Assembly: GCA_026395315.1 (NCBI GenBank)
Contig: JAPLYY010000069.1
Location: 1 to 39,416 of the forward strand
DNA: 39,416 nucleotides
Reading direction: 5' to 3'
Source of the DNA: Candidatus Shapirobacteria bacterium
Lineage (GTDB): Bacteria > Patescibacteriota > Microgenomatia > UBA12405
In this document: one piece after another, positions 1 through 39,416 of the stretch
Position numbering within the stretch: the stretch's first letter is position 1
Layout: every line of letters begins with the position of its first letter
Made by a program: the position numbers and the translations under genes
Notes under the pieces: generated by a model
Database searches by the model: none
What the model was told of the DNA's origin: nothing
The model's input: only the letters and a program-made list of their open reading frames with translations

Positions 1-1
1 T

Positions 2-931
2 GGTTTGGTTGGGGTTGGTACCAGTAACCCCATCGCTAAATTAACTGTCAATGGTGATCTCTCTGTCGGTACTTCGGCTACCATTTCCGGTGTTCTCAAT
101 GTTGGTAATTCCGGCTTCTTCTCTTATGGAGTTGGTATCACTGGCAACTTGATGGTTGGTAGTTCCGGTTTGTTCCAATCCAATGTTGGTATCACTGGTA
201 ACTTGATGGTTGGTAGTTCCGGCTTGTTCCAATCCAATGTTGGTATCACTGGGAACTTGGAAGTTAATGGCAATGCCAACATCGGTACCACCATCACTTC
301 CAACACCGATATTTCCAGTATTTTCCTCGACAAGGAAAACAACAACTATTTCCTCAATCCCGCCGATGCCGGCCCCAATTCCAGTGCCCTCAATTTGTAT
401 GCCACCGCCAGTATCCGCTTCAACACTTATGGTGTTGGCAACACTTTCATCGTCGCCAATGCCGCCGCTTCCCGCCTCCTCAATTTCACCAATGGTCTGC
501 TTCTCGACGTCGGCAACACCGGCAGTGCCAACACCGCCATCACCTGGCCCGGCAACCAACTTTTCCTCAATACCTCCGGCAACGTTGGCATCGGGACAAC
601 CAGTCCAGCTTACAAATTGGATGTAAACGGAGAAATTAGAACAACTTCAAACCTGGTTGAAAAAAAGGTTATTTTTACTCCTTCAACAGTAGGTTGGTAT
701 AGAATCATCTCAAATACAGCCAGTGGACAAATGGGTGGAACAATAAGAATAAGCGCAGCGTACGACAATACCGTCACAGATCCCTGGACCAATCACCATA
801 TATGGTTATGGACCAAATATGCAAAATTTTGTAACCAGCCCCGTTGTCGGAGCCACTGTGGGTGCTACCGATGCCCAGACATTAACCTTGGGTCACGGCT
901 TTCGTACTACAAAAGGAGCAATTTTTGCTGA
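2..931 (+). CDS. Fibre/tail-fibre-like surface repeat protein, 5'-truncated at the window edge. Probably the upstream part of the 819..4649 ORF, with a frame change near 780-800.
   Basis: The frame is open from the window edge. It contains G-x-V-G-I/V-G-T-x-x-P-x-x-K-L-x-V-N-G motifs and an 18-aa tandem repeat. The last ~45 codons look off-frame (Cys/Arg-rich), while frame 3 is open from 753. Confidence 0.6.
   Translation, partial: GLVGVGTSNPIAKLTVNGDLSVGTSATISGVLNVGNSGFFSYGVGITGNLMVGSSGLFQSNVGITGNLMVGSSGLFQSNVGITGNLEVNGNANIGTTITSNTDISSIFLDKENNNYFLNPADAGPNSSALNLYATASIRFNTYGVGNTFIVANAAASRLLNFTNGLLLDVGNTGSANTAITWPGNQLFLNTSGNVGIGTTSPAYKLDVNGEIRTTSNLVEKKVIFTPSTVGWYRIISNTASGQMGGTIRISAAYDNTVTDPWTNHHIWLWTKYAKFCNQPRCRSHCGCYRCPDINLGSRLSYYKRSNFC
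131..262 (+). repeat. 54-nt (18-aa) direct tandem repeat, about 2.4 copies, inside the fibre gene.
   Basis: Copy 131-184 and copy 185-238 differ at 2 positions. A partial third copy runs 239-262. The repeat encodes VGITGNLMVGSSGLFQSN. Confidence 0.9.
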
Positions 932-3900
932 AACATCCGGCAACGTCGGGATTGGGACAACCAACCCAGCTTATAAACTTGTGGTCGCTGGTGATTCATA
1001 TTTATACAATCCAGGTTCAAATACAACTCTACGCGCCGTCAGTGCCGGCAACATCGTTTTTAGCCAAAATTTTAACGATGCCGGTGTTGATTTCTCCAAC
1101 AATGCCGGCGGCGTAATGAGATATACCTTTTCTAACGCCGCTGTCGGCATCGGGACAACAAGTCTAAGCGTAAGATTACAGGTATTAGGCAGTGATGCCA
1201 ACGCTCAACTGGGAGCAGGGGTTAATTCTGCTCTAAGGCTTACAAATACCAATGGAGGAGCTTCTGGTTACTTATCAGAAATCCAATTTGGAACTGCAGA
1301 TGCCACACATATTTTTGCGGCGATTGGAGGAGGTGTAGTTGACACGGGAAATAATACGAGAGGTTTTATTAGTTTTGGAATTCGTCCAACGGCCACAGAC
1401 GCTAATTTAACTGAAGCAATGAGAGTCAATTATAATGGCAATGTCGGCATCGGGACGACCAGCCCTGCCTATAAACTTGACGTTGCCGGCGATGTCAATA
1501 TCTCCGGCACCTTCAGGATCAATGGTACCGCTCTCGCAGCCGGAGGAAATGTCTCCACTACCGGGGGCACGACAGGGTATCTACCGAAGTTCTCTAGTGG
1601 TACGGCCATCGTCAATTCTGCTGTCTTTGAAACTGGCGGTAACGTCGGCATTGGCACGACGGACACATCCCACTCCAATCTTACAGTCATAGGTACTGCC
1701 GGTACTGCTGTTGAAATAGTCCTTGGCAACTCAGACAGTGTTTTTGGCTCAACAGGCTCTGGTTTAGCGCTTTTCTTGGGAACCGCCTCCGGCAACACTT
1801 ATGGAGTAATACAATCCGTTATCAGTGGGGGCACGAATAACGGAAATCTGATTTTACAACCCACTGGTGGCAATGTCGGCATTGGGACGTCGAGCCCAGA
1901 CTATCCTCTGGATATTGTTAGTGCGACGAGCTATCAAGCCCAATTTAAATCAACTGCCGCCAGTAACTTCGCCAGAATAATCCTTAACGGTGCTTCAACC
2001 AAAGGAGCAGATATAATTTTTCAGGAAGCGGGCAATACTCAGTGGGGTATTTATTCGAATGGTACGGCTGCCAGTTCATCATTAGGGTTTTATCCCCAAG
2101 ATGGTGCTACTCCTGCCCTAACGATCTCATCTTCCGGCTGGGTCGGCATTAATGGAGTCGGAGCTGTCAGCCCTCTGACTGTTAATGGCGGCATTTCTGC
2201 CGGAAGTTATTACGGAACAGCCGCACCATCAAACGGAATGATAATCAGTGGCAACGTCGGCATTGGCACCACCAACCCCGACTATCTTCTTGATTTCCAT
2301 GGTGTTGGCAACTTCACTCAGTTAGGTATCGGTGGCACTAATACTTTGTATTTATTAAATGTCGGCGGTACTGCTAAATTTAATAATTTATTAGCCTCTA
2401 ACAATGTTGGCATTGGCACCACGTCGCCGGGTGCACAAATGGATATATCTTCTGCCACCGGTGGAATATTAAGACTAAGTAGCAATGCTGCCAATTTTGA
2501 GGGCACAAACACCGCTGGGGAACTTCAATTTTACACTAGTGACGCAAGCATTAACGCCTCGGGTGTCGCCAGTGCCATCAAATATATTTCCGGCACTACT
2601 TGGAATCAAACAGGTCACGATGGACGTTTAGGATTCTTTCTAACTCCTTCTCTCAATGGTGGAGCCGGAATTGGGTTAACTGAAGTAATGACTATCAGTA
2701 ATAACCGCAACGTCGGCATCGGCACCACCAACCCTCTCTATCCGCTTCATGTCGTGGGCACCGGCTCTAGTGGAGTCGCTTTATTTTCGAATACAACGTC
2801 GGGTAACACCATGCCAGTAGTGGTTATCCAAACCGCCGGGTCGGGTACCACCGGGGCTGCCGATGCCGCCGAGTTTATCCGTTTTCTTAACTCGGCAGGT
2901 AACAAAGCCGGTCGGATCAGAATCGGCCAAACTGCCGCGTCGGTAGTTTATTCAGTATCGGCTACGGCCGATTTTGCCGAATATGTCATTGCCAGCGAAC
3001 CAACTGAAGCCGGCGATTTGATTTCCTTCTCCAATGGTAAATATTCCAAGTCCACTCTTGATAAACCTCTTGCCGGGATTCATTCCTCCGACCCTTCATT
3101 TGTCGGAAATGAAAATATTATGGATCAGCCTAATGCTTTTCCCATGGCCATGTCCGGAGTGGTCAGATTAAAAGTTAGTTCAATTAATGGACCGATAAAT
3201 CCGGGCGACCCCCTAACCGCCAGTTCCATTAACGGCGTTGCCGCCAAGGCCATCACCGCCGGAAATATTGCCGCCCGGGCCGCCGAGTACTACACCAACC
3301 CCGATCCCAATCATGTTGGGATGATCGGCGTTATTCTCAATCTAAGTTGGTATGACCCCGATGTTTTCCTCACCGACACCGGTCAGGTTGGCATCAACTA
3401 CAACGTCTCCTCCGACGTTCTTTCCTCTCTGGGCTACTCCGGTTCTAAAAATGAAATTGAAACCGCTCAATATAATTTAGCCGATTCTTTGGGTAAACCT
3501 GTTTCCCGTCTCGCCCAGTTTGCCCAAGTCGCCGCCGGCAAAATCACCACCGGTCTGCTTTCTGTCGAAAATATCATTGCCAAAAACATCGTTGCCGAAA
3601 GCACTAAATCCAAGAAGATCAGTACTGCCATCATTACTCCTCTTTCCGACCTTAGCAGTACCATCACTGTCGAGGGTAATCTCAACATTGCCAACACCCT
3701 CTCGGCCGTCGACGCCTCTATCTCCGGCACTCTGTATGCCAAAAACATCGTTTCCGACAACATCACCGCTCTTCGCGACCAAATCCGCTCTTTTATTTCT
3801 TCTTCTACTGAACCCAGCTCGGCTGGGCCCTCGGCTATTGCCCAGGCATCCCAAGACTGGACCTACGACATTGGCACCTCTCAAGTCACTGTCACTGGTT

Positions 3901-4649
3901 CCATGAGCCTCTCTGACAGCTTAGTCATCGCTGGTCAACTTAGTGTTCAAGGCACCACCAATCTAAGTCAATTAATTGCCGATGTCGCCAAGTTCAATGC
4001 CATTGAAACCACTTTAGCTCGCGTCGATTCCATCGAGGCGGCCAATACCGCTCTCTACATCCAACCCAGTAAATTAGGATCAGTCCACATCATGGGTGAA
4101 ACCCTGGTTATCACCGATGCCGGTTCAGTCGAAATCAACGGCAACCTGGCTGTTAGTGGCTTGGCTCGACTCAACAACGTTGAGGCGGCTGAAATTAAAT
4201 CTGCCTCCCTCTTTGCCAAATTAATCACTACCGACGAATTAATCACTAAAAAACTTACTACTGATCAGCTAAATGTTGCTACTGACTCCGCCACTATGAT
4301 TATTGCTGACAGCGGCTTTGCCAAGCTGGCTACCAGTTCTGCCCAAATCAACAGCAACGCCGTCGCCGGTACTGCCATCCTGCCTGCCGGTAAAACCGAG
4401 CTGGTCATCAACAATCCCAAAGTCACCGCCGCCTCCATGGTTTACCTCACCCCCAACGGTTCTACCAATAACCAGGTTCTCTACATTAAAGACAAATCTG
4501 TATCTAATGTAGAGACGTTCCGCGGAACGTCTCTACCAAACGACGCCCAAACCGCTACCCCATCGGCTTCTCCCACCCCCAGCTTCACCATTGCTCTCGA
4601 CCAACCCCTCGCCACCGACATTCAGGTTAACTGGTGGATTATAAATTAA
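819..4649 (+). CDS. Giant fibre/adhesin-like surface protein (1276 aa).
   Basis: Long ORF with at least 10 copies of the N-V-G-I-G-T-T-x-P-x-Y-x-L-x-V motif between Gly/Ser/Thr-rich segments. The C-terminal domain of roughly 70-95 aa ends in NWWIIN and is shared with the next gene. The function is inferred from composition only. Confidence 0.8.
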   Translation: MQNFVTSPVVGATVGATDAQTLTLGHGFRTTKGAIFAETSGNVGIGTTNPAYKLVVAGDSYLYNPGSNTTLRAVSAGNIVFSQNFNDAGVDFSNNAGGVMRYTFSNAAVGIGTTSLSVRLQVLGSDANAQLGAGVNSALRLTNTNGGASGYLSEIQFGTADATHIFAAIGGGVVDTGNNTRGFISFGIRPTATDANLTEAMRVNYNGNVGIGTTSPAYKLDVAGDVNISGTFRINGTALAAGGNVSTTGGTTGYLPKFSSGTAIVNSAVFETGGNVGIGTTDTSHSNLTVIGTAGTAVEIVLGNSDSVFGSTGSGLALFLGTASGNTYGVIQSVISGGTNNGNLILQPTGGNVGIGTSSPDYPLDIVSATSYQAQFKSTAASNFARIILNGASTKGADIIFQEAGNTQWGIYSNGTAASSSLGFYPQDGATPALTISSSGWVGINGVGAVSPLTVNGGISAGSYYGTAAPSNGMIISGNVGIGTTNPDYLLDFHGVGNFTQLGIGGTNTLYLLNVGGTAKFNNLLASNNVGIGTTSPGAQMDISSATGGILRLSSNAANFEGTNTAGELQFYTSDASINASGVASAIKYISGTTWNQTGHDGRLGFFLTPSLNGGAGIGLTEVMTISNNRNVGIGTTNPLYPLHVVGTGSSGVALFSNTTSGNTMPVVVIQTAGSGTTGAADAAEFIRFLNSAGNKAGRIRIGQTAASVVYSVSATADFAEYVIASEPTEAGDLISFSNGKYSKSTLDKPLAGIHSSDPSFVGNENIMDQPNAFPMAMSGVVRLKVSSINGPINPGDPLTASSINGVAAKAITAGNIAARAAEYYTNPDPNHVGMIGVILNLSWYDPDVFLTDTGQVGINYNVSSDVLSSLGYSGSKNEIETAQYNLADSLGKPVSRLAQFAQVAAGKITTGLLSVENIIAKNIVAESTKSKKISTAIITPLSDLSSTITVEGNLNIANTLSAVDASISGTLYAKNIVSDNITALRDQIRSFISSSTEPSSAGPSAIAQASQDWTYDIGTSQVTVTGSMSLSDSLVIAGQLSVQGTTNLSQLIADVAKFNAIETTLARVDSIEAANTALYIQPSKLGSVHIMGETLVITDAGSVEINGNLAVSGLARLNNVEAAEIKSASLFAKLITTDELITKKLTTDQLNVATDSATMIIADSGFAKLATSSAQINSNAVAGTAILPAGKTELVINNPKVTAASMVYLTPNGSTNNQVLYIKDKSVSNVETFRGTSLPNDAQTATPSASPTPSFTIALDQPLATDIQVNWWIIN
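4509..4536. repeat. 28-bp perfect palindrome inside the fibre CDS (family C-like).
   Basis: The sequence gtagagacgttccg|cggaacgtctctac is flanked by TGTA...TACCA. It encodes VETFRGTSL within a segment that is missing from the paralogous domain of the next gene. Confidence 0.85.
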
Positions 4650-4685
4650 ACCCTAACCCTACCCTTTCCCTTGACAGGGCAAGGG
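4648..4685 (-). repeat. Family A element, G-tract-tail subtype, reverse orientation.
   Basis: Sequence aaaccctaaccctaccctttcccttgacagggcaaggg. It starts inside the TAA stop codon of 819..4649. Confidence 0.85.
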
Positions 4686-4690
4686 TTTTA

Positions 4691-4733
4691 GGCTCCCCTG
4701 TCAAGTGGAGCTGGCCGAAGGACTGAGGGGTTT
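4691..4733 (+). repeat. Family A element, variable-hairpin subtype, slightly degenerate.
   Basis: Sequence ggctcccctgtcaagtggagctggccgaaggactgaggggttt. It has two stem mismatches relative to the copies at 12620 and 23666. Confidence 0.85.
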
Positions 4734-4764
4734 GTTCTATTATTAATTTACTTTATACTTATCT

Positions 4765-6021
4765 ATGGATCTCACTCCCGATCAGCTTAAACAACTAAAA
4801 GACCTCGGTTTAGATATATCTAATCCCCTATCTTCTATATCTAAAGATATCAGAAACGATCAGCCTTTACCCCCAACTTTAGGTCAAATTCCCGTTGGTC
4901 CGGTTGTTAGCACTCGTCACTTCTCTCTGCTACCTCTACTCTCCATTTCTGGACTTTCTCTCGTTTCTTTTGGCGGCCTGCTCCTCTTTAAATCTAAAGC
5001 CGAAACCCCGTCCGGGCAGATCCCCGTATCTGCCCCCTCTCCCAATCCCCAACAATCTCAAATTGAACCAACTCAGGTTCCCAAATCCATTCAGCACTAC
5101 CTTCTTGCTTCCCAGCAATATTTTAGCAGCGCTTTAGCTGCTCAAAATTGTACGGGCGGACCGACGTGTCCGCCCTCCAACCTCCCCGATCTACTTAACC
5201 AATCCATTCTCACCGCTACCGACGCCATCAAAGACTTCCCCACCGATTTCCGCGGCTACCAGCAACGCGGCTCCATCTATTTATCTTTAATTGACTCGCA
5301 ACCCCAGTTCTTAGATAGCGCCATCGCCGACTTTTCCCGGGCTTCCGAGCTTAATCCTGCCAGCGCCGATATCAGCCGTTCCCTGGCCACTCTCTTTGCC
5401 AAAAAAGGCGATGTTCCCAATACCCTTGCCTACCTTAGCCGCACCGTCGCTATTGAACCTACCAAAGCCCAGAATTTTTATGATTTGGCCAAACTCCAAC
5501 AACAAGCGGGCTTAATTCCCCAAGCTCTTGACACCTACTCAACTCTCCTACCCCTTATCAGTGATCCCGTTCAAAAACAACAGGTCCAAACCGAACTTTC
5601 CTCTCTTGAAAAATTGGCCTCCCAGAATACATCAAACAGTGCTTTACCTTCTCCTTTTACCTCGCCAAAGCCTACTGGCGACGGCGGGTCTATATCACTC
5701 CCCGACCACCCCAATCTAATCCAAGCCAATACCAACCAAGGTCTGATTATCGCCGCCCCGGCCACTTCCCCAGACATTTCTGTCACCAATCTTTCCGCTT
5801 CCAATTCTCTCTCCGGCACCGGTATTCTCCCCGCCAACACTGCTTCTGTTTCTTTTTCCAATTCCCATCTTTCTTCTGCTTCCCAGGTTTACCTCACTAT
5901 CATCAAAGGCGGTACCAACCAGTCACTCCAAGTCCTCAGCCGTTCCACCGACTCCTTCACCGTTGGCCTCGACTCACCCATTTCTGAACCCATCGAGTTC
6001 AAGTGGTGGATTGTGAATTAA
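4765..6021 (+). CDS. Membrane-anchored TPR-repeat protein with a C-terminal domain ending KWWIVN.
   Basis: 418-aa ORF with one hydrophobic helix (LLPLLSISGLSLVSFGGLLLF) and TPR-like helical repeats (RGSIYLSL...ALDTYSTLL). The C-terminal domain aligns with that of the preceding gene. Confidence 0.75.
   Translation: MDLTPDQLKQLKDLGLDISNPLSSISKDIRNDQPLPPTLGQIPVGPVVSTRHFSLLPLLSISGLSLVSFGGLLLFKSKAETPSGQIPVSAPSPNPQQSQIEPTQVPKSIQHYLLASQQYFSSALAAQNCTGGPTCPPSNLPDLLNQSILTATDAIKDFPTDFRGYQQRGSIYLSLIDSQPQFLDSAIADFSRASELNPASADISRSLATLFAKKGDVPNTLAYLSRTVAIEPTKAQNFYDLAKLQQQAGLIPQALDTYSTLLPLISDPVQKQQVQTELSSLEKLASQNTSNSALPSPFTSPKPTGDGGSISLPDHPNLIQANTNQGLIIAAPATSPDISVTNLSASNSLSGTGILPANTASVSFSNSHLSSASQVYLTIIKGGTNQSLQVLSRSTDSFTVGLDSPISEPIEFKWWIVN
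5149..5180 (+). repeat. Family C palindromic element inside a CDS.
   Basis: Sequence tgtacGGGCGGACcgacgtGTCCGCCCtccaa. It encodes CTGGPTCPPS in 4765..6021. Confidence 0.8.
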
Positions 6022-6030
6022 ACCCAATTT

Positions 6031-6068
6031 AAACCCTTCCCCTACCCCTTCCCTTGACAGGGCAGGGG
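6031..6068 (-). repeat. Family A element, G-tract-tail subtype, reverse orientation.
   Basis: Sequence aaacccttcccctaccccttcccttgacagggcagggg. It lies 10 nt after the stop of 4765..6021 and 12 nt before the DUF559 start. Confidence 0.85.
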
Positions 6069-6080
6069 TAAAATTATTTA

Positions 6081-6509
6081 GTGAAAAAAGATATTGTTAT
6101 CGAAGCTAAAACTCAAAAGTACCATCTCCGGTACCGGGATTCCTTAACTTGGGCGGCCAGGAACAATCGAAAGAAAGAGACAGAAGCTGAAAAACTTATT
6201 TGGAATCAATTATTACGAAGAAAAAATCTAGGAGTTAAGTTTGTTAAACAAAAACCAATTGATAGATTCATATTAGATTTCTATTGCTCCAATCTATGTT
6301 TAGCTATTGAAATTGACGGTGGATCTCACAAAGTTAAGTCTGGAAGGGACAACCTCAGGGATAAATATCTTAAAGCCTGTGGTATAACCACACTTCGGTT
6401 TACAAATAAAGAGGTGATCAACAACATAAAAGAAGTTGCAAGAATAATCAGAAAATATATTTCTGATTCCCTTGCCCTGTCAAGGGAAAGGGTTAGGGAT
6501 AGGGTTTAA
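6081..6509 (+). CDS. DUF559 / Vsr-like endonuclease-domain protein.
   Basis: GTG start. The segment TEAEKLIWNQLLRRKNLGVKFVKQKPIDRFILDFYCSNLCLAIEIDGGSHK...LKACGITTLRFTNKEV matches the DUF559 pattern from memory. The last 13 aa and the stop codon come from a family A element. Confidence 0.85.
   Translation: MKKDIVIEAKTQKYHLRYRDSLTWAARNNRKKETEAEKLIWNQLLRRKNLGVKFVKQKPIDRFILDFYCSNLCLAIEIDGGSHKVKSGRDNLRDKYLKACGITTLRFTNKEVINNIKEVARIIRKYISDSLALSRERVRDRV
6469..6507 (+). repeat. Family A element, G-tract-tail subtype.
   Basis: Sequence cccttgccctgtcaagggaaagggttagggatagggttt. It is identical to 8706-8744 and forms the C-terminus (SLALSRERVRDRV) of the DUF559 ORF. Confidence 0.9.
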
Positions 6510-6511
6510 AA

Positions 6512-8566
6512 TTAAGGTGTTGACCCCCCCGTTGGTGTTACCGTCACAGTTGGTTTCGGTGTTCCTGTGGGTACTGCCGTCACTGCCGGTGTGGCCTGCC
6601 CGCCTATGGTGGGTGGTGCCAAATCTTGCGGCGGCACGCTGACCTTCGCTTCTTTACCTACTGTCGGTTGAGGCGCCGGTGCTTTCAAAGTTTCCGGTTT
6701 TGGTGTCGGGGTTGGTGTTACGCCTGTCGCTGCTTGCTGTTTTTTAGTCAGATCATCCAATTCCTTCTTCCACACCGTTAACTCCCCGTTAGCTTTTTCG
6801 TAATCAGCCGAAGTTGTCGGTACCAGTGCTACCGCCTGGGTCAACCTCTGCACCGCATCTGCCAACCGGTTCATTTGTTTGGCGTTGTAAGCCCAGTTAT
6901 ACCAACCGTTAGCATAATCCGGCTTATTAGTTACCGCTTGCTCAAACAATCTGTCAGCTTCCTCATATTTGCCGGCCGCATACAATAAACCACCCATATC
7001 CAATTCCAAAGATGGATTAGTCGGATCCAGTACCACCGCCTGCTGATAAGCTTGGTATGACCAGTCGGGCGAACCGTCAACTACTCCGATAATCTGTCGA
7101 TAAATTTGAGCCAAGTTTGTCCAATTAGCCACATCCAACTGATCCAAGCTGACCGCTGCCTTCCCTTCCCGCACTGATTGTTGAATCAGCACCGAGGCTT
7201 TGTCTTTATCCGCTGTGGTTATATCTTTATTTGTCAGTAAACTCACCGCCAGAGCCAAATTGGTCTGGGAATATACCCGGCGATATTCTGACACCAATGG
7301 ATTAATACCGATGGCTTTAATTTGTTGATTGTAGGTTGTCCCGCCGTCGTTCTTCGATGCCGCCACCAACGATTGTCGGTAATAATAGTCAGCCGCTGTT
7401 ATTTTTCCTATATTAAATCCGCTCCAAGCCATCGCCGCCACCAGCACCACCGCCACCGCCCAAGGCATGGCGTTAATCCCGCTCTCCCCCACTTTTAATA
7501 CCAATCCAACCGTCTTTGTCTCCAAATTAGAGGACACTAATAACCACATCAACAGCCACCAAATCATCAGATTTACCGGCAGAAATAAAAATGCCGCCAG
7601 CATCAACACCAATCGTACCCAAGTCACATCTTTTTTTTGCCTGACTATCACTAAAATTGTCAAAAAAATCAAACCCAAACCCACAATTCCCAATTCTGTC
7701 CACAATTGCAACCAGCCGTTAATCGATATATTAAATCCGCTGGCCCAGTATTTGGTCACGTTATAACTTGCCGGCCGGTATAAGTTAAATGCCGTTGAAA
7801 AATCCCCGATACCTATTCCGGTCAGCGGATTTCTTTTAAAAGCTTCCACCGCAATCACCCAAGATGAACTTGGATCCAGCACCACCCATCCGCTTTTTTT
7901 AATCTTTATTAAAGACAACGCCAACACCAAAATAAACACCGCTGTCAACACCGCCGCCATAATATAATTCCCATTGGCCTTTAATTTCTTTCCCAGTCTT
8001 CTACCCCATTCCACTGCCAAAAACGCCATTAAAATCGCTTCAGATAATAACGATCCGGTTAAGGACCAGCCAGCGGAAATCGATACTAGTGGATTATCTT
8101 TTGGCCATACAATCGGCAATTTACTTGCGGGAATTAAAAAGGTTACCAACGAAGTCACCACCACCAATAATCCCCCAATAGTTAACCAACTCAACTGTTT
8201 TTCTGCTTCTTCTTTGTCTGTCACCTGTAACCACAAGAAACCCCACACTACCACCGTTGCCAATGCCGTCAAGCCACTACTGCTCATAATTGCCTTCATC
8301 TGTATTCCCGGTGCTGCTACTTCCCGGAAAAATAAATATCCCGCCCATACCGTTAACAGTAAAAATAGTCCCCACCCCCAATTAAATTTAACTGCTTCTT
8401 TTTTCTCAATTATCAATGCCGCCAACCACAGTAACAGCCCGACCATTCCTAAAAGTAGTAAAAACACTACCTTACCAAATCCGTATGCATCCATTATCAC
8501 CGGTAAAAAGAACACCGGTGCCAACATCATTACTACTCTTAGAAAATATTTTAATACTTTAGTCAT
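6512..8566 (-). CDS. Polytopic membrane protein (O-antigen ligase/Wzy-like topology) with C-terminal TPR repeats and a Pro/Thr-rich tail.
   Basis: 684-aa ORF with about 10-12 hydrophobic helices in the first ~390 aa. TPR-like repeats follow (YRQIIG...AYQQAVVLDPTNP...YEEADRLFEQAVTNKPDYANGWYNWAY). Confidence 0.7.
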   Translation of the reverse strand: MTKVLKYFLRVVMMLAPVFFLPVIMDAYGFGKVVFLLLLGMVGLLLWLAALIIEKKEAVKFNWGWGLFLLLTVWAGYLFFREVAAPGIQMKAIMSSSGLTALATVVVWGFLWLQVTDKEEAEKQLSWLTIGGLLVVVTSLVTFLIPASKLPIVWPKDNPLVSISAGWSLTGSLLSEAILMAFLAVEWGRRLGKKLKANGNYIMAAVLTAVFILVLALSLIKIKKSGWVVLDPSSSWVIAVEAFKRNPLTGIGIGDFSTAFNLYRPASYNVTKYWASGFNISINGWLQLWTELGIVGLGLIFLTILVIVRQKKDVTWVRLVLMLAAFLFLPVNLMIWWLLMWLLVSSNLETKTVGLVLKVGESGINAMPWAVAVVLVAAMAWSGFNIGKITAADYYYRQSLVAASKNDGGTTYNQQIKAIGINPLVSEYRRVYSQTNLALAVSLLTNKDITTADKDKASVLIQQSVREGKAAVSLDQLDVANWTNLAQIYRQIIGVVDGSPDWSYQAYQQAVVLDPTNPSLELDMGGLLYAAGKYEEADRLFEQAVTNKPDYANGWYNWAYNAKQMNRLADAVQRLTQAVALVPTTSADYEKANGELTVWKKELDDLTKKQQAATGVTPTPTPKPETLKAPAPQPTVGKEAKVSVPPQDLAPPTIGGQATPAVTAVPTGTPKPTVTVTPTGGSTP

Positions 8567-8639
8567 GCTCTCAGTGTAATCAAACTGTTTCTAACCATCA
8601 ACTACCAGGTATACCTTTTCTCCGCATTATTTCCAAATC

Positions 8640-8685
8640 AAACCCTTCAGTCAGCCGCGGCTGACAACTCCCTTTGACAGGGAAG
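8640..8685 (-). repeat. Family A element, variable-hairpin subtype, reverse orientation.
   Basis: Sequence aaacccttca-GTCAGCCGCGGCTGAC-aactccctttgacagggaag. Confidence 0.85.
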
Positions 8686-8704
8686 CAAAATTCATACCTA
8701 TTAT

Positions 8705-8744
8705 CCCCTTGCCCTGTCAAGGGAAAGGGTTAGGGATAGGGTTT
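8705..8744 (+). repeat. Family A element, G-tract-tail subtype.
   Basis: Sequence ccccttgccctgtcaagggaaagggttagggatagggttt. It forms a reverse-forward pair with 8640-8685 and ends 5 nt from the stop of 8750..9844. Confidence 0.9.
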
Positions 8745-8749
8745 AAATT

Positions 8750-9844
8750 TTACTTTAGCATTGTCAACGGATTGATTGGGCCACCATTCAATTTGATTTC
8801 AAAATGGCAGTGCGTTCCCGTCGACCTTCCAGTTGATCCCATCGTTCCCAGCCTCTGTCCCTGTGTTACTCTATCACCCGCCTTAACGATAATCGAGTTG
8901 TTCAACATGTGCCCGTACAACGTTTGATAGCCGTTGCCATGATCAATAATAACGTAGTTTCCATACCCGCCGCCGTTCCATCCGGCCGTGATCACTGTCC
9001 CCGTTGCCGCCGCCACAATCGGCGGATTATCATGGTTGGCAATGTCAATCGCCGGATGATACCACGAGAATCTTTGAGTAATTGTTCCCGCTGTCGGCCA
9101 CATAAAGTTGCCCTCGCCCACTACCCCCGGAATCGGTGCTACCGTTCTGGTCGCTAGTTTCTGAGTATCAATCGTTATTTCATTCGGTTTAATACCGTCT
9201 GGGACAATCAATTCCTGTCCGGCAATCAGTGAAAAAGTCTCGTCGTTCGAAAATGTATTAAACGGATAATCAATAATTGTCTGTGAATCCGCCTGCAGCT
9301 TTTTGGCAATCGAATAAATCGTTTCTCCCCGGGACACCTGGTATCGTACTCCCGTCACCGGCAAAATTCTTAAAATTTGCTGTGGTTTAATCGCATCCAC
9401 TGACTTTAAATTATTTTCCCAAATTATGGTATCAATGCTTACTCCAAACTTCACCGCAATCCCCGACACCGTATCCCCGTCCTGCACCCGATACTCGGTA
9501 ATCTCCCCCTTGGGTAAATTAGAAATTAATGTCTCCGCTCCGGTCTGGTTATTGCTGGCTAATAAATAGCCGCTACCCACCGCCTCACTGCTGATTTTCT
9601 TGTTTATCAGTTCCTCCAACTTTCCCGAGAACACCATCACCCCAAAAAAAATCATCGCCATGGTCACATTAATAAAACTCTGGGAAAACCGCCCCCGCTG
9701 TTGATACATTAGCTTCACCGCTTGGTCTTTTATCACCATCACCCACCCTAAAAATATCTTAGCTATCCCCGCCAAAAACTCCCCCTCCGCTTTTAACCAG
9801 AGTTTTATCAATTCCCCTTCTTTTCTAATGAATTCTTTCATCAA
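8750..9844 (-). CDS. LysM-domain M23 family metallopeptidase (peptidoglycan hydrolase).
   Basis: N-terminal TM segment and two LysM-like repeats (YRVQDGDTVSGIAVKFGV; YQVSRGETIYSIAKKL). The M23 motifs HPAIDIA, GYGNYVIIDHGNGYQTLYGHM and GSTGRSTGTHCHFEI are present. Confidence 0.9.
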   Translation of the reverse strand: MMKEFIRKEGELIKLWLKAEGEFLAGIAKIFLGWVMVIKDQAVKLMYQQRGRFSQSFINVTMAMIFFGVMVFSGKLEELINKKISSEAVGSGYLLASNNQTGAETLISNLPKGEITEYRVQDGDTVSGIAVKFGVSIDTIIWENNLKSVDAIKPQQILRILPVTGVRYQVSRGETIYSIAKKLQADSQTIIDYPFNTFSNDETFSLIAGQELIVPDGIKPNEITIDTQKLATRTVAPIPGVVGEGNFMWPTAGTITQRFSWYHPAIDIANHDNPPIVAAATGTVITAGWNGGGYGNYVIIDHGNGYQTLYGHMLNNSIIVKAGDRVTQGQRLGTMGSTGRSTGTHCHFEIKLNGGPINPLTMLK

Positions 9845-9943
9845 CTCTTATATTTTACTAAAAATTAAGCAATGTTTTTTAGGAGCGCAACCAGTGCGTG
9901 AAAAACACACGTGTGAGCACCGCAAAAAACATTGCGGAAATTT

Positions 9944-11188
9944 TTATTTCTTCCCTACTTTTGCCAAAAATTCAGTATTATCTTTGGTCTTAGCTAATTG
10001 TTCAATAATCCGCTCAGTGGTCCCATTTTTATCACCAATAGCATCAAACATTCTTCGAATGGCAATTATTTTGCCCATCGTCACCTCGTCGAGCAGCAGC
10101 TCTTCGTTTCTGGTCCCCGATTTCAGAATATCAAATGACGGAAATACCCGTCTTTCGGCTAATTCTCTTGTCAGCCACAATTCCATGTTACCGGTTCCTT
10201 TAAATTCTTCAAAAATCAGTTCATCCATTTTCGATCCGGTATCCACCAGTGCCGTCCCGATAATTGTCAGCGATCCCCCGCCCTCAATCTTTCTGGCTGC
10301 CCCAAAAAATTTCTTTGACGGATACAACGCCGCCGGATCAAAACCACCCGACAGGGTTCTTCCCGAGGTCGGAATTGCCAAATTGTAAGCTCTGGCCAAT
10401 CTGGTAATTGAGTCAAATACCATAAATACATCCTTGCCCATTTCTACCAATCTCTTGGCTCTTTCAATCGCTACTTCTGCCGCTCTGGTTTGTTCTTCCG
10501 GTTTCTGATCAAAATGTGACGCAATTACTTCACCCTTAATAAACCTTTGCATGTCGGTCACCTCTTCCGGCCGCTCGCCCACAAACACCGCCATTAAATG
10601 TACCTCCGGATGATTCGCCGCCACTCCGGCCGCTATTTCTTTCAATAAAGTAGTTTTTCCGGCTTTTGGCGGGGACGCCACCATCCCTCTTTGACCATAA
10701 CCAATCGGGCAAAACAAATCAATTATTCTGGTTGAAAAAATTTTCGGATCAGTTTCCAGTTTTAATTGTTTTATTGGATATATTGGTACCAAATCTTTGA
10801 AATCCGGCCGGTTTAACGCCGCTGACACTTCGGCATCATTTACTTTATCTATTCGTACCAGCCCCCAATATTTCTCATTGTCCTTTGGCGCTTTAGCTAC
10901 TCCCACTACCAAATCCCCGGCTCTTAACCCGTAGCGTCTCATTTGCATTTGGCCGATGACCGCATCTTTACCGTTGGGTAAAAACTTTGGCCTGACAAAG
11001 CCCGACCCTTCCGGAGTTACATCCAAAATCCCTGATATCGGCTCCAATATCTCCGCTTTAACTGGTGGCGGAGTATAAACCGGTCTGGCTGGCCCTGAGC
11101 TTGTCGAAGGTGGAGTGAACGCTACCCTATTAACCGCTGCTACCGGCACTATTACCGCCGGAGCTACTGGCGTGATCTTTTTCAACAT
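9944..11188 (-). CDS. rho: Transcription termination factor Rho.
   Basis: The core is typical of Rho over its full length (GQRGMVASPPKAGKTTLLKEIA, RPEEVTDM, SITRLARAYN, ALVDTGSKMDE, ELWLTRELAERRVFPS). Confidence 0.95.
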   Translation of the reverse strand: MLKKITPVAPAVIVPVAAVNRVAFTPPSTSSGPARPVYTPPPVKAEILEPISGILDVTPEGSGFVRPKFLPNGKDAVIGQMQMRRYGLRAGDLVVGVAKAPKDNEKYWGLVRIDKVNDAEVSAALNRPDFKDLVPIYPIKQLKLETDPKIFSTRIIDLFCPIGYGQRGMVASPPKAGKTTLLKEIAAGVAANHPEVHLMAVFVGERPEEVTDMQRFIKGEVIASHFDQKPEEQTRAAEVAIERAKRLVEMGKDVFMVFDSITRLARAYNLAIPTSGRTLSGGFDPAALYPSKKFFGAARKIEGGGSLTIIGTALVDTGSKMDELIFEEFKGTGNMELWLTRELAERRVFPSFDILKSGTRNEELLLDEVTMGKIIAIRRMFDAIGDKNGTTERIIEQLAKTKDNTEFLAKVGKK

Positions 11189-11290
11189 AAAATGGAAATA
11201 AATAAATAGGAAACTATAAAAAACATATGGAAAAACCCATGTATTACGAACAAATCTCTTCAGGGAATGACCTATTGTACCAAATACCCA

Positions 11291-11578
11291 TTATTTGTCA
11301 AATCCTACATTTTCTCTCTTTACTTGGTCAGCCAAAAAAATTTTAAGTAACGATTGGTAAGGCACATCTTTCTTATTTGCCAACATCTTCAAATCATATA
11401 TCAAAGTGGTTGGAAGTCTAACAGTAATTGGTTTGGTAGATAATTTCAAATCAGAAAAGTCAAACTTAACTTCATGCGACATATCAAAGTACTCAGTGGT
11501 ATCGTGAGTCGCCCAAAACTCTCTCTCTTCATCTTCATTCTTAAATTTTGGTATTGGTTTTATTTTATTTTGCTTCAT
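11291..11578 (-). CDS. brnA: BrnA-type antitoxin.
   Basis: 95 aa with EEREFWATHDTTEYFD and a CopG-like C-terminus (ITVRLPTTLIYDLKMLANKKDVPYQSLLKIFL). It overlaps the upstream brnT by 14 nt. Confidence 0.85.
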   Translation of the reverse strand: MKQNKIKPIPKFKNEDEEREFWATHDTTEYFDMSHEVKFDFSDLKLSTKPITVRLPTTLIYDLKMLANKKDVPYQSLLKIFLADQVKRENVGFDK

Positions 11579-11864
11579 ATTTTATTCTCTCCTTTTTATT
11601 TTGATCTCGAGCAGAGATTACTCTAATTAATAACTGTCTATAGGTAAAAACTATTGTCAGTTTTCTGTGATTATTTGTTTCTCCATAAGCAGTCATTCTT
11701 TCTTCTTTTTCAGAATGCTCGATGTCTTCAAACATCTTTGGTTTATTAACGAACACCTGTTCACACTCGTCTTGTGTTACTCGATGTTTTTCCCAATTTT
11801 TTAAATTATTACCTTCGTTCCAGTCAAACGCAATTGGTTTACGAGGTAATGTCACTTTTGTCAC
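11565..11864 (-). CDS. brnT: BrnT-type toxin.
   Basis: 99 aa with a GTG start. Contains FDWNEGNNLKNWEKHRVTQDECEQVF and ISARDQNKKERIKYE, typical of the BrnT family. Confidence 0.85.
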   Translation of the reverse strand: MTKVTLPRKPIAFDWNEGNNLKNWEKHRVTQDECEQVFVNKPKMFEDIEHSEKEERMTAYGETNNHRKLTIVFTYRQLLIRVISARDQNKKERIKYEAK

Positions 11865-11872
11865 TGTACATG

Positions 11873-11901
11873 ATCATACAATACAAAGTTTTATTTGTCA
11901 A
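11873..11901 (-). promoter_or_regulatory. Sigma70-type promoter for brnTA.
   Basis: On the minus strand, TTGACA, a 17-nt spacer, then TATGAT. The -10 box ends 8 nt before the GTG start. Confidence 0.6.
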
Positions 11902-11907
11902 TCAGTT

Positions 11908-11976
11908 GCCTGCCCTGTCAAGTCGAAGATCCGCCGTGGAGGAGGAAGGTGTCGGCCGCGGCCGACGGAAGGGTTT
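11908..11976 (+). repeat. Family B element (long variant of family A).
   Basis: Sequence gcctgccctgtcaagtcgaagatccgccgtggaggaggaaggt-GTCGGCCGCGGCCGAC-ggaagggttt. It is about 90% identical to 22913-22976 outside the variable hairpin. Confidence 0.85.
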
Positions 11977-12003
11977 AATCTTTGCAGTTAAAAGCGGCAG
12001 ATT

Positions 12004-12059
12004 TACCCGCCTGTGGCGGGCCTGCCTCTTTTACCCGCCGTAGCCTTGGCGAAGGTGGG
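12004..12059 (+). repeat. Degenerate A-like element with a CCGCC-TGT-GGCGG hairpin.
   Basis: Sequence tacccgcctgtggcgggcctgcctcttttacccgccgtagccttggcgaaggtggg. It resembles 22257-22298. Confidence 0.5.
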
Positions 12060-12069
12060 CTCTATTGTT

Positions 12070-12303
12070 TCAACAGATGAAAGCAATGGACCTGCCTCCT
12101 CCATTGCTCTCATCTCCGGATACAAACATTTGGCGGCATTTACCGCGCTTGATTTTTTGTCTCCCAATCTGTATCGTTAACAGTGAAGAAACAACCATAA
12201 ACGTGTTCCACCTGCTTTTGCGAATATCGTTATAGTTGTTTCTTTTTTGTTTCTTTGCGTAAATTTTCAAGCCGTCAGGCGATGAAAATTTGCTCAAAGA
12301 CAC
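12070..12303 (-). CDS. Hypothetical small basic protein (doubtful).
   Basis: 77-aa ORF with a GTG start and no recognisable motif. It lies in a repeat-rich, gene-poor stretch. Confidence 0.2.
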   Translation of the reverse strand: MSLSKFSSPDGLKIYAKKQKRNNYNDIRKSRWNTFMVVSSLLTIQIGRQKIKRGKCRQMFVSGDESNGGGRSIAFIC

Positions 12304-12334
12304 AATCCGCCTTTGGCGGATAAGTTCCTTTTCT

Positions 12335-12529
12335 TTACATCAAAATAATTTTTGCCCTCAACTTCCCCATTTCCTTCAACTGCTTTAATCCCCATTCATC
12401 CACCGATTTCTTTCCAAAAACTTTTTTAATCTTCTTCCACATCTTCTTGAGCATTAATTTACTATAACATCGTTTCACCTCTTGTCTATAACCTATAAAA
12501 ATTATCTTACCGATTTTCACTATACCCAT
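12335..12529 (-). CDS. Hypothetical small Lys-rich protein (doubtful).
   Basis: 64-aa ORF with an A/T-rich -10-like sequence just upstream. It is followed by the ATCCGCC-AAA-GGCGGAT hairpin (12305-12321). Confidence 0.25.
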   Translation of the reverse strand: MGIVKIGKIIFIGYRQEVKRCYSKLMLKKMWKKIKKVFGKKSVDEWGLKQLKEMGKLRAKIILM

Positions 12530-12619
12530 AATATTTTATTTATACAAATCAGGTTCGTTTTCGCCTCAAAATACTCTCCCGCCACTCACTGTGGATAACT
12601 TGTGAATTTCTCAATACGA

Positions 12620-12662
12620 GGCTCCCCTGTCAAGGGGAGCTGGCCGTAGGCCTGAGGGGTTT
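12620..12662 (+). repeat. Family A element, variable-hairpin subtype.
   Basis: Sequence ggctcccctgtcaaggggagctggccgtaggcctgaggggttt. It is 43/43 identical to 23666-23708 and lies 5 nt beyond the radA stop. Confidence 0.9.
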
Positions 12663-12667
12663 GTTCC

Positions 12668-14044
12668 CTACTTTAATTCTCTTATACTTTTCATCTCTAT
12701 CATCTCTCTTCCCATCCCTTTCACCTCTTTTTCTCTCTTTTCCATTCCCCTCACTTTTTTCACTTCGCCAAGTAACGACACTTCTCCAACAAAAACCAAT
12801 CCTTTATTTTGTTTTAAGGCTCCCCTGTCAAGGGGAGTCCCGACAAATGTCGGGAAGGGGTTTGAGCTAAGTGGTTTATCTTTATAACTACTCCACATCG
12901 CCGCCACTACTGCCAGATCACACCCCGTATCATCTAGTCTAATCCCTCCCGTTACTGATACAAAAACATCATCTTTGTACAGTGGAATTCCCAGCACTTT
13001 TTGGGCCACCGCCACCAACAGTTGCCCCCGGTTATAATCAATTCCTGAAAACACCCGTTTTGGTACCGGTGCAAAACTTTCAGTTACCAGCGCTTGAATT
13101 TCCACCATCATCGGTCGGGTCCCTTCCATAGTTACAGTTAAAGCCGAACCAATTTTATTCATCGAGTTCGACTCGACCAAATTTATCTCTTCCGACTTTA
13201 TCTCTCTCAATCCCCCTTCCTCCATTTTAAACACCCCTACTTCGTCCGTCGGCCCAAACCGGTTTTTGTCCACCCGCAAAATTCTCAAATCCGAATTCCG
13301 GTCACCTTCAAAATACAATACCGTGTCCACCATGTGCTCCAGCATTTTTGGTCCGGCTATCTCCCCTTCCTTGGTTACGTGTCCCACAATAAAAATAGCG
13401 ATATTTTTTTTCTTGGCCAATTGGACCAGACGAAAAGTTGCCTCCCTAATTTGGTTCACACTCCCTAGTGCTCCGGAGCCTTCGGCGTAGGACACCATTG
13501 TCTGGATACTGTCCACCACCGCTATTTTGTATACATTTTGTGTTCGTTCTAAAAACTCCTCAATATCCTCAATTGAGTTCGTTTCTAATATGTCGAATTT
13601 GTCCGCCGATAACTTCAGTCTGCTGACTCTCATCCCAATTTGTTCGGCACTTTCCTCTCCTGCCACATACAGTCCTCCCACTTTACCCATTAGTTGGGTT
13701 AATAGTGTACTTTTCCCAATTCCCGGTTCACCTCCAAACAGGACCACCGACCCCAGAACAATTCCTTTACCCAATACTCTATCAAACTCCCCTATTTCCG
13801 ACGTAAACACATTACTAATTGTATGGACAGATCCCTGTATCTGCCCCTCCATTTTCCCTAAGTTTTTTATCGTAGGGGCGCTGCTTGCCTGCGCCCTGTT
13901 TCTCATTTTAGAATTTAGAGTTTTTATATTTCGGATTTCTTTTAATGAGTTCCATTCCCCACACGCATTACACTGCCCCGCCCACTTGGCAAATTCATTG
14001 CCGCAATTACTGCACACAAACACCGTTTCCGCCATTTTCCTCAT
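12668..14044 (-). CDS. radA: DNA repair protein RadA/Sms, carrying two in-frame repeat insertions.
   Basis: Contains the zinc finger CSNCGNEFAKWAGQCNACGEW, Walker A GGEPGIGKSTLL, the KNRFG motif and a Lon-like C-terminal domain. Confidence 0.95.
   Translation of the reverse strand: MRKMAETVFVCSNCGNEFAKWAGQCNACGEWNSLKEIRNIKTLNSKMRNRAQASSAPTIKNLGKMEGQIQGSVHTISNVFTSEIGEFDRVLGKGIVLGSVVLFGGEPGIGKSTLLTQLMGKVGGLYVAGEESAEQIGMRVSRLKLSADKFDILETNSIEDIEEFLERTQNVYKIAVVDSIQTMVSYAEGSGALGSVNQIREATFRLVQLAKKKNIAIFIVGHVTKEGEIAGPKMLEHMVDTVLYFEGDRNSDLRILRVDKNRFGPTDEVGVFKMEEGGLREIKSEEINLVESNSMNKIGSALTVTMEGTRPMMVEIQALVTESFAPVPKRVFSGIDYNRGQLLVAVAQKVLGIPLYKDDVFVSVTGGIRLDDTGCDLAVVAAMWSSYKDKPLSSNPFPTFVGTPLDRGALKQNKGLVFVGEVSLLGEVKKVRGMEKREKEVKGMGREMIEMKSIRELK
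12818..12863 (+). repeat. Family A element inside the radA CDS.
   Basis: Sequence ggctcccctgtcaaggggag-TCCCGACaaatGTCGGGA-aggggttt. It is read as NPFPTFVGTPLDRGAL in radA. Confidence 0.9.
13820..13851 (+). repeat. Family C palindromic element inside the radA CDS.
   Basis: Sequence tgtatGGACAGATccctgtATCTGCCCctcca. It is read as MEGQIQGSVHT in radA. Confidence 0.8.
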
Positions 14045-14064
14045 GTCCTATTTTCCTTTTTAAA

Positions 14065-14117
14065 GTCTCCCTTGTCAAAGGGAGATTTAGAGGGATTGAG
14101 GGGTTAAGGGTAGATTT
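14065..14117 (+). repeat. Family A element, G-tract-tail subtype.
   Basis: Sequence gTCTCCCTTgtcaAAGGGAGAtttagagggattgaggggttaagggtagattt. It lies just upstream of the radA start. Confidence 0.8.
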
Positions 14118-14175
14118 AGATGCGATTTCGTTCGTTCTAGCGCCTCTGGTGAAGCCACCACCAAAAACCCATTTT

Positions 14176-14214
14176 CCCCTTGCCCTGTCAAGGGAAAGGG
14201 TAGGGTTAGGGTTT
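14176..14214 (+). repeat. Family A element, G-tract-tail subtype.
   Basis: Sequence ccccttgccctgtcaagggaaagggtagggttagggttt. It ends 3 nt from the rpsA stop codon. Confidence 0.9.
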
Positions 14215-14217
14215 GTT

Positions 14218-15333
14218 TTATTTATAAATCACCTTCGCTTTGTCCGTTTCCACCAACCCCAAAGAAATTTTTCTCTTAGCTACATCAATTGATTCAATGT
14301 AAACCGCCAGTTTATCCCCTTCTTTAAAATTAGCTCCCCCGCCCAGTTTGGAGATATGAACCAGTCCTTCCACTCCCGGTTCCAGTCTGACCAAAGCACC
14401 ATACGAGGCAATTTTGGTGACTACTCCGTCGCACTCTTTTTCTTTTGGATATTTCTCTTCAATCTTCAGCCACGGATCATCCGTCATTCTCTTGATCGAA
14501 AATTGCAGTCTGCCGTCAGTTTTATTGATTAATTTAACATTAATCTTGTCTTTCGACTTAAACATATGAGTTACATCTTCCACTTTTTCCCAGGAAATTT
14601 CCGAAATATGCACCAACCCTTCCAAGTTTAGTTTCAACTCTTTTTTCTCTAAAATTATTTTGACAAATACCCCAAAAGGTTCGACACGGACTACTTCCGC
14701 TTCAAATTTATCATCCAGCTTTAATGCTTCCATGGCATCAGTTTCCTCACCCACTTTATTTGGTTCGGACACCAATCTTTCCGAAAATACCAATCTATTT
14801 TTCGCCTGATCCACTTCCAGCACCTTGACTTTAACTTTTTTACCCACCATCTTGTCCGGATCGCCGTCATATTTACTGCCAATTTGTGACCCCGGAATAA
14901 AGCCGTAAAACCCAAACGGGGCAATTACCACTGCTCCGCCCCGGTTCAATTCTTTGCCAAACACCGTCACTTCTCCGCCGTTCTTTTCTTTTTCTGAGAA
15001 ATAATTCCAGCCATAACCCGAAGCCGCCCCCCGGATCGACACTAATATTTGACCTTTATCATTTTCCGGTTGTTTTACTTGAACCTCAATTTCGTCACCC
15101 GGCTTCAAATCCGACACATAATCTTTCACAAATTCAAATTCTTTACCCATTACCATCGCGTCAGTTTTCCCGCCAATGTCGATAAAAATTGCCTTACTTT
15201 TTATCGCCGTGATTTTTCCCTTAATTTCCTGCCCTTTTTTCAATCCGAGAACCTCTACCCCCTCCTGTTTTAACAAATCCTCCATCGTCAACACTTCAGA
15301 TTTCTTGTTAGTTTTTTTAGATTTTTTTGCCAT
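14218..15333 (-). CDS. rpsA: 30S ribosomal protein S1-like protein with four S1 RNA-binding domains.
   Basis: 371 aa with four S1/OB repeats (for example GQEIKGKITAIKSKAIFIDIGG and CDGVVTKIASYGALVRLEPGVEGLVHISKL). Confidence 0.85.
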   Translation of the reverse strand: MAKKSKKTNKKSEVLTMEDLLKQEGVEVLGLKKGQEIKGKITAIKSKAIFIDIGGKTDAMVMGKEFEFVKDYVSDLKPGDEIEVQVKQPENDKGQILVSIRGAASGYGWNYFSEKEKNGGEVTVFGKELNRGGAVVIAPFGFYGFIPGSQIGSKYDGDPDKMVGKKVKVKVLEVDQAKNRLVFSERLVSEPNKVGEETDAMEALKLDDKFEAEVVRVEPFGVFVKIILEKKELKLNLEGLVHISEISWEKVEDVTHMFKSKDKINVKLINKTDGRLQFSIKRMTDDPWLKIEEKYPKEKECDGVVTKIASYGALVRLEPGVEGLVHISKLGGGANFKEGDKLAVYIESIDVAKRKISLGLVETDKAKVIYK

Positions 15334-15343
15334 TTTTTGAAAT

Positions 15344-15365
15344 AAAAAAATCCGCCTAGGCGGAT
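15344..15365 (-). terminator. Intrinsic-terminator-like hairpin plus U-run, ending about 10 nt before the rpsA start codon.
   Basis: The minus strand reads ATCCGCC-TA-GGCGGAT followed by TTTTTTTATTTCAAAAA-ATG. Confidence 0.65.
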
Positions 15366-15433
15366 TATTCGAGGGATTTTGTCTACCCCAAATAAATTAA
15401 TAATCTTAAGCTTGGCTATTATAACACAAAGAA

Positions 15434-15625
15434 TTATGGCCTTCTTCTTCGATCTGCTCTTGCTTTTATCTCTTTTACCAACTCTTCCGTCAACTTGATT
15501 GGCAAGTAAACCATCTCAATCGCCGCTCTAAATGCCGCTTTCTCCATTTCCGTTATCGGGAATAAAACTATAGGTTTTCCGTTATAACCATCGGCTCCAC
15601 TAAATCTTTTTTCTACTTCTGCCAT
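15434..15625 (-). CDS. Hypothetical small protein (63 aa).
   Basis: The start was moved to the ATG at 15625 because the conserved promoter-like module ends exactly there. No known motif. Confidence 0.5.
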   Translation of the reverse strand: MAEVEKRFSGADGYNGKPIVLFPITEMEKAAFRAAIEMVYLPIKLTEELVKEIKARADRRRRP

Positions 15626-15675
15626 ATTAATCACATTTTATCACAAAAAATCCCCACTTACCTCGCCGATCAGGC
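15626..15675 (-). promoter_or_regulatory. Terminator hairpin plus extended -10 module, copy 1.
   Basis: The minus strand reads AATCCC...GGGGATTTTTTGTGATAAAATGTGATTAAT-ATG. It is nearly identical to the copy at 15927-15975. Confidence 0.55.
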
Positions 15676-15689
15676 GGGATTACGGAGGA

Positions 15690-15926
15690 TTATTTTTTTG
15701 TTCTAAATGCACACTTTCCTCTAGCTACAAATAATTCTTGTCTTTCCCGTGCAGTCAGTTCACTGCAACCAGTAACCTCTGGATTCTTTGTTGAAATAAA
15801 AGCGCATCCGCCGCAAAAATTCTTTATCTCACTATCATCCATAAACCTTGGCTCTGGAAGCGCCGGTCTCCCCACTAAAACTGTCTCTTCATTAGGTACT
15901 ATCTTAACAATTATTTCATCAAACAT
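15690..15926 (-). CDS. Hypothetical small Cys-containing protein (78 aa).
   Basis: The start was set at the ATG at 15926, directly after the conserved module. It has 4 Cys (CGGC...C...C) and no known motif. Confidence 0.5.
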   Translation of the reverse strand: MFDEIIVKIVPNEETVLVGRPALPEPRFMDDSEIKNFCGGCAFISTKNPEVTGCSELTARERQELFVARGKCAFRTKK

Positions 15927-15975
15927 ATTAATCAATTTTATCACCAAAAAATCCCCACGAATACTTTCGAAGAGG
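15927..15975 (-). promoter_or_regulatory. Terminator hairpin plus extended -10 module, copy 2. Also the likely terminator of the rRNA operon.
   Basis: The minus strand reads AATCCTC...GGGGATTTTTTGGTGATAAAATTGATTAAT-ATG. Confidence 0.55.
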
Positions 15976-15992
15976 ATTTTATATTTTGTCTT

Positions 15993-16027
15993 GGCCTCCC
16001 TTTTCAAGGGAGGGTAGGGTGGGTTTT
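15993..16027 (+). repeat. Family A element, G-tract-tail subtype with a TTTC loop.
   Basis: Sequence ggCCTCCCTtttcAAGGGAGGgtagggtgggtttt. It lies immediately downstream of the 5S rRNA in the transcript. Confidence 0.8.
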
Positions 16028-16062
16028 GATTTTAATCTGTTGAATTGTTTTGATCCCTCAAT

Positions 16063-16178
16063 TCCGGCCGCGACCTATTTTCAGTCAAGTTTACACGAGA
16101 CCTACCGTCAGCGCTGAAACGTTTCACTTCTCTGTTCGGAATGGGAAAAGGTGGTTCCATCTCGCTCTCACGACCGGA
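16063..16178 (-). rRNA. rrf: 5S ribosomal RNA.
   Basis: The reverse complement contains CCCATTCCGAACAGAGAAGTGAAAC and a closing helix TCCGGTCG/CGCGGCCGGA. An additional 12-bp flanking stem pairs 16051-16062 with 16179-16190. Confidence 0.9.
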
Positions 16179-16249
16179 ATTGAAGGATCAATCGAAAAAT
16201 ATAAATATATTTGAAATTAAAATAACTTTAAAGTCTTAAAAAACTTATT

Positions 16250-16309
16250 CCTCCCTGCCCTGCCTGCCCGCCTCTGGAGGGTCAAGGGAAGGGTTGGGGA
16301 AGGGTTTTT
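16250..16309 (+). repeat. Family A-like element in the 23S-5S spacer.
   Basis: Sequence cctccctgccctgcctgcccgcctctggagggtcaagggaagggttggggaagggttttt. Its 28-nt tail is identical to that of 25745-25782. Confidence 0.8.
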
Positions 16310-16310
16310 A

Positions 16311-16329
16311 GCGACTAAATTGAGTTGCC
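16311..16329 (-). promoter_or_regulatory. 23S processing stem, 3' arm.
   Basis: gcgactaaattgagttgcc is perfectly complementary (19/19) to 19669-19687. Confidence 0.8.
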
Positions 16330-18116
16330 CGAAGCTTCTAATCCGCCTGTGGCGGACTAAAAGCCTCAATCAAGAAATTCTTCAACCATTTCGCCACTTA
16401 GCTTAATACCTTACGGTACTTACACATGTGGTTGTTAACCGGTAGTCTCCCGGCGGTCTTTCTTCTGACTTGCGCCAGAACACGATTCCTTATCTTAGGG
16501 TTAGCTTCCTGCTTGAGATGCTTTCAGCAGTTATCTAGATAGAAACGTAGCTACCCAGCAATGCTCTTGATAGAACAACTGGCACACCAGCGGTTTCCTC
16601 GTCTAGGTCCTCTCGTACTGTAGACGAATCCCTTCAAGAATCGAACGATTACATCGGATAGAGACCGAGCTGTCTCGCGACGCTCTGAACCCAACTAACG
16701 CAGCGCTTTAATGGGCGAACAGACCAACCCTTGGCCCCTTCTTCAGGGCCAGGATGCGCCAAGTCGACATCGAGGTGCCGAACCGCATCGTCAATATGAA
16801 CTATCGGATGCGACTAGCCTGTTATCCCCAGAGTAGCTTTTATCCAGTAAGCCCGTGCCCATACCAAATGGGTCACGAGGATCACTAAAACCTTCTTTCG
16901 AACCTGTCTTCAGTCTCAAATAAATCTGAACTGAAGATTCACCTTGCGGTGAACTCGACTAGTATGTCTCGCAGTCAAGCCAACTTATGCTTTTGCGCTT
17001 CCAGTCCGATTTCCTGCCGGACCAAGTTGACCTTTGTGTACCCGCGTTACTTTTTTGCAGGTGCCTGCCCCAGGCAAACTAGCAACCATACACTGTTCCC
17101 CCCGAAGATTCATTCGGGAAGGTTAGACTCAAATATAAACAAGGGTGGTGTTCCATTGTCGCCTTGCGGCTCCCACCTACACTCGACAATATTTATAGTC
17201 TTATCAATGTAAAGATCCAGTAAAGCTTCATGGGGTCTTTTTGTCCTGATGTAATTAAACGGCATCTTCACCGCTCTTTCAATTTCACTGGATAGATGGT
17301 TAAGACAGTTGCGCAGTCGTTGGACCATTCATACGGGTCGTAACTTACACGACAAAGGACTTCGCTACCTTAGAACAGTTAGAGTTACCGCTGACGTTTA
17401 CCAGGGCTTATAGGACAAGCCGTTCCTTGCGGATTGACTCACCCTTTTAACCTTCTGGCACCGGTCAGGTTTCAGCCCATATACATCCCCTTACGGGTTA
17501 GCATGGACCTGTGTTTGTGGTAAACAGTCGCCGCGCATTCTTTTGTTGTAACCCGAGGGTTAACTCGGGCAGGGTATCTTGCATAGCTTACACCCAGTTT
17601 GTTTGCCAATTTCCTTAACCATCTGTCTTCCAATCACCTTAGTCTACTCGACTAATCCACCAGTGTCGGTTTTGGTACGAATTACCGGTAATCTATTTGC
17701 GACGCTTTTCTTGAATAGATAAGTTCAGTTTAATTGCTCGCCTTACGGCAAACTCTTATTCGTGCTTCGCTTTGTGACGAAAAGGCGGATTTTCCAACCC
17801 CTTCTGGCTTCACACTTAAATGGTCAATCATTAGACCACTAAACCTCTCACCCATCGTTACGCCCCAACTTAAAACGATTACCAATAAGTACTGGAATAT
17901 TAACCAGTTATCCATCCACTACGCCAGCACTATACTGGCCTCGTGTTAGGATCGACTAACCCTCAGACGAACAACGTAGCTGAGGAAACCTTGGATATTT
18001 CGGTGGGGCAGATTCTCACTGCCCTCTCGTTACTCATGTCCGCATTCTCACTTGTTGGCGCTCCAGTAGACCTTACAGCCCGCCTTCACCGCCCCAACAA
18101 CGCTCTCCTACCGATC

Positions 18117-18444
18117 GATGGACAACACCAAAAAGACATTATTTTTTTATTACTCTTACTATCGGCATTCTTCCCCACGCTGACTCAACTATAAAATCAA
18201 ACCCCGCATAAACCGCACTCCACGCAGCTGCTGTTTCTAAACTATTATGTCCGACCACGCCGACAACCGTTCCAATAGTTACTCCCCTAATTACAGACAA
18301 CGCGATGCGTTTTCTGATTGGCTCAACCTTTCCAGGTCTTTTGGTAACGTCAACGGCATAATTCGCTAGCCTTAATATTTCGGTCATAATAGTATTATTA
18401 TAACATAAACAATTTTTTTTAATATCTTCTTAGTGTTGTCCATC
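18117..18444 (-). other. Intervening sequence/expansion in 23S helix 45, closed by a 12-bp stem.
   Basis: GATGGACAACAC (18117-18128) pairs with GTGTTGTCCATC (18433-18444). In rRNA sense it lies just upstream of the conserved GGTAGGAGAGCGTT. The interior is A/T-rich and unlike rRNA. Confidence 0.8.
18139..18387 (-). CDS. 82-aa ORF inside the 23S helix-45 insertion, with a small hydrophobic Gly-zipper-like segment.
   Basis: ATG start, same strand as the rRNA, with TATAAT 9 nt upstream (18397-18402). The sequence contains GVTIGTVVGVVG. No known family was recognised. Confidence 0.4.
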   Translation of the reverse strand: MTEILRLANYAVDVTKRPGKVEPIRKRIALSVIRGVTIGTVVGVVGHNSLETAAAWSAVYAGFDFIVESAWGRMPIVRVIKK

Positions 18445-19157
18445 TATCCTCCAACTTCGGCACTAGGTTTGAGCCTCCTTACATTTTAGGCGCAAATTAC
18501 CGACCCCGATTGCTCGGAGTCGAACAGTGAGCTATTACGCTTTCTTTAAAGGATGGCTGCTTCTGAGCCAACCTCCTGTCTGTCTTAGGTAATCCACTAC
18601 CTTTCCCACTTAACCTAGATTTAGAGGCCTTAGATGAGAGTCTGGGGTCTTTCCCTTTTGCCCGGCCAGCTTAGCCCGGTCGGACTGACTGCCTGACTAG
18701 AAATTACGGTATTCGGAGTTTAGTTAAATGCCTGAGCTTGCGCTCAAAACATTCATCCAGTAGCTCTACCCCCGTAATTCACCATCAGACGCTATACCTA
18801 TATATATTTCGGAGAGAGCCAGCTATTCCCACTTTCGATTGGCATATTACCCCTAACCACAAGTCATCGGACAGATTTGCAGCTCTGATCCGTACGGGCC
18901 TCGTACCGACTTCCATCGGTATTCACCCTGCTCATGGTTAGCTCAAGTGGCTTCGGGTCATCCCCGCTTACCTATTCGCACTATTCGTACTCGCTTTCGC
19001 TACGCCTCCACCGGCTTAGCCGGATTAGACTCGGTAAACAAGAACACTCGCGGACTCATTCTTCAATAGGCACGACATCATTCTCGACTTACGTCGGAAC
19101 TCTGTCTGTTTGTTAGCAAATGGTTTCAGATCTATTTCATTCTGCGATTTGCAGTGT

Positions 19158-19196
<39 letters not shown>

Positions 19197-19668
19197 CGCT
19201 GAAGTATTTAGTCTTGGAGCTTGGTCGCCCCGGATTCCCAGGACATTTCACGTGGATCCTGGTACTTAGGTATCTAGCCGATCTTTACAGGTATTTCAAA
19301 TACGGGACTCTCACCCTCTTTGGTAGTCCATTCCAGAACTTTTTTCTATACTTTCAAGACTTTACGCCAGACCCTGCAACACCCCGATAAATCGGGGTTT
19401 AGACTGTTCCCTGTTCGCTCACCGCTACTAAGGGAATCTCATACGATTTCTTTTCCTCCGGGTACTGAGATGTTTCACTTCCCCGGCTTACCCACCTCGC
19501 CTTGCGGCGGGTTCAGTCTGATTGCTCAGACCGGTATTTCTACATTCGGAATCGGTCGGATCACCGTTTGTTGGCAACTCCCCGACCTGTTTCGCCACCT
19601 ACTGCGTCCTTCTTCGGCTTCAGCAGCCTAGGCATCCACCATTTGCTTTAAATAAATTTCTTGATTAT

Positions 19669-19687
19669 GGCAACTCAATTTAGTCGC
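19669..19687 (-). promoter_or_regulatory. 23S processing stem, 5' arm.
   Basis: ggcaactcaatttagtcgc is complementary to 16311-16329. Confidence 0.8.
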
Positions 19688-19889
19688 CAATATTATGTTA
19701 AAGCCGGCCTATTAAACAGGCTTTAACTTTTAATTTCAATATCATTTGACACGGACAAAAGTGTCATAGATATTTATATTCTCGATTCAACAGATTGTTA
19801 AAGTGTGACCCCGACTTTCATCGGGACAAGAATTAATTTCCGACCGGAACTACTCTTCGTAATTCGTAATTCGTAATTTTTAATTCTCT

Positions 19890-19966
19890 TGGTGGACCTG
19901 GGGAGATTCGAACTCCCGACCTCCTCATTGCAAATGAGGCGCTCTAACCAACTAAGCCACAGGCCC
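19890..19966 (-). tRNA. tRNA-Ala (anticodon UGC) with an encoded CCA end.
   Basis: The reverse complement is GGGCCTGTGGCTTAGTTGGTTAGAGCGCCTCATTTGCAATGAGGAGGTCGGGAGTTCGAATCTCCCCAGGTCCACCA. It folds as a cloverleaf and has the G3:U70 pair. Confidence 0.95.
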
Positions 19967-19995
19967 AAGCCTGCACAGACCCTATTTAAATGTGC

Positions 19996-20020
19996 AAAAA
20001 AATAGCCGCGACTCGCGGCC
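19996..20020 (-). terminator. Strong intrinsic-terminator-like hairpin, 30 nt upstream of tRNA-Ala.
   Basis: The minus strand reads GCCGCG-AGT-CGCGGC followed by TATTTTTTTG. Confidence 0.65.
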
Positions 20021-20099
20021 AAAAGCTCTATCTCTCCTAGGGTTCACTTAAACCTAATTTTCCCATTCCGATAAGAAGCTTTCAGCATTAAGTGGAAGT

Positions 20100-20128
20100 A
20101 TTCTACCTAATCTGAATCTGTAAATCAA
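20100..20128 (-). promoter_or_regulatory. Sigma70-type promoter upstream of the tRNA-Ala/23S/5S operon.
   Basis: The minus strand reads TTGATT, a 17-nt spacer, then TAGAAT. Confidence 0.6.
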
Positions 20129-20168
20129 CGACTTAATGTTTCGTTTTTAAAGTAGGGGTTTAGCTCGC

Positions 20169-20816
20169 CTAAACCCGTCTTTTTGATTTTACCCACTCCA
20201 TCATAATCGGCACCACTGAAATCAATACAATCACCACCACCACTAATTCAAAATTAGCTTTGACAAACGGTATGTTTCCAAAAAAGTAACCTCCAAATGT
20301 AAATAATGTCACCCACAATAAACCTCCGACCGCATTATAAGAAATAAATTTGCCGTAATGCATTTTCCCCACTCCCGCCACAAACGGCGCAAATGTTCTC
20401 ACTATCGGCACAAATCTCGCCAAAACAATCGCTATCCCGCCATGTTTATCGTAAAACGCTTGGGCTTTATCCAAATATTCTTTTTTTAATAACCCCGATT
20501 TCATCGTAAAAGCTTTCGGACCAATAAAATGACCGATCCAGTAATTAACCGTATCGCCGACAAACGCCGCTAGCACCATCAAAAACCATAATAAATATAT
20601 ATTAAAGCTCCCTTGGCTCGCCGTAGCGCCAGCGAAGGCGGCGGCCGCAAACAACAAACTGTCCCCCGGTAAAAACGGTGTCACTACCAACCCGGTTTCC
20701 ATAAATATCACAAACCACAACATCGCATACGACCACCCGCCAAAATTGGCAATCACCAAGGCTAAGTTCTTATCAATATGCAGAAACAAATCTATTAGCG
20801 TCTTAATAAAATTCAT
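20169..20816 (-). CDS. DedA family membrane protein.
   Basis: 215 aa and multi-TM, with the DedA-type segments PFLPGDSLLFAAAAF and ARFVPIVRTFAPFVAG. TATACT lies 5 nt upstream of the ATG. Confidence 0.9.
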   Translation of the reverse strand: MNFIKTLIDLFLHIDKNLALVIANFGGWSYAMLWFVIFMETGLVVTPFLPGDSLLFAAAAFAGATASQGSFNIYLLWFLMVLAAFVGDTVNYWIGHFIGPKAFTMKSGLLKKEYLDKAQAFYDKHGGIAIVLARFVPIVRTFAPFVAGVGKMHYGKFISYNAVGGLLWVTLFTFGGYFFGNIPFVKANFELVVVVIVLISVVPIMMEWVKSKRRV

Positions 20817-20838
20817 TTCATAGTATATCTAAAAATTC

Positions 20839-20880
20839 GGCTCCCCTGTCAAGGGGAGCTCCCGTAGGGTGAGGGGTTTT
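20839..20880 (+). repeat. Family A element, variable-hairpin subtype.
   Basis: Sequence ggctcccctgtcaaggggag-CTCCCgtaGGGTG-aggggtttt. It overlaps the GH18 stop codon by 2 nt. Confidence 0.9.
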
Positions 20881-22102
20881 AATTCATTTTTTCTTTCACC
20901 AGCTTCCACAAATCCTTATCTTCCCCCTCATATCCCAACGCCCAAAATCCTACTCCCCCCACCTGCGATTGTTTGGCCAGATCCAACTTCGCTCCCATAC
21001 TGTCCATATTTTCAAAATATGCTTGGTAAGTTCTGGTTATTGGTACTGGTACACTCTGCCACCCATATTTTTTTGTTTTCTTATTCAACACCCTGACCAG
21101 CTTCTGAGTAGACTCCTCGTTTTTAAAACTAACCCACGGCGTCATACTCAGTTCATCCCAATTCTGAACAAAATCAGTAAAATTAGCATATGTCCCGTCC
21201 GCCATTCTCTGCTTTGACTCATTCCAGCTCACCATCCGGCTCCAGTTCTCAACTACTTTCGATTCAAACACTGCCTCAGTTGTCCGCCATTGGTATCCAT
21301 AAAGTGGATATGCCAATACTATTTTGTTTTTTGGTAACTTAGCCTCAATTATCTTTTGGGTTACTTCGGTAATATTTCTTTCTCCGGGCACTGAATTTAT
21401 CGGTGCCACCGGCCCGGCAAAATCCGAACTTGGCTGATGAAAGTCATAGGCCATCACTATAACTTTATCTACCACATTGGCCAACTTTGTTAATCCTACC
21501 GAATCTCCTTTTATCACTGTGTTGGCAAACACATCAATACTGATTTCTCCCCCTACTTCTTTCTTAAATTCATCCAAAAACCCCAAAAAATCATCACTGA
21601 GTACTCTCACCGGATCGCCCATATATTCAAAGTCGATATTAATCCCGTCATAATCCGCCACTTGAGAAATTGCCTTAGTTTCGTCTAAAAGAGTTTTTCT
21701 GGCCGATCCCGACGACACCAAACTATCGATTAATTTAGTGTCAAACAGTTTGATTCCTAAAATGTTCTTACCCCCGTTCTTTTTTATTGTTGTCTTCATT
21801 GTCAGGTAATTCTCATCGTTTATTTTTTTGCCTTGAACATCCCAAATTAAATTACCACTGCTCCCTACATCCACCCCTAAAAAAATCAACTGATCTAAAA
21901 TTCCGTCGTAATTTTGCGTTTTCCCTACCATCCACGTTGGCAAAAACCCGATTATCTCCGGAGTATCTCTCTTAAACACTCCAAACTTTTTCTCTCCCAC
22001 CCAGGGACTGATCAAATTGACTTTTTTTTGCCAAATTATTACCCCCAATCCCATTAAAATTAATAACACCACCCCTATTCCTAACCACTTCCACCACACC
22101 AT
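20879..22102 (-). CDS. Glycoside hydrolase family 18 (chitinase-like) protein with an N-terminal membrane anchor.
   Basis: 407 aa with the catalytic-type motif YDGINIDFEY (DxxDxDxE) and an N-terminal TM segment WLGIGVVLLILMGLGVII. Confidence 0.85.
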   Translation of the reverse strand: MVWWKWLGIGVVLLILMGLGVIIWQKKVNLISPWVGEKKFGVFKRDTPEIIGFLPTWMVGKTQNYDGILDQLIFLGVDVGSSGNLIWDVQGKKINDENYLTMKTTIKKNGGKNILGIKLFDTKLIDSLVSSGSARKTLLDETKAISQVADYDGINIDFEYMGDPVRVLSDDFLGFLDEFKKEVGGEISIDVFANTVIKGDSVGLTKLANVVDKVIVMAYDFHQPSSDFAGPVAPINSVPGERNITEVTQKIIEAKLPKNKIVLAYPLYGYQWRTTEAVFESKVVENWSRMVSWNESKQRMADGTYANFTDFVQNWDELSMTPWVSFKNEESTQKLVRVLNKKTKKYGWQSVPVPITRTYQAYFENMDSMGAKLDLAKQSQVGGVGFWALGYEGEDKDLWKLVKEKMN

Positions 22103-22227
22103 TAACTCTTAATTACCTTCTCCAAGGCAAATTTTATCGTCCGAAACACGTTCCCAATTGAACCGAAGGCAATCAACCCCATTGCCGCCACCATTCCCAT
22201 TATCCTGACTAATGTCCACTTCTTCAT
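22102..22227 (-). CDS. Possible 41-aa membrane peptide, below the ORF-track cutoff.
   Basis: Hand translation gives MKKWTLVRIMGMVAAMGLIAFGSIGNVFRTIKFALEKVIKS. Its TAA overlaps the GH18 ATG (TAATG). Confidence 0.35.
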   Translation of the reverse strand: MKKWTLVRIMGMVAAMGLIAFGSIGNVFRTIKFALEKVIKS

Positions 22228-22256
22228 AACAATATTCTACATTAATAATAAATTTA

Positions 22257-22298
22257 GGTGGGCCTGCCCGCCGTAGTTCCGATTTATCGGAACGAAGG
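22257..22298 (+). repeat. Degenerate A-like element abutting the tRNA-Ile 3' end.
   Basis: Sequence ggtgggcctgcccgccgtag-TTCCGATttaTCGGAA-cgaagg. It resembles 12004-12059. Confidence 0.45.
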
Positions 22299-22372
22299 TG
22301 GGTGATAATAGACTCGAACTATTGACCCCCGTCTTATCAGGACGGTGCTCTAACCAACTGAGCTAATCACCC
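22299..22372 (-). tRNA. tRNA-Ile (anticodon GAU), CCA not encoded.
   Basis: The reverse complement is GGGTGATTAGCTCAGTTGGTTAGAGCACCGTCCTGATAAGACGGGGGTCAATAGTTCGAGTCTATTATCACCCA, which folds as a cloverleaf. Confidence 0.95.
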
Positions 22373-22396
22373 TCGCCAAAACTAAGCTATAGTATA

Positions 22397-23413
22397 TCAA
22401 AATCTTCTCAGAAACATTTCTACTACCTTTCTGGCCACATTAATTCCCGTCGACTTCTCAAATCCCTGAAATTGGCACTGCCGGTTCACCTCCAAAATAA
22501 AACTGTCATAGTCCTCTTCTTTATTGGGGTTTGGACCCTTCATAATATCTACTCCACAGTAATCCAACCCACACACTTTCGCTACCTTTTCGGCTAATCG
22601 TTTATCATCCTCCGACAATTCCCATTTCTCGACCGCTCCTCCCAGTGAAAAATTACTTCTAAATTCATCTCCCACTGCCGATCTTTTCATCCCTCCAATC
22701 GCCTTACCATCTAATACTATTACTCTGATGTCCCACCTGGTTGGTAAATATTTCTGCCACAAAAACATTCCCACATTTTTTTCATTAATTTTTCTAACAA
22801 ATTTCTCCAATTCTTCAAAATTATCAAACTTTTTCACCGATTTTCCTTGGTACCCTTTTTCGTGTTTAGCAATCACCGGCCATCCCAAACCGTAAAAATC
22901 ATCACGTGCGCTACCTGCCCTGTCAAGTCGAAGATCCGCCATGGAGGAGGAAGGTGCCCGAAGGGCGGAAGGGTTTGTTCCAAGAATTTGCTCCTTTGTA
23001 TAAAAAATCTTTGTTGGTACCACCGGAATATCGTTCTTTAAAAATACTCCATGTTGCGAAATCTTCCCCATCCTCGACCATTTCAAATATCCTTCGTGGT
23101 TGGCACAGAACACTGTATGGGCAGACCCATGTGTCTGCCCCTCCAATATTTGAATCAATAAATTTCTCCCCTCGGTATATTTTCCGCTGATCGTCCCTGC
23201 CACCCGAAACCAAATACCCAAAGTATTTTCCGCTGTAATTTCTTCTCCTCTGACAAATGCCCGTGGTTTCCCGTTATTCAAATCAAAGGTCAATTCCCGA
23301 TAAAGTGCCCTGTTAATCTCTACTCCCAATTTTTCTGCCTCCGTTGCCAACCTCTCCACCTCAAATTGGCTTTGTTTCAACGACATCGTAAAAGTGATTA
23401 TTTTTTTATTCAT
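22397..23413 (-). CDS. RimK-like ATP-grasp ligase (paralog A) with two in-frame repeat insertions.
   Basis: ATP-grasp core: WPVIAKHEKGYQGKSVKK, WDIRVIVLDGKAIGGMKR, GLDYCGVDIM, FILEVNRQCQFQGF. Confidence 0.85.
   Translation of the reverse strand: MNKKIITFTMSLKQSQFEVERLATEAEKLGVEINRALYRELTFDLNNGKPRAFVRGEEITAENTLGIWFRVAGTISGKYTEGRNLLIQILEGQTHGSAHTVFCANHEGYLKWSRMGKISQHGVFLKNDIPVVPTKIFYTKEQILGTNPSALRAPSSSMADLRLDRAGSARDDFYGLGWPVIAKHEKGYQGKSVKKFDNFEELEKFVRKINEKNVGMFLWQKYLPTRWDIRVIVLDGKAIGGMKRSAVGDEFRSNFSLGGAVEKWELSEDDKRLAEKVAKVCGLDYCGVDIMKGPNPNKEEDYDSFILEVNRQCQFQGFEKSTGINVARKVVEMFLRRF
22913..22976 (+). repeat. Family B element inside the paralog A CDS.
   Basis: Sequence acctgccctgtcaagtcgaagatccgccatggaggaggaaggt-GCCCgaaGGGC-ggaagggttt. 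It is read as NPSALRAPSSSMADLRLDRAG. Confidence 0.9.
23114..23146 (+). repeat. Family C palindromic element inside the paralog A CDS.
   Basis: Sequence tgtatGGGCAGACccatgtGTCTGCCCctccaa. It is read as LEGQTHGSAHT. Confidence 0.85.
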
Positions 23414-23415
23414 AA

Positions 23416-23463
23416 AAACCCTTTGTCCTTCGATAAACTCAGGACATTTCCCTTCAAGAAGGG
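23416..23463 (-). repeat. Family A-like element, reverse orientation.
   Basis: Sequence aaaccctt-TGTCCttcgataaactcaGGACA-tttCCCTTCaaGAAGGG. Confidence 0.6.
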
Positions 23464-23479
23464 CAATTTAAATAATAAT

Positions 23480-24604
23480 TTATAAACCTCCCTTTTGAAG
23501 GGAGGATTCCGACTTTACGTCGGAAGGTGGGTTTAGTTCTGCTAAAAATTTAACTATTTCTGCCGGCACATCAATCCCCGTCGCTTTCATAAAACCCCTA
23601 AACTGCGGCCCCTTATTTACTTCTAAAATCACATAATCCTTCGGATCATTAGACATTCCTTCTGTGGCTCCCCTGTCAAGGGGAGCTGGCCGTAGGCCTG
23701 AGGGGTTTTTTGCCATTACATCTACCCCCGCCACCGATAATCCACACACCTCTGCCGCCTTCACCGTTAATTGTTTTATATCTTCCGGTAAATCAGCAAT
23801 TTCCACCTTTCCTCCCGTCGAATAATTGTTTCTGAATTCCCCCGCCAGTTGGCGGGTCCTCTTCATCACCCCCAACACTTTCTTTCCCAATATCAACACC
23901 CGATAATCCCCATCGTTGGGAATATATTCCTGCAGCATATATCTTTTCCCTTCTTCCGTTTCCGATTTTCGTAACTTAATTACCAATTTTTCTAATTCAT
24001 TTAAATTATCGGCTTTATATACTCTAGTCCCACGATCACCACCTGAACCTTTTATAATTATTGGAAAAGTAAAGTAGGGGTTTGGCTTGCCCAAACCCTC
24101 ACTCATAATTTCATAAAGATACCAAAGACTCCCATATGTGCTTTTCGGCACCTCAATCCCCGCTTTTTTTAACGCCAACATCTGCCACGCCTTACATGCC
24201 ATACTCGGCTTCCCACCTAACACCAACGGATCCACCACAATCGGTCCTTTCGTGGCTCCCCTGTCAAGGGGAGCTGGTCCGCCAGCTGGCGGACCTGAGG
24301 GGTTTAATCCGCCAACGATAAGGTCCACTTCTTCCCAATGTTTCCCTGTTGTTCTAAAAAATAAGACATCATAGTCATTTATATCCAGCCATCCCTCATT
24401 TTTGATTGTATGGACAGACCGGTGTGTCTGTCCCTCCACATCACTCAAATTACCTCGGATTTTGACCTTTTGTTCTTGAGTATCAAATGTCACTCTGTTA
24501 TAAGACACCAAATCCAATCTTACTCCCATCTTTTTCGCCGCTTTCTTAATCAACACCAAATGTTGGCTTATTTTTCCCCCAAAAAACAATGCAATTTTAT
24601 TCAT
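23480..24604 (-). CDS. RimK-like ATP-grasp ligase (paralog B) with four repeat-derived segments.
   Basis: ATP-grasp core: FPIIIKGSGGDRGTRVYK, GDYRVLILGKKVLGVMKR, GLSVAGVDVM, VILEVNKGPQFRGF. Confidence 0.85.
   Translation of the reverse strand: MNKIALFFGGKISQHLVLIKKAAKKMGVRLDLVSYNRVTFDTQEQKVKIRGNLSDVEGQTHRSVHTIKNEGWLDINDYDVLFFRTTGKHWEEVDLIVGGLNPSGPPAGGPAPLDRGATKGPIVVDPLVLGGKPSMACKAWQMLALKKAGIEVPKSTYGSLWYLYEIMSEGLGKPNPYFTFPIIIKGSGGDRGTRVYKADNLNELEKLVIKLRKSETEEGKRYMLQEYIPNDGDYRVLILGKKVLGVMKRTRQLAGEFRNNYSTGGKVEIADLPEDIKQLTVKAAEVCGLSVAGVDVMAKNPSGLRPAPLDRGATEGMSNDPKDYVILEVNKGPQFRGFMKATGIDVPAEIVKFLAELNPPSDVKSESSLQKGGL
23487..23534 (+). repeat. Family A element, variable-hairpin subtype with a TTTG loop.
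   Basis: Sequence CCTCCCTtttgAAGGGAGGat-TCCGACtttacGTCGGA-aggtgggttt. It supplies the C-terminus (NPPSDVKSESSLQKGGL) and stop of paralog B. Confidence 0.85.
23666..23708 (+). repeat. Family A element inside the paralog B CDS.
   Basis: Identical to 12620-12662. It is read as NPSGLRPAPLDRGAT. Confidence 0.9.
24254..24305 (+). repeat. Family A element inside the paralog B CDS.
   Basis: Sequence ggctcccctgtcaaggggagct-GGTCCGCCagctGGCGGACC-tgaggggttt. It is read as NPSGPPAGGPAPLDRGAT. Confidence 0.9.
24407..24438 (+). repeat. Family C palindromic element inside the paralog B CDS.
   Basis: Sequence tgtatGGACAGACcggtgtGTCTGTCCctcca. It is read as VEGQTHRSVHT. Confidence 0.85.
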
Positions 24605-24605
24605 A

Positions 24606-26069
24606 TTATTTATTTATTTTCATAATTTTTAAGGCTCCCCTGTCAAGGGGAGCTCCCGCCTTAGCGGGTGAGGGGTTTGATTTTGCGCTAACTAAAAACC
24701 CCTCTAGATCTTTTCTCCCTAACAAAAATTTCGTTCTCAATTTATCTCTATCCGCCACATTCACCGCCGTCATCACCCTTCTTCCTTTTAGCCAGAAACT
24801 GACCCCGATTACCGGTCTGTCTTTGTGCTTACCCAAACTCGACCGATAATGCCGATAATACAATACTCTATTTTCTCCCAACAGACCCAATTTCTCTGCT
24901 AAGACTCTGTCAATCGAGCTTCGATACGCTCCGGTATCAATTTTGGCCCTCACCTCCACCACTCGGTGTTTACCTTGCTTGATAATCGGGCTTTTCTGCA
25001 AATCAGGCTTAAATCCTTTGGGAATTTTCATTCTGATTATTTCAATCGGTTGGACTGTTTTATTTTTTTCCTTCTCTTCTACCTTCTCAAAAAACTTTTC
25101 CCCGAATAAATATTTCGCCACTGAAATGGCATGATCCGCACTTCTCACCTCAATATCCTCCACCTTATCCATTCGTGTCTTTAGCCCTGCTTTATTACAA
25201 ATCTGAATTGACAATCCCGGTCTGGCGTTCACTTCCAACACCAGCGGCCCTTTTTCCTTGTCCAACACTACATCCACTCCCAAAAACCCCAACCCGGAAA
25301 CTGCTTTTTGACAATTAATTGCTGTTTCCATTATTTCCCGCCACATTGGAATTTTTATTCCGTTCACCTTAATTGGTTTCTTTCTCCCAAAATCATAAAT
25401 TCGCTTCACCTCTTCATCTTTTCCTTCGATTCCAAAAGTTGTTATCCCTGTTGCCAAGTCAATTCCTAAACCATAGGCTCCCTGTTGTAGATTAGCTTTA
25501 CCGCCGCTTTTCTCTGTCGGAATCCTTAGCATGGCCATCACCGGAATTTTATTAAATACAATTACCCGAATATCCGGCGTCCCCGAATGGGTATAACTAA
25601 AGAACATCGGGTGAATCTTAATTCTTTCCTCCACGATTACCGCATCCAGCATCCCGTGCAGACTATACTTTCCTGCCAAAATCTCCTGACAATGTCTTTT
25701 TAAGTCATCTAAACTAATTGTCTTCCCGTTCATCATTTGCCACCCCTCTGCCCTGTCAAGGGAAGGGTTGGGGAAGGGTTTTGTCTTTTTTCTTATTATT
25801 AGTATCCCTTCTCCCCCATATCCTGTCACCGGCTTCACCACAAAATTCCCTTCTAGTCCATTCCAATTAAAATTTTCCACCCCGTTAACTGTTTTAAACC
25901 GTTCAATCAGCTTTGGTACTCCTATCCCCGCCTTCCCTAAAATTCTTTTTGTCTTATATTTACTATCGGCTATAGCTCTCCCCTCAACATTGTTTTTCCT
26001 TAAATACTCCCGGTTTCTCTGGTTCTTCGTCAAAAACTGCCGGTATTGTTTTAAATTTATTCCGAACAT
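24606..26069 (-). CDS. ATP-grasp (alpha-L-glutamate-ligase-like) protein fused to a C-terminal retropepsin-like (DUF785/RimB-type) domain.
   Basis: ATP-grasp motifs are NFVVKPVTGYGGEGILII and FLGVDVVLDKEKGPLVLEVNARPGLS. The C-terminal domain has AKIDTGAYRSSID (D-T-G-A). The start was moved to the ATG at 26069, because the longer ORF begins inside a repeat and overlaps the upstream gene. Confidence 0.8.
   Translation of the reverse strand: MFGINLKQYRQFLTKNQRNREYLRKNNVEGRAIADSKYKTKRILGKAGIGVPKLIERFKTVNGVENFNWNGLEGNFVVKPVTGYGGEGILIIRKKTKPFPNPSLDRAEGWQMMNGKTISLDDLKRHCQEILAGKYSLHGMLDAVIVEERIKIHPMFFSYTHSGTPDIRVIVFNKIPVMAMLRIPTEKSGGKANLQQGAYGLGIDLATGITTFGIEGKDEEVKRIYDFGRKKPIKVNGIKIPMWREIMETAINCQKAVSGLGFLGVDVVLDKEKGPLVLEVNARPGLSIQICNKAGLKTRMDKVEDIEVRSADHAISVAKYLFGEKFFEKVEEKEKNKTVQPIEIIRMKIPKGFKPDLQKSPIIKQGKHRVVEVRAKIDTGAYRSSIDRVLAEKLGLLGENRVLYYRHYRSSLGKHKDRPVIGVSFWLKGRRVMTAVNVADRDKLRTKFLLGRKDLEGFLVSAKSNPSPAKAGAPLDRGALKIMKINK
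24633..24678 (+). repeat. Family A element at the 3' end of the ATP-grasp/retropepsin CDS.
   Basis: Sequence ggctcccctgtcaaggggagct-CCCGCcttaGCGGG-tgaggggttt. It is read as NPSPAKAGAPLDRGAL, 8 codons before the stop. Confidence 0.9.
25745..25782 (+). repeat. Family A element, G-tract-tail subtype, inside the ATP-grasp/retropepsin CDS.
   Basis: Sequence cctctgccctgtcaagggaagggttggggaagggtttt. It is read as KPFPNPSLDRAEG. Confidence 0.9.
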
Positions 26070-26086
26070 AATTGTATTTTCATTAT

Positions 26087-26126
26087 GGCCCTCCCTGTCA
26101 AGGGAGGGGTCTTGGGGGTGGGTTTT
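26087..26126 (+). repeat. Family A element, G-tract-tail subtype.
   Basis: Sequence ggCCCTCCCTgtcaAGGGAGGGgtcttgggggtgggtttt. It overlaps the stop of 26125..26958 by 2 nt. Confidence 0.85.
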
Positions 26127-26958
26127 AACCTTTTTTCCGTATCGCCTTTGCAAATCTTTTTATCTCCACTAATCTAATCCCCGTATAACTTCCCACCAGC
26201 AGATTAACTACTAGTACTACTATTAATGTCAATTCCGGCTGCCCGATCACCCACTCCTGTACTTCCCTTACTCCCATCAACAACGCTCCTGCCACTGCTA
26301 AAACCAAAGTTCCTAAAGTTAAAGAAAATGCCTCTTTTCTACTTTTAGCCAATTGGGTTCTGGAAAACTCTTCTACTAATAGGACCATAAATAACACCGG
26401 AAAAATCGATATCTTACTCAGATCGAACAATTCAAGATAGGACGTCCCGATCATTAATCCGAAAGTCCCTACTGAAATAAACAATAAATTAATCGATCTT
26501 GCCGGCCAAAAATGTAATTTGAATCTTTTTAGCAGGTAATTGCTCACAATCGACACTATCAAAACGGTGGCAAACAATAGTACTCCCCCCAATATCCCCG
26601 TCGCCAAAAACACCACCGCAATCATTGTCGGAATAAATATGCCGTAACCCGACAATCCCACCATATAATGTAATACCGACACAATCGTGGCCACCAACGG
26701 CAACATTAACAACAATACAATTGTATTCGACGCTACTCCCCGATCAATTCCGATCCGTATCAATTTTTGAATCGAATTAAATCCGTTCCATTTCATCGTT
26801 TCCGCTTCCATTAAATTATTACTCTTTGTCAATAATGTCGGCGTAACCACGTTTGACGTGGTCGGTGTCACCACTATCTGTTTCACCGCTATCACGTCAA
26901 TTTTTGCCCAAACTAACCACCCCAAACACACCAATATTAAAATTATATATTTTTTCAT
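26125..26958 (-). CDS. 7-TM membrane protein of the type associated with ATP-grasp/retropepsin clusters (7TM_transglut-like).
   Basis: 277 aa with a signal/anchor and about 7 helices. GIFIPTMIA, LLVEEFSRT and the terminal GSYTGIRLVEIKRF resemble that family from memory. Confidence 0.65.
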   Translation of the reverse strand: MKKYIILILVCLGWLVWAKIDVIAVKQIVVTPTTSNVVTPTLLTKSNNLMEAETMKWNGFNSIQKLIRIGIDRGVASNTIVLLLMLPLVATIVSVLHYMVGLSGYGIFIPTMIAVVFLATGILGGVLLFATVLIVSIVSNYLLKRFKLHFWPARSINLLFISVGTFGLMIGTSYLELFDLSKISIFPVLFMVLLVEEFSRTQLAKSRKEAFSLTLGTLVLAVAGALLMGVREVQEWVIGQPELTLIVVLVVNLLVGSYTGIRLVEIKRFAKAIRKKG

Positions 26959-27041
26959 TGAATTGTGGCGTATTATAACACTCCTTTTGCCTTTCTTTCC
27001 CCTTGTTTAATTTTTTACTCACATTTAGTATACTTCCTTTA

Positions 27042-27377
27042 ATGAATCGTCTCCTAGCTGATGTTATTATTGGCAATACTCCAATTAATGGTAATGAAAC
27101 TCTTGCCCAAACTTACCCCAATATTGGTACTCTCGTTGGTGTTATCCTCAAAAACTCTCTGGTCATCATTGGCATCATTTTACTTGGCCTTTTGATTTAT
27201 GGCGGTCTTCTCTTTATAATCAATGCAGGCAGTAGTGACAGCAAAAAATTAGCCCAGGCTCAAACTATCTTGACTGACGCCGTCATTGGCTTTGTTGTTG
27301 TTCTCCTTGCCTTCATCGTTATTCAAATTATTCAAACAATTACCGGCTTAAATATTCTTAATAACACCACTTTATAA
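27042..27377 (+). CDS. VirB2/TrbC-like type IV secretion pilin paralog 1.
   Basis: Two hydrophobic helices flank AGSSDSKKLAQAQTILTDAVIG. ATG 27042 was preferred over TTG 27003, which coincides with a -35-like TTGTTT. Confidence 0.7.
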   Translation: MNRLLADVIIGNTPINGNETLAQTYPNIGTLVGVILKNSLVIIGIILLGLLIYGGLLFIINAGSSDSKKLAQAQTILTDAVIGFVVVLLAFIVIQIIQTITGLNILNNTTL

Positions 27378-27379
27378 TT

Positions 27380-27709
27380 ATGTTTGCTGGCATCTTCGGA
27401 GACATCACCAACCCCACCCAATACACCGGTACCAACGGTGAGGGTCTTTTTAAATTTATCAGTCAAATATTTCAACTCACCGGCATTGTCGCCGGCATTT
27501 ATTTTGCCGTAAATCTCATTTTAGCCGGTTACATGTACTTGTCTGCCAACGGCGATATTAAAAAAACCGAACAAGCTTGGAATAAAATCTGGCAAAGCAT
27601 TTTAGGGATGGTCATTGTTGCCTCCGCTTTCGTTCTGGCTTCCGTTATTGGCAATCTTCTCGGTATCGACATTATCCATCCCGTCATTAAAGGACCAAAT
27701 GACCTATAA
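27380..27709 (+). CDS. T4SS pilin paralog 2.
   Basis: ITNPTQY N-terminus and two TM helices flanking SANGDIKKTEQAWNKIWQSILG. Confidence 0.75.
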   Translation: MFAGIFGDITNPTQYTGTNGEGLFKFISQIFQLTGIVAGIYFAVNLILAGYMYLSANGDIKKTEQAWNKIWQSILGMVIVASAFVLASVIGNLLGIDIIHPVIKGPNDL

Positions 27710-28058
27710 CCTACTAGCTGTCGTCTACCCTCCTCTCATCGGCCCGGGCATCCAGCCCACCGCCAACCCCGTCGGTGTTCTCGAAACCATTATCAGCACC
27801 ATTGTCGGTGTTTTAACTATTGTCGCCGTCATTTTCTTTGCTATCCAGATTATCTTTGCCGGTTACTCTTTCATCAGTTCTGAAGGTGATGCCAAAAAGA
27901 TGGAAGAAGCTCGTAAAAAACTTACCGAAGGCGTTTTGGGAGTCTTTATTGTTGTCATTGCTCTCGGTGCCGCTGCCCTCATTGGCCGTCTCACCGGTCT
28001 CGGTGGCAATGTCCTCGATCTCCAATCTTTATTAAGTAAACTAAAAATTCAACCATGA
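27699..28058 (+). CDS. T4SS pilin paralog 3.
   Basis: An internal ATG was chosen (11-nt overlap with paralog 2). Two TM helices flank SSEGDAKKMEEARKKLTEGVLG. Confidence 0.7.
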   Translation: MTYNLLAVVYPPLIGPGIQPTANPVGVLETIISTIVGVLTIVAVIFFAIQIIFAGYSFISSEGDAKKMEEARKKLTEGVLGVFIVVIALGAAALIGRLTGLGGNVLDLQSLLSKLKIQP

Positions 28059-28402
28059 AATCTTTCATCCAGCCAGTCTACGCCGCTATTACCAACCCCG
28101 CTCTTACCAATCCTTCCGCCCAATCATCTCCCAACTATGTTAATACCGTCCTTCAAAATGTCTTTAGCCTTTTTATGGTGTTAGGTGTCATTTATTTTAT
28201 TTGGCACTTTGTTTTTGCCGGTTATCACTATATGGGTGCTCAAGGTGATTCCAAAAAAATCGAAATCGCTCAAACTGAGCTTACCAATGCCATGATTGGT
28301 CTTGGCGTTGTCTTCGTCGTCTTTGCCATTCTTAAACTTATCGGCACTGTCGCCGGTATCAAAGGTCTTGACACTCTTCAATTTACTTTACCTTCTTTAT
28401 AA
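28055..28402 (+). CDS. T4SS pilin paralog 4.
   Basis: ATGA start/stop overlap with paralog 3. Signal-like MKSFIQPVYA, then ITNPALTNP and GAQGDSKKIEIAQTELTNAMIG. Confidence 0.8.
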   Translation: MKSFIQPVYAAITNPALTNPSAQSSPNYVNTVLQNVFSLFMVLGVIYFIWHFVFAGYHYMGAQGDSKKIEIAQTELTNAMIGLGVVFVVFAILKLIGTVAGIKGLDTLQFTLPSL

Positions 28403-28448
28403 AACACGCTATAATTCACTAATAAATTATTATTTAACCTAATACTCA

Positions 28449-28805
28449 ATGAAAAACCTCCTTTCCAACTTGGTTGGCCCCGTTTATGCTCAAAACATCA
28501 ATCTTACCCCTCAGGGTAATTTTAGTAACCTTGGCAACCTTACCATCCCCGGTATCATTTCCGGTGCCATTTCCCTGATCATGCTGGTTGTTGCTTTAGT
28601 CTTCTTTTTTATCCTCATCTTGGGTGGTCTTCGCTGGATTACTTCTGAAGGTGATGAAAAAGCTGTTGGTGCCGCCCGCAATCAAATTACCAACGGTTTA
28701 ATTGGTTTAGCCATCGTCTTTGCCGCTTTCGCTATCATGAAGCTCATTGGCACCGTCTTTGGTGTTGATATTCTTGGTGGACTTGTCATTCCCACCTTCA
28801 AATAA
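28449..28805 (+). CDS. T4SS pilin paralog 5.
   Basis: Signal-like MKNLLSNLVGPVYA and two TM helices flanking TSEGDEKAVGAARNQITNGLIG. Confidence 0.8.
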   Translation: MKNLLSNLVGPVYAQNINLTPQGNFSNLGNLTIPGIISGAISLIMLVVALVFFFILILGGLRWITSEGDEKAVGAARNQITNGLIGLAIVFAAFAIMKLIGTVFGVDILGGLVIPTFK

Positions 28806-28825
28806 TTCTTTTTTATCTCTTCGTT

Positions 28826-28856
28826 GGGGCGGACCGATGTGTCCGCCCTTTTCGTT
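28826..28856 (+). terminator. Family C hairpin acting as a possible intrinsic terminator or attenuator inside the pilin operon.
   Basis: Sequence gGGGCGGACcgatgtGTCCGCCCttttcgtt. Confidence 0.5.
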
Positions 28857-28874
28857 TATATAGTATAATCTGTC

Positions 28875-29276
28875 ATGCGCGCCCTTCGTAATTTCTTTTC
28901 TTTTTTATTCATACTTCTTACTTCATATTTCATAAATCCCCTTGTCGTTCACGCTCAAACCGATTGGGCTGCCCAAAATTCCAAATGTGTCGCCAACGGT
29001 GACGTTGCTACCATCCAAGGCATCGAATGTTTATTTTTTAATGTTCTCCAAGTTATAGTCCTATTAGCTGGCCTGGCTTTCTTCTTTATGTTTATTTCCG
29101 GTGGTTTTCAATATCTTCTTAGTCAGGGTGATTCCAAAAAAGTCGCCGCCTCCGGCTCCACCCTTACCATGGCTTTTATGGGCCTGATTGGCGTTATTGG
29201 TTCCTGGTTGATCCTTCGTCTCATTGAAAATTTCACCGGCCTCACTCTCACCCATTTTATAATCCCCTCAAATTAA
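28875..29276 (+). CDS. T4SS pilin paralog 6 (longer, with 2 Cys).
   Basis: Signal peptide ending VHA and two TM helices flanking LSQGDSKKVAASGSTLTMAFMG. TATAAT lies 5 nt upstream of the ATG. Confidence 0.75.
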   Translation: MRALRNFFSFLFILLTSYFINPLVVHAQTDWAAQNSKCVANGDVATIQGIECLFFNVLQVIVLLAGLAFFFMFISGGFQYLLSQGDSKKVAASGSTLTMAFMGLIGVIGSWLILRLIENFTGLTLTHFIIPSN

Positions 29277-29278
29277 TC

Positions 29279-30526
29279 ATGTCTCTTCGTCCTATTTTTA
29301 TTTTTTGTTTTATTCTTACTTCATATTTCATAAATCATATTTCTGTTTTTGCTGCCGCTGTTCCTCCGGTTATTCCCGATTCAATCAATCCCGACCAGCT
29401 TTTCACCGGTTCCTTTGATCCCCAATACCCCAACAAAGATTTTATTCCTAATAACCCTTCCGGTGTCACCTGTGAATACCAAGTCACCGCCGAACAGGAC
29501 GTTGGTGGGAGTTCTTCGGGTACTATTACTATTAATAAAGATCTTTCCAACCAAAAAACCGACTTTGACAACCGTCTTTTGGGTAAAAATCTCTACGACC
29601 TTACTCCCTGCGATCCCGGTGCCGGTGACTATAACGATTGTCTGTCCCAACGCAATAATTCCATGAATACCGACAATCTTTACGGTGCCGCTAGTCCAGT
29701 CCAGCGCCAACTTCCCCAAGCCGATAAAAATAAACTTCTTTGTTCCCGCTGGCATTCCGGCATCCTTAGTGGTCGTCATGTTGCTGACACCGATGAGCGT
29801 GTTGGCTGTTACTGTGGTGGCGACAGTAGCTCTATCCCTTCCGGTGCCTGTCCTGCCAATTGTCGCGAAGTTTATTTTTCCGAATTAGCTTTGTTTAACA
29901 CTAGTTTTTGTGATCTCCCTGCCGATATTGCTGCTTACTACAATTGCGGTTCAGGCAATTGTCCTTTTTTCAAAAGAGAACCCAAAGCCAAAAATCTTCC
30001 CCAGATTTCTTCTGTCGTCGCTTCCCAACTTATGAAAAATGTTTCCATCGTTCCCAAGGGCTCAGTTGCTACTTCCATTACCCAAACAGATAAAAATAAA
30101 ACCAGCCTTGGTGTTCTCCCTTTTCTTATGGCCCCTTCCTCCAACCAAAGCGATACCGCTATCAAAACTGTCTTTCCTGCTTCGGCTCAACCTAAAAACG
30201 ACAATCCCTCTTGTTCTCCAGTCTCCAAACCCTCCGGCCCTGATGAATACAAATTCGATTTAATTGCCGAAATTCTCGCTCTTGTTACTGGTAATAAAGC
30301 CAGCGGTGATGCTCCCATTAAACAAGAGTTCTCATCTGGCACTATCCAGGGTCTCAATTCCGCCTCGTCCCTCAATACTCTTGTCCCCCAGTCCCAGCTC
30401 GATCTTAGTCCTCCCACCAAAACCGAATATTCGGTCACTGGAGATAAAAACGATACTATTTTAAATCCCTCTACCAACGTCAATCAGTTTCGCTTAAATT
30501 TAACTCCGGCCTCCTGGCAGCAGTAA
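29279..30526 (+). CDS. Secreted Cys-rich protein (415 aa), function unknown.
   Basis: The signal peptide shares a 24-nt identical coding stretch with the previous gene. About 15 Cys are clustered at aa 65-230, and the C-terminal half is Ser/Pro/Asn-rich. Confidence 0.7.
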   Translation: MSLRPIFIFCFILTSYFINHISVFAAAVPPVIPDSINPDQLFTGSFDPQYPNKDFIPNNPSGVTCEYQVTAEQDVGGSSSGTITINKDLSNQKTDFDNRLLGKNLYDLTPCDPGAGDYNDCLSQRNNSMNTDNLYGAASPVQRQLPQADKNKLLCSRWHSGILSGRHVADTDERVGCYCGGDSSSIPSGACPANCREVYFSELALFNTSFCDLPADIAAYYNCGSGNCPFFKREPKAKNLPQISSVVASQLMKNVSIVPKGSVATSITQTDKNKTSLGVLPFLMAPSSNQSDTAIKTVFPASAQPKNDNPSCSPVSKPSGPDEYKFDLIAEILALVTGNKASGDAPIKQEFSSGTIQGLNSASSLNTLVPQSQLDLSPPTKTEYSVTGDKNDTILNPSTNVNQFRLNLTPASWQQ

Positions 30527-30547
30527 TTAATATGTTAAAATCTCTTG

Positions 30548-32026
30548 ATGCTTAAGTGGTTAAAAATCAATCCTAAATTCTTTTTTTATGGCCTTCTGGT
30601 TCTGACTTGTCTTTTTACTTTTTCCATTTTTGCGGATGAAGTTCCTCTCTTAAAACAAAAACAGGATGCCATTTCTCAAGGCGGCAATCAAGAAGCCTGG
30701 CTTAACGAAGCCCTTAAAAGTAATGTCGTCTCTGGATTAAACAGTCTTGTCGGTCAAATTCCAGATAATATTATTAATGGCCAGGCCCCTCCGGCTTCAT
30801 GGATCCCAGGTGGAGCTATTGGTGTAGCCACTCGAGCCGTTGCTATGGCTTTCACACCACCCGCATCCGGTATTCAATATGTTGCTCAAACTTGGGACAA
30901 CTTTTTAGGTAAACCGGCTTATGCCCAAACCAATACTGGTTTTGCTGGCTTACAACCAATCTTACCTATTTGGCGCGGTTTTCGTAACGTTGTTTATATT
31001 TTAGCTTCCCTGGTTTTTATTATTATCGGTATCATGATCATGCTTCGGGTCAAAATTTCTCCTCAAGCTGTCATTACTGTCCAAAATGCCATTCCTCAAT
31101 TAATTACCGCTTTAGTTCTGGTTACCTTCTCCTATGCCATCGCTGGACTATTAATCGACTTAATGAACTTTGTTCAGGGAGCAATGCTCTCAATTCTTTT
31201 TACTGCTAATGGTAAGGCTCTAACTGCCGACCTCCTGTCACCCAATCTGCTATCCCGATCAGATTATTCCACTTTAAATAATCTTAATTTAATAACTACT
31301 TTAACCACTGCTACTAAAAACATCCCCCTCTATGCTGTCACTGCTATCGGTGCAATTATTGGCGGTGTTCTTGGATTTTTTGCTTTTGCAGTCCCAGTTG
31401 TTGGAGAGCTTTCAATTCTGGGTGGAATTGGCCTTGGAGCTGCATTATTTACTCTCGTGGTCGCCATTCTTCTTTTCATCAATATCCTCAAATTTTTCTT
31501 CGGCTTGATCAAAGTATATATCAATGTTATCTTAAAAATTGTTCTCGCCCCGTTAGAAATTGGTCTTGGAGTCTTTCCGGGGTCCAAAGCCAACTTTTCC
31601 TCATGGCTTCTAGAACTTGTCGGTAATCTGGCAGTATTTCCCGTTTCTATATTCTTTATTGTCCTTATAAATTACATCGCTGAATTAAGTGGTGGTGGCA
31701 CTCTCTGGGCACCAGGTATGATTAATGCTGGTAATTTTATTGGATTTATCATTGCTTTTGGCGGCTTTTTAATTCTTCCCAAAATTCCCGAAATGATCCC
31801 CCAGGTCTTCTTCAATCTCAAACCATCACCTTGGGGCACAGCCGCTACTGAAGCCTTCGGTCAAATGTACAAACCTATCGGAAGCGCTGCTAATCAAAAA
31901 GTACACAATTTAGCTGGAAAAGCATTTGCTTCCAATGTAGCGACGGGCGGCGCACAAACAACAAACAGTAATGCTGGAAAGTTCATGGCAGATGTCATGG
32001 AACTACTGGGAATGGCCAGGCACTAA
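30548..32026 (+). CDS. Polytopic membrane protein, possibly VirB6/TrbL-like.
   Basis: About 492 aa with a signal/anchor and at least 6 long hydrophobic helices. It lies directly downstream of the pilin array. The functional call rests on context only. Confidence 0.55.
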   Translation: MLKWLKINPKFFFYGLLVLTCLFTFSIFADEVPLLKQKQDAISQGGNQEAWLNEALKSNVVSGLNSLVGQIPDNIINGQAPPASWIPGGAIGVATRAVAMAFTPPASGIQYVAQTWDNFLGKPAYAQTNTGFAGLQPILPIWRGFRNVVYILASLVFIIIGIMIMLRVKISPQAVITVQNAIPQLITALVLVTFSYAIAGLLIDLMNFVQGAMLSILFTANGKALTADLLSPNLLSRSDYSTLNNLNLITTLTTATKNIPLYAVTAIGAIIGGVLGFFAFAVPVVGELSILGGIGLGAALFTLVVAILLFINILKFFFGLIKVYINVILKIVLAPLEIGLGVFPGSKANFSSWLLELVGNLAVFPVSIFFIVLINYIAELSGGGTLWAPGMINAGNFIGFIIAFGGFLILPKIPEMIPQVFFNLKPSPWGTAATEAFGQMYKPIGSAANQKVHNLAGKAFASNVATGGAQTTNSNAGKFMADVMELLGMARH

Positions 32027-32050
32027 ACCAACAGATTCCCCACCTTAGTT

Positions 32051-34147
32051 CTATTTTGACTTCGAAACTCTTTTAGCCGCTTCATTCTGAATTAGTGATC
32101 GTTCAGCAAACCGAAAAAATCCTCCGTGTAACATTTTTTCAATTTCTTCTCTTTTCTTCTTTTCTGGCACCAATCTCGGTAATTTTAAAATTCCACCTAA
32201 AACAGATCCATAATCTAATTCACTCCTAAGATTGATCATCAATTTTGGACTTCTTACGATACCCAAAGAATTCAATATTAGCCATCCAAAAGATTCAGCA
32301 CTATCCAAATCATCAAACAGGACCTCTCCAGTCTTAGCTGATTTTATTCCTCTGAATTTTGCTAGTAAGTCCGCCAAATCATTTCCCCACTTACTAACAT
32401 TTTTGCCTAATTCCAACGGTGTTTTACCCACCGCATAATTATAGAACTTAAAATAAGTATCCCAATTATCTCCATAATTTCCAAACAAGTTTGAATCTGC
32501 ACTACCAAACACTATTTTTTTCTTGTCCACCAATAATTGTGCCATCGACTCAAATGTTGGAACAGTTTCTTTTTTAGCATTTAATTTCGTACCCACTTGA
32601 ACCTTAATTGTCTCCAACATACTCATACCTATTCTTTCCGGAAAAGGTTTCAGTGTTCCGCTTTTTAATGCCGCTAAAAAATCATTCCTTGTATCATCCC
32701 AAGTCATCAAATCCGCAAACCATGCTCCTACATATTCACCCCAGCCCTCCTCTATTCCTTGGCTTTTTTCTTTATCAGCATCTGGTTTTACCCCAAATTT
32801 TTGTTTGGCTTTAGCCAGAGGGTGCATCATTGCTCTTATTTGTTCTCCGAATACATTTGCGCATCCACCTCCAATATCCCTATCATTATCTGCCGACTCC
32901 ATTACATTCGATACATACAAAAAGTTCCAAGACATTGCTACTGACGCCTTCGCATCTAACTCAGATATATTCATAGTAGTCATAACATAATCCACCAATC
33001 CTTTTTCATAATCCCTAAAACTTGCCAACGCTTTATCCCAACCAACTTTATTAGGATCATTATCTTTTGGCACTAAAAATCCTCTCCAATCAATATCACT
33101 CTTTTTCAACTTCAAGAACCCTTTACCATTCACCTCAAAAAAATCATTTACAATCGTTTCCATTGACTCTCTAACTCCTGGAATTTCATAAATCAAAGCC
33201 AGCTCTCTCTCTGTCAACTTTAACCAATTGTTCTTTTTGGCCGCTTCACCATCTAAAGAAGCTACCTCTTGTTTTATATAAGATGCGTTAGTTAAATTCA
33301 CTCTTGCCCGTACCACTTGTTGCCACTCGCCCACCCCACCATTAAACCAATCTGGTGGACGTTTAAACCAAGACGGAGGAAATGTATCCAATTGTAGTTG
33401 AATTGGCTGCTGAATAAATTCCGCATTTACAAACGTATCGTATGTCGATTCAGACTTACTCTCTCCACTAGTCAAAGCATCTACTAAAGACTTTAATTGT
33501 TTTTCCAGTTCGCTACTCACCCCACCTCCGCCAGGAGCAGGAACAACTACTCCTTTATTTTTTTTCACCATCGTTTGGCAATACTCCAAAGCCAACACCA
33601 ATTGCTTTCTGTCCTCACTACCCGGGGTAATCCGTGACCGCATATTAACTAACTCCGCAATTGCCGGCTCAAAAAAGGCTTCATTATCAATTTGATCCAA
33701 CACCGATCTTATATCTGGATTTGTAAAAGCCTTGTTTCTCACTTCTCTCGCCAACAACACCAAGTCTGTCGGTAAAGCACCCTCAATGTTAGTAGTTATT
33801 CCAGTATTTAAAGCACCACTAAGACGAGCATCTCCACCGTCCCTCATTATCAATAAAAGGCCATCAGTCAAATAACTTTGACACTGTATTGCCGCATTGT
33901 CACCCTGCTCCGCCGCTCTTTGCAAAGACGCCATGTCGTGGAATCTATTAAAACTTACATTTTCAATCAACTTTCTAGTATTCTCCGATGTTAATGCGTT
34001 GCCGTTTGTTGGATCAAGAATATCTGTTCTGAAACGATTTGCAATACCAACTACAGCTCTTTTATAGCCTTCATCAACTACATTTTTACCCAAAAAGGCT
34101 TGTTCCGTATATTTTTGTCCTACACCTTTAATTTCTTTTGCTGCCAT
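32051..34147 (-). CDS. Large soluble hypothetical protein (698 aa).
   Basis: Uninterrupted ORF with ordinary composition. No TM segment and no recognisable motif. Confidence 0.75.
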   Translation of the reverse strand: MAAKEIKGVGQKYTEQAFLGKNVVDEGYKRAVVGIANRFRTDILDPTNGNALTSENTRKLIENVSFNRFHDMASLQRAAEQGDNAAIQCQSYLTDGLLLIMRDGGDARLSGALNTGITTNIEGALPTDLVLLAREVRNKAFTNPDIRSVLDQIDNEAFFEPAIAELVNMRSRITPGSEDRKQLVLALEYCQTMVKKNKGVVVPAPGGGGVSSELEKQLKSLVDALTSGESKSESTYDTFVNAEFIQQPIQLQLDTFPPSWFKRPPDWFNGGVGEWQQVVRARVNLTNASYIKQEVASLDGEAAKKNNWLKLTERELALIYEIPGVRESMETIVNDFFEVNGKGFLKLKKSDIDWRGFLVPKDNDPNKVGWDKALASFRDYEKGLVDYVMTTMNISELDAKASVAMSWNFLYVSNVMESADNDRDIGGGCANVFGEQIRAMMHPLAKAKQKFGVKPDADKEKSQGIEEGWGEYVGAWFADLMTWDDTRNDFLAALKSGTLKPFPERIGMSMLETIKVQVGTKLNAKKETVPTFESMAQLLVDKKKIVFGSADSNLFGNYGDNWDTYFKFYNYAVGKTPLELGKNVSKWGNDLADLLAKFRGIKSAKTGEVLFDDLDSAESFGWLILNSLGIVRSPKLMINLRSELDYGSVLGGILKLPRLVPEKKKREEIEKMLHGGFFRFAERSLIQNEAAKRVSKSK

Positions 34148-34208
34148 ATGCTGGAATTATACCAAATCACCCTCATATATCCCATAATTAAAAACATACC
34201 TTATCTTC

Positions 34209-34254
34209 TCTCTCCCTTGTGAAAGGGAGAAGCGGCGAAGCCGAGAGGGATTTT
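34209..34254 (+). repeat. Family A-like element, variable-hairpin subtype with a GTGA loop.
   Basis: Sequence tcTCTCCCTTgtgaAAGGGAGAag-CGGCgaaGCCG-agagggatttt. It lies in the divergent intergenic region. Confidence 0.75.
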
Positions 34255-34266
34255 GTATACTTCTTT

Positions 34267-35940
34267 ATGTCCTCTATCAACTCCATCGATCTTCATCTCC
34301 GCACTTACCGTTCCGCTCTCAAAAGTAATCTCGAAATTACCGTTAATTCACTCACCAATTCCCATCTCAAAATGGAATCTATTCTTCATCCCCTCGGCAA
34401 CAATCCCACCCACGTTGACCTAGCCGCCCTGGTTTATTGTCTCCTCCGCCTCCCCTCATGTATTGACCGCACCCGCAAAGTCATCATGGGCCAAAGCCCC
34501 ACCGTTTTTGCCACGGCTGGTTTCCCTGATGTCCTCAAGTGGTCTCCTGTCACCGCCCCCGCCCGCCGCCGTTCTTGTTTTTTCAATCCTAATACCCGTC
34601 TTACCGCCGCTTTTATCTCCTCTATCTCTGATGTTGACGATCTGGTGAATTCTCTGATTGCCTTCCAAACTGAATGGAACAAATTTCATCTCTTAACTCA
34701 ACCACAATACCCCACTTATCTTCGTTTTAAAGCCGGCATTAAATCCGGGGATATTTGTCGCACTATTGGTGTTGAGCCTGAAGATTGGCAAAAATTTATC
34801 ATCGCCCTTGGCCCTCATCACCACCTCCGTCTCCGCCGTCTTTATAAATATTCCCAGAATATTCGTCTCCAGCTTTTAGCCGGTTCCTGGGTTGACTACA
34901 CCAAAACCGTTCAGCGTTGGTGGAAAAACATCGCTATAATAATTGCCCCAAAATATCACATTTCCCACCAAACCATCTATTTCATCAGTAGTAACGACCA
35001 CAGTCTTTTAAACACTTTTACCGGCTTTCCCCTCCAAATTAAACCCGATCTTTTGGAATTGGCCCAAAAACACCAACCCGAGCTTTATTCACTCTACCAA
35101 CAAATTCGTTCCGGCGATTATCCTTTAAGCGAGTCCGACTTTTTTTATTATCTCTATAAACACTTTTCCTCCGACCTAAAACTTAAACGTAAATTTAACA
35201 AAATCCAGGATAAACTAGGTATTATCTCTATTTCCTCTGCCCACTATCTTGACGTCCCCGTCCAAATATTTCCCCTCAAAAATCTGCTAAAATCGCCCCA
35301 TCGCGACCCCCGGCTAAAAATTTCTAAACCTTACCGGCTCCAGCACTCTCCCGCCCTGATTTTTAACATCGACTATCCCCTCGGTTTTGCCTCTTACCAT
35401 GTTCTCAACGAAATCCTGGAAAATGTTAATCAAATCAAAGGTATTTACATCCTCGGCAAAGCCGCTGTTCTCAATTCTGAATTGGGTGACATTGAAATTC
35501 CCCGTTTGGTTTTTGATGAACAATCCCAAAATACCTACATGTTTAACAATTGTTTCAACCACTTTTTTCCTTTCGCTAACTCCCAGGGTTCCATTCTCAC
35601 TAACCAAAAATCTGTTTCCGTCTTAGGCACCTTCCTGGAAAATGAAGCCCTGCTTAAAAAATATATGGCCAACAACATTACCGTTATCGAGATGGAAGCC
35701 GGTCCCTATCTTTCCGCTATCTCCGAAGCTACCTACGATCAACAACTTCCCCATAATACCATTATTGACCTCAATTCTGCCCCCCTCGACATCGGTATTA
35801 TTAACTATACCTCCGATACCCCCTATTCTAAGGCCAAAAATCTCGGCGCCGGCCAACTCGACCTCCACGGCATCGAACCAGTTTATCTGGGATCGCTAGC
35901 CATTCTCCAGCGTATCATCAATCTGGAAGAAGAAAAATAA
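34267..35940 (+). CDS. Protein with a C-terminal nucleoside phosphorylase/nucleosidase-like (PNP_UDP_1-type) domain and an unknown ~370-aa N-terminal region.
   Basis: The C-terminal pattern is ALIFNIDYPLG...IYILGKAAVL...GD...VIEMEAGP...DLHGIEP. The start was moved to the ATG at 34267 because the upstream codons are repeat-derived. Confidence 0.7.
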   Translation: MSSINSIDLHLRTYRSALKSNLEITVNSLTNSHLKMESILHPLGNNPTHVDLAALVYCLLRLPSCIDRTRKVIMGQSPTVFATAGFPDVLKWSPVTAPARRRSCFFNPNTRLTAAFISSISDVDDLVNSLIAFQTEWNKFHLLTQPQYPTYLRFKAGIKSGDICRTIGVEPEDWQKFIIALGPHHHLRLRRLYKYSQNIRLQLLAGSWVDYTKTVQRWWKNIAIIIAPKYHISHQTIYFISSNDHSLLNTFTGFPLQIKPDLLELAQKHQPELYSLYQQIRSGDYPLSESDFFYYLYKHFSSDLKLKRKFNKIQDKLGIISISSAHYLDVPVQIFPLKNLLKSPHRDPRLKISKPYRLQHSPALIFNIDYPLGFASYHVLNEILENVNQIKGIYILGKAAVLNSELGDIEIPRLVFDEQSQNTYMFNNCFNHFFPFANSQGSILTNQKSVSVLGTFLENEALLKKYMANNITVIEMEAGPYLSAISEATYDQQLPHNTIIDLNSAPLDIGIINYTSDTPYSKAKNLGAGQLDLHGIEPVYLGSLAILQRIINLEEEK

Positions 35941-35948
35941 AATTCGCA

Positions 35949-36010
35949 GTTATATTTTTTAAGCGACATTGAACCTGCCCCGCAGATTCGTCGGAGCGTA
36001 AAAATATAAC
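35949..36010. terminator. Imperfect inverted repeat between convergent genes, a possible bidirectional terminator.
   Basis: gttatattttttaagcgac ... gtcggagcgtaaaaatataac. Confidence 0.35.
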
Positions 36011-36021
36011 CAGAATTTGAA

Positions 36022-39000
36022 TTATTTTTTCATAAACTCCTCAAATTCCTTGTCATCCAAGCTCTCTTTTTCTACCAGTACTTTCGCCAAATCATCCAAT
36101 TTCTTCCTGTCTTTGGTTAATATCTCGCTGGCTCTCTGAAGCGCCGTCCCCACAAATTTTTTAATTTCATTATCCACCTTTCCCATCATTCCGTCCGATA
36201 TTTTTGCCGGTTCAAAATAAGCTCTGCCAAAATCACTCACATCTATCTGCGGCCCCATATTCACCGGTCCCAAATCCGACATTCCCCACTCGATGACCAT
36301 ATTTCTGGCAATATTAGTCACCTGTGAAATATCGCTGGCCGCTCCGGTAGTCATATCTTTAAACACCAGCTCTTCTGCCGCCCGTCCCCCCATGGCCATG
36401 GCCATTTGTTTAATCAATCTCGATTTTGTTTCGTGCACCCGGTCCATCTTTGGCGGAATTAGGGTAAATCCCAGCGCCATTCCCCGTGAAACGATCGAGA
36501 TTCTGTGTACCGGGTCCAAATCTTCCACATAATTTACTATCGCGTGTCCGGCCTCATGATAAGCCGTCATTAATTTATCCTCATCCGTTTGATCCCGTCT
36601 TTTTTCCGATCCCAGTTTCACTTTTAACGCTGACTCTTCAATATCCTGCATCTCGATTTCTGTTTTATTCTCTCTGGCCGCTTTGATCGCCGATTCATTC
36701 AGCATATTTTCCAAATCCGCTCCCGAAAAGCCCACCGTTCTCCTGGCTACTGTTGTCCAATTTACTTCTTTGGCAAAAGGTTTGCCTTTGGCATGAATTT
36801 TAATTATTTGTTCTCTGTCTTTCAAATCCGGCATTTCTAATATCACTCTCCGGTCAAATCTTCCCGGCCGCAATAGTGCCGGATCCAATAAATCTCCCCT
36901 GTTTGTTGCCGCCAGCACCACCACTGCCGTATTGGTTTCAAATCCGTCCATTTCCACTAAAATTTGGTTTAATGTCTGTTCTCTTTCTCCGTGTCCGCCG
37001 TCTAAGCCCCCCCTCATCCGGCCGATAGCATCAATTTCATCAATAAAAATAATTGCTTTTCCGGCTTTTTTGGCCGTCCCAAATAAATCCCGCACCCGCG
37101 ACGCTCCCACTCCTACCAGCATCTCCATAAATTCCGATCCGGCCATTGAATAAAACGGTACATTGGCCTCGCCCGCTACCGCTTTTGCCAATAGTGTATT
37201 ATGGTTTACTAGTCCATTTCCCACAAAGGAATGGTTTCTTGGCACTGTAAAATCATAAACCACTGCCTTACTTTTACTTTTCTCGCTTACTTTAGAAAAA
37301 AATAATTTACTCTCTAAAATCCTTTTAAAATAATCGACCCTTTCCGATTTATACCCCACATTTTTACAATATTTTACAAACACAGCCAACATGTTTCTCG
37401 ATATTCTTCCGTCTCTTCGAACATGACCAATCCTTTTTGACCATAGTTCATTACTCATTTTCTTATTTGACAAGATTTTCCATTCGATATCGATCAATCC
37501 ACCCAAGCCATAAAATAAGTCAATATTGGTATTACTTTTCCCACTTATCTTATTAACCATCGCACTTAACCGGTCTTGTTTTCTTTTAATCGCAAAACCC
37601 ACCTTATTTTTATATTCTGCCAAATAATCCCCTGTTATGGTCAATCTATATACCTGTTTTTTCCCTTTTTTTTCAATTTTGTCTTTAATCTGCAAGCTAG
37701 AAATTATTCCCAAGTTCAACAACATCATTTGTACCTGTCTTATTAATGTCCTACTTACACTTGTATATTCTATTGTCGACCTATTTTTCTGCATATGTCC
37801 ATCAGTATCAAATAACCCTCGAATAAATGCGCTCATTACCCCCTTACTGCCCTGGGTCACACTCTCGGGAACTTCTTTATCAAAAGACAATAAATATGAC
37901 ATTCCCATTTTGTACAAATCCTTTTTAAATCTCCAATTGGTTACGACATGATCATATTTTCCATTTTTATATATTTTTGCTTCTGGATACCTTTCTGTTA
38001 CATATTTACCAAAAAAATTAACCAGCTCTTCATCAGCGTTGGTCAATCCCACCCTACTTGATACTGACAAATTTCCATCGCCCGTCAATACCCCCAACAA
38101 ATATCCCGTTTCTGCATCAATATCATTTCTGTTTCCAAACATCTCCTGTCCAAAACTGACCGCCACTGCGTCCCCAACTTCAATTTCTTCTAATTTTTTG
38201 AATTTTAACTTTCCTTCCTCCATCACCACCACCGGATGTTCAGGTGTTCCTTCTAGTTCGTACCCCTGACATAATTTAATCTTTCTCGTCTCTTGTTCAC
38301 CTAAGTTGTACCATTTACTAGCCCTATTTTTCTGCATCTCTGTTTTTTCTATATCCAAACTGCTCACTTTTACTCCAAAAGTGTTACCACTTTTTTCCAC
38401 CTGATAATATCTCGGCACTTTCTCAATCTCCATCAATCCCTTATTAGTCAAAATCAGAGTTTCCCCGATCACACATTTACCCACCCCTGCCGGCCCCACC
38501 AGCAACACTCCTCTGGGCGCCCTTGCTCCCATCTTCCGGTATTTTTCCGGATGTTTCAAAAAATCCACTACTTCCACTAAATCTCTTTTGGCTTCTTCCA
38601 CCCCCGCCACATCTTTAAAAGTTAGATTTTGTTTACCTTTGACAAACAGCTTAGCGGTTGACTTTCCAAACCCAAACATTCCTCCGGCTCCGCCACCACC
38701 CGCCTGCCGGCTGAAAAACCACACTATAAACGCAATTGGTAATCCCACCGTTAACACCAAACTCAATATATCCATTAATGTTTTCCATCCCTGTTGATTC
38801 TCCACATTAAATTTGACTTTTCCTAAATCAATTCCTTCTCTCTGCAAGATTTCCGCCATCGAGGTTGACGGTTCCTTTGATGCCACCAGAATCTTTTCTT
38901 GGCTCGCCGAAGTCCCTGACGAAGGCGGCAATTTCACCATAATTTCATTATCCAGTACTGTTATTTCCCCCGCCTGCCCCGCTTTAATTGTTTCAATTAT

Positions 39001-39246
39001 GGTTGATAATGGCACACTTTCCGTTGTCTGTGGCACGAAGATCTGTTTTAGAATCGAAATCGCCCAAAACAACATAATTAAATACAATACTCCCTTAATA
39101 ATTTGACTTGGCCCAATCTCAATTCTCTTAATTTTTACTCCCGGTGGCAAATTATCCGTTATCTCTTTAGGAATTTCCTGTTTTTTTTGGACTTTAGGCT
39201 TTAGACTTTTTTTAATTTTCTCCCAAATTCCCTCTTTCTTTATCAT
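36022..39246 (-). CDS. ftsH: ATP-dependent zinc metalloprotease FtsH, interrupted by an intein.
   Basis: Two N-terminal TM helices, split Walker A GPAGVGK/TLLAKAVAGEA, Walker B IIFIDEIDA, SRH ATNRGDLLDPALLRPGRFDR and zinc site HEAGHA. The extein length is 648 aa. Confidence 0.95.
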   Translation of the reverse strand: MIKKEGIWEKIKKSLKPKVQKKQEIPKEITDNLPPGVKIKRIEIGPSQIIKGVLYLIMLFWAISILKQIFVPQTTESVPLSTIIETIKAGQAGEITVLDNEIMVKLPPSSGTSASQEKILVASKEPSTSMAEILQREGIDLGKVKFNVENQQGWKTLMDILSLVLTVGLPIAFIVWFFSRQAGGGGAGGMFGFGKSTAKLFVKGKQNLTFKDVAGVEEAKRDLVEVVDFLKHPEKYRKMGARAPRGVLLVGPAGVGKCVIGETLILTNKGLMEIEKVPRYYQVEKSGNTFGVKVSSLDIEKTEMQKNRASKWYNLGEQETRKIKLCQGYELEGTPEHPVVVMEEGKLKFKKLEEIEVGDAVAVSFGQEMFGNRNDIDAETGYLLGVLTGDGNLSVSSRVGLTNADEELVNFFGKYVTERYPEAKIYKNGKYDHVVTNWRFKKDLYKMGMSYLLSFDKEVPESVTQGSKGVMSAFIRGLFDTDGHMQKNRSTIEYTSVSRTLIRQVQMMLLNLGIISSLQIKDKIEKKGKKQVYRLTITGDYLAEYKNKVGFAIKRKQDRLSAMVNKISGKSNTNIDLFYGLGGLIDIEWKILSNKKMSNELWSKRIGHVRRDGRISRNMLAVFVKYCKNVGYKSERVDYFKRILESKLFFSKVSEKSKSKAVVYDFTVPRNHSFVGNGLVNHNTLLAKAVAGEANVPFYSMAGSEFMEMLVGVGASRVRDLFGTAKKAGKAIIFIDEIDAIGRMRGGLDGGHGEREQTLNQILVEMDGFETNTAVVVLAATNRGDLLDPALLRPGRFDRRVILEMPDLKDREQIIKIHAKGKPFAKEVNWTTVARRTVGFSGADLENMLNESAIKAARENKTEIEMQDIEESALKVKLGSEKRRDQTDEDKLMTAYHEAGHAIVNYVEDLDPVHRISIVSRGMALGFTLIPPKMDRVHETKSRLIKQMAMAMGGRAAEELVFKDMTTGAASDISQVTNIARNMVIEWGMSDLGPVNMGPQIDVSDFGRAYFEPAKISDGMMGKVDNEIKKFVGTALQRASEILTKDRKKLDDLAKVLVEKESLDDKEFEEFMKK
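37198..38475 (-). mobile_element. 426-aa intein with a LAGLIDADG homing-endonuclease domain, inserted in the FtsH P-loop.
   Basis: Begins with Cys (GVGK|CVIGETLIL) and ends with HN|T (GLVNHN|TLLAKAV). Contains TPEHP (block B) and LLGVLTGDGN plus FIRGLFDTDGH (LAGLIDADG motifs). Confidence 0.9.
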
Positions 39247-39252
39247 CGTCAG

Positions 39253-39258
39253 ATTATA
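39253..39258 (-). promoter_or_regulatory. -10 box 6 nt upstream of the ftsH ATG (leaderless-type start).
   Basis: The minus strand reads gcTATAATctgacgATG. Confidence 0.5.
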
Positions 39259-39284
39259 GCATTTTAAATCACTAATTCAGCTTA

Positions 39285-39325
39285 GGCTCCCCTGTCAAGG
39301 GGAGCTCCCGAAGGGAGAGGGGTTT
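39285..39325 (+). repeat. Family A element, variable-hairpin subtype.
   Basis: Sequence ggctcccctgtcaaggggag-CTCCCgaaGGGAG-aggggttt. Confidence 0.9.
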
Positions 39326-39333
39326 TTCCCGCT

Positions 39334-39416
39334 TTATTCCCGTTTTTTCTCCGCACCAATAATATCGCCTCCGACAATCCTCGCTGCCGCCCGGTAACTT
39401 CTCATCTCAATCGAAT
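39334..39416 (-). CDS. 3' end of an unidentified upstream gene (partial).
   Basis: The minus-strand frame is open to the window edge (...SIEMRSYRAAARIVGGDIIGAEKKRE*). It is too short to identify. Confidence 0.3.
   Translation of the reverse strand, partial: SIEMRSYRAAARIVGGDIIGAEKKRE

Follow-up and report, generated by a model that had tools for sequence, protein, structure and literature searches.

A 28-bp palindrome within a surface-protein gene of a CPR/Patescibacteria genome as a probable in-frame copy of a GTAG-footed repeat

The window (the whole 39,416-nt stretch of DNA analysed here, contig C37 of its genome) contains two neighbouring genes whose proteins end in paralogous domains, and a perfect palindrome lies in a block of residues present in the first domain and missing from the second. 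The question raised by this locus is whether a palindromic element has been inserted into a coding region and is tolerated there, as the first-pass annotation had claimed from the window, or whether the extra block has another origin. The genome examined is an 843-kb CPR/Patescibacteria assembly of 127 contigs (39% G+C, 87% complete). The features of the locus are as follows.

819–4649, + strand: host gene, encoding a tail-fibre-like surface protein of 1276 aa with many GNVGIGTT repeats and a C-terminal '...NWWIIN' domain
4509–4536, no strand: 28-bp palindrome with the centre variant TTCCGCGGAA, probably a GTAG...CTAC 'double-foot' REP (from sequence, copy number, and hairpin fold)
4509–4538, + strand: the ten codons read from the probable REP (VETFRGTSLP), the element-derived share of the extra block
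4539–4583, + strand: Pro/Thr/Ser-rich linker NDAQTATPSASPTPS, not derived from the palindrome and hypervariable in the domain family (from homologue comparison)
4765–6021, + strand: neighbouring TPR protein, whose last ~75 aa form the paralogous C-terminal domain with the minimal linker SRSTDS
5150–5175, + strand: copy of a second REP family, single-foot (GTAC + GGGCGGACCGACGTGTCCGCCC); the neighbouring gene reads it in frame as NCTGGPTCPPS

The palindrome and the extra block of the surface protein

The 28-mer GTAGAGACGTTCCGCGGAACGTCTCTAC at 4509–4536 is its own reverse complement, a perfect 28-bp palindrome with 14-nt complementary arms, exactly as had been claimed. It occurs once in the window; in 100 dinucleotide-preserving shuffles, it never appeared. 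Single-stranded, it forms a hairpin of 12 stem base pairs and a 4-nt loop, with −11.8 kcal/mol and a z-score of −4.4 relative to shuffles, and an Rfam search with the palindrome gave no meaningful match. The ORF at 819–4649 reads the palindrome in frame as VETFRGTSL plus the first base of the codon for P. The host surface protein gave just a weak Peptidase_G2 match.

The formal alignment of the two domains that the annotation had called for was obtained using BLASTP with the last 120 aa of ORF 819–4649 and the last 99 aa of ORF 4765–6021 (E = 5e-15, 32% identity). It has one gap, of 25 residues, which spans ...SVSNVETFRGTSLPNDAQTATPSASP... and the palindrome; the 26-aa segment reported to be absent from the neighbouring domain was thus correct to within one residue, and an in-frame palindrome inside a block absent from the paralogue is confirmed. 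The block consists of 10 residues encoded by the element (VETFRGTSLP) and about 15 residues of the linker (NDAQTATPSASPTPS). Reading the whole block as a palindromic insert therefore overstated the insert: about 10 of the 25 residues can be attributed to the element, and the other 15 or so are the linker of the domain family.

The C-terminal domain, with 748 cluster representatives (E at most 1e-3), terminates proteins whose ORFs reach 9933 aa. In about 30 homologues from the same bacterial family, the linker between "K.K" and "[FY]T[IV][AG][LI]D" ranges from 4 to ~30 residues; since its length varies in this way, the linker tolerates inserts. These linkers are mostly Pro/Thr/Ser-rich and mutually unrelated (e.g., FISPTPTPEGSSTDSQSY), and most are free of any palindrome. 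The annotation had held that homologues containing the block without palindromic DNA would speak against an insertion. Most of the about 30 domains are of this kind, which tells in part against the block as a whole and not against the palindrome. The closest homologue (L072; 77% identical, on the sister branch with 100/100 support) has a linker without a REP and so provides the proposed comparison with homologues lacking the insertion. The linker DNA of the window and of L072 was not alignable, since the two linkers differ throughout, and neither the borders of the insertion nor a clean, exact empty site for the window copy emerged from the comparison. A scan of metagenomes with the flanks of the window copy and a gap of 0–30 nt found neither an empty nor a filled site.

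The strongest support for an element within the gene comes from outside the window, namely from the copies in the genome, their cognate RAYT gene, and the REP-free L072. The family counts about 21 members genome-wide, of which 10 are in frame in identified genes; copies flank the RAYT gene, and the sister homologue lacks the element. On these grounds, the claim that a palindromic element sits in the coding region and is tolerated there is supported.

The repeat family and its candidate transposase

The search for further copies, which had also been proposed, found five exact copies of the 28-mer in the genome, the window's included. The family GTAGAGACG-N10-CGTCTCTAC comprises 20 complete copies and one cut by a contig end, on 16 contigs, with none in shuffles. 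Palindromes of the form GT[AG]G...C[TC]AC with at most one mismatched pair numbered 16 in the genome versus 0 in three shuffled genomes. The window copy and 19 of the 20 complete family copies have GTAG...CTAC feet; the exception (C56:6131) ends in CTGC. Five centre variants (TTCCGCGGAA, TTCTGCAGAA, TCATTAATGA, TGATTAATCA, and CATCATGATG) are found, and because each is itself palindromic, the centres vary by symmetric pairs. Neither a target-site duplication nor a target consensus was detected in the flanks of about 20 copies, which showed A/T richness only. Intergenic copies often lie immediately upstream or downstream of ORFs.

A chance origin of the palindrome within an ordinary variable linker, or an error of assembly, is refuted by the absence of shuffle matches and by the five exact copies and the family total of about 21, spread over different contigs. 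The same elements recur in independent NCBI and JGI assemblies, and despite the hypervariability of the linker in the domain family, this explanation has practically no probability. MITEs have terminal inverted repeats around a non-palindromic core, are 70–300 bp long, and produce a target-site duplication. The present element was rejected as a MITE since it is wholly a 28-bp palindrome and the flanks of about 20 copies show no duplication or consensus. A restriction-related element, suggested by SacII, PstI, or BsmBI sites in the palindrome, was rejected since the centre varies freely from copy to copy, the arms and the association with RAYT being constant.

A candidate RAYT gene is located on contig C95. 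Its ORF (335–928; 197 aa) matched Pfam Y1_Tnp with 27.7 bits (gathering cut-off 23) and NCBIfam NF047646 (REP-associated tyrosine transposase, REP_Tyr_transpos) with an E-value of 7.6e-13, its 48.6 bits falling short of the equivalog cut-off (80). The protein contains PNHVHIL (HuH motif NHVH), GWQPRF (W motif WQ), and KYIQNNI; the Tyr and NN of the Y motif are present, and the final residue is I where YIxNNP has P. Family palindromes at 307–334 and 931–958 abut the ORF on either side, which is a REPtron layout, and a third at 660–687 is read in frame as CRDVLQNVST between the HuH (PNHVHIL) and Tyr (KYIQNN) motifs. Three further Y1_Tnp genes are present in the genome. At least one of them, the RAYT gene at C45:1213–1752, has its own single-foot hairpin family (GTAC + GGGCGGACCGACGTGTCCGCCC) inside and beside the gene.

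E. coli REPs are imperfect, single-footed, and extragenic, and exist in hundreds of copies. The E. coli REP/BIME elements with TnpA-REP (RayT/YafM; PDB 4ER8) share with the present family a GTAG foot, a hairpin, and a HUH-Y1 gene bracketed by REPs, but the similarity of the RAYT proteins themselves is marginal (E 0.45), the HuH and WQPRF...YI..N regions being aligned. Classical REP families have more than 100 copies, and the ~21 copies found here are few for such a family. In size, the window copy corresponds to a GTAG REP, a palindrome of 20–40 bp with a stable hairpin.

The TnpA-REP proteins of subclass 2.4 (= RAYT group 4) have the motifs NH[IFV]H, WQ, and YIxNNP and a median length of 194 aa (PMC6006769, Table 1), and their REPs are characterized as "long, double foot, inserted in tnpA-REP" (PMC6006769). 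Judged by its sequence, the C95 gene fits this signature on all tabulated points save one, the P that closes the Y motif: the NHVH, WQ, and YIxNN motifs and a protein of ~195 aa are shared, as are, in the repeats, the 5' GT[AG]G foot, its C[TC]AC complement at the other end, and the long stem. Cyanobacteria and Bacteroidetes are where the subclass abounds, with scattered occurrences in other groups (PMC6006769). The same 9-nt arms were found in Bacteroidota, Cyanobacteria, Chloroflexi, Acidobacteria, and other phyla (at least 120 stretches), including the phyla of reported abundance, and this spread matches the taxonomic range reported for subclass 2.4. What differs is that the host is a CPR/Patescibacteria genome under 1 Mb, that half of the copies are intragenic rather than a small minority, that the copy number is low, and that the Y motif ends in I.

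The first 80 of the at least 120 loci with these arms contain 87 copies from several phyla, and in 64 of these the centre is a perfect palindrome; about 15 of the 87 fall, on a crude criterion, within long ORFs, three of which have a HuH motif. Of 40 relatives of the host, 9 of the 24 genomes that belong to its family had exact-arm copies, and the 16 from the order's other families had none. The exact 28-mer was found in metagenomes on 4 contigs, all from one metagenome and without similarity to this genome.

Copies within genes and the loops they occupy

Half of the complete family copies (10 of 20) lie in frame within genes, so the extragenic location by which REPs are recognized does not hold for this family. 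Eight host genes were identified using Pfam and encode NAD-dependent DNA ligase (LigA), AlaRS, PEP synthase/PPDK, LeuRS, PheS, PheT, MiaA, and Dus; the remaining two are the RAYT gene on C95 and the gene for the window's surface protein. In-gene copies are read in two frames only, as VET...SL or as xRDV...VST; the third frame contains TAG. Elsewhere in this genome, the peptide of the window copy recurs as IETFRGTSLP in AlaRS and as VETFRGTSLQ in Dus. The in-gene copies sit in interdomain linkers or variable loops. According to Pfam, the copy in PEP synthase (residues 457–466) lies between PEP-utilizers (372–442) and PEP-utilizers_C (from 467), another (83–92) between Phe_tRNA-synt_N (27–80) and the core (from 103), and that in LigA (580–589) between HHH_5 (to 562) and BRCT (from 588). 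The linkers that hold the REP in LigA and PEP synthase are also present in solved homologues. For Dus, nothing in the structure from Thermotoga (PDB 1VHN) corresponds to the 30 residues that contain the REP.

Intragenic copies of this kind have precedents. GTAG REPs were defined, and intragenic copies reported in known genes including DNA ligase, tRNA synthetases, and repair genes, by Di Nocera, De Gregorio & Rocco 2013 (PMC3733652), who argued that such insertions, lying in linkers or loops that are flexible, are neutral. Quentin, Siguier, Chandler & Fichant 2018 (PMC6006769) described double-foot REPs as well as copies lodged within tnpA-REP genes. The window palindrome is therefore a further example of a known phenomenon. 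In-frame short peptide inserts in DNA ligase and tRNA synthetases are common to both sets; those of PMC3733652 are mostly dimers or groups that encode 20–30 aa and form a minority of a large extragenic family, whereas those found here are single 28-bp units that encode 10 aa and make up ~50% of the family. The host group and this intragenic frequency were not described in the literature searched, in which we found no paper linking RAYT or REP with Patescibacteria.

The RPE-1 elements of Rickettsia are reportedly about 100–150 bp long, without a GTAG foot or an associated transposase. As far as the account of Rickettsia palindromic elements given in PMC3733652 goes (RPE; Ogata et al. 2000), they too lie in frame in genes of reduced genomes and are tolerated. 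The present element has no sequence relation to RPE-1, and we rejected membership in that type, since its 28 bp and GTAG foot differ and the in-frame location alone is common to both. RPE-4 and RPE-6 have been classed as CGTC-type REPs (PMC3733652).

The same loops are occupied in other genomes. In the surface-protein linker, REPs occur in five of ~32 homologous domains, the window's included; the other four REPs, in four other genomes, differ in sequence. Those of L015/L061 (GTAGAGACGCGCGATCGTGCGTCTCTAC) and of L016 (GTAGGGACAGGTCGCGACCTGTCCCTAC), the latter a locus where the gene pair 819–4649 / 4765–6021 is syntenic, share the nucleotide offset of the window copy. That of L053 (GTAGAGACGCCAGATCTGGCGTCTCTAT) lies 6 nt upstream of this offset, and L066 has a single-foot REP at another one. 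The maximum-likelihood tree does not unite the five REP-bearing domains, and its well-supported branches require no fewer than 3 gains or losses; a single ancestral insertion in this linker is therefore not supported.

A REP in the LeuRS loop was found in G000, G007, and G012 only, among ~19 genomes with a readable alignment. In G000 and G007, it is at an identical nucleotide position, and two symmetric base-pair swaps separate the centres (TTCCGCGGAA and TAGCGCGCTA, respectively); the REP of G012 is a dimer located 2 nt from this position. Between the LeuRS genes of G000 and G007, 49 of 163 four-fold degenerate sites are identical versus 18 of 18 arm bases of the REP. Therefore, constraint, or recency, acts on the DNA and not on the protein. 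LigA of G016 holds a different REP variant in the same HhH-BRCT linker, and PheS of G012 has, at the peptide level only, a REP-like sequence (HVGAIHESPK) near the same position between the N-domain and the core. One variant, CATCATGATG, is found in PEP synthase of the present genome and in UvrA of G007.

Origin of the in-frame copies and its implications

These results make it probable that the palindrome is a GTAG-footed double-foot REP of the TnpA-REP/RAYT (HUH-Y1) subclass 2.4 class, carried in frame as a tolerated passenger. Recognition and cutting of REP hairpins has been shown biochemically for E. coli TnpA-REP. By analogy, the putative RAYT would recognize the hairpin of the element in single-stranded DNA, cut beside the GTAG foot, and then move or copy the element. 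Most insertions into genes would be lethal and lost, and the survivors would be copies in tolerant loops that keep the frame open and add a net length divisible by three. At the locus in the window, the outcome would be a ten-residue VETFRGTSLP loop added to a Pro/Thr linker that was already hypervariable. The window copy is most likely a neutral passenger, presumed to be translated.

How the same loops came to be occupied in different genomes has two explanations that both fit, repeated insertion filtered for tolerance, and exchange or homogenization in place. The tree and the unequal offsets in the surface-protein linker lead us to favour the former. In the latter, which is conceivable but doubtful, RAYT would cut at both the GTAG and CTAC feet of a resident REP and swap its hairpin for that of another family member. 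If true, this would explain the differing variants at the same position in LeuRS, LigA, PheS, and the surface-protein linker across genera, the 18 identical arm bases despite saturated synonymous sites, and centres that differ by symmetric pairs only and are palindromic through the middle.

The further view that the copies are immobile, being old insertions inherited vertically and kept uniform by gene conversion or by RAYT-mediated replacement of hairpins in place, seems unlikely to us. It draws on the LeuRS copies of G000 and G007 (same position, identical arms, two symmetric swaps, and diverged degenerate sites), on the other variant in the LigA linker of G016, and on the three surface-protein genes with different REPs at one nucleotide offset. 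However, the REP-bearing surface domains do not form one clade, the sister L072 of the window's domain is REP-free, L053 and L066 have their REPs elsewhere in the same linker, and one variant is found in different genes of different genomes. Repeated independent hits with selection for tolerant loops explain the shared loops equally well.

A site selected by the host would make the copies adaptive in genes; it could be bound by a dimeric DNA-binding protein, or act in mRNA as a hairpin at which ribosomes pause or that fixes where transcripts end. Palindromy through the centre in most copies across phyla (64 of 87 in the loci considered above) is superfluous for a simple hairpin loop and would suit such a site, as would the intergenic copies adjoining ORFs and the arms kept at the DNA level despite saturated synonymous sites. 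Nevertheless, we consider this very improbable: the element is read in two frames in unrelated proteins and so has no protein-level role, its host genes are unrelated and share no common regulon, and the orthologues in most genera lack it. Moreover, it brackets and interrupts a transposase gene, as in REPtrons, and matches no Rfam family.

General knowledge of REPs is unchanged by the tolerated-passenger reading of the palindrome. What it means for the host group is that REP/RAYT systems occur in ultra-small CPR genomes and largely end up inside genes, essential ones included, so that essential genes and surface proteins gain 10-residue loops. For annotation, VETFRGTSLP or xRDVPRNVST peptides in CPR proteins mark REP insertions and not conserved motifs, and the REP sites are natural "insertion-tolerance maps" of LeuRS, LigA, PheS, and Dus.

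Gene pair of the window and exact copies of the 28-mer elsewhere

The start of the host gene (window 819–4649, + strand), which encodes the 1276-aa tail-fibre-like surface protein, is overlapped in a different frame by an open-ended ORF at window 2–931 containing GNVGIGTTSPAYKLDV repeats as in the 1276-aa ORF. These two ORFs may represent one longer frameshifted gene or two genes. The gene pair of window 819–6021 was also kept in a metagenomic contig (L016, 1195–3964), where a tail-fibre-like protein is followed by a TPR protein with the same WWI[IV]N domain at its C-terminal end. The exact 28-mer of the window was present in four contigs (L250–L253), all from metagenome JAEEGL..., and one copy was in frame in a 649-aa ORF rich in His, Glu, and Asp. 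No similarity was found when these four contigs were compared with the genome of the window.

RAYT-like genes and a second REP family

The 843-kb genome has four Y1_Tnp genes encoding RAYT-like proteins (REP-associated tyrosine transposases), located on contigs C45, C74, C82, and C95. Hairpins adjoin at least three of the four, and the hairpin type differs from gene to gene. A second REP family was observed in this genome, in which a single foot, GTAG/GTAC, is followed by GGG[CT][CG]GAC-N6-GTC[CG][GA]CCC.

Copies of the second REP family
Window 5150–5175: in-frame copy within the adjacent TPR gene (4765–6021, + strand), read NCTGGPTCPPS
Window 28827–28848: flanked by short ORFs
C45:1152–1550: four copies, within and beside a second RAYT-like gene, C45:1213–1752

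At the orthologous position, the TPR gene of L016 has the REP-like peptide VGANHDSPS, unlike NCTGGPTCPPS of the window.

Repeat-derived peptides in other genes

Another GC-rich repeat, cccttgacagggcaagggtttt-like, has copies at window 4650–4720, in the intergenic spacer directly 3′ of the host gene. This repeat also appears to be translated within other genes of the same genome, namely LigA (LLVKGGDKGGF) and PheT (SPPCQGRGRGRV and LLKGDQGGF).

In orthologues of the tRNA-dihydrouridine synthase Dus (L206–L224), a single loop carries differing repeat-derived inserts across several genera.

Examples of inserts in the Dus loop of compared genomes
G010: SLPFLKGRCPEGTGRF
G001: PSLSKRGQGE
G004: block of ca. 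40 aa

The Dus loop is a hot spot shared by at least two repeat families. The LeuRS gene of another compared genome, G012 (L020), has a composite element, GTAG-GGGCGCATCATGATGCGCCC-AGGGCGATTCGTGAATCGCCC-CTAC, which sits in frame at the LeuRS loop and in which one foot pair encloses two unlike hairpins. This composite resembles a transitional form between REP dimers and double-foot REPs.

Follow-up and report, generated by a model that had tools for sequence, protein, structure and literature searches.

Intervening sequences (IVSs) in helix 45 of the 23S rRNA have been known for 35 years, and to our knowledge the S23p family is the only cargo that recurs in them, a family for which we know of no function and which may not be translated. 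In Coxiella burnetii, the helix-45 IVS is 428-444 nt long, possesses a 28-bp terminal stem and carries an open reading frame (ORF) on the sense strand (PMC4990558). This IVS is cut out by RNase III in vitro, resulting in 23S fragments of ~1.2 and ~1.7 kb, and its ORF is probably untranslated and decaying (PMC4990558). Additionally, a survey of rRNA genes in the CPR recorded many short non-intron insertions at known IVS sites, which were read as probable IVSs (PMC11270868), and a passage of the same survey that cites Brown et al. states that insertions in CPR rRNA genes are reportedly removed from transcripts. In this study, we analysed a 328-nt insert in the 23S rRNA gene of a Candidatus Shapirobacteria bacterium, in which a small ORF and a promoter-like element occupy the loop. 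It is secure that this insert is a helix-45 IVS with an RNase III-type stem, that its distribution is sporadic and that its cargo is new to the databases. The full picture, in which the IVS is excised and carries a genuine gene, is in our judgement the probable one, and the evidence for each of its parts is considered below.

The window (i.e. the complete stretch of DNA that was analysed, 39,416 nucleotides) contains the 23S rRNA gene on the reverse strand, with the 5S rRNA gene (16062-16178) located after it and a tRNA-Ala gene (19890-19966) before it; the 23S of this Candidatus Shapirobacteria bacterium appears to be encoded in a single operon. The coordinates of all features are collected in Table 1. 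When the Rfam covariance model was rerun on positions 17950-18620, the entire insert was returned as one insertion, lying within the terminal loop of a hairpin that spans model positions 1206-1226 and sits immediately 5' of GGUAGGAGAGCGUU. We take this hairpin to be helix 45 (~1164-1185 in E. coli numbering), which is among the two classical IVS sites. The assignment relies on the Rfam model, and the alignment bears out the placement that had been put forward in the first-pass annotation (helix 45, just 5' of this conserved sequence). Retrieval of E. coli numbering from an E. coli collection was also attempted and then dropped, the sole match being a 2750-bp 'plasmid' record with a foreign truncated 23S. 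The 328-nt insert is the only large insertion in the 23S of the window; separately, the covariance-model alignment placed 18 extra nt ~60 nt upstream of it.

The same first-pass annotation had described the insert as A/T-rich, as being closed by a perfect 12-bp stem and as containing an ORF of 82 aa on the rRNA sense strand. The ORF is present as described. The description as A/T-rich holds for the 32-nt leader (9% GC) and for the ends of the stem arms, to which strong A/T-richness is limited, but not for the insert as a whole, which at 39% GC (against 48% in the remaining 23S) is moderately A/T-rich, nor for the ORF, which at 43% GC resembles the genes of this genome. Similarly, the perfect 12-bp stem (GATGGACAACAC/GTGTTGTCCATC) exists and is unique within the window, but the true closing stem is longer and consists of 25 contiguous pairs (22 Watson-Crick and three G.U), followed by one mismatch and then three further pairs, with the arms of the corresponding inverted repeat (I1) spanning 29 nt.

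Table 1. Positions of the 23S rRNA gene, its helix-45 insert and the associated elements within the window
Feature	Position	Strand	Evidence
23S rRNA gene hosting the insert	16370..19662	-	Rfam LSU_rRNA_bacteria, 2216 bits, model positions 1-2925
Putative 23S processing stem, 5' arm	19669..19688	-	19-bp perfect complementarity between 23S flanks; pairs with 16311-16329
Putative 23S processing stem, 3' arm	16311..16329	-	19-bp perfect complementarity between 23S flanks
Intervening sequence (IVS), 328 nt, in the helix-45 terminal loop	18117..18444	-	Covariance-model alignment; blastn break against the 23S of relatives
Closing stem, 5' arm, GAUGGACAACACUAAGAAGAUAUUA	18420..18444	-	25 contiguous pairs in MFE and centroid folds; inverted repeat I1
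Closing stem, 3' arm, UAAUGUCUUUUUGGUGUUGUCCAUC; its first three bases are the ORF stop codon	18117..18141	-	Fold; inverted repeat I1
A/U-rich leader (9% GC) between the 5' arm and the ATG; holds the putative promoter element	18388..18419	-	Sequence
Putative extended -10 element, TGTTATAAT; ends 9 nt before the ATG	18397..18405	-	Motif comparison with window genes and relatives
82-aa ORF, ATG to TAA, rRNA sense strand, without detectable homologue	18139..18387	-	Length and coding statistics; gene call on Logan contigs
ORF-internal segment, 13/14 complementary to the start-codon region (18380-18393)	18241..18254	-	Inverted repeat I2; not statistically notable

All three non-Watson-Crick positions of the closing stem are G.U on the rRNA sense strand, where the other strand would give A.C, and the constraint on the stem therefore appears to act at the RNA level. 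The whole insert folds more stably than its shuffled counterparts (z = -4.9), and this excess derives entirely from the closing stem, as the 278-nt loop alone shows no excess stability (z = -0.81). The stem is thus the only structural signal in the insert, and the idea of the interior as a structured RNA was rejected on the basis of the loop value. Within the loop, pairing between the start-codon region of the ORF and the complementary segment inside it (inverted repeat I2, Table 1) could sequester the AUG in the IVS RNA.

To place the insert in its lineage, the S1 gene adjoining the 5S was used as a query and retrieved 18 loci (74-86% protein identity), mostly labelled Candidatus Shapirobacteria (CPR, Microgenomates), and the gene order 23S-5S-S1 is kept among these relatives. 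When the 23S of the window was compared with these loci by blastn, the alignment broke exactly at the insert. Seven of the genome relatives possess a plain helix 45 of 18-31 nt, and a degenerate pattern derived from the 5' flank yielded 18 metagenome contigs, 13 of which contain a plain hairpin of 18-30 nt. IVS-free 23S alleles, which the first-pass annotation had proposed to look for among relatives, were thus found in 20 of them (18-31 nt). At this very site, inserts of 133-165 nt are found in three relatives, namely L044, L045 and L014 (the last being the same contig as L047); each of these inserts has a GC content of 20-31%, forms one long hairpin and offers longest ORFs of 12-18 aa, and none has any similarity to the insert of the window. 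Inserts at helix 45 in several relatives indicate that this is a recurrent insertion site in the lineage, IVS-free alleles being the rule. The insert of the window is unique among the relatives compared: an exact-sequence look-up returned two Logan contigs alone, both 100% identical to the window, and no insertions related to it were detected in any collection searched.

The ORF and the 32-nt leader fill the 278-nt loop. Putative coding sequence makes up 88% of the loop, and the stop codon of the ORF coincides with the first triplet of the 3' stem arm. When the insert was shuffled 5000 times with its dinucleotide content preserved, 0.26% of the shuffles had an ORF of 82 or more codons on the sense strand (p = 0.0026) and 1.9% had one on either strand. 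Nineteen genes of the window served to train a 3-periodic second-order Markov model, with which coding potential was scored. In its own frame the ORF scored +15.0 bits, whereas the two remaining sense frames gave -55 and -50 and the antisense frames -6 to -51. The in-frame value equals the median of leave-one-out windows of 249 nt from real genes and is higher than that of every one of the 210 off-frame windows, of 99% of the antisense windows and of 97.6% of the 83 shadow ORFs. Furthermore, the 23S holds 21 other ORFs of 40 aa or more, each with a negative score, and only 0.3% of random ORFs that lack stops and match the dinucleotide content of the 82-aa ORF reach +15 bits (p = 0.003). Similar to real genes, the first codon position is a purine in 80% of codons, and the 82-aa ORF is the sole gene called on the two independent ~1.1-kb Logan contigs (L036 and L037). 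No Shine-Dalgarno sequence is present before the ORF. On the statistical grounds given above, we favour the view that the ORF is a genuine protein-coding gene.

The sequence preceding the ORF is consistent with an internal promoter. The TATAAT that had initially been reported 9 nt upstream of the ATG was confirmed and forms part of an extended -10 element, TGTTATAAT. On both strands of the window, TGNTATAAT occurs five times where 1.5 occurrences are expected, and each of the other four copies precedes a real gene and is oriented towards it, the distance being 6 nt for FtsH, 8 and 13 nt for the genes that start at 34147 and 26958, respectively, and 85 nt for S1. Across 257 kb of the lineage, an ORF start (ORFs of at least 60 aa) follows within 3-15 nt at 11 of 23 TGNTATAAT sites, the IVS ORF being counted among these. 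The first-pass annotation had also suggested that bona fide genes in the window share the short-leader layout, which agrees with the finding that a -10-like hexamer lies 4-10 nt before the start of 7 of 20 genes as opposed to 4.9% of all ATGs, a proportion which rises to 17% for ATGs in an A/T-rich context. For the purpose of this analysis, a gene was classed as leaderless-type where TGnTATAAT or a close -10 ends 5-13 nt before its start and a Shine-Dalgarno sequence is lacking; the IVS ORF has this layout, as do the genes starting at 39246, 34147 and 26958 and genes in relatives. The transcription start is accordingly predicted at ~18390, with a leader of ~3 nt, and the chance of encountering the full motif at a usable spacing is ~0.002, a rough estimate from local base composition.

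Upstream of the IVS -10, no -35 element better than 4/6 was found. The palindrome GCTCCCC-TTGACA-GGGGAGC was considered as a -35 of the leaderless promoters and rejected, since its distance from the -10 varies (19 and 34 nt) and some copies are located within genes and at gene ends. A transcript from the internal promoter would lack the 5' stem arm. This putative sense-strand promoter has no evident terminator, and transcription from it would continue into the 3' portion of the 23S, which would seem costly. A type I toxin-antitoxin pair, in which a small hydrophobic toxin is overlapped by an antisense RNA gene, was also considered; on the antisense strand, one promoter-like site alone was detected (18372-18401, forward strand), and it points away from the body of the ORF. 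A literature search on leaderless translation in the CPR gave nothing directly useful.

The predicted product does not belong to any family represented in the resources that were searched. No match to Pfam or NCBIfam was obtained, even at E values of up to 10, nor to PADLOC, and a single PHROGs match (E = 0.2) was judged meaningless. Similarly, no homologue was detected in a word-indexed search of 5.8 billion protein clusters or in tblastn-type scans of JGI metagenomes, IMG/VR, phages, plasmids and the fetched loci. An exhaustive phmmer search of 1.84 billion representatives returned two matches, both of which are long eukaryotic repeat proteins that summed 31 and 7 weak stretches, respectively, and these were dismissed as artefacts. 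The exact 82-aa sequence is absent from a collection of 15 billion proteins, which accordingly offers no near-identical variants for dN/dS analysis, and short ORFs known from Logan assemblies only may therefore be under-represented there. As a positive control, the ORFs of 700-850-nt insertions in the 23S of relatives did match LAGLIDADG_1. From the lack of any family match or homologue it follows that the 82-aa protein lies outside S23p/23S_rRNA_IVP (PF05635) and is not a homing endonuclease, in line with the initial impression that it resembles neither homing endonucleases nor the four-helix-bundle IVS proteins.

The product had further been described as small and partly hydrophobic, and this description stands: the protein carries a net charge of +6 and contains one segment above the usual hydropathy threshold, namely the Gly-rich residues 28-46 (IALSVIRGVTIGTVVGVVG, Kyte-Doolittle 1.89). 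A Lys/Arg cluster precedes this segment, which may therefore act as an N-in membrane anchor. A single-sequence AlphaFold2 model is helical, with three long helices and one short helix, and is of low confidence (pLDDT 57.5). A Foldseek comparison of this model with the PDB yielded nothing below E = 1, and the top matches (HBV core, complex II anchor and DgkA) were rejected as generic helical structures.

In view of these results, the alternative that survives best is that of an ordinary RNase III-excised IVS with a non-functional ORF, i.e. a chance frame or a decaying remnant, where the TATAAT would be a by-product of the A/T-rich leader. Such an explanation accords with the lack of homologues in every collection searched, with the lack of a Shine-Dalgarno sequence or a good -35, with the frequency at which -10-like hexamers precede ATGs in an A/T-rich context and with the low confidence of the structure model. 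It may also draw on the precedent of Coxiella, where the IVS ORF is probably untranslated and degenerating (PMC4990558), and on the consideration that an internal sense-strand promoter would yield truncated 23S transcripts. We nevertheless regard it as unlikely, if still deserving of serious consideration. A chance ORF is improbable since its length, its host-like coding score and the position of TGNTATAAT at leaderless spacing (the extended -10) represent three largely separate statistics of ~0.003 each (~0.002-0.003). In addition, every other copy of TGNTATAAT in the window marks a real gene, and the ORF-less IVSs of relatives are low-GC simple hairpins, unlike the loop of the window.

During rRNA maturation, RNase III usually acts on a stem formed by the flanks of the 23S, and an uninterrupted duplex of 25 bp, such as the closing stem of the insert, represents a canonical substrate of the same enzyme. 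The 23S of the window is itself flanked by 19 bp of perfect complementarity (Table 1), which provides indirect support for RNase III-type rRNA maturation, and the anatomy of the insert, judged from its sequence, matches that of an RNase III-excised IVS. These features argue against a further alternative in which the insert is retained in the mature 23S as a lineage-specific surface expansion of helix 45. A retained expansion would be in keeping with the variable length of the helix-45 tip in this lineage (18-165 nt), and the rnc gene is absent from the 39-kb window. It would be expected to show excess structure of the kind seen in structural rRNA expansions, which the loop does not possess, and it sits poorly both with the finding that RNase III cleaves the Coxiella IVS in vitro (PMC4990558) and with the statement, in the survey passage mentioned above, that CPR rRNA insertions are reportedly removed from transcripts (PMC11270868, citing Brown et al.). 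Retention is therefore considered improbable. The remaining proposal, namely that the insert is a mobile element (whether a group I intron, a homing-endonuclease element or a miniature transposon with inverted repeats at its ends that form the 'stem'), could appeal to the terminal inverted repeats of 25-29 nt and to the mobile LAGLIDADG-encoding insertions that Shapirobacteria relatives carry at other 23S sites (PMC11270868), but is very improbable given that no intron family was matched (LSU rRNA alone being reported at gathering thresholds and at E values of up to 0.01), that no endonuclease or transposase domain is present and 82 aa is too small, that the arms and the insert are single-copy across the window, 500 kb of related loci, metagenomes, phages and plasmids, that no target-site duplication is visible at the junctions, and that the arm mismatches, all G.U on the rRNA strand, point to constraint on the RNA.

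Returning to the reading that we prefer, that of an excised IVS with a genuine gene, the stem in the pre-rRNA would be cut by RNase III without religation, which would leave 23S fragments of 1218 and 1747 nt (as computed from the coordinates) and would release an RNA of ~300 nt. The loop would represent a compact cassette composed of the extended -10, a 9-nt spacer and the 82-codon ORF. Transcription of the ORF would start at its own promoter and yield a near-leaderless mRNA, in what appears to be the normal mode for many genes here, and the ORF would additionally be carried on every pre-rRNA transcript. With regard to its origin, it is plausible that a promoter-plus-gene cassette was inserted into the tip of a pre-existing hairpin IVS. 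Our best guess is that the ORF is a passenger gene for which the dispensable, solvent-exposed tip of helix 45 may provide a safe harbour. More tentatively, and with somewhat less confidence than we would need to adopt it, the locus may be a translated nested gene that constitutes a new, non-S23p and non-endonuclease type of IVS cargo. Its leaderless mRNA would arise from an extended -10 of its own and would specify a small, basic and possibly membrane-anchored protein that might be a toxin-like, addiction or ribosome-associated factor.

The kind of element described here is already known, including in the CPR; what is new is the cargo, which is neither S23p nor an endonuclease, and the presence within an IVS of a putative leaderless promoter typical of the genome. 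If this interpretation is true, the loop of an IVS is able to accommodate an unrelated gene together with a promoter of its own, and the sense strand of an rRNA gene in a reduced CPR genome contains a protein gene, providing a tractable case for asking whether IVS cargo is ever expressed. In that event, surveys of CPR rRNA insertions would under-count cargo genes, because only ORFs with Pfam domains were counted. The value of the observation is limited in that it concerns a single orphan sequence of which the other copies are identical.

Among the described systems, the IVS of Coxiella burnetii (with those of Leptospira, Brucella and Xanthomonas, which also carry an S23p ORF) shares helix 45 with the IVS of the window. 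The two are of a similar size class (428-444 nt in Coxiella, 328 nt here) and each has a long terminal stem (28 and 25 bp, respectively); in both, a sense-strand ORF fills the loop, the 23S fragments are of ~1.2 and ~1.7 kb (predicted in the present case) and the distribution is sporadic. The S23p ORF encodes ~120 aa, within a four-helix bundle family of ~115-130 residues, as compared to 82 aa here, and unlike the S23p IVS ORFs the present one has no match to PF05635 or to the NCBIfam four-helix-bundle models. Furthermore, the Coxiella ORF has a poor Shine-Dalgarno sequence which is lost on excision, whereas the ORF of the window is directly preceded by an extended -10 typical of its genome. 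The group I intron-like insertions of the CPR that encode LAGLIDADG proteins (e.g. I-ShaI of Ca. Shapirobacteria) are likewise protein-coding insertions in CPR 23S genes and are found in relatives (PMC11270868); they occupy other sites in the 3' half of the 23S, measure 700-850 nt and possess intron structure and an endonuclease domain, all of which are lacking here. Finally, two sets of ORF-less inserts, namely the helix-25 and helix-45 IVSs of Salmonella, Campylobacter and Alphaproteobacteria and the short non-intron insertions of CPR 23S genes at sites 23IS2 and 23IS4, resemble the IVS of the window in their site, their closing stem, their patchy occurrence and their presumed excision by RNase III without religation, and the inserts of the three Shapirobacteria-like relatives at exactly this position are of the same type (PMC2801512; PMC11270868). 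Such ORF-less inserts are simple, non-coding hairpins of 100-170 nt, whereas the 278-nt loop described here consists to 88% of putative coding sequence and displays codon statistics like those of its host.

The rRNA operon of the window (16062-22372, minus strand) has an unusual layout, with two protein genes on the same strand interposed between tRNA-Ile and the tRNA-Ala-23S-5S genes. No 16S rRNA gene was found within the 39-kb window, and the same-strain Logan contigs end at the tRNA-Ala/23S boundary.

Features of the window and of 23S rRNA genes in relatives
Feature	Position	Strand	Remark
tRNA-Ile	22297-22372	-	
GH18 gene	20879-22102	-	between tRNA-Ile and tRNA-Ala
VTT-domain gene	20169-20816	-	between tRNA-Ile and tRNA-Ala
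18-nt 23S insertion	~18504-18521	-	cuccgagcaaucgggguc
23S insertion, L012	1026-1726		ORF with LAGLIDADG motif, by eye only
23S insertion, L016	1175-1908		ORF matches Pfam LAGLIDADG_1
23S insertion, L024	2530-3259		ORF with LAGLIDADG motif, by eye only
23S insertion, L028	55-905		ORF matches Pfam LAGLIDADG_1
23S insertion, L014	8953-9236		283 nt, without long ORF
Leaderless-type promoter sites	39253-39261, 34156-34164, 26972-26980, 15418-15426	-	
FtsH homologue	36022-39246	-	AAA + Peptidase_M41
Palindrome copies, examples	20855, 24649, 39301, 12636, 14194	-	
Palindrome copies, examples	4668, 6051	+	
Palindrome copies, intragenic	23682, 24270, 12834, 25762		

Besides the intervening sequence (IVS) in helix 45, the 23S gene of the window carries a second small lineage-specific insertion, located ~60 nt 5' of that helix at Rfam model position ~1152. 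Shapirobacteria relatives harbour insertions of 280-850 nt at other 23S sites, none of which is present in the window's gene. Additionally, ~1 kb is apparently missing from the 23S gene of relative L012, where 197 nt stand in place of window-23S positions 565-1610; this gap may represent a misassembly.

Within the 82-aa ORF of the IVS, the start-codon region (18380-18393, minus strand) is complementary at 13 of 14 positions to codons ~45-50 (18241-18254, minus strand), a match that is statistically not notable; pairing of the two segments could make the AUG inaccessible once the IVS RNA has been excised. Leaderless-type starts, in which TGnTATAAT precedes the ATG by 5-13 nt, are common in this Shapirobacteria lineage, being present also in six relatives (L016, L020, L022, L023, L026 and L027), and all TGNTATAAT sites of the window are in promoter position.

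The labels of certain public records appear doubtful. S1 proteins 75-86% identical to that encoded beside the window's 5S gene occur on several MAG contigs labelled Gammaproteobacteria (uncultured; L017, L024 and L028), Bacteriovorax (Bacteriovorax sp.; L025) or Parcubacteria, the same set including L011, L013 and L021. The Shapirobacteria-type 23S-5S-S1 gene order is retained in L024 and L028. All of these MAG contigs are probably mis-binned or mislabelled. Furthermore, the 23S segment of the window had a single match among the E. coli collection, NZ_AP027888.1 (L056; 2750 bp), which is deposited as a circular plasmid of E. coli. The entire record is a 5'-truncated 23S rRNA gene that does not look like the E. 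coli one, and it probably arose through faulty assembly or contamination.

The FtsH homologue of the window owes its length of 1074 aa to an intein carrying a LAGLIDADG_3 endonuclease domain. Finally, a palindrome, GCTCCCC-TTGACA-GGGGAGC, is present with its variants (e.g. CCCTTCCC-TTGACA-GGGCAAGGG) in 16 copies in 39 kb, most of them at gene boundaries, and forms a hairpin with TTGACA as its loop. It fits a consistent -35 element less well than a REP-like or terminator-like repeat, which it resembles.

What the first reader, a model, noticed from the sequence alone, without database searches (positions are those of the whole stretch)
22913..25782. Three adjacent ATP-grasp genes contain eight repeat-derived in-frame segments
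The segments are distributed as follows.

- Paralog A carries a family B copy (22913) and a family C copy (23114).
- Paralog B carries family A copies at 23487 (which supplies the C-terminus and stop), 23666 and 24254, plus a family C copy at 24407.
- The ATP-grasp/retropepsin gene carries family A copies at 24633 (near the C-terminus) and 25745.

The elements are read in the same relative orientation and frame, giving the recurrent peptide NPS...(A)PLDRGA or EGQTH.S.HT. The insertion positions are not homologous between paralogs A and B, so these were independent events. Only in-frame, stop-free insertions appear to have survived.
Basis: seen in the sequence. Interest (0 to 1): 0.75.

Follow-up and report, generated by a model that had tools for sequence, protein, structure and literature searches.

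The report
Structured DNA repeats translated inside genes
Three neighbouring, intact enzyme genes of an uncultivated Candidatus Shapirobacteria bacterium each carry copies of short GC-rich structured DNA repeats, inserted in frame into flexible protein loops, a Rickettsia-like phenomenon that here involves BoxC/triplex-motif repeats previously reported as always intergenic in E. coli.

Summary
All eight segments are copies of repeats that also occur between genes in the same window. The 12-nt core occurs 16 times against 0.2 expected. The three ATP-grasp genes are intact, and each segment is read in frame.

Each segment is an indel relative to syntenic orthologues and is flanked by conserved ATP-grasp residues. 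In an AlphaFold model of paralog B, the four segments are the only long coil stretches of low confidence.

New points:
- The same loops are insertion hot spots in 120 orthologues and in both paralogs. They carry different lineage-specific repeat families.
- RadA, and probably a TPR gene, in the window are affected too.
- "Family A" has the architecture of BoxC/PIT/TMECO intrastrand-triplex repeats: a hairpin plus a mirror-repeat tail. In E. coli these were described as always intergenic.
- Its 20-nt hairpin occurs verbatim in Firmicutes and Bifidobacterium genomes.
- Genes for DUF559, a Vsr-like nuclease, are bracketed by such repeats in at least seven bacterial lineages. These include this window and E. 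coli ycjD.

Best reading: these are RPE-like coding repeat insertions filtered by selection. How they spread is uncertain; DUF559-initiated recombination is a plausible but unproven mechanism.

The parts
22397..23413 (-). Paralog A, an intact RimK-type ATP-grasp gene (338 aa)
   Evidence: Pfam RimK 3e-27. It aligns along its full length with 5 syntenic orthologues at 73-81% identity.
22914..22981 (-). Family B repeat inside paralog A, read as NPSALRAPSSSMADLRLDRAG
   Evidence: 43 nt are 98% identical to the intergenic copy at 11909-11951 (D18 and D14). The segment is absent from L003, L004 and L005, while L001 and L006 carry other elements at the same loop. The loop is homologous to paralog B hot spot 3.
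23114..23145 (-). Family C hairpin inside paralog A, read as EGQTHGSAHT
   Evidence: D16/D17. It is a 6-7 codon insertion absent from all 5 orthologues. The loop is homologous to paralog B hot spot 2.
23480..24604 (-). Paralog B, an intact RimK-type ATP-grasp gene (374 aa; insertion-free orthologues are about 308-325 aa)
   Evidence: Pfam RimK 2e-24. The 120 listed orthologues range from 308 to 398 aa.
23486..23531 (-). Divergent triplex-motif repeat forming the C-terminal tail NPPSDVKSESSLQKGG of paralog B
   Evidence: Its layout is ACCTCCC / GGGAGGA / hairpin / AGGTGGG. The tail is absent from most orthologues, which end in ...SLKK. pLDDT is below 50 for residues 362-374.
23663..23707 (-). 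Family A repeat inside paralog B (loop 4), read as NPSGLRPAPLDRGA
   Evidence: It is 42/42 identical to the intergenic copy at 12620-12661. 101 of 120 orthologues have the short AFRDxDxxKP loop instead. pLDDT is below 50 for residues 302-312.
24254..24304 (-). Family A repeat inside paralog B (loop 2), read as NPSGPPAGGPAPLDRGA
   Evidence: D2 and (51 nt). In orthologues this loop is empty or holds other repeat families. pLDDT is below 50 for residues 105-118.
24407..24438 (-). Family C hairpin inside paralog B (loop 1), read as EGQTHRSVHT
   Evidence: D16. The stem shows compensatory changes relative to other copies. The insert is variable or absent in orthologues. pLDDT is below 50 for residues 53-66.
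24606..26069 (-). ATPgrasp_ST gene with a weak (sub-threshold) retropepsin-like (RimB-like) C-terminal region (487 aa from the ATG at 26069)
   Evidence: Pfam ATPgrasp_ST 3.5e-59 and weak retropepsin-like hits below the Pfam/NCBIfam thresholds. The start is set by the orthologue alignment.
24633..24677 (-). Family A repeat 8 codons before the stop of the third gene, read as NPSPAKAGAPLDRGA
   Evidence: 45 nt. It is absent from L003, L004 and L006. L001 has a related copy with a different middle hairpin.
25745..25782 (-). BoxC-like C-tract repeat inside the third gene, read as KPFPNPSLDRAEG
   Evidence: 89% identical to the copy at 16271-16308 (D11). It is absent from L003 and L005. L001, L004 and L006 carry three different elements at the same site.
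26089..26128 (-). Intergenic copy between the 7TM_transglut gene and the third ATP-grasp gene; not a coding copy
   Evidence: It lies upstream of the true start at 26069.
12668..14044 (-). RadA/Sms gene carrying two further coding copies, at 12818-12862 (family A) and 13820-13851 (family C)
   Evidence: Both segments are variable or absent among 120 RadA orthologues.
4765..6021 (+). TPR gene on the + strand carrying two family C copies (5009-5040, 5154-5176), read on the opposite strand of the element
   Evidence: No orthologue comparison was made.
6026..6510 (+). DUF559 (Vsr-like nuclease) ORF at 6081-6509, bracketed by inverted BoxC-like repeats at 6028-6068 and 6469-6509
   Evidence: I4 and Pfam DUF559 6e-28. 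The same bracketing is seen at most other DUF559 loci examined, from at least seven bacterial lineages.

Best explanation
**What it is.** The eight segments are copies of short (30-70 nt) GC-rich structured repeats that populate this Candidatus Shapirobacteria genome.
- Most have a hairpin, CTCCCC-TTGACA-GGGGAG.
- A tail follows that is the mirror repeat of one hairpin arm. An extra perfect hairpin often sits between the two.
- This is the architecture of BoxC/PIT/TMECO intrastrand-triplex motifs.
- A second family (C) is a plain hairpin.

**How it got there (inferred).**
- Copies normally sit between genes, often right after the stop codon of the upstream gene. They also enter coding DNA.
- Only copies survive whose length keeps the frame, that lack stop codons, and that fall in surface loops or C-terminal tails.
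- Surviving copies are translated into Pro/Gly/Ser/Asp-rich disordered loops of 10-18 residues that the ATP-grasp fold tolerates.

**Shown.** Repeat identity, in-frame reading, indel status against orthologues, loop location, recurrence at the same loops in orthologues and paralogs, and the triplex-motif architecture.

**Inferred.** Translation of the inserts, the selection filter, and the mode of spread.

**Spread.** Cut-and-paste with target duplications is not supported. Near-identical alleles that differ by an element also differ in the adjacent 25-40 nt. I therefore favour break-induced recombination or gene conversion. It may be initiated by the DUF559 Vsr-like nuclease, whose genes are flanked by these repeats. 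I put about 0.35 on that step alone.
For: **Repeats far above chance.**

**Intact ATP-grasp genes.**

**Indels against orthologues.**
- Every segment falls in a gap of at least one syntenic orthologue, and conserved residues flank it.
- L003 lacks all of them.

**Structure.** In the AlphaFold2 model of paralog B, the four segments are the only stretches of ten or more residues with pLDDT below 50, and all are coil.

**Hot spots.**
- 120 orthologues of paralog B vary in length at the same 5-6 sites. The sites hold many recognisable repeat-peptide families.
- Paralogs A and B share the hot-spot loops although they are only 37% identical. This argues for permissive loops rather than a DNA target.

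**Other genes.** RadA shows the same pattern.

**Frame and length.**
- Intragenic family-A copies are 42, 45, 45 and 51 nt long and all use sense frame 0.
- Intergenic copies are 40, 40, 42 and 42 nt long.
- The intergenic copy at 12620-12661 is 42/42 identical to the coding copy at 23666-23707.

**Architecture.**
- Hairpin stems and the mirror tail co-vary.
- They match the published TMECO pattern, including the TTA second loop (PMC4666352).

**Patchy alleles.**

**DUF559 association.**
Against: - There are no expression or proteomic data, so translation of the inserts is inferred only from frame and stop-codon statistics.
- Only 39 kb of this genome is available, so the coding-versus-intergenic census and the frame bias rest on small numbers.
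- No clean empty-versus-filled site with target-site duplication was found. The insertion chemistry is therefore unknown.
- Recurrent occupation of the same loops by different families could reflect replacement of an old insert rather than independent insertions.
- The DUF559 link is an association. In element-dense CPR genomes many genes are flanked by repeats. In the window itself the bracketing of DUF559 is not statistically remarkable.
- Holder et al. found no mobility gene near E. coli TMECO sites.
Confidence: 0.8

Rival explanations
1. The elements are classical non-autonomous transposable elements (MITE or REP/REPIN-like). A conventional transposase encoded elsewhere in the genome, for example a RAYT/IS200-type Y1 enzyme, moves them. 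Coding copies are simple transposition events.
For: - Many near-identical copies exist.
- Some form inverted pairs (4643-4732, 8660-8750), as REPINs do.
- 13 of 16 core copies and 6 of 6 family C copies share one chromosomal orientation. Elements that insert through single-stranded DNA show such a bias.
Against: - No transposase recurs next to the elements in about 118 loci from other genomes.
- None was seen among the 13 window proteins scanned.
- There is no conserved GTAG-type REP head.
- Two near-identical allele pairs showed no target-site duplication or clean boundary.
- The middle hairpin is hypervariable, with 62 variants in 129 copies. That is unusual for copy-paste progeny.
Confidence: 0.25
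2. Transposition plays no part. The loops are old variable regions. They are repeatedly overwritten by gene conversion from intergenic repeats, or exchanged between lineages by homologous recombination of divergent alleles.
For: - In alleles 96-99% identical elsewhere, the 25-40 nt next to the element are strongly diverged.
- The same loops carry different families in different lineages.
- The 42-mer at loop 4 is almost unchanged between orthologues that are only 63-71% identical in protein.
Against: - This does not explain how an element first reaches a loop of a protein whose orthologues have a short, well-conserved turn. 101 of 120 orthologues have AFRDxDxxKP at loop 4.
- It needs a source of homology between coding loops and intergenic repeats.
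Confidence: 0.2
3. The inserted sequences were kept because they do something useful. They could act as peptide modules (linkers, interaction motifs). They could also act as RNA or DNA structures inside the message, affecting translation pausing, mRNA stability or internal promoters through the TTGACA loop.
For: - Coding copies keep perfect stems and the mirror tail.
- The middle hairpins carry UNCG-type loops on the mRNA-sense strand.
- The element sequence is more conserved than neighbouring codons.
- All 7 window copies with this hairpin use one of the four open frames.
Against: - Occupancy is mosaic, and many orthologues lack any insert at each site.
- Unrelated proteins carry the same peptides.
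- AlphaFold predicts disordered coil.
- Promoter and terminator scans show no systematic signal.
- Earlier work found no promoter or terminator activity for E. coli PIT elements (PMC4666352).
Confidence: 0.1
4. The conserved 12-mer CCCTTGACAGGG is a DNA-uptake-type signal. Biased uptake and recombination drive it into the genome, including into coding regions.
For: - The density is about one copy per 2.5 kb.
- Copies are often placed just downstream of genes, and inverted pairs occur, as with Neisseria DUS.
- Alleles look like recombination patches.
Against: - The same 20-mer and the whole modular architecture occur in Firmicutes, Bifidobacterium and other phyla.
- Uptake sequences arise by substitution, not as 40-70 nt indels.
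- Uptake sequences do not have a mirror-repeat tail or a hypervariable hairpin.
Confidence: 0.04
5. The inserts are not translated. They are removed from the message or bypassed by the ribosome, as in T4 gene 60 or the mitochondrial byp elements.
For: They are stable GC-rich hairpins inside ORFs of an AT-richer genome.
Against: - Every coding copy examined here and in the aligned orthologues keeps the frame and lacks stops.
- That would not be required if the inserts were skipped.
- Intergenic copies do include lengths not divisible by three.
Confidence: 0.03

Closest known systems
Rickettsia palindromic elements (RPEs; Ogata et al. 2000 and 2002, as summarised in PMC10969869)
   Same: - Selfish-looking palindromic repeats occur both between genes and in frame inside unrelated, still-functional protein genes.
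- They encode recurrent peptides.
- They sit at positions compatible with the fold.
   Different: - The elements here are 30-70 nt, against about 100-150 nt for RPEs, and are unrelated in sequence.
- They come from a different phylum (CPR/Patescibacteria).
- Several families coexist.
- Density is much higher: 8 copies in 3 genes, and at least 12 coding copies in 39 kb.
- The same loops are re-used across orthologues and paralogs.
BoxC / PIT / TMECO intrastrand-triplex motif repeats (Holder et al. 2015, PMC4666352; Hoyne/Maher 2000, as cited there)
   Same: - Both have a C-rich stem, a loop, a G-rich stem, a short second loop and a mirror G-rich stem.
- Window 6469-6505 reads CCCTTGCCC-TGTCAA-GGGAAAGGG-TTA-GGGATAGGG-T.
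- TMECO no. 2 reads CCCTCTCCC-TTGA-GGGAGAGGG-TTA-GGGTGAGGG-T.
- Both are multi-copy, both form inverted pairs, and both are linked to locally unstable sequence.
   Different: - The stems differ from the E. coli consensus.
- In family A the 3-nt second loop is replaced by a hypervariable perfect hairpin.
- In E. coli the motif is 'always intergenic', whereas here copies are translated inside genes.
- That paper reported no associated mobility function. Here DUF559 nuclease genes are found flanked by the motif.
REP/REPIN elements and their RAYT transposases
   Same: - Both are short extragenic palindromes, often in inverted pairs.
- In both, a single-copy enzyme gene is itself bracketed by inverted copies of the repeat.
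   Different: - The bracketed gene here is a Vsr-like PD-(D/E)XK nuclease (DUF559), not a Y1 transposase.
- There is no GTAG head.
- No mobilisation has been demonstrated.
GC clusters and byp elements of yeast mitochondrial genomes (from my own knowledge, not checked here)
   Same: Both are GC-rich palindromic mini-elements that invade coding regions of an AT-rich genome.
   Different: byp elements are bypassed by the ribosome and need not keep the frame. The elements here always keep it.

Membership tests
Coding palindromic repeat insertions of the RPE type (functional class) | The same repeat family is present in many copies, both intergenic and inside ORFs. | tested here: met
   The core occurs 16 times and family C 6 times. 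At least 12 copies lie inside 5 genes.
Coding palindromic repeat insertions of the RPE type (functional class) | Copies inside genes are in frame, stop-free, and absent from orthologues. | tested here: met
Coding palindromic repeat insertions of the RPE type (functional class) | Insertion sites are compatible with the protein fold (surface or loops). | tested here: met
   In the AlphaFold2 model the four inserts of paralog B are the only long coil segments with pLDDT below 50. The paralogs share these loops. This rests on a prediction, not a solved structure.
Rickettsia palindromic elements proper (RPE-1 to RPE-10) | Element of about 100-150 bp belonging to the Rickettsia families. | tested here: not met
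   The elements are 30-70 nt and the organism is Candidatus Shapirobacteria. No sequence comparison with RPE consensus sequences was run.
BoxC / PIT / TMECO intrastrand-triplex motifs | C-rich stem, loop of 3-6 nt, complementary G-rich stem, second loop, then a G-rich stem that mirrors the first. | tested here: met
   A custom scan finds this layout, with 6-8 nt stems and at most one mismatch, in the copies at 12622, 20841, 23486, 23668, 24256, 24635, 26089, 34210 and others. Stems and mirror tail co-vary.
BoxC / PIT / TMECO intrastrand-triplex motifs | The exact TMECO consensus CCCTCNCCC N3-6 GGGNGAGGG N3 GGGNGAGGG. | tested here: not met
   The window copies have different stems (CCCTTGCCC / GGGAAAGGG / GGGATAGGG, or CTCCCCT / AGGGGAG / GAGGGGT). 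Family A has a 12-23 nt hairpin in place of N3. This is a variant, not the E. coli family itself.
BoxC / PIT / TMECO intrastrand-triplex motifs | Forms a stable intrastrand triplex. | not testable with these tools
   This needs CD, NMR or footprinting as in PMC4666352.
MITE | Terminal inverted repeats plus a target-site duplication at insertion sites. | tested here: not met
   Two filled-versus-empty allele pairs show no duplication, and their flanks are diverged. Only two pairs were examined.
REP/REPIN-RAYT system | A Y1 (RAYT) transposase gene flanked by inverted REPs, and REPs with a conserved 5' GTAG. | tested here: inconclusive
   No Y1 transposase was found among the 13 window proteins scanned or among recurrent neighbours of the repeat in about 118 loci. 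The rest of the genome is not available. There is no GTAG head.
RimK-type / ATP-grasp ligases (host genes) | A match to the ATP-grasp domain above the curated threshold, with conserved catalytic-region motifs. | tested here: met
   Pfam RimK scores 95.8 and 86.7 bits against a cut-off of 21. ATPgrasp_ST scores 200.7 bits against a cut-off of 31.4. Invariant motifs are retained in the alignments.

The most novel reading that the evidence does not exclude
BoxC/PIT-type triplex-motif repeats are not orphan sequences. They are the non-autonomous partners of a small selfish unit that encodes a DUF559 (Vsr-like PD-(D/E)XK) nuclease and is bracketed by the same repeats.
- This would be a pan-bacterial analogue of the REP/RAYT pair.
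- The evidence spans CPR, Firmicutes, Cyanobacteria, Alpha-, Beta- and Gammaproteobacteria (including E. coli ycjD next to TMECO no. 9) and Deinococcus.
- The nuclease would nick or cut at the structured repeat. Repair by recombination would then copy repeats, with short flanking patches, to new sites.
- In the small genomes of Candidatus Shapirobacteria, this process would have become a major source of length variation in protein loops.
Probability: 0.3. Interest if true: 0.88.

Novelty: new variant of a known kind. Interest (0 to 1): 0.72.

Why it matters
- **RPE parallel.** In-frame colonisation of genes by selfish repeats has essentially one textbook case, the Rickettsia RPEs. If this holds, the same thing happens at higher density and with several repeat families in the Candidate Phyla Radiation. 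A single orthologous enzyme there carries different repeat-derived loops in dozens of lineages.
- **Practical consequences.**
  - It is a ready-made natural experiment on which loops of a fold tolerate insertions.
  - It is a caution for annotating CPR proteins and predicting their structures.
  - It may explain part of the 'unusual insertions' and length variation seen in CPR proteins.
- **BoxC link.** The work connects these elements to BoxC/PIT triplex motifs. Their origin and function in E. coli have been unexplained since the 1990s.
- **A testable lead.** It points to a concrete candidate enzyme, DUF559/YcjD, which makes that old question directly testable.

Tried and rejected
- **Rfam.** The gathering-threshold scan of the window found only rRNA and tRNA. 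E-value scans of repeat-bearing loci gave only spurious miRNA hits. The element is not a described RNA family.
- **Promoter and terminator scans.** Only a few intergenic copies fit an intrinsic-terminator rule (20859-20840, 14197-14174, 28826-28849). Only a few supply a TTGACA -35 box with a usable -10. There is no systematic signal.
- **Recurrent transposase next to the repeat.** I looked in about 118 loci from other genomes. Only housekeeping clusters recurred.
- **Literature.**
  - Searches for the core sequence and for CPR or Patescibacteria with MITE, REP or palindromic elements found nothing relevant.
  - The DUF559 literature shows no link to repeats.
- **Target-site duplications.** Clean filled-versus-empty comparisons showed none. 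The flanks were diverged instead.
- **Coding copies in Firmicutes.** Whether these copies are also coding is inconclusive, because long spurious ORFs are common in GC-rich DNA.
- **DNA-uptake-sequence idea.** I considered it and set it aside because of the cross-phylum identity and the indel nature of the segments.
- **Not run.**
  - I did not search the proteome for PLDRGA or EGQTH peptides, because only this contig of the genome is available.
  - I left one homologous-protein search and the representative-library search unused.

Full report
**1. The observation**

The window is a 39.4-kb contig of a Candidatus Shapirobacteria MAG (CPR, Microgenomates). Paralog B is 100% identical to NCBI protein NTY75_03545.

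Three adjacent genes on the - strand are ATP-grasp enzymes:
- 22397-23413: RimK family, 338 aa (paralog A).
- 23480-24604: RimK family, 374 aa (paralog B).
- 24606-26069: ATPgrasp_ST with weak, sub-threshold retropepsin/RimB-like hits in its C-terminal part.

The mechanical ORF of the third gene runs to 26153. Orthologues all start at MFGINLKQY, which is the ATG at 26069.

- The 12-nt core CCCTGTCAAGGG occurs 16 times against 0.21 expected.
- The family C hairpin occurs 6 times against 0 expected.
- All eight segments lie inside the ORFs and are read without stops. They give NPS...PLDRGA-type or EGQTH.S.HT peptides.

**2. The segments are insertions and the genes are intact**

Synteny is conserved in six related contigs, L001-L006. 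The gene order is 7TM_transglut, ATPgrasp_ST/retropepsin, RimK-B, RimK-A, GH18, VTT.

Protein and codon alignments show two things.
- Every segment falls in a gap of at least one orthologue, and L003 lacks them all.
- The flanking ATP-grasp motifs are invariant.

An AlphaFold2 model of paralog B has a mean pLDDT of 73. Its only stretches of ten or more residues below pLDDT 50 are residues 53-66, 105-118, 302-312 and 362-374. All are coil, and they are exactly the four repeat-derived segments.

**3. Hot-spot loops**

The 120 listed orthologues of paralog B range from 308 to 398 aa. Almost all the length variation sits at five or six sites.

The inserts there fall into recognisable repeat-peptide families:
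- ...PLD(R/K)G... and ...LPLTG..., the two open sense frames of the TTGACA hairpin.
- EGQT..S.HT (family C).
- ITNYEL/ISNFQ.
- QxIFxSGESAxQAQ.
- AMSAGRQ.
- GDHEGRPY.

Occupancy is mosaic, even between proteins about 95% identical in their core.

At the DNA level, one loop can hold a different element in five of six orthologues.

Profile-profile alignment of the two paralogs gives a probability of 99.9%. It places both inserts of paralog A in loops homologous to hot spots 2 and 3 of paralog B. The KGPNPN stretch of paralog A falls at hot spot 4. The paralogs share only 37% identity. The recurrence is therefore better explained by permissive loops than by a DNA target.

The conclusion of independent events still stands.

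**4. The phenomenon is not specific to ATP-grasp genes**

- RadA/Sms (12668-14044) carries one family A copy and one family C copy. Both are variable or absent among 120 orthologues.
- A + strand TPR gene (4765-6021) carries two family C copies read on the other strand. No orthologue comparison was made for it.
- All six family C copies keep one chromosomal orientation whatever the gene strand.

**5. What the elements are**

In the orientation that matches the mRNA of the - strand genes, every copy has three parts:
- It starts with AAACCC(C)T.
- It then has either a C-tract or a short perfect hairpin.
- It ends with a hairpin, (G)CTCCCC-TTGACA-GGGGAG(CC).

The 5' tail is not complementary to the hairpin. 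It is the mirror repeat of one arm, and the stems and tail co-vary.

This is the architecture of intrastrand-triplex motifs. They were first described as BoxC, then as PIT elements, then as TMECO (Holder et al. 2015, PMC4666352).
- Window 6469-6505 reads CCCTTGCCC-TGTCAA-GGGAAAGGG-TTA-GGGATAGGG-T.
- TMECO no. 2 reads CCCTCTCCC-TTGA-GGGAGAGGG-TTA-GGGTGAGGG-T.

In family A the 3-nt second loop is replaced by a hairpin. I found 62 different versions of it among 129 copies.
- Nearly all are perfect stems (mean 5.7 bp, against 3.1 bp in shuffles).
- They are capped by UNCG-type loops on the sense strand.

That paper states that TMECO is 'always located intergenically' in E. coli. It also states that no mobility function was found nearby. 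Rfam holds no matching family.

**6. Frame and length statistics**

The window holds eight full family-A copies.
- The four intragenic copies are 42, 45, 45 and 51 nt long, and all use sense frame 0.
- The four intergenic copies are 40, 40, 42 and 42 nt long.
- Four of the six frames are open in most copies; the remaining sense frame contains TGA.
- The intergenic copy at 12620-12661 is 42/42 identical to the coding copy at 23666-23707.
- Nearly the same sequence (34 of 36 aligned nt) sits at the same loop in an orthologue that is only 71% identical in protein.

The element is therefore more conserved than the codons around it. That points to recent copying, homogenisation, or constraint at the nucleic-acid level.

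**7. How the elements spread**

Two allele pairs are 96-99% identical elsewhere and differ by the presence of a TTGACA element. Neither shows a target-site duplication. In both, the 25-40 nt next to the element are heavily diverged. This looks like an imported patch, that is recombination or gene conversion, rather than cut-and-paste.

The exact 20-mer GCTCCCCTTGACAGGGGAGC occurs in more than 118 stretches of species-representative genomes, where about one is expected by chance.
- It occurs in other Shapirobacteria.
- It also occurs in many copies in Oscillospiraceae, Ruminococcus and Bifidobacterium.
- Most of those copies show the same modular layout.

No transposase recurs next to these copies.

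**8. The DUF559 lead**

This lies outside the given coordinates.

In the window, a DUF559 (Vsr-like PD-(D/E)XK) ORF at 6081-6509 is bracketed by inverted BoxC-like copies (I4). By itself this is weak evidence in an element-dense genome.

Three further lines of evidence support it.
- Of eight full-length metagenomic relatives, five are tightly bracketed by inverted hairpin arms. Three of those pairs are 100% complementary over 21-32 nt. A sixth relative is flanked by direct copies.
- Among the loci fetched only because they contain the 20-mer, phmmer finds four DUF559 ORFs (L037, L044, L060, L074). L037, L060 and L074 have the 20-mer hairpin within about 75 nt of the ORF. L044 has a one-base variant of the hairpin about 170 nt downstream, and its other flank runs off the locus.
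- DUF559 genes were sampled from Picosynechococcus, Pseudanabaena, Sphingomonas, Deinococcus, Neisseria gonorrhoeae and E. coli. All have TM-type repeats close by, as inverted pairs around the gene in the first five and at its 3' end in E. coli.

In E. coli the gene is ycjD.
- A degenerate motif overlaps its 3' end.
- TMECO no. 9 lies about 180 nt downstream.
- As I recall it (not checked here), this ycjD-fabI region is where BoxC was first noticed.

Close DUF559 relatives sit in different genomic contexts. None of the 25 DUF559 papers in the searchable library appeared, from title and abstract, to link it with repeats, and the two I opened did not.

The analogy is the RAYT gene flanked by inverted REPs. 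That DUF559 propagates the repeats is an inference, not a result.

**9. Verdict**

The finding is real and more general than reported. It is an RPE-like colonisation of protein loops by structured repeats in a CPR lineage.

It involves a variant of the BoxC/PIT triplex-motif family, previously described as strictly intergenic in E. coli. Loop re-use across orthologues and paralogs is striking.

I rate it a new variant of a known kind. The most novel reading that the evidence does not exclude is a DUF559-BoxC mobile system.

Noticed in passing
window 6026-6510; loci L129-L136, L037, L044, L060, L074, L141-L147: DUF559 (Vsr-like nuclease) genes are bracketed by triplex-motif/BoxC-like repeats in CPR, Firmicutes, Cyanobacteria, Sphingomonas, Deinococcus and Neisseria. 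In E. coli (ycjD, next to TMECO no. 9) the repeats lie at and downstream of the 3' end. Several arm pairs are 100% complementary.
   Followed up: partly
window 23666-23685 and other family A copies; loci L007-L124: The exact 20-mer GCTCCCCTTGACAGGGGAGC and, in most copies, the whole tail, hairpin, hairpin layout recur in many copies in Oscillospiraceae, Ruminococcus and Bifidobacterium genomes. About one chance match is expected in 596 Gb.
   Followed up: partly
window family A copies; 129 copies in all loci: The middle hairpin of family A is hypervariable (62 versions) but almost always a perfect stem. It is capped by UNCG-type loops (TTCG, TACG, TGCG, TCCG) on the TTGACA strand, which suggests constraint at the RNA level or a terminator-like origin.
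   Followed up: partly
window 16062-22372: The 23S rRNA gene (16370-19662) is 3293 nt against a 2925-nt model, so it carries insertions. tRNA-Ile (22297-22372) and tRNA-Ala (19890-19966) are separated by two protein genes (GH18 and VTT). A repeat copy sits between the 5S and 23S genes (16271-16308). The syntenic locus L001 has LAGLIDADG genes in the equivalent region.
   Followed up: no
window 4643-4686, 6026-6069, 6469-6510, 8706-8747, 14177-14218: The C-tract tails read like telomere repeats (AAACCCTAACCCTACCC). Their complements are runs of four G3 tracts with 2-3 nt loops, which is a canonical G-quadruplex pattern as well as a triplex motif.
   Followed up: no
loci L001-L006 and proteins P0002-P0120: Related Shapirobacteria carry other repeat families translated at the same loops. 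One is AT-rich, AATTACGAATTACGAA (ITNYEL). Another is a 60-100 nt hairpin family (QxIFxSGESAxQAQ, SQHNFCSAHTNVATLRLRAEK). Others encode CCTGCCGGCAGG (AMSAGRQ) and GDHEGRPY.
   Followed up: partly
window 20169-26958 and L001-L006: A conserved gene cluster runs 7TM_transglut, ATPgrasp_ST with a weak (sub-threshold) retropepsin-like C-terminal region, then two RimK-type ligases. It lies next to a block of six small T4SS_pilin-like genes (27003-29276) that share an internal repeat (D9). It looks like a peptide-ligation or modification system of unknown substrate.
   Followed up: no
window 819-4649: A 1276-aa ORF has an internal periodic DNA repeat, spaced irregularly at about 150-560 nt (GGCAACGTCGGCATCGGGACAACC...; families D5-D8, D13 and D15). 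It is probably a repetitive surface protein.
   Followed up: no
window 9944-11188: A Rho termination factor gene is present. This bears on whether the hairpin repeats need to act as intrinsic terminators.
   Followed up: no
L146 336-380 (E. coli, upstream of ycjD): A perfect 19-bp inverted repeat, TCACCTCATTCTGACAAGA / TCTTGTCAGAATGAGGTGA, sits directly before the ycjD start codon.
   Followed up: no

Follow-up and report, generated by a model that had tools for sequence, protein, structure and literature searches.

What would be made by a gene cluster in which three ATP-grasp ligases occur together with a retropepsin-like protease domain and a 7TM membrane protein? This question is raised by a locus from an ultra-small, Shapirobacteria-like CPR bacterium, which we analyzed within a window of 39,416 nt, the whole stretch of DNA under study. 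A preliminary description of the sequence had suggested that a peptide or polyamino acid is produced there in several steps at the membrane, a suggestion that we retain as such. In the explanation that we favor, with a probability of roughly one half, the cluster encodes a membrane-docked "write-and-trim" peptide system, the CPR counterpart of the Pseudomonas RloB/RloC/RloA system merged with RimK-type ligases. The four genes would form one operon.

Organization of the gene cluster

All four ORFs were found on the minus strand (Table 1). The tight, co-directional packing noted in the preliminary description stands, with intergenic gaps of 55, 1 and 66 nt. The fusion gene does not overlap the 7TM gene: orthologs of the fusion protein begin with MFGINLKQY, and thus the gene starts at ATG 26069 rather than at TTG 26153. 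The corresponding gaps in the closest relative are 1, 1 and 8-35 nt; the 55- and 66-nt gaps are made up largely of repeat insertions, 57 and 51 nt long, which this relative lacks. The divergent gap between the 7TM gene and the first pilin-like ORF measures 44 nt (from TTG 27003) or 83 nt (from ATG 27042), in agreement with the previously proposed 45-85 nt. Genes for tRNA and rRNA border the cluster. Conserved GH18 and DedA/VTT genes follow downstream, at distances that vary between loci, and distant loci lack them.

Table 1. Features of the cluster in the 39,416-nt window.
Feature	Coordinates	Strand	Characteristics
7TM membrane protein	26125..26958	-	277 aa; PF14402 E 3.8e-26; RloB model matches 7TM part only
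ATP-grasp ligase + retropepsin-like protease fusion	24606..26069	-	487 aa; PF14397 E 3.5e-59; TIGR02291 E 1.5e-77
ATPgrasp_ST (TIGR02291/RloC-type) ligase domain	25158..26021	-	residues ~17-304 of fusion protein
Retropepsin-like (RimB/RloA/DUF785-type) aspartic protease domain	24681..25034	-	residues 346-463 of fusion protein
Catalytic D-T-G-A motif	24927..24938	-	invariant in 10- and 45-sequence alignments
RimK-family ligase, paralog B	23480..24604	-	374 aa; PF08443 E 2e-24; 3 in-frame repeat insertions
RimK-family ligase, paralog A	22397..23413	-	338 aa; PF08443 E 3.1e-27; 2 in-frame repeat insertions
Spacer, 7TM gene/fusion gene	26070..26124	-	occupied by a repeat insertion of 57 nt (mapped to 26074-26130)

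GC-rich hairpin repeats of a lineage-specific family have entered the genes of the cluster at seven places, each time in frame and without breaking the gene. Since all seven insertions fall inside the three ligase genes, these genes might be taken for decaying relics that have lost their function. We give this reading hardly any credence: the length of every in-gene insertion is divisible by three (18, 51, 54, 21, 84 nt, etc.), so that the frame stays open, the insertions occupy loops that are also variable or bear other inserts in the orthologs, and the catalytic motifs of all three ligases are intact in ortholog alignments.

Domain architecture of the encoded proteins

The preliminary assignment of all four proteins to the ATP-grasp/RimK, DUF785 and 7TM families was upheld by HMM searches, in which family E-values for the four proteins range from 1e-24 to 1e-59. 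The 7TM protein matches the Pfam family PF14402 (7TM_transglut) with 92.5 bits against a cut-off of 25. It begins with a signal peptide, followed by a Pro/Thr-rich extracytoplasmic linker and seven helices, and ends in a basic C-terminal helix in the cytoplasm; computation thus shows that the part exposed outside the cell is a short secreted stub and that the tail inside is basic. A KWNGFNS motif in the linker is conserved in an alignment of 32 orthologs, all of 245-330 aa. The NCBIfam RloB model aligns only over positions 312-505 of 508, i.e. its C-terminal 7TM part, and no Transglut_core match was found by Pfam in the 277 residues of the protein. All 120 listed relatives have 244-329 aa and PF14402 as their sole domain. 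Because the structure model is of moderate confidence and matched no solved structural relative, a transport function can only be guessed at.

Of all gene products in the neighborhood, the fusion protein is conserved best, with orthologs of 453-498 aa showing 71-89% identity vs ~56% for the 7TM protein. Its ligase domain covers positions 1-277 of the 278 in PF14397 (ATPgrasp_ST; 200.7 bits, cut-off 31.4). TIGR02291 is by far its top NCBIfam match, with 260.7 bits, below the curated cut-off of 314.2. RloC is presumably a member of TIGR02291, as a natural fusion of RloB-like and TIGR02291 modules suggests. The residues K79, E147-E148-R149, D266 and E279-x-N281 are invariant among orthologs, and the AF2 model of the domain is confident (pLDDT 80-90). 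Its top Foldseek matches are ArgX, RimK, LysX, Ddl and cyanophycin synthetase, and the nearest structural relatives (ArgX, LysX and RimK) all work on protein C-termini. Computational analysis thus identifies a predicted RloC-type ATP-grasp amino-acid ligase that, judging from its sequence, is catalytically intact. The family is large, with 356 clusters at 50% identity reaching E<=1e-30; PF14397 bears the name "sugar-transfer associated" in Pfam.

The assignment of the C-terminal domain to PF05618 (DUF785/RimB-like) is borderline in Pfam (27.3 bits; cut-off 27). It is strengthened by the D-T-G-A and L-L-G-R-K-D retropepsin motifs, invariant in 45 orthologs, and by a domain profile compiled from diverse relatives, which matches the RloA crystal structures 9G59 and 9G58 (E 5e-8 and 1e-7) and, after them, 2PMA, Ddi1, EIAV protease and ApRick. 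The domain has a net charge of +18 and a pI of 10.8; its AF2 model is unreliable (pLDDT ~30). It is therefore computationally identified as a very basic retropepsin, predicted from its motifs to be catalytically intact. The catalytic Asp is lost in some distant relatives, and thus not all members of the wider family are proteolytic. RloA cleaves poly-glutamate and has a positively charged channel (PMC12239564), with which the charge of +18 agrees. This strong basic charge is the one property of the domain consistent with a putative cleavage of glutamate-rich peptides and a putative part in hypo-osmotic tolerance.

Paralogs A and B, which are 29% identical to each other, both belong to PF08443 (RimK), with 95.8 and 86.7 bits, respectively, against a cut-off of 21. 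Their matches to TIGR00768 (A: E 2.7e-35, 122.1 bits; B: E 5.9e-34, 117.7 bits) fall under the cut-off of 143.4, and the S6-ligase equivalog PRK10446 gives 52-55 bits, far under its cut-off of 331. The best PDB relative of paralog A is E. coli RimK (E 2.7e-13); those of paralog B are RimK and LysX. By their scores below the curated TIGR02291 and TIGR00768 cut-offs, the ligases of the cluster are classified as family relatives rather than certified equivalents.

Conservation of the cluster and comparison with known systems

We surveyed 85 related loci, using only evaluable cases for each count, and found several characteristic features: (i) the 7TM gene adjoins the fusion gene in 78/78 loci, (ii) the protease domain is present in 79/79, and in all 79 evaluable relatives it is joined to the cytosolic ligase behind residue 345, and (iii) RimK-like genes lie downstream in 51 of 52 loci, two of them in 35 and one in 16. 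This clustering is far beyond chance and is kept in every related locus examined. Distant CPR lineages carry the same core, plus extra ATP-grasp genes, MATCAP peptidases or a GNAT. The co-conservation expected earlier is thus borne out, and natural fusions tie the parts together. The two appended RimK paralogs, in turn, are common but form a variable accessory (two, one or none) outside the invariant core; where RimK genes are absent (loci L077 and L078), the retropepsin remains with the ATPgrasp_ST ligase.

Two natural fusions, transglutaminase+7TM+TIGR02291 ligase (P0256) and 7TM+ligase (P0239), place the ligase on the cytoplasmic C-terminus of the 7TM module. The ligase and retropepsin are fused to a MATCAP carboxypeptidase in 32/83 nearest cluster representatives and to a second ATP-grasp domain in P0158. 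In one relative the fusion partner is a YdjC-type domain. The Jacksonbacteria locus has a GT2 glycosyltransferase in its vicinity.

Among described systems, the closest is RloABC of Pseudomonas, the retropepsin-like osmotic stress tolerance operon characterized by genetics and structures (mBio 2025; PMC12239564). The earlier view that the substrate and role of the 7TM-linked version are not established therefore has to be amended by this work, although the RloABC substrate remains unknown (PMC12239564). Both systems encode together a 7TM_transglut membrane protein, a TIGR02291/PF14397 ATP-grasp ligase and a DUF785 retropepsin whose active site is DTG and whose surface is basic, and the RloA structures are the best solved relatives of our protease profile. 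The CPR 7TM protein has a signal peptide and a Pro/Thr-rich stub instead of the periplasmic inactive transglutaminase domain. RloA is stand-alone and secreted, whereas the CPR protease lacks a signal peptide and is fused to the C-terminus of a cytosolic ligase, and thus should act inside the cell. The CPR form has one or two RimK-family ligases in addition. Finally, the host is a CPR bacterium, whereas 96% of RloB sequence matches are in Proteobacteria (survey in PMC12239564).

The RimABK system of S6 glutamylation is related as well. In both cases RimK-family ligases adjoin a cytoplasmic retropepsin-like protease; in the known system, RimK adds alpha-linked glutamate, making alpha-poly-Glu tails, and RimB cuts them (PMC11957791). 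Unlike RimABK, the cluster has its protease fused to an RloC-type ligase, a 7TM partner, no RimA, and two divergent RimK paralogs under the RimK-family cut-off. The LysX/ArgX-LysW ligases, RimK-family relatives acting on a protein C-terminus, provide the best structural matches of the ligase domain, but neither a LysW-like carrier gene nor lysine/arginine pathway genes occur nearby. A graspetide/microviridin RiPP cluster was rejected, as there is no precursor gene and RiPP ATP-grasp models match weakly (E 6e-4 to 4e-3). Cyanophycin synthetase, which combines ATP-grasp and Mur-ligase-like domains in one ~870-aa protein, was rejected because of only local ATP-grasp similarity (22-32 bits, cut-off 850). 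PADLOC matched none of the four proteins to known anti-phage defence systems. Within the searched literature the CPR form is undescribed; the cluster is a compacted variant of the Rlo and Rim systems of Pseudomonas.

Proposed pathway, alternatives and significance

The product of the favored write-and-trim system would be an acidic oligopeptide or tail that is built and then trimmed at the membrane. The ATP-grasp enzymes would spend ATP to add single amino acids stepwise, most likely alpha-linked glutamate or another acidic residue. They would do so at the cytoplasmic face of the 7TM protein, where the acceptor would be the carboxyl end of either a protein tail or an oligopeptide under construction. 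The RimK paralogs may initiate, extend or diversify the chain; a homodimer of the fused retropepsin would cut it, limiting its length or releasing it; and the 7TM protein may either move the product across the membrane or couple the enzymes to the state of the envelope. In Pseudomonas, deletion of rloB or rloC suppresses the defects of a triple rloA protease mutant (PMC12239564), which places the protease downstream of the ligase/7TM product. Against this explanation, the amino acid used is not readable from sequence, and both the name of PF14397 and the YdjC fusion point to glycan-linked substrates. An acidic C-terminus is absent from all ORFs of at least 40 aa in the window, and the cluster contains no precursor-peptide gene and no small conserved ORF.

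Amino acids or short peptides could instead be put onto an envelope glycopolymer or a lipid-linked cell-wall precursor that the 7TM protein flips or positions. Besides the Pfam name and the YdjC-type fusion, this doubtful but credible alternative draws on the presence of Ddl and an archaeal pseudomurein ATP-grasp among fold/HMM neighbors, the GT2 gene close to the Jacksonbacteria locus, the conserved downstream GH18 and DedA/VTT genes, and the envelope-related Rlo phenotypes (cell shape, ampicillin sensitivity and osmotic tolerance). However, GH18 and DedA/VTT vary in distance and are missing in distant loci, the top structural matches work on protein C-termini, and the obligate partners are peptidases (retropepsin and MATCAP), which implies a chain held together by peptide bonds and not the attachment of single residues. 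It is unlikely, too, that two independent systems are merely neighbors, an Rlo-like 7TM and ligase-protease pair next to a set of ordinary RimK enzymes that glutamylate ribosomal protein S6 and for which the fused retropepsin would also serve as RimB. RimK is indeed the best solved relative of both paralogs, RimB and RimK are neighbors in Pseudomonas, the number of RimK genes ranges from none to two, and tRNA and rRNA genes lie alongside. But the retropepsin stays with the ATPgrasp_ST ligase in L077 and L078, very distant CPR lineages also have extra ATP-grasp genes after the core, one such domain is fused to the core in P0158, and both paralogs score under the RimK-family cut-off. The gene rpsF was not found in the window, where no ORF of at least 40 aa has an acidic tail.

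The neighboring genes invite two further readings. The six divergently encoded VirB2/TrbC-like pilins might be matured by the system, which would trim, tail or join them at the membrane. Six PF18895 pilin-like genes, sharing a G-D-x-K-K loop between two helices, stand head-to-head with the 7TM gene in 58/64 evaluable loci, and the block is still nearby, rearranged, in L079. The link to the pilin cluster seen in the preliminary description thus holds within this lineage but is missing in the most distant core-bearing loci (L076, L077, L083-L085, L086, L088); moreover, the pilin C-termini are not acidic and synteny among related genomes can explain the conservation, so that we regard this reading as very improbable. 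More speculative than the favored explanation, and in our opinion improbable, is a CPR counterpart of the "tubulin code": membrane-anchored ligases of different specificities and an endopeptidase (joined in relatives by a MATCAP carboxypeptidase) would write and erase tails on an envelope or secretion-apparatus protein, possibly the neighboring VirB2-like pilins, and such tails would tune host-cell attachment or exchange. The likeness to the tubulin tail enzymes (TTL/TTLL and MATCAP), whose ATP-grasp ligases add to an acidic C-terminal tail and whose peptidases remove from it, is an analogy only. Close relatives of the fusion protein carry a MATCAP domain, whereas the fusion protein in the window does not, and the cluster, unlike these enzymes, is bacterial and membrane-linked. 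To our knowledge, no tubulin-like substrate is known for it.

In Pseudomonas, the Rlo system has an influence on antibiotic tolerance as well as on biofilm formation and cell shape. The substrate and chemistry of RloB/RloC/RloA are an open problem, for which the CPR version offers a simpler handle: the ligase and the protease are in one polypeptide and both are cytoplasmic, the membrane partner is a bare 7TM module, the extra ligases share the operon, and natural fusions reveal which parts touch. Since this four-gene, ATP-consuming system is kept at 71-89% identity in genomes of ~1 Mb, it is probably important for the host organisms. In that case, a group regarded as very poor in biosynthesis would have one activity more, non-ribosomal peptide synthesis or tailing.

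Gene layout and protein components

The window originates from the Microgenomates group of the CPR, and the closest relatives of its proteins come from organisms named Candidatus Shapirobacteria or Woesebacteria. The cluster consists of four head-to-tail ORFs on the minus strand, with a tRNA-Ile gene 24 nt downstream. Gene 2 encodes a fusion of an ATP-grasp ligase with a retropepsin-like protease; its orthologues start at MFGINLKQY, and thus the true start is ATG 26069, without an overlap with gene 1. The intergenic gaps in the closest relative, whose fusion protein is 89% identical, are 1, 1 and 8-35 nt, and the wider gaps of the window (55 and 66 nt) are repeat insertions of 57 and 51 nt. 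No terminator-like sites above background were found inside the cluster by the terminator scan, and the promoter and terminator scans of the cluster gave nothing beyond shuffled expectation. The simplest reading is that the four genes form one operon.

Coordinates of the cluster genes and of the hairpin repeats
Feature	Coordinates	Strand	Product length
Gene 1, 7TM protein	26958..26125	-	277 aa
Gene 2, ligase-protease fusion	26153/26069..24606	-	515 or 487 aa by start choice
Gene 3, RimK-family ligase (paralogue B)	24604..23480	-	374 aa
Gene 4, RimK-family ligase (paralogue A)	23413..22397	-	338 aa
CCCTGTCAAGGG repeats	4641-4732, 6028-6074, 6469-6509, 8706-8747, 12617-12661, 12805-12859, 14177-14218, 20836-20880, 22896-22981, 23649-23713, 24245-24313, 24624-24676, 25745-25786, 26074-26130, 39282-39326		
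Second hairpin repeat, GGGCAGAC-n5-GTCTGCCC	5009-5040, 5154-5176, 13820-13851, 23113-23145, 24407-24438, 28827-28849		

The preliminary description of a cluster of three ATP-grasp ligases, a retropepsin-like domain and a 7TM protein was confirmed by HMM matches and by a domain profile. The fusion contains a full-length ATPgrasp_ST domain (PF14397, E 3.5e-59), and its top NCBIfam model is TIGR02291, "alpha-L-glutamate ligase-like" (E 1.5e-77), with a score of 260.7 bits that lies below the cut-off of 314.2. Genes 3 and 4 belong to the RimK family by PF08443 (E 2e-24 and 3.1e-27) and have RimK as their best solved relative; the two paralogues are only 29% identical to each other. Orthologue alignments revealed the usual ATP-grasp motifs in all three ligases, namely the Lys of the beta-strand preceding the Gly-rich loop, the Asp of G-V-D and the E-x-N of L-E-V-N.

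The C-terminus of the fusion matches PF05618 (DUF785/RimB-like) at threshold, with 27.3 vs 27 bits, and because this match is borderline the protease assignment was examined further. No variation is seen among 45 orthologues in the D-T-G-A motif (24927-24938) or in L-L-G-R-K-D, the second hallmark of retropepsins. The domain profile, built from diverse relatives, matches the RloA crystal structures 9G59 and 9G58 (E 5e-8 and 1e-7), followed by Legionella 2PMA, Ddi1, the EIAV protease and ApRick, whereas the fusion protein, searched as a single sequence, had no matches among PDB sequences. The domain is extremely basic (net charge +18, pI 10.8), which fits an acidic substrate.

Gene 1 encodes a 7TM_transglut protein (PF14402, E 3.8e-26) that matches the NCBIfam RloB model in the 7TM part only. 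Its close relatives are all 245-330 aa long, and none has a transglutaminase domain. Their alignment shows a signal peptide, a variable Pro/Thr-rich linker, a short conserved K-W-N-G-F-N-S motif, and seven helices with the conserved polar residues H-Y, H-F-W-P-x-R, S-I-F-P and E-E-F-x-R-T-Q-L-x-K-S. The C-terminal helix carries seven Lys/Arg, and by the positive-inside rule the C-terminus is placed in the cytoplasm and the N-terminal stub outside.

Structure prediction, which the preliminary description had proposed, was informative for one part of the system. AF2 modelled the ligase part of the fusion with confidence (pLDDT 80-90), and this part resembles ArgX, RimK, LysX, Ddl and cyanophycin synthetase. 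For the protease part the model could not be used (pLDDT about 30), probably due to a shallow alignment and an obligate-dimer domain, so the retropepsin fold is assigned from sequence profiles alone. The model of the 7TM protein reached pLDDT 67, and a Foldseek search against the PDB found nothing better than E 1.6 and no clue to transport versus sensing.

Conservation of the core and natural fusions

To survey the gene neighborhood, as the preliminary description had suggested, 85 related loci were fetched and the window proteins were mapped onto them. The genome scan used clade-specific peptide patterns, and these loci therefore over-represent Shapirobacteria; the wider distribution rests on the representative search and two distant loci. 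The core is kept together: in all 78 evaluable loci the fusion gene has the 7TM gene immediately upstream, and 79 of 79 retain the retropepsin domain. RimK-like genes are found downstream in 51 of 52 loci (two genes in 35, one in 16, none in 1). Two loci, L077 and L078, have no RimK genes and retain the protease domain; thus, the protease goes with the RloC-type ligase rather than with RimK.

One subclade (L043, L044, L047, L049, L050, L053, L056, L058, L061-L063, L065, L066, L070, L080, L082) has one divergent RimK-like gene, whose product is 33-41% identical to paralogue B. In the aligned members, L044 and L080, the R-N-N-Y-S-x-G-G motif is without its Y-S-x-G-G segment, and the ligase activity may be altered or lost in these proteins.

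A distant Jacksonbacteria contig encodes a PKD-domain-bearing 7TM protein followed by the fusion and a GNAT protein. A second CPR lineage, also very distant, has PKD-7TM and fusion-MATCAP genes, then two ATP-grasp genes, another MATCAP and finally a third ATP-grasp. This recurrence identifies the 7TM protein and the ligase-protease as the core, to which further ligases and peptidases are repeatedly added. When 1.84 billion cluster representatives were searched exhaustively, 1614 families scored E<=1e-3, of which 356 reached E<=1e-30. The Pfam census of the best 83 of 150 representatives found ATPgrasp_ST in 83/83, MATCAP, a metallo-carboxypeptidase known from tubulin detyrosination, in 32/83, and PF05618 in at least 28/83. 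The natural architectures include (i) ligase+retropepsin+MATCAP, (ii) ligase+retropepsin+second ATP-grasp, (iii) ligase+retropepsin+YdjC, (iv) 7TM+ligase, and (v) transglutaminase+7TM+ligase. For architecture (v), the ligase region scores 330.9 bits with TIGR02291, above its cut-off, and the N-terminal region matches RloB. Fusions of the 7TM module with the ligase place the ligase on the cytoplasmic C-terminus of this module, and ligase/peptidase fusions link ligation and peptidase activity within a single pathway. On its outward-facing side, the 7TM protein carries an interchangeable domain, which is transglutaminase-like, PKD or a bare linker.

The catalytic Asp or DTG is replaced in some distant fusions (proteins P0124, P0125, P0129, P0137, P0175, P0203 and P0213) by VATG, VNTG, INTG, INLA, IDLK or LDPT, which suggests protease-dead domains retained for binding.

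Hairpin repeats and genomic surroundings

The window holds a family of GC-rich hairpin repeats with the 12-nt core CCCTGTCAAGGG, which occurs in 14 exact copies in 39.4 kb vs 8 in 1.0 Mb of related loci and is absent from the closest relative. The main type combines a variable hairpin showing compensatory changes with an invariant 8-bp hairpin, and one subtype has four G-tracts. Intergenic copies lie directly past stop codons and share the orientation of the gene upstream. The three ligase genes contain seven copies, and others are in-frame in a RadA-like gene. Relative to the closest relative, all insert lengths are multiples of three (18, 51, 54, 21 and 84 nt), and the encoded peptides, such as PLDRGA and GQTHxSxHT, sit in loops that are variable or otherwise inserted in orthologues. 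The second repeat is in-frame in both RimK paralogues at apparently equivalent positions (EGQTHGSAHTV and EGQTHRSVHTI), as well as in two unrelated genes, and a related insert occupies the same RimK site in the orthologue from locus L030. That the cluster genes are in decay is very improbable: their frames remain open despite the inserts and the catalytic motifs are intact, which argues for continued selection. An interpretation as pseudogenes was rejected. The repeats resemble the Rickettsia palindromic elements, which are also in-frame; no report of GC-rich hairpin repeats of this kind in CPR was found.

Within the cluster, the two top promoter-like matches are both repeat copies inside coding sequence; the repeat loops at 22898-22926 and 25732-25759 read TTGACA on the gene strand, a perfect -35 hexamer.

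Other parts of the window have features of their own. The tRNA-Ile(GAU) and tRNA-Ala(UGC) genes, the usual spacer tRNAs of rRNA operons, are split by protein genes for a GH18 hydrolase and a DedA/VTT protein (16062-22372) and are followed by 23S and 5S; there is no 16S upstream, and the ligase cluster lies where 16S would be expected. The split pair downstream of the cluster is conserved in L001, L004, L007, L020, L026, L027, L038, L064 and L069. The 23S rRNA gene (16370-19662) measures 3293 nt vs the 2925-nt model, about 370 extra bases, and contains a 29-nt inverted repeat (arms 18113-18141 and 18420-18448) flanking about 280 nt; the extra sequence has no match among Rfam intron families. 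The FtsH protease gene (36022-39246) carries an intein with a LAGLIDADG homing endonuclease within the AAA domain. A 1276-aa protein (819-4649, and 5-931) consists of diverged repeats, spaced roughly 150-500 nt, that share, at the DNA level, the motif G-N-V-G-I-G-T-T-x-P-x-Y-K-L; the protein may be a surface fibre.

Proposed function and relation to known systems

The link between 7TM, ATP-grasp and DUF785 genes reportedly originates from the comparative genomics of amidoligases by Iyer et al. in 2009. In the RimBK system, RimK adds alpha-L-glutamates to the S6 C-terminus, producing poly-alpha-Glu, and RimB, a dimeric retropepsin, cleaves poly-Glu whether terminal or internal (PMC11957791). 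In the Pseudomonas RloABC system, the defects of a triple rloA mutant are suppressed by deletion of rloB or rloC (PMC12239564); thus, the protease removes or limits something made by the 7TM protein and the ligase. The ligases of the cluster would lengthen an acidic oligopeptide or protein tail on the cytoplasmic side of the membrane, with the fused protease trimming or releasing the acidic chain and the 7TM protein exporting the product or coupling the enzymes to the envelope. As a whole, this is the best reading, to which we assign a probability of about 0.5. The membrane peptide-tailing role suggested in the preliminary description is supported as far as sequence analysis reaches, that is, by component identities, co-conservation and fusions. 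In the acceptor search, none of the ORFs of at least 40 aa in the window had an acidic C-terminus, and the cluster contained no conserved small ORF.

Several other explanations were weighed. Decoration of a glycan or the cell wall by these enzymes is possible but doubtful. Somewhat less likely, the RimK genes would constitute an independent S6-modifying system; RimK as the best solved relative of both paralogues speaks for this, and the retained protease of the RimK-free loci speaks against it. Maturation of pilins is improbable. In 58 of 64 loci, six PF18895 "T4SS pilin" genes and the 7TM gene stand head-to-head, and the most distant loci have no such pilin genes. A graspetide RiPP, a cyanophycin synthetase and the LysX pathway were considered and rejected.

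The pilin block of the window (27003-30526) encodes six paralogous small two-helix PF18895 (VirB2/TrbC-like) proteins, each with a G-D-x-K-K loop, and no VirB4- or VirD4-type ATPase was detected near it. It is followed, at 30545-35940, by secreted proteins of 415 and 493 aa and a 698-aa protein, none with a known domain, and by a DUF6909 protein.

RloABC is the nearest described system, sharing with the cluster the RloC-type ligase, the 7TM_transglut module and the RloA-like retropepsin; however, its transglutaminase domain and secreted stand-alone protease are missing here. The cluster also resembles RimBK, yet RimK paralogues A and B score under the family cut-offs. No known defence-system model of PADLOC was matched by the four proteins, and no description of a CPR form of the system was found in the literature searched. 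Thus, the cluster is not a member of RloABC or RimBK as defined; it is a new form of the RloABC/RimBK type that is cytosolic, fused, multi-ligase and without a transglutaminase domain. It represents a compact form of the system that is strongly conserved in its lineage.

Follow-up and report, generated by a model that had tools for sequence, protein, structure and literature searches.

The ftsH locus

The window analysed here, the whole 39,416-nucleotide stretch of contig JAPLYY010000069.1 (assembly GCA_026395315.1), carries near one end an ftsH precursor ORF of 1074 aa (36022..39246, minus strand, ATG at 39246, stop included) which is interrupted between the Lys and Thr of its Walker A motif (GPAGVGK|T). 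All features described below lie on the same minus strand. The N-extein (residues 1-257, 38476..39246, GC 42.3%) ends in the Walker A residues GPAGVGK; the insert (precursor residues 258-683, 37198..38475) begins CVIGETLILTNKGL and ends NGLVNHN; and the C-extein (residues 684-1074 plus stop, 36022..37197) resumes with TLLAKAVAGEA, its first codon (37195..37197) encoding Thr684, the Thr+1 of Walker A GKT. The frame of 1074 codons is unbroken, and both junctions are in frame. The original prediction of a 426-aa LAGLIDADG intein in the Walker A loop of FtsH, at 37198-38475, proved correct to the base. The source organism is an ultra-small, Shapirobacteria-like CPR bacterium.

The host protein is FtsH. 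With TIGR01241, the NCBIfam FtsH equivalog model, the whole precursor reaches 680 bits (cut-off 600), and it matches the Pfam families Peptidase_M41, AAA, and AAA_lid_3, bearing out the host assignment first made from the reading frame. Once the 426-aa insert is removed, the predicted spliced FtsH of 648 aa is canonical, with two hydrophobic helices near residues 48-72 and 156-180 (the N-terminal membrane helices), Walker A at 251, Walker B at 306 (IIFIDEID), the sensor-1 AATNR at 353, DPALLRPGRFDR at 362, and HEAGH, the M41 HEXXH motif, at 471; all of the FtsH catalytic residues are intact in the window copy. A scan for promoters and terminators gave nothing useful, promoter-like sites being no commoner than shuffled expectation.

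Comparison with uninterrupted FtsH proteins places the insertion exactly. Specifically, i) across 30 residues, the spliced junction APRGVLLVGPAGVGK/TLLAKAVAGEANVPF shows no difference from the intein-free FtsH of four relatives (L028, L031, L034, and L038), an alignment that had been proposed as a check and that agrees with the predicted junction; ii) against an HMM of intein-free FtsH, the N-extein matches positions 19-233 and the C-extein positions 229-622, and the flanks of the insert meet at positions 229/230; and iii) the C-extein is 89% identical to the intein-free FtsH of relative G011. The insert is thus in frame and its removal rejoins conserved host sequence, as in a class 1 intein, and its location between the Walker A Lys and Thr/Ser is that which defines a "classic" P-loop intein (PMC5050341). 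Two other kinds of insertion were considered and ruled out: a group I/II intron or other RNA element, as there was no Rfam match, and a transposon-like insertion, as neither terminal inverted repeats nor a target-site duplication marks the junctions.

The splicing domain

The intein (Cys1 to His425-Asn426) has the full set of class 1 splicing residues: Cys1, TxxH, the block F Asp and His, His-Asn, and Thr+1. Block A (CVIGETLILTNKG, 38437..38475) supplies Cys1 as the first nucleophile; block B (GYELEGTPEHPVVV, 38224..38265) reads G76-T77-P78-E79-H80-P81 and contains T77-x-x-H80; and blocks F and G (VVYDFTVPRNHSFVGNGLVNHN, 37198..37263) contain D408, H415, the penultimate H425, and the terminal N426. 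The splicing domain is recognised by NCBIfam intein_Nterm (TIGR01445, intein residues 1-84), by intein_Cterm (TIGR01443, residues 406-426), and by Pfam Intein_splicing (63 bits against a cut-off of 35.8). In a comparison set of 114 allelic inteins at the FtsH Walker A site, C1 and G4 of block A, T77, E79, and H80 of block B, and D408, F409, T410, H415, F417, H425, and N426 of blocks F and G are invariant in 114/114. The Cys start, the His-Asn end, and the P-loop Thr as +1 residue are therefore all present as originally described and invariant among the alleles; no canonical splicing residue was lost on alignment, whereas such a loss would have told against an intein.

The intein is poorer in GC than its exteins (35.5% vs 42-46%), as are its third codon positions (35% vs 42-47%), and this low GC could partly stem from a Lys/Asn/Ile-rich composition rather than from foreign origin.

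Endonuclease, helical region, and predicted fold

Nested within the intein is a double-motif LAGLIDADG homing endonuclease domain (intein residues about 118-293, 37597..38124). Motif 1, LLGVLTGDG (residues 126-134, 38074..38100), provides D133, and motif 2, IRGLFDTDG (residues 218-226, 37798..37824), provides D225, so that the two LAGLIDADG motifs and the block B TPEHP initially read from the sequence are all in place with both Asp residues kept. Pfam LAGLIDADG_3 matches at 92 bits (cut-off 22.5), and Hom_end matches too. Family matches of this strength, to the splicing domain, the endonuclease, and the host protein alike, lie far outside what chance would give. The endonuclease is predicted to fold (residues 121-291) into two alpha-beta-beta-alpha-beta-beta-alpha halves, a model that resembles I-DmoI and I-Tsp061I with a target-normalised TM of 0.6-0.75.

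Between the endonuclease and block F lies a helical region (intein residues 297-389, 37309..37587) in which the AlphaFold2 model places five helices, from H297-310 to H378-388. It matches no Pfam family, and of all parts of the intein it shows the lowest conservation (40% mean pairwise identity). By position, and by analogy with the HINT+HEN+ACD layout (PMC8966425), we infer that it may be an accessory or DNA-recognition domain; the accessory domains of inteins are reported to differ widely from one another (PMC8966425).

The AlphaFold2 model of the whole intein has a pLDDT of 92.6 and a pTM of 0.92. Its best fold matches are TliVMA (7qss, E 3.6e-25, TM 0.70), PI-PfuI (1dq3), PI-PkoII (2cw7), and PI-SceI, and together with the Intein_splicing match the predicted structure points to a HINT fold. 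We put at about 0.9 the probability that the insert is a complete class 1 intein with a nested LAGLIDADG homing endonuclease, for which both splicing and homing are predicted.

Allelic inteins in other FtsH genes

The same intein allele is present at the same site in more than 100 public FtsH sequences, mostly from Patescibacteria, including Ames-, Davies-, Levy-, Blackburn-, Pace-, Campbell- and Liptonbacteria (for example P0003 and P0011). These share with the window intein the host protein, the site GxGK|C...HN|T, the blocks, and the LAGLIDADG motifs, and are 40-83% identical to it, P0003 at 83%. Nearly all are 425-435 aa long, with a length of exactly 426 aa in 52 of the first 102 to be extracted. 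Only 5 of the 114 have deletions or have lost a catalytic Asp; D133 is kept in 112/114 and D225 in 113/114. Some intein-bearing FtsH proteins, of about 1500 aa, have an additional intein, unrelated to this one, at a later point in the AAA module. The AAA module of CPR bacterial FtsH has at least three intein sites.

None of the source names examined for the allelic FtsH proteins carries an intein annotation, and a literature search for FtsH inteins, also combined with P-loop, CPR, Patescibacteria, Parcubacteria, and Microgenomates, found no paper describing one. Papers on phage MIJ3 and on green-alga chloroplasts mention both FtsH and inteins, but the inteins are in different genes. FtsH had been called a less familiar host than DnaB, RecA, or RIR1; this stands for the literature, where no paper was found, but database records of more than 100 FtsH proteins with the allele contradict it. 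The FtsH intein is a real but ordinary selfish element, its allele already abundant in databases and FtsH absent as an intein host from the literature found.

The allelic set also bears on whether the locus is an artefact or a ruin: either a decaying, non-splicing remnant within an ftsH pseudogene, or an assembly chimera. The assembly is indeed a fragmented, 87%-complete metagenome bin, and the GC of the intein is unlike that of its flanks; however, the precursor frame runs unbroken through both junctions, every catalytic residue of both intein and FtsH is intact, the same architecture recurs at the same site in more than 100 independent assemblies, and no other ftsH was found in the assembly. 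A second intact ftsH could have marked the window copy as a decaying pseudogene, and none was found in the 87%-complete assembly. We regard a remnant or chimera as very improbable, and strongly disfavour it.

Kinship with other P-loop inteins

Full-length matches among representatives at 50% identity number 56, FtsH proteins among them, and 47 of these follow G-x-(G/A)-K, which places them at the Lys|Thr/Ser position. For 43 of the 56, chosen for the most part outside FtsH, Pfam identified hosts that include UvrD, RecD2, RecA, DnaB-like, PhoH, and AAA proteins. The nearest non-FtsH inteins occupy the same Lys|Thr/Ser position of P-loop hosts, with an identity of only 27-41%. The FtsH intein belongs to a large related group at one Lys|Thr/Ser position of many P-loop NTPases.

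Among solved structures, the best sequence matches are PI-PfuI (Pyrococcus furiosus RIR1, 1dq3), Pho RadA (4e2t), and Pho CDC21-1 (6rpp). PI-PfuI matches the endonuclease half of the FtsH intein, but its host is a ribonucleotide reductase and not a P-loop protein. To the splicing domain, the best matches are the Pho RadA and CDC21 inteins; their structure entries are short (168-174 residues vs 426 aa), neither intein is known to contain an endonuclease, and Pho RadA likewise has the Walker A Thr as its +1 residue.

The "classic" P-loop inteins, such as mycobacteriophage TerL1-a, DnaB-b, MCM-a, and RFC-S-a, lie between the invariant Walker A Lys and the nucleophilic Thr/Ser (PMC5050341, PMC4760082). 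They share with the FtsH intein both this position in the motif and the Walker A Thr as +1 nucleophile, but the host of the FtsH intein is a membrane AAA+ protease, and FtsH is absent from the main text of PMC4760082. The best fold match, TliVMA (the VMA-b intein of the Thermococcus litoralis V-ATPase A subunit, 7qss, PMC8966425; TM 0.70/0.69 to our model), resembles the FtsH intein in length (429 vs 426 aa), in combining HINT, a LAGLIDADG endonuclease, and an extra domain, and in its P-loop site; it differs in being archaeal, in residing in another ATPase family, and in having only 21% sequence identity.

Distribution and phylogeny

Intein-free ftsH alleles in relatives, another check suggested at the outset, proved common: among the 40 nearest species, ftsH is uninterrupted in 28, and this intein is absent from all 40. 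In a sample of the class the intein occurs in 12 of 400 species, and in the window's own family in 0 of 26. In the extein tree, the window FtsH is sister to the intein-free L031 (support 97/87) and then to the intein-free L034 (98/93). The inteins of P0122 and P0119 are 83% identical, although the P0122 host falls with the window's family and the P0119 host in another clade. When the inteins of own-family hosts are constrained to one clade, the AU test rejects the tree (p = 4.6e-5); this group was named after the identities had been seen. Taken together, the partial conflict between intein and host trees and the sporadic distribution fit homing.

AU tests on the extein tree that force the intein-bearing hosts of the family into one clade give p = 0.06 and 0.09, which is not a rejection, and therefore one old gain followed by several losses in the family is possible. 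For a co-conversion tract, we examined codon alignments of the window gene, its nearest intein-bearing relatives P0003 and P0004, and four intein-free relatives; none was seen flanking the intein, with third positions near saturation (39-60% identity) everywhere. The near saturation, the missing tract, and the unrejected clade count against recent homing into the window's lineage. Divergence of the window intein from its nearest relatives is similar to that of the host, at 80% nucleotide identity.

These last observations (the missing tract, the matched divergence, and the unrejected clade at p = 0.06) would all suit an intein which still splices but whose endonuclease no longer homes, a vertical passenger lost repeatedly by conversion from intein-free alleles. 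Several results speak against it: both catalytic Asp residues are kept in about 98% of the 114 alleles; the endonuclease halves are about as well conserved as the splicing domain (52-53% vs 55% mean pairwise identity); the intein and host trees conflict, as seen in the P0122/P0119 pair shared across host clades and in the AU result for the inteins; and precise loss would itself need exchange with an empty allele. We consider such a passenger unlikely, though not to be dismissed lightly, and prefer an intein that both splices and homes.

Proposed splicing and homing

The steps of splicing follow established class 1 chemistry. The 1074-aa precursor would be translated first; an N-S acyl shift at Cys1 would be followed by attack of the Thr+1 hydroxyl on the thioester and by cyclisation of Asn426, aided by His425; and an O-N shift would then restore GPAGVGK-T, yielding the 648-aa FtsH and a free 426-aa intein. 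Since 426 residues part Lys from Thr before splicing, unspliced FtsH should not bind ATP. The freed intein would act as a site-specific endonuclease, cutting an intein-free ftsH at the GKT-coding site when DNA of another cell is present, and repair from the intein-bearing copy would then copy the intein into the cut allele (homing). One copy of the FtsH intein was found in the assembly searched (87% complete), and no second.

Another reading would make the intein a conditional-splicing switch recruited by its host, one that answers to redox state, temperature, metal, or substrate, gates the cell's only FtsH, and persists because it benefits the host. The cell would then hold a pool of inactive FtsH until a signal arrived, and CPR FtsH would be a preferred target of such post-translational control. 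The intein does sit in the catalytic P-loop of an apparently essential single-copy enzyme, it varies unusually little in length and sequence among diverged hosts, and conditional splicing is documented for other P-loop inteins, for example Pho RadA (PMC5790916). However, a useful regulator would be expected to be kept, and the intein is carried by about 3% of the class species sampled and by none of the 40 close relatives. Moreover, the second Cys of the window copy, C69, falls in a column that is Ala, Lys, Gln, or Arg in other alleles, and this lack of conservation argues against a conserved disulfide trap. A switch of this kind therefore seems to us improbable, and we retain the selfish, homing intein as the preferred reading.

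Implications for CPR bacteria

Classic Lys|Thr P-loop inteins have been catalogued so far mainly in replication, recombination, and repair ATPases. Their hosts now include FtsH, an AAA+ protease of quality control that is anchored in the membrane; an intein specialist would not be surprised by this. The many related Thr+1 inteins, and the LAGLIDADG enzymes predicted to be aimed at a highly conserved sequence, may be of practical use.

With one ftsH seen in a genome of about 0.85-1 Mb, FtsH activity in this bacterium would depend entirely on protein splicing. An endonuclease kept at near-constant length in more than 100 alleles, together with the patchy distribution and the conflict between trees, points to CPR lineages exchanging DNA with one another and repairing it by homology, in a group whose biology is otherwise difficult to approach.

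A class 1 intein in the Walker A loop of FtsH

The ftsH precursor is encoded on the minus strand by an uninterrupted open reading frame of 1074 codons (36022..39246), in which residues 258-683 form a 426 aa insert (38475..37198, minus strand, 1278 nt) that begins with CVIGETLILTNKGL, ends with NGLVNHN, and is flanked by GPAGVGK before and TLLAKAVAGEA after; the coordinates, length, and junction residues of the original prediction are all exact. Outside the insert, the flanks match Pfam AAA, AAA_lid_3, and Peptidase_M41, and the whole precursor still passes the NCBIfam FtsH equivalog TIGR01241 (680 bits vs a cut-off of 600). Removal of the insert leaves a 648 aa product with all FtsH features, including two N-terminal hydrophobic helices, Walker A GPAGVGKT, Walker B IIFIDEID, sensor-1 AATNR, DPALLRPGRFDR, and HEAGH. 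When the extein junction is compared, as originally proposed, with 27 ftsH genes that lack an intein, from species in the same family and order, the 30 residues APRGVLLVGPAGVGK/TLLAKAVAGEANVPF are identical in 4 of them (loci L028, L031, L034, and L038), and the flanks abut at the GKT Lys and Thr, positions 229 and 230 of an HMM from intein-free FtsH.

The insert itself matches Pfam Intein_splicing (63 bits, cut-off 35.8), LAGLIDADG_3 (92 bits), and Hom_end, as well as NCBIfam intein_Nterm (residues 1-84) and intein_Cterm (residues 406-426). No canonical splicing residue is lost: in an alignment of 114 allelic inteins excised from database FtsH proteins, C1 and G4, block B TxxH residues T77, E79, and H80, block F residues D408, F409, T410, H415, and F417, and block G residues H425 and N426 are invariant, and the Walker A Thr serves as +1 residue. 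The sequence supports the earlier reading of a classic intein, specifically a textbook class 1 intein inserted between Lys and Thr at the classic P-loop position. An RNA element was ruled out, no Rfam family matching the region, as was a transposon-like insert, no terminal repeats or duplications being found at the junctions.

Both LAGLIDADG motifs (LLGVLTGD133G and IRGLFDTD225G) are present as predicted, together with block B. Catalytic D133 is kept in 112 and D225 in 113 of the 114 alleles; the endonuclease halves are as conserved (52-53% mean pairwise identity) as the N-terminal splicing domain (55%), and only five alleles have deletions or a lost Asp. The window's intein is full length with both catalytic Asp residues, and its homing endonuclease looks intact.

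Only one ftsH and one copy of the P-loop intein were found in the 843 kb assembly (127 contigs, 87% complete), with no second intact ftsH beside which this copy might be a decaying pseudogene. Because ftsH is single in this assembly, FtsH function would depend on splicing, insofar as an 87% complete assembly allows.

Two other features of the gene deserve mention. The segment 39281-39335, about 35-90 nt before ftsH begins, contains two GC-rich hairpins, CTCCCCTGTCAAGGGGAG and CTCCCGAAGGGAG. The pore-1 loop EMLVGVG (about 37090-37110; spliced residues 282-288) has Leu at the aromatic position, which in E. coli FtsH is Phe228; Leu is likewise the consensus residue in intein-free relatives, and this is therefore a lineage trait.

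Predicted fold

An AlphaFold2 model of the intein (67 sequences; mean pLDDT 92.6, pTM 0.92) places a beta-rich splicing domain at residues 1-107 and 391-426, two alpha-beta-beta-alpha-beta-beta-alpha halves at 121-291, and a region of five helices at 297-388. The top Foldseek matches in the PDB are endonuclease-bearing inteins, TliVMA 7qss first (E 3.6e-25, TM 0.70), with PI-PfuI 1dq3, PI-PkoII 2cw7, PhoVMA, and PI-SceI, followed by free LAGLIDADG enzymes such as I-DmoI; the nearest solved chains by sequence are the Pho CDC21 intein, the Pho RadA intein, and PI-PfuI. TliVMA, which interrupts the P-loop of an archaeal ATPase (V-ATPase A subunit), consists of HINT, endonuclease, and accessory domains (PMC8966425). 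Helical region 297-389 of the FtsH intein occupies the same position as the TliVMA accessory domain, and by this analogy may be one too; no Pfam family matches it, and no other part of the allelic inteins is less conserved (40% identity).

Distribution and inheritance

A protein search returned at least 240 matches; the best 120 are nearly all FtsHs 1000-1100 aa long, most of them patescibacterial, and every parseable database FtsH among the matches listed carries the insert exactly at GxGK|C...HN|T. Allelic inteins are 425-435 aa long; of the first 102 extracted, 52 have exactly 426 aa. Across GTDB species representatives, the intein is rare and patchy: i) it is found in none of the 40 nearest species, 28 of which have an uninterrupted ftsH, providing the intein-free alleles sought in relatives; ii) in a class-level sample of 400 species, it occurs in 12, spread over six families, and in none of the 26 from the window's own family; and iii) the sole match in a phylum sample of 400 is a genome of the window's class.

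In the extein tree, window FtsH is sister to the intein-free allele of relative G011 (L031; support 97/87, C-extein identity 89%), with intein-free G007 next (98/93); the nearest intein-bearing FtsHs, P0003 and P0004, lie elsewhere in the family clade, and their C-extein identity to window FtsH is just 80%. The window's intein forms a group with those of P0003, P0004, and P0005 in the intein tree (support 99), and the inteins of P0006-P0009, from another host clade, are the sister group. P0122, whose host groups with the window's family, and P0119, which lies in a different host clade, have inteins that share 83% identity. A single clade for inteins of own-family hosts is rejected in an AU test (p = 4.6e-5, for a group named after the identities were seen). 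For the window's own intein lineage the signal is less clear, as AU tests do not reject a single clade of its hosts (p = 0.06 and 0.09). The intein has a GC3 of 35%, and is thus richer in AT than its flanks (42-47%), and no co-conversion tract is found in codon alignments, in which third positions are saturated. Taken together, these data indicate movement of the FtsH intein family between hosts; the window's lineage may have gained the intein recently, or may have retained it while relatives lost it, and either route requires exchange with other alleles.

Relatives have other ftsH peculiarities. Loci L042 (G018), L043 (G013), L046 (G036), L047 (G031), and L044 (G033), from the same family and order, carry inteins at two further AAA-module sites: site b, VGVGA|S(V/T)GDTP...LLHN|SRVRD, immediately following the pore-1 loop (with inserts about 437-454 aa long in L042, L043, L046, and L047), and site c, VVLAA|SV(V/T)GETP...LLHN|SNR, at sensor-1 (L043 and L044), so that G013 ftsH has both. 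These inteins start with Ser1 and are followed by Ser+1, and because their terminal blocks look alike (...NEAFFGGE.P.LLHN), the sequences suggest that a single intein family occupies both sites of the gene. In FtsHs of about 1500 aa (P0005, P0014, P0018, P0028, P0049, P0064, and others), the P-loop intein is accompanied by another, later in the AAA module, either at site b (roughly HMM positions 261-266) or close to sensor-1 (roughly 320-332). The ftsH of G012 (L045, G012:C35) is in three separate ORFs (HMM positions 19-266, 261-340, and 343-621) and that of G003 (L048, G003:C61) in two (18-189 and 212-623); these could reflect frameshifts, broken inteins, or assembly errors. On the P0003 and P0004 contigs (L049 and L050), the genes before ftsH encode a DUF4012 protein and a small protein with an RNHCP domain; the window itself extends 170 nt upstream of ftsH.

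Kinship with other P-loop inteins

A search of 1.84 billion representatives found 376 proteins at E <= 1e-30, with FtsH alleles ranked highest and other AAA proteins next. G-x-(G/A)-K directly precedes Cys1, and Thr/Ser follows Asn, in 47 of the 56 whole-intein matches listed; Pfam scans of 43 of these 56 identify hosts including UvrD/Rep (15-21), RecD2 (6), RecA (3), DnaB-like (3), AAA (3), and PhoH (1). Given this shared P-loop site, the FtsH intein is one of a wide range of related inteins that occupy one type of site across non-orthologous NTPases, the same insertion type as the 'classic' P-loop inteins TerL1-a, DnaB-b, MCM-a, and RFC-S-a (PMC5050341; PMC4760082).

Among the papers searched, none contains 'FtsH intein', and nothing relevant was found with P-loop, CPR, Patescibacteria, Parcubacteria, or Microgenomates; FtsH is also absent from the main text of a large intein survey (PMC4760082). 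FtsH was originally described as a less familiar intein host than DnaB, RecA, or RIR1, which holds for the literature but not for public genomes: it is a host protein uncatalogued for inteins, yet a common one in the public genomes of Patescibacteria.
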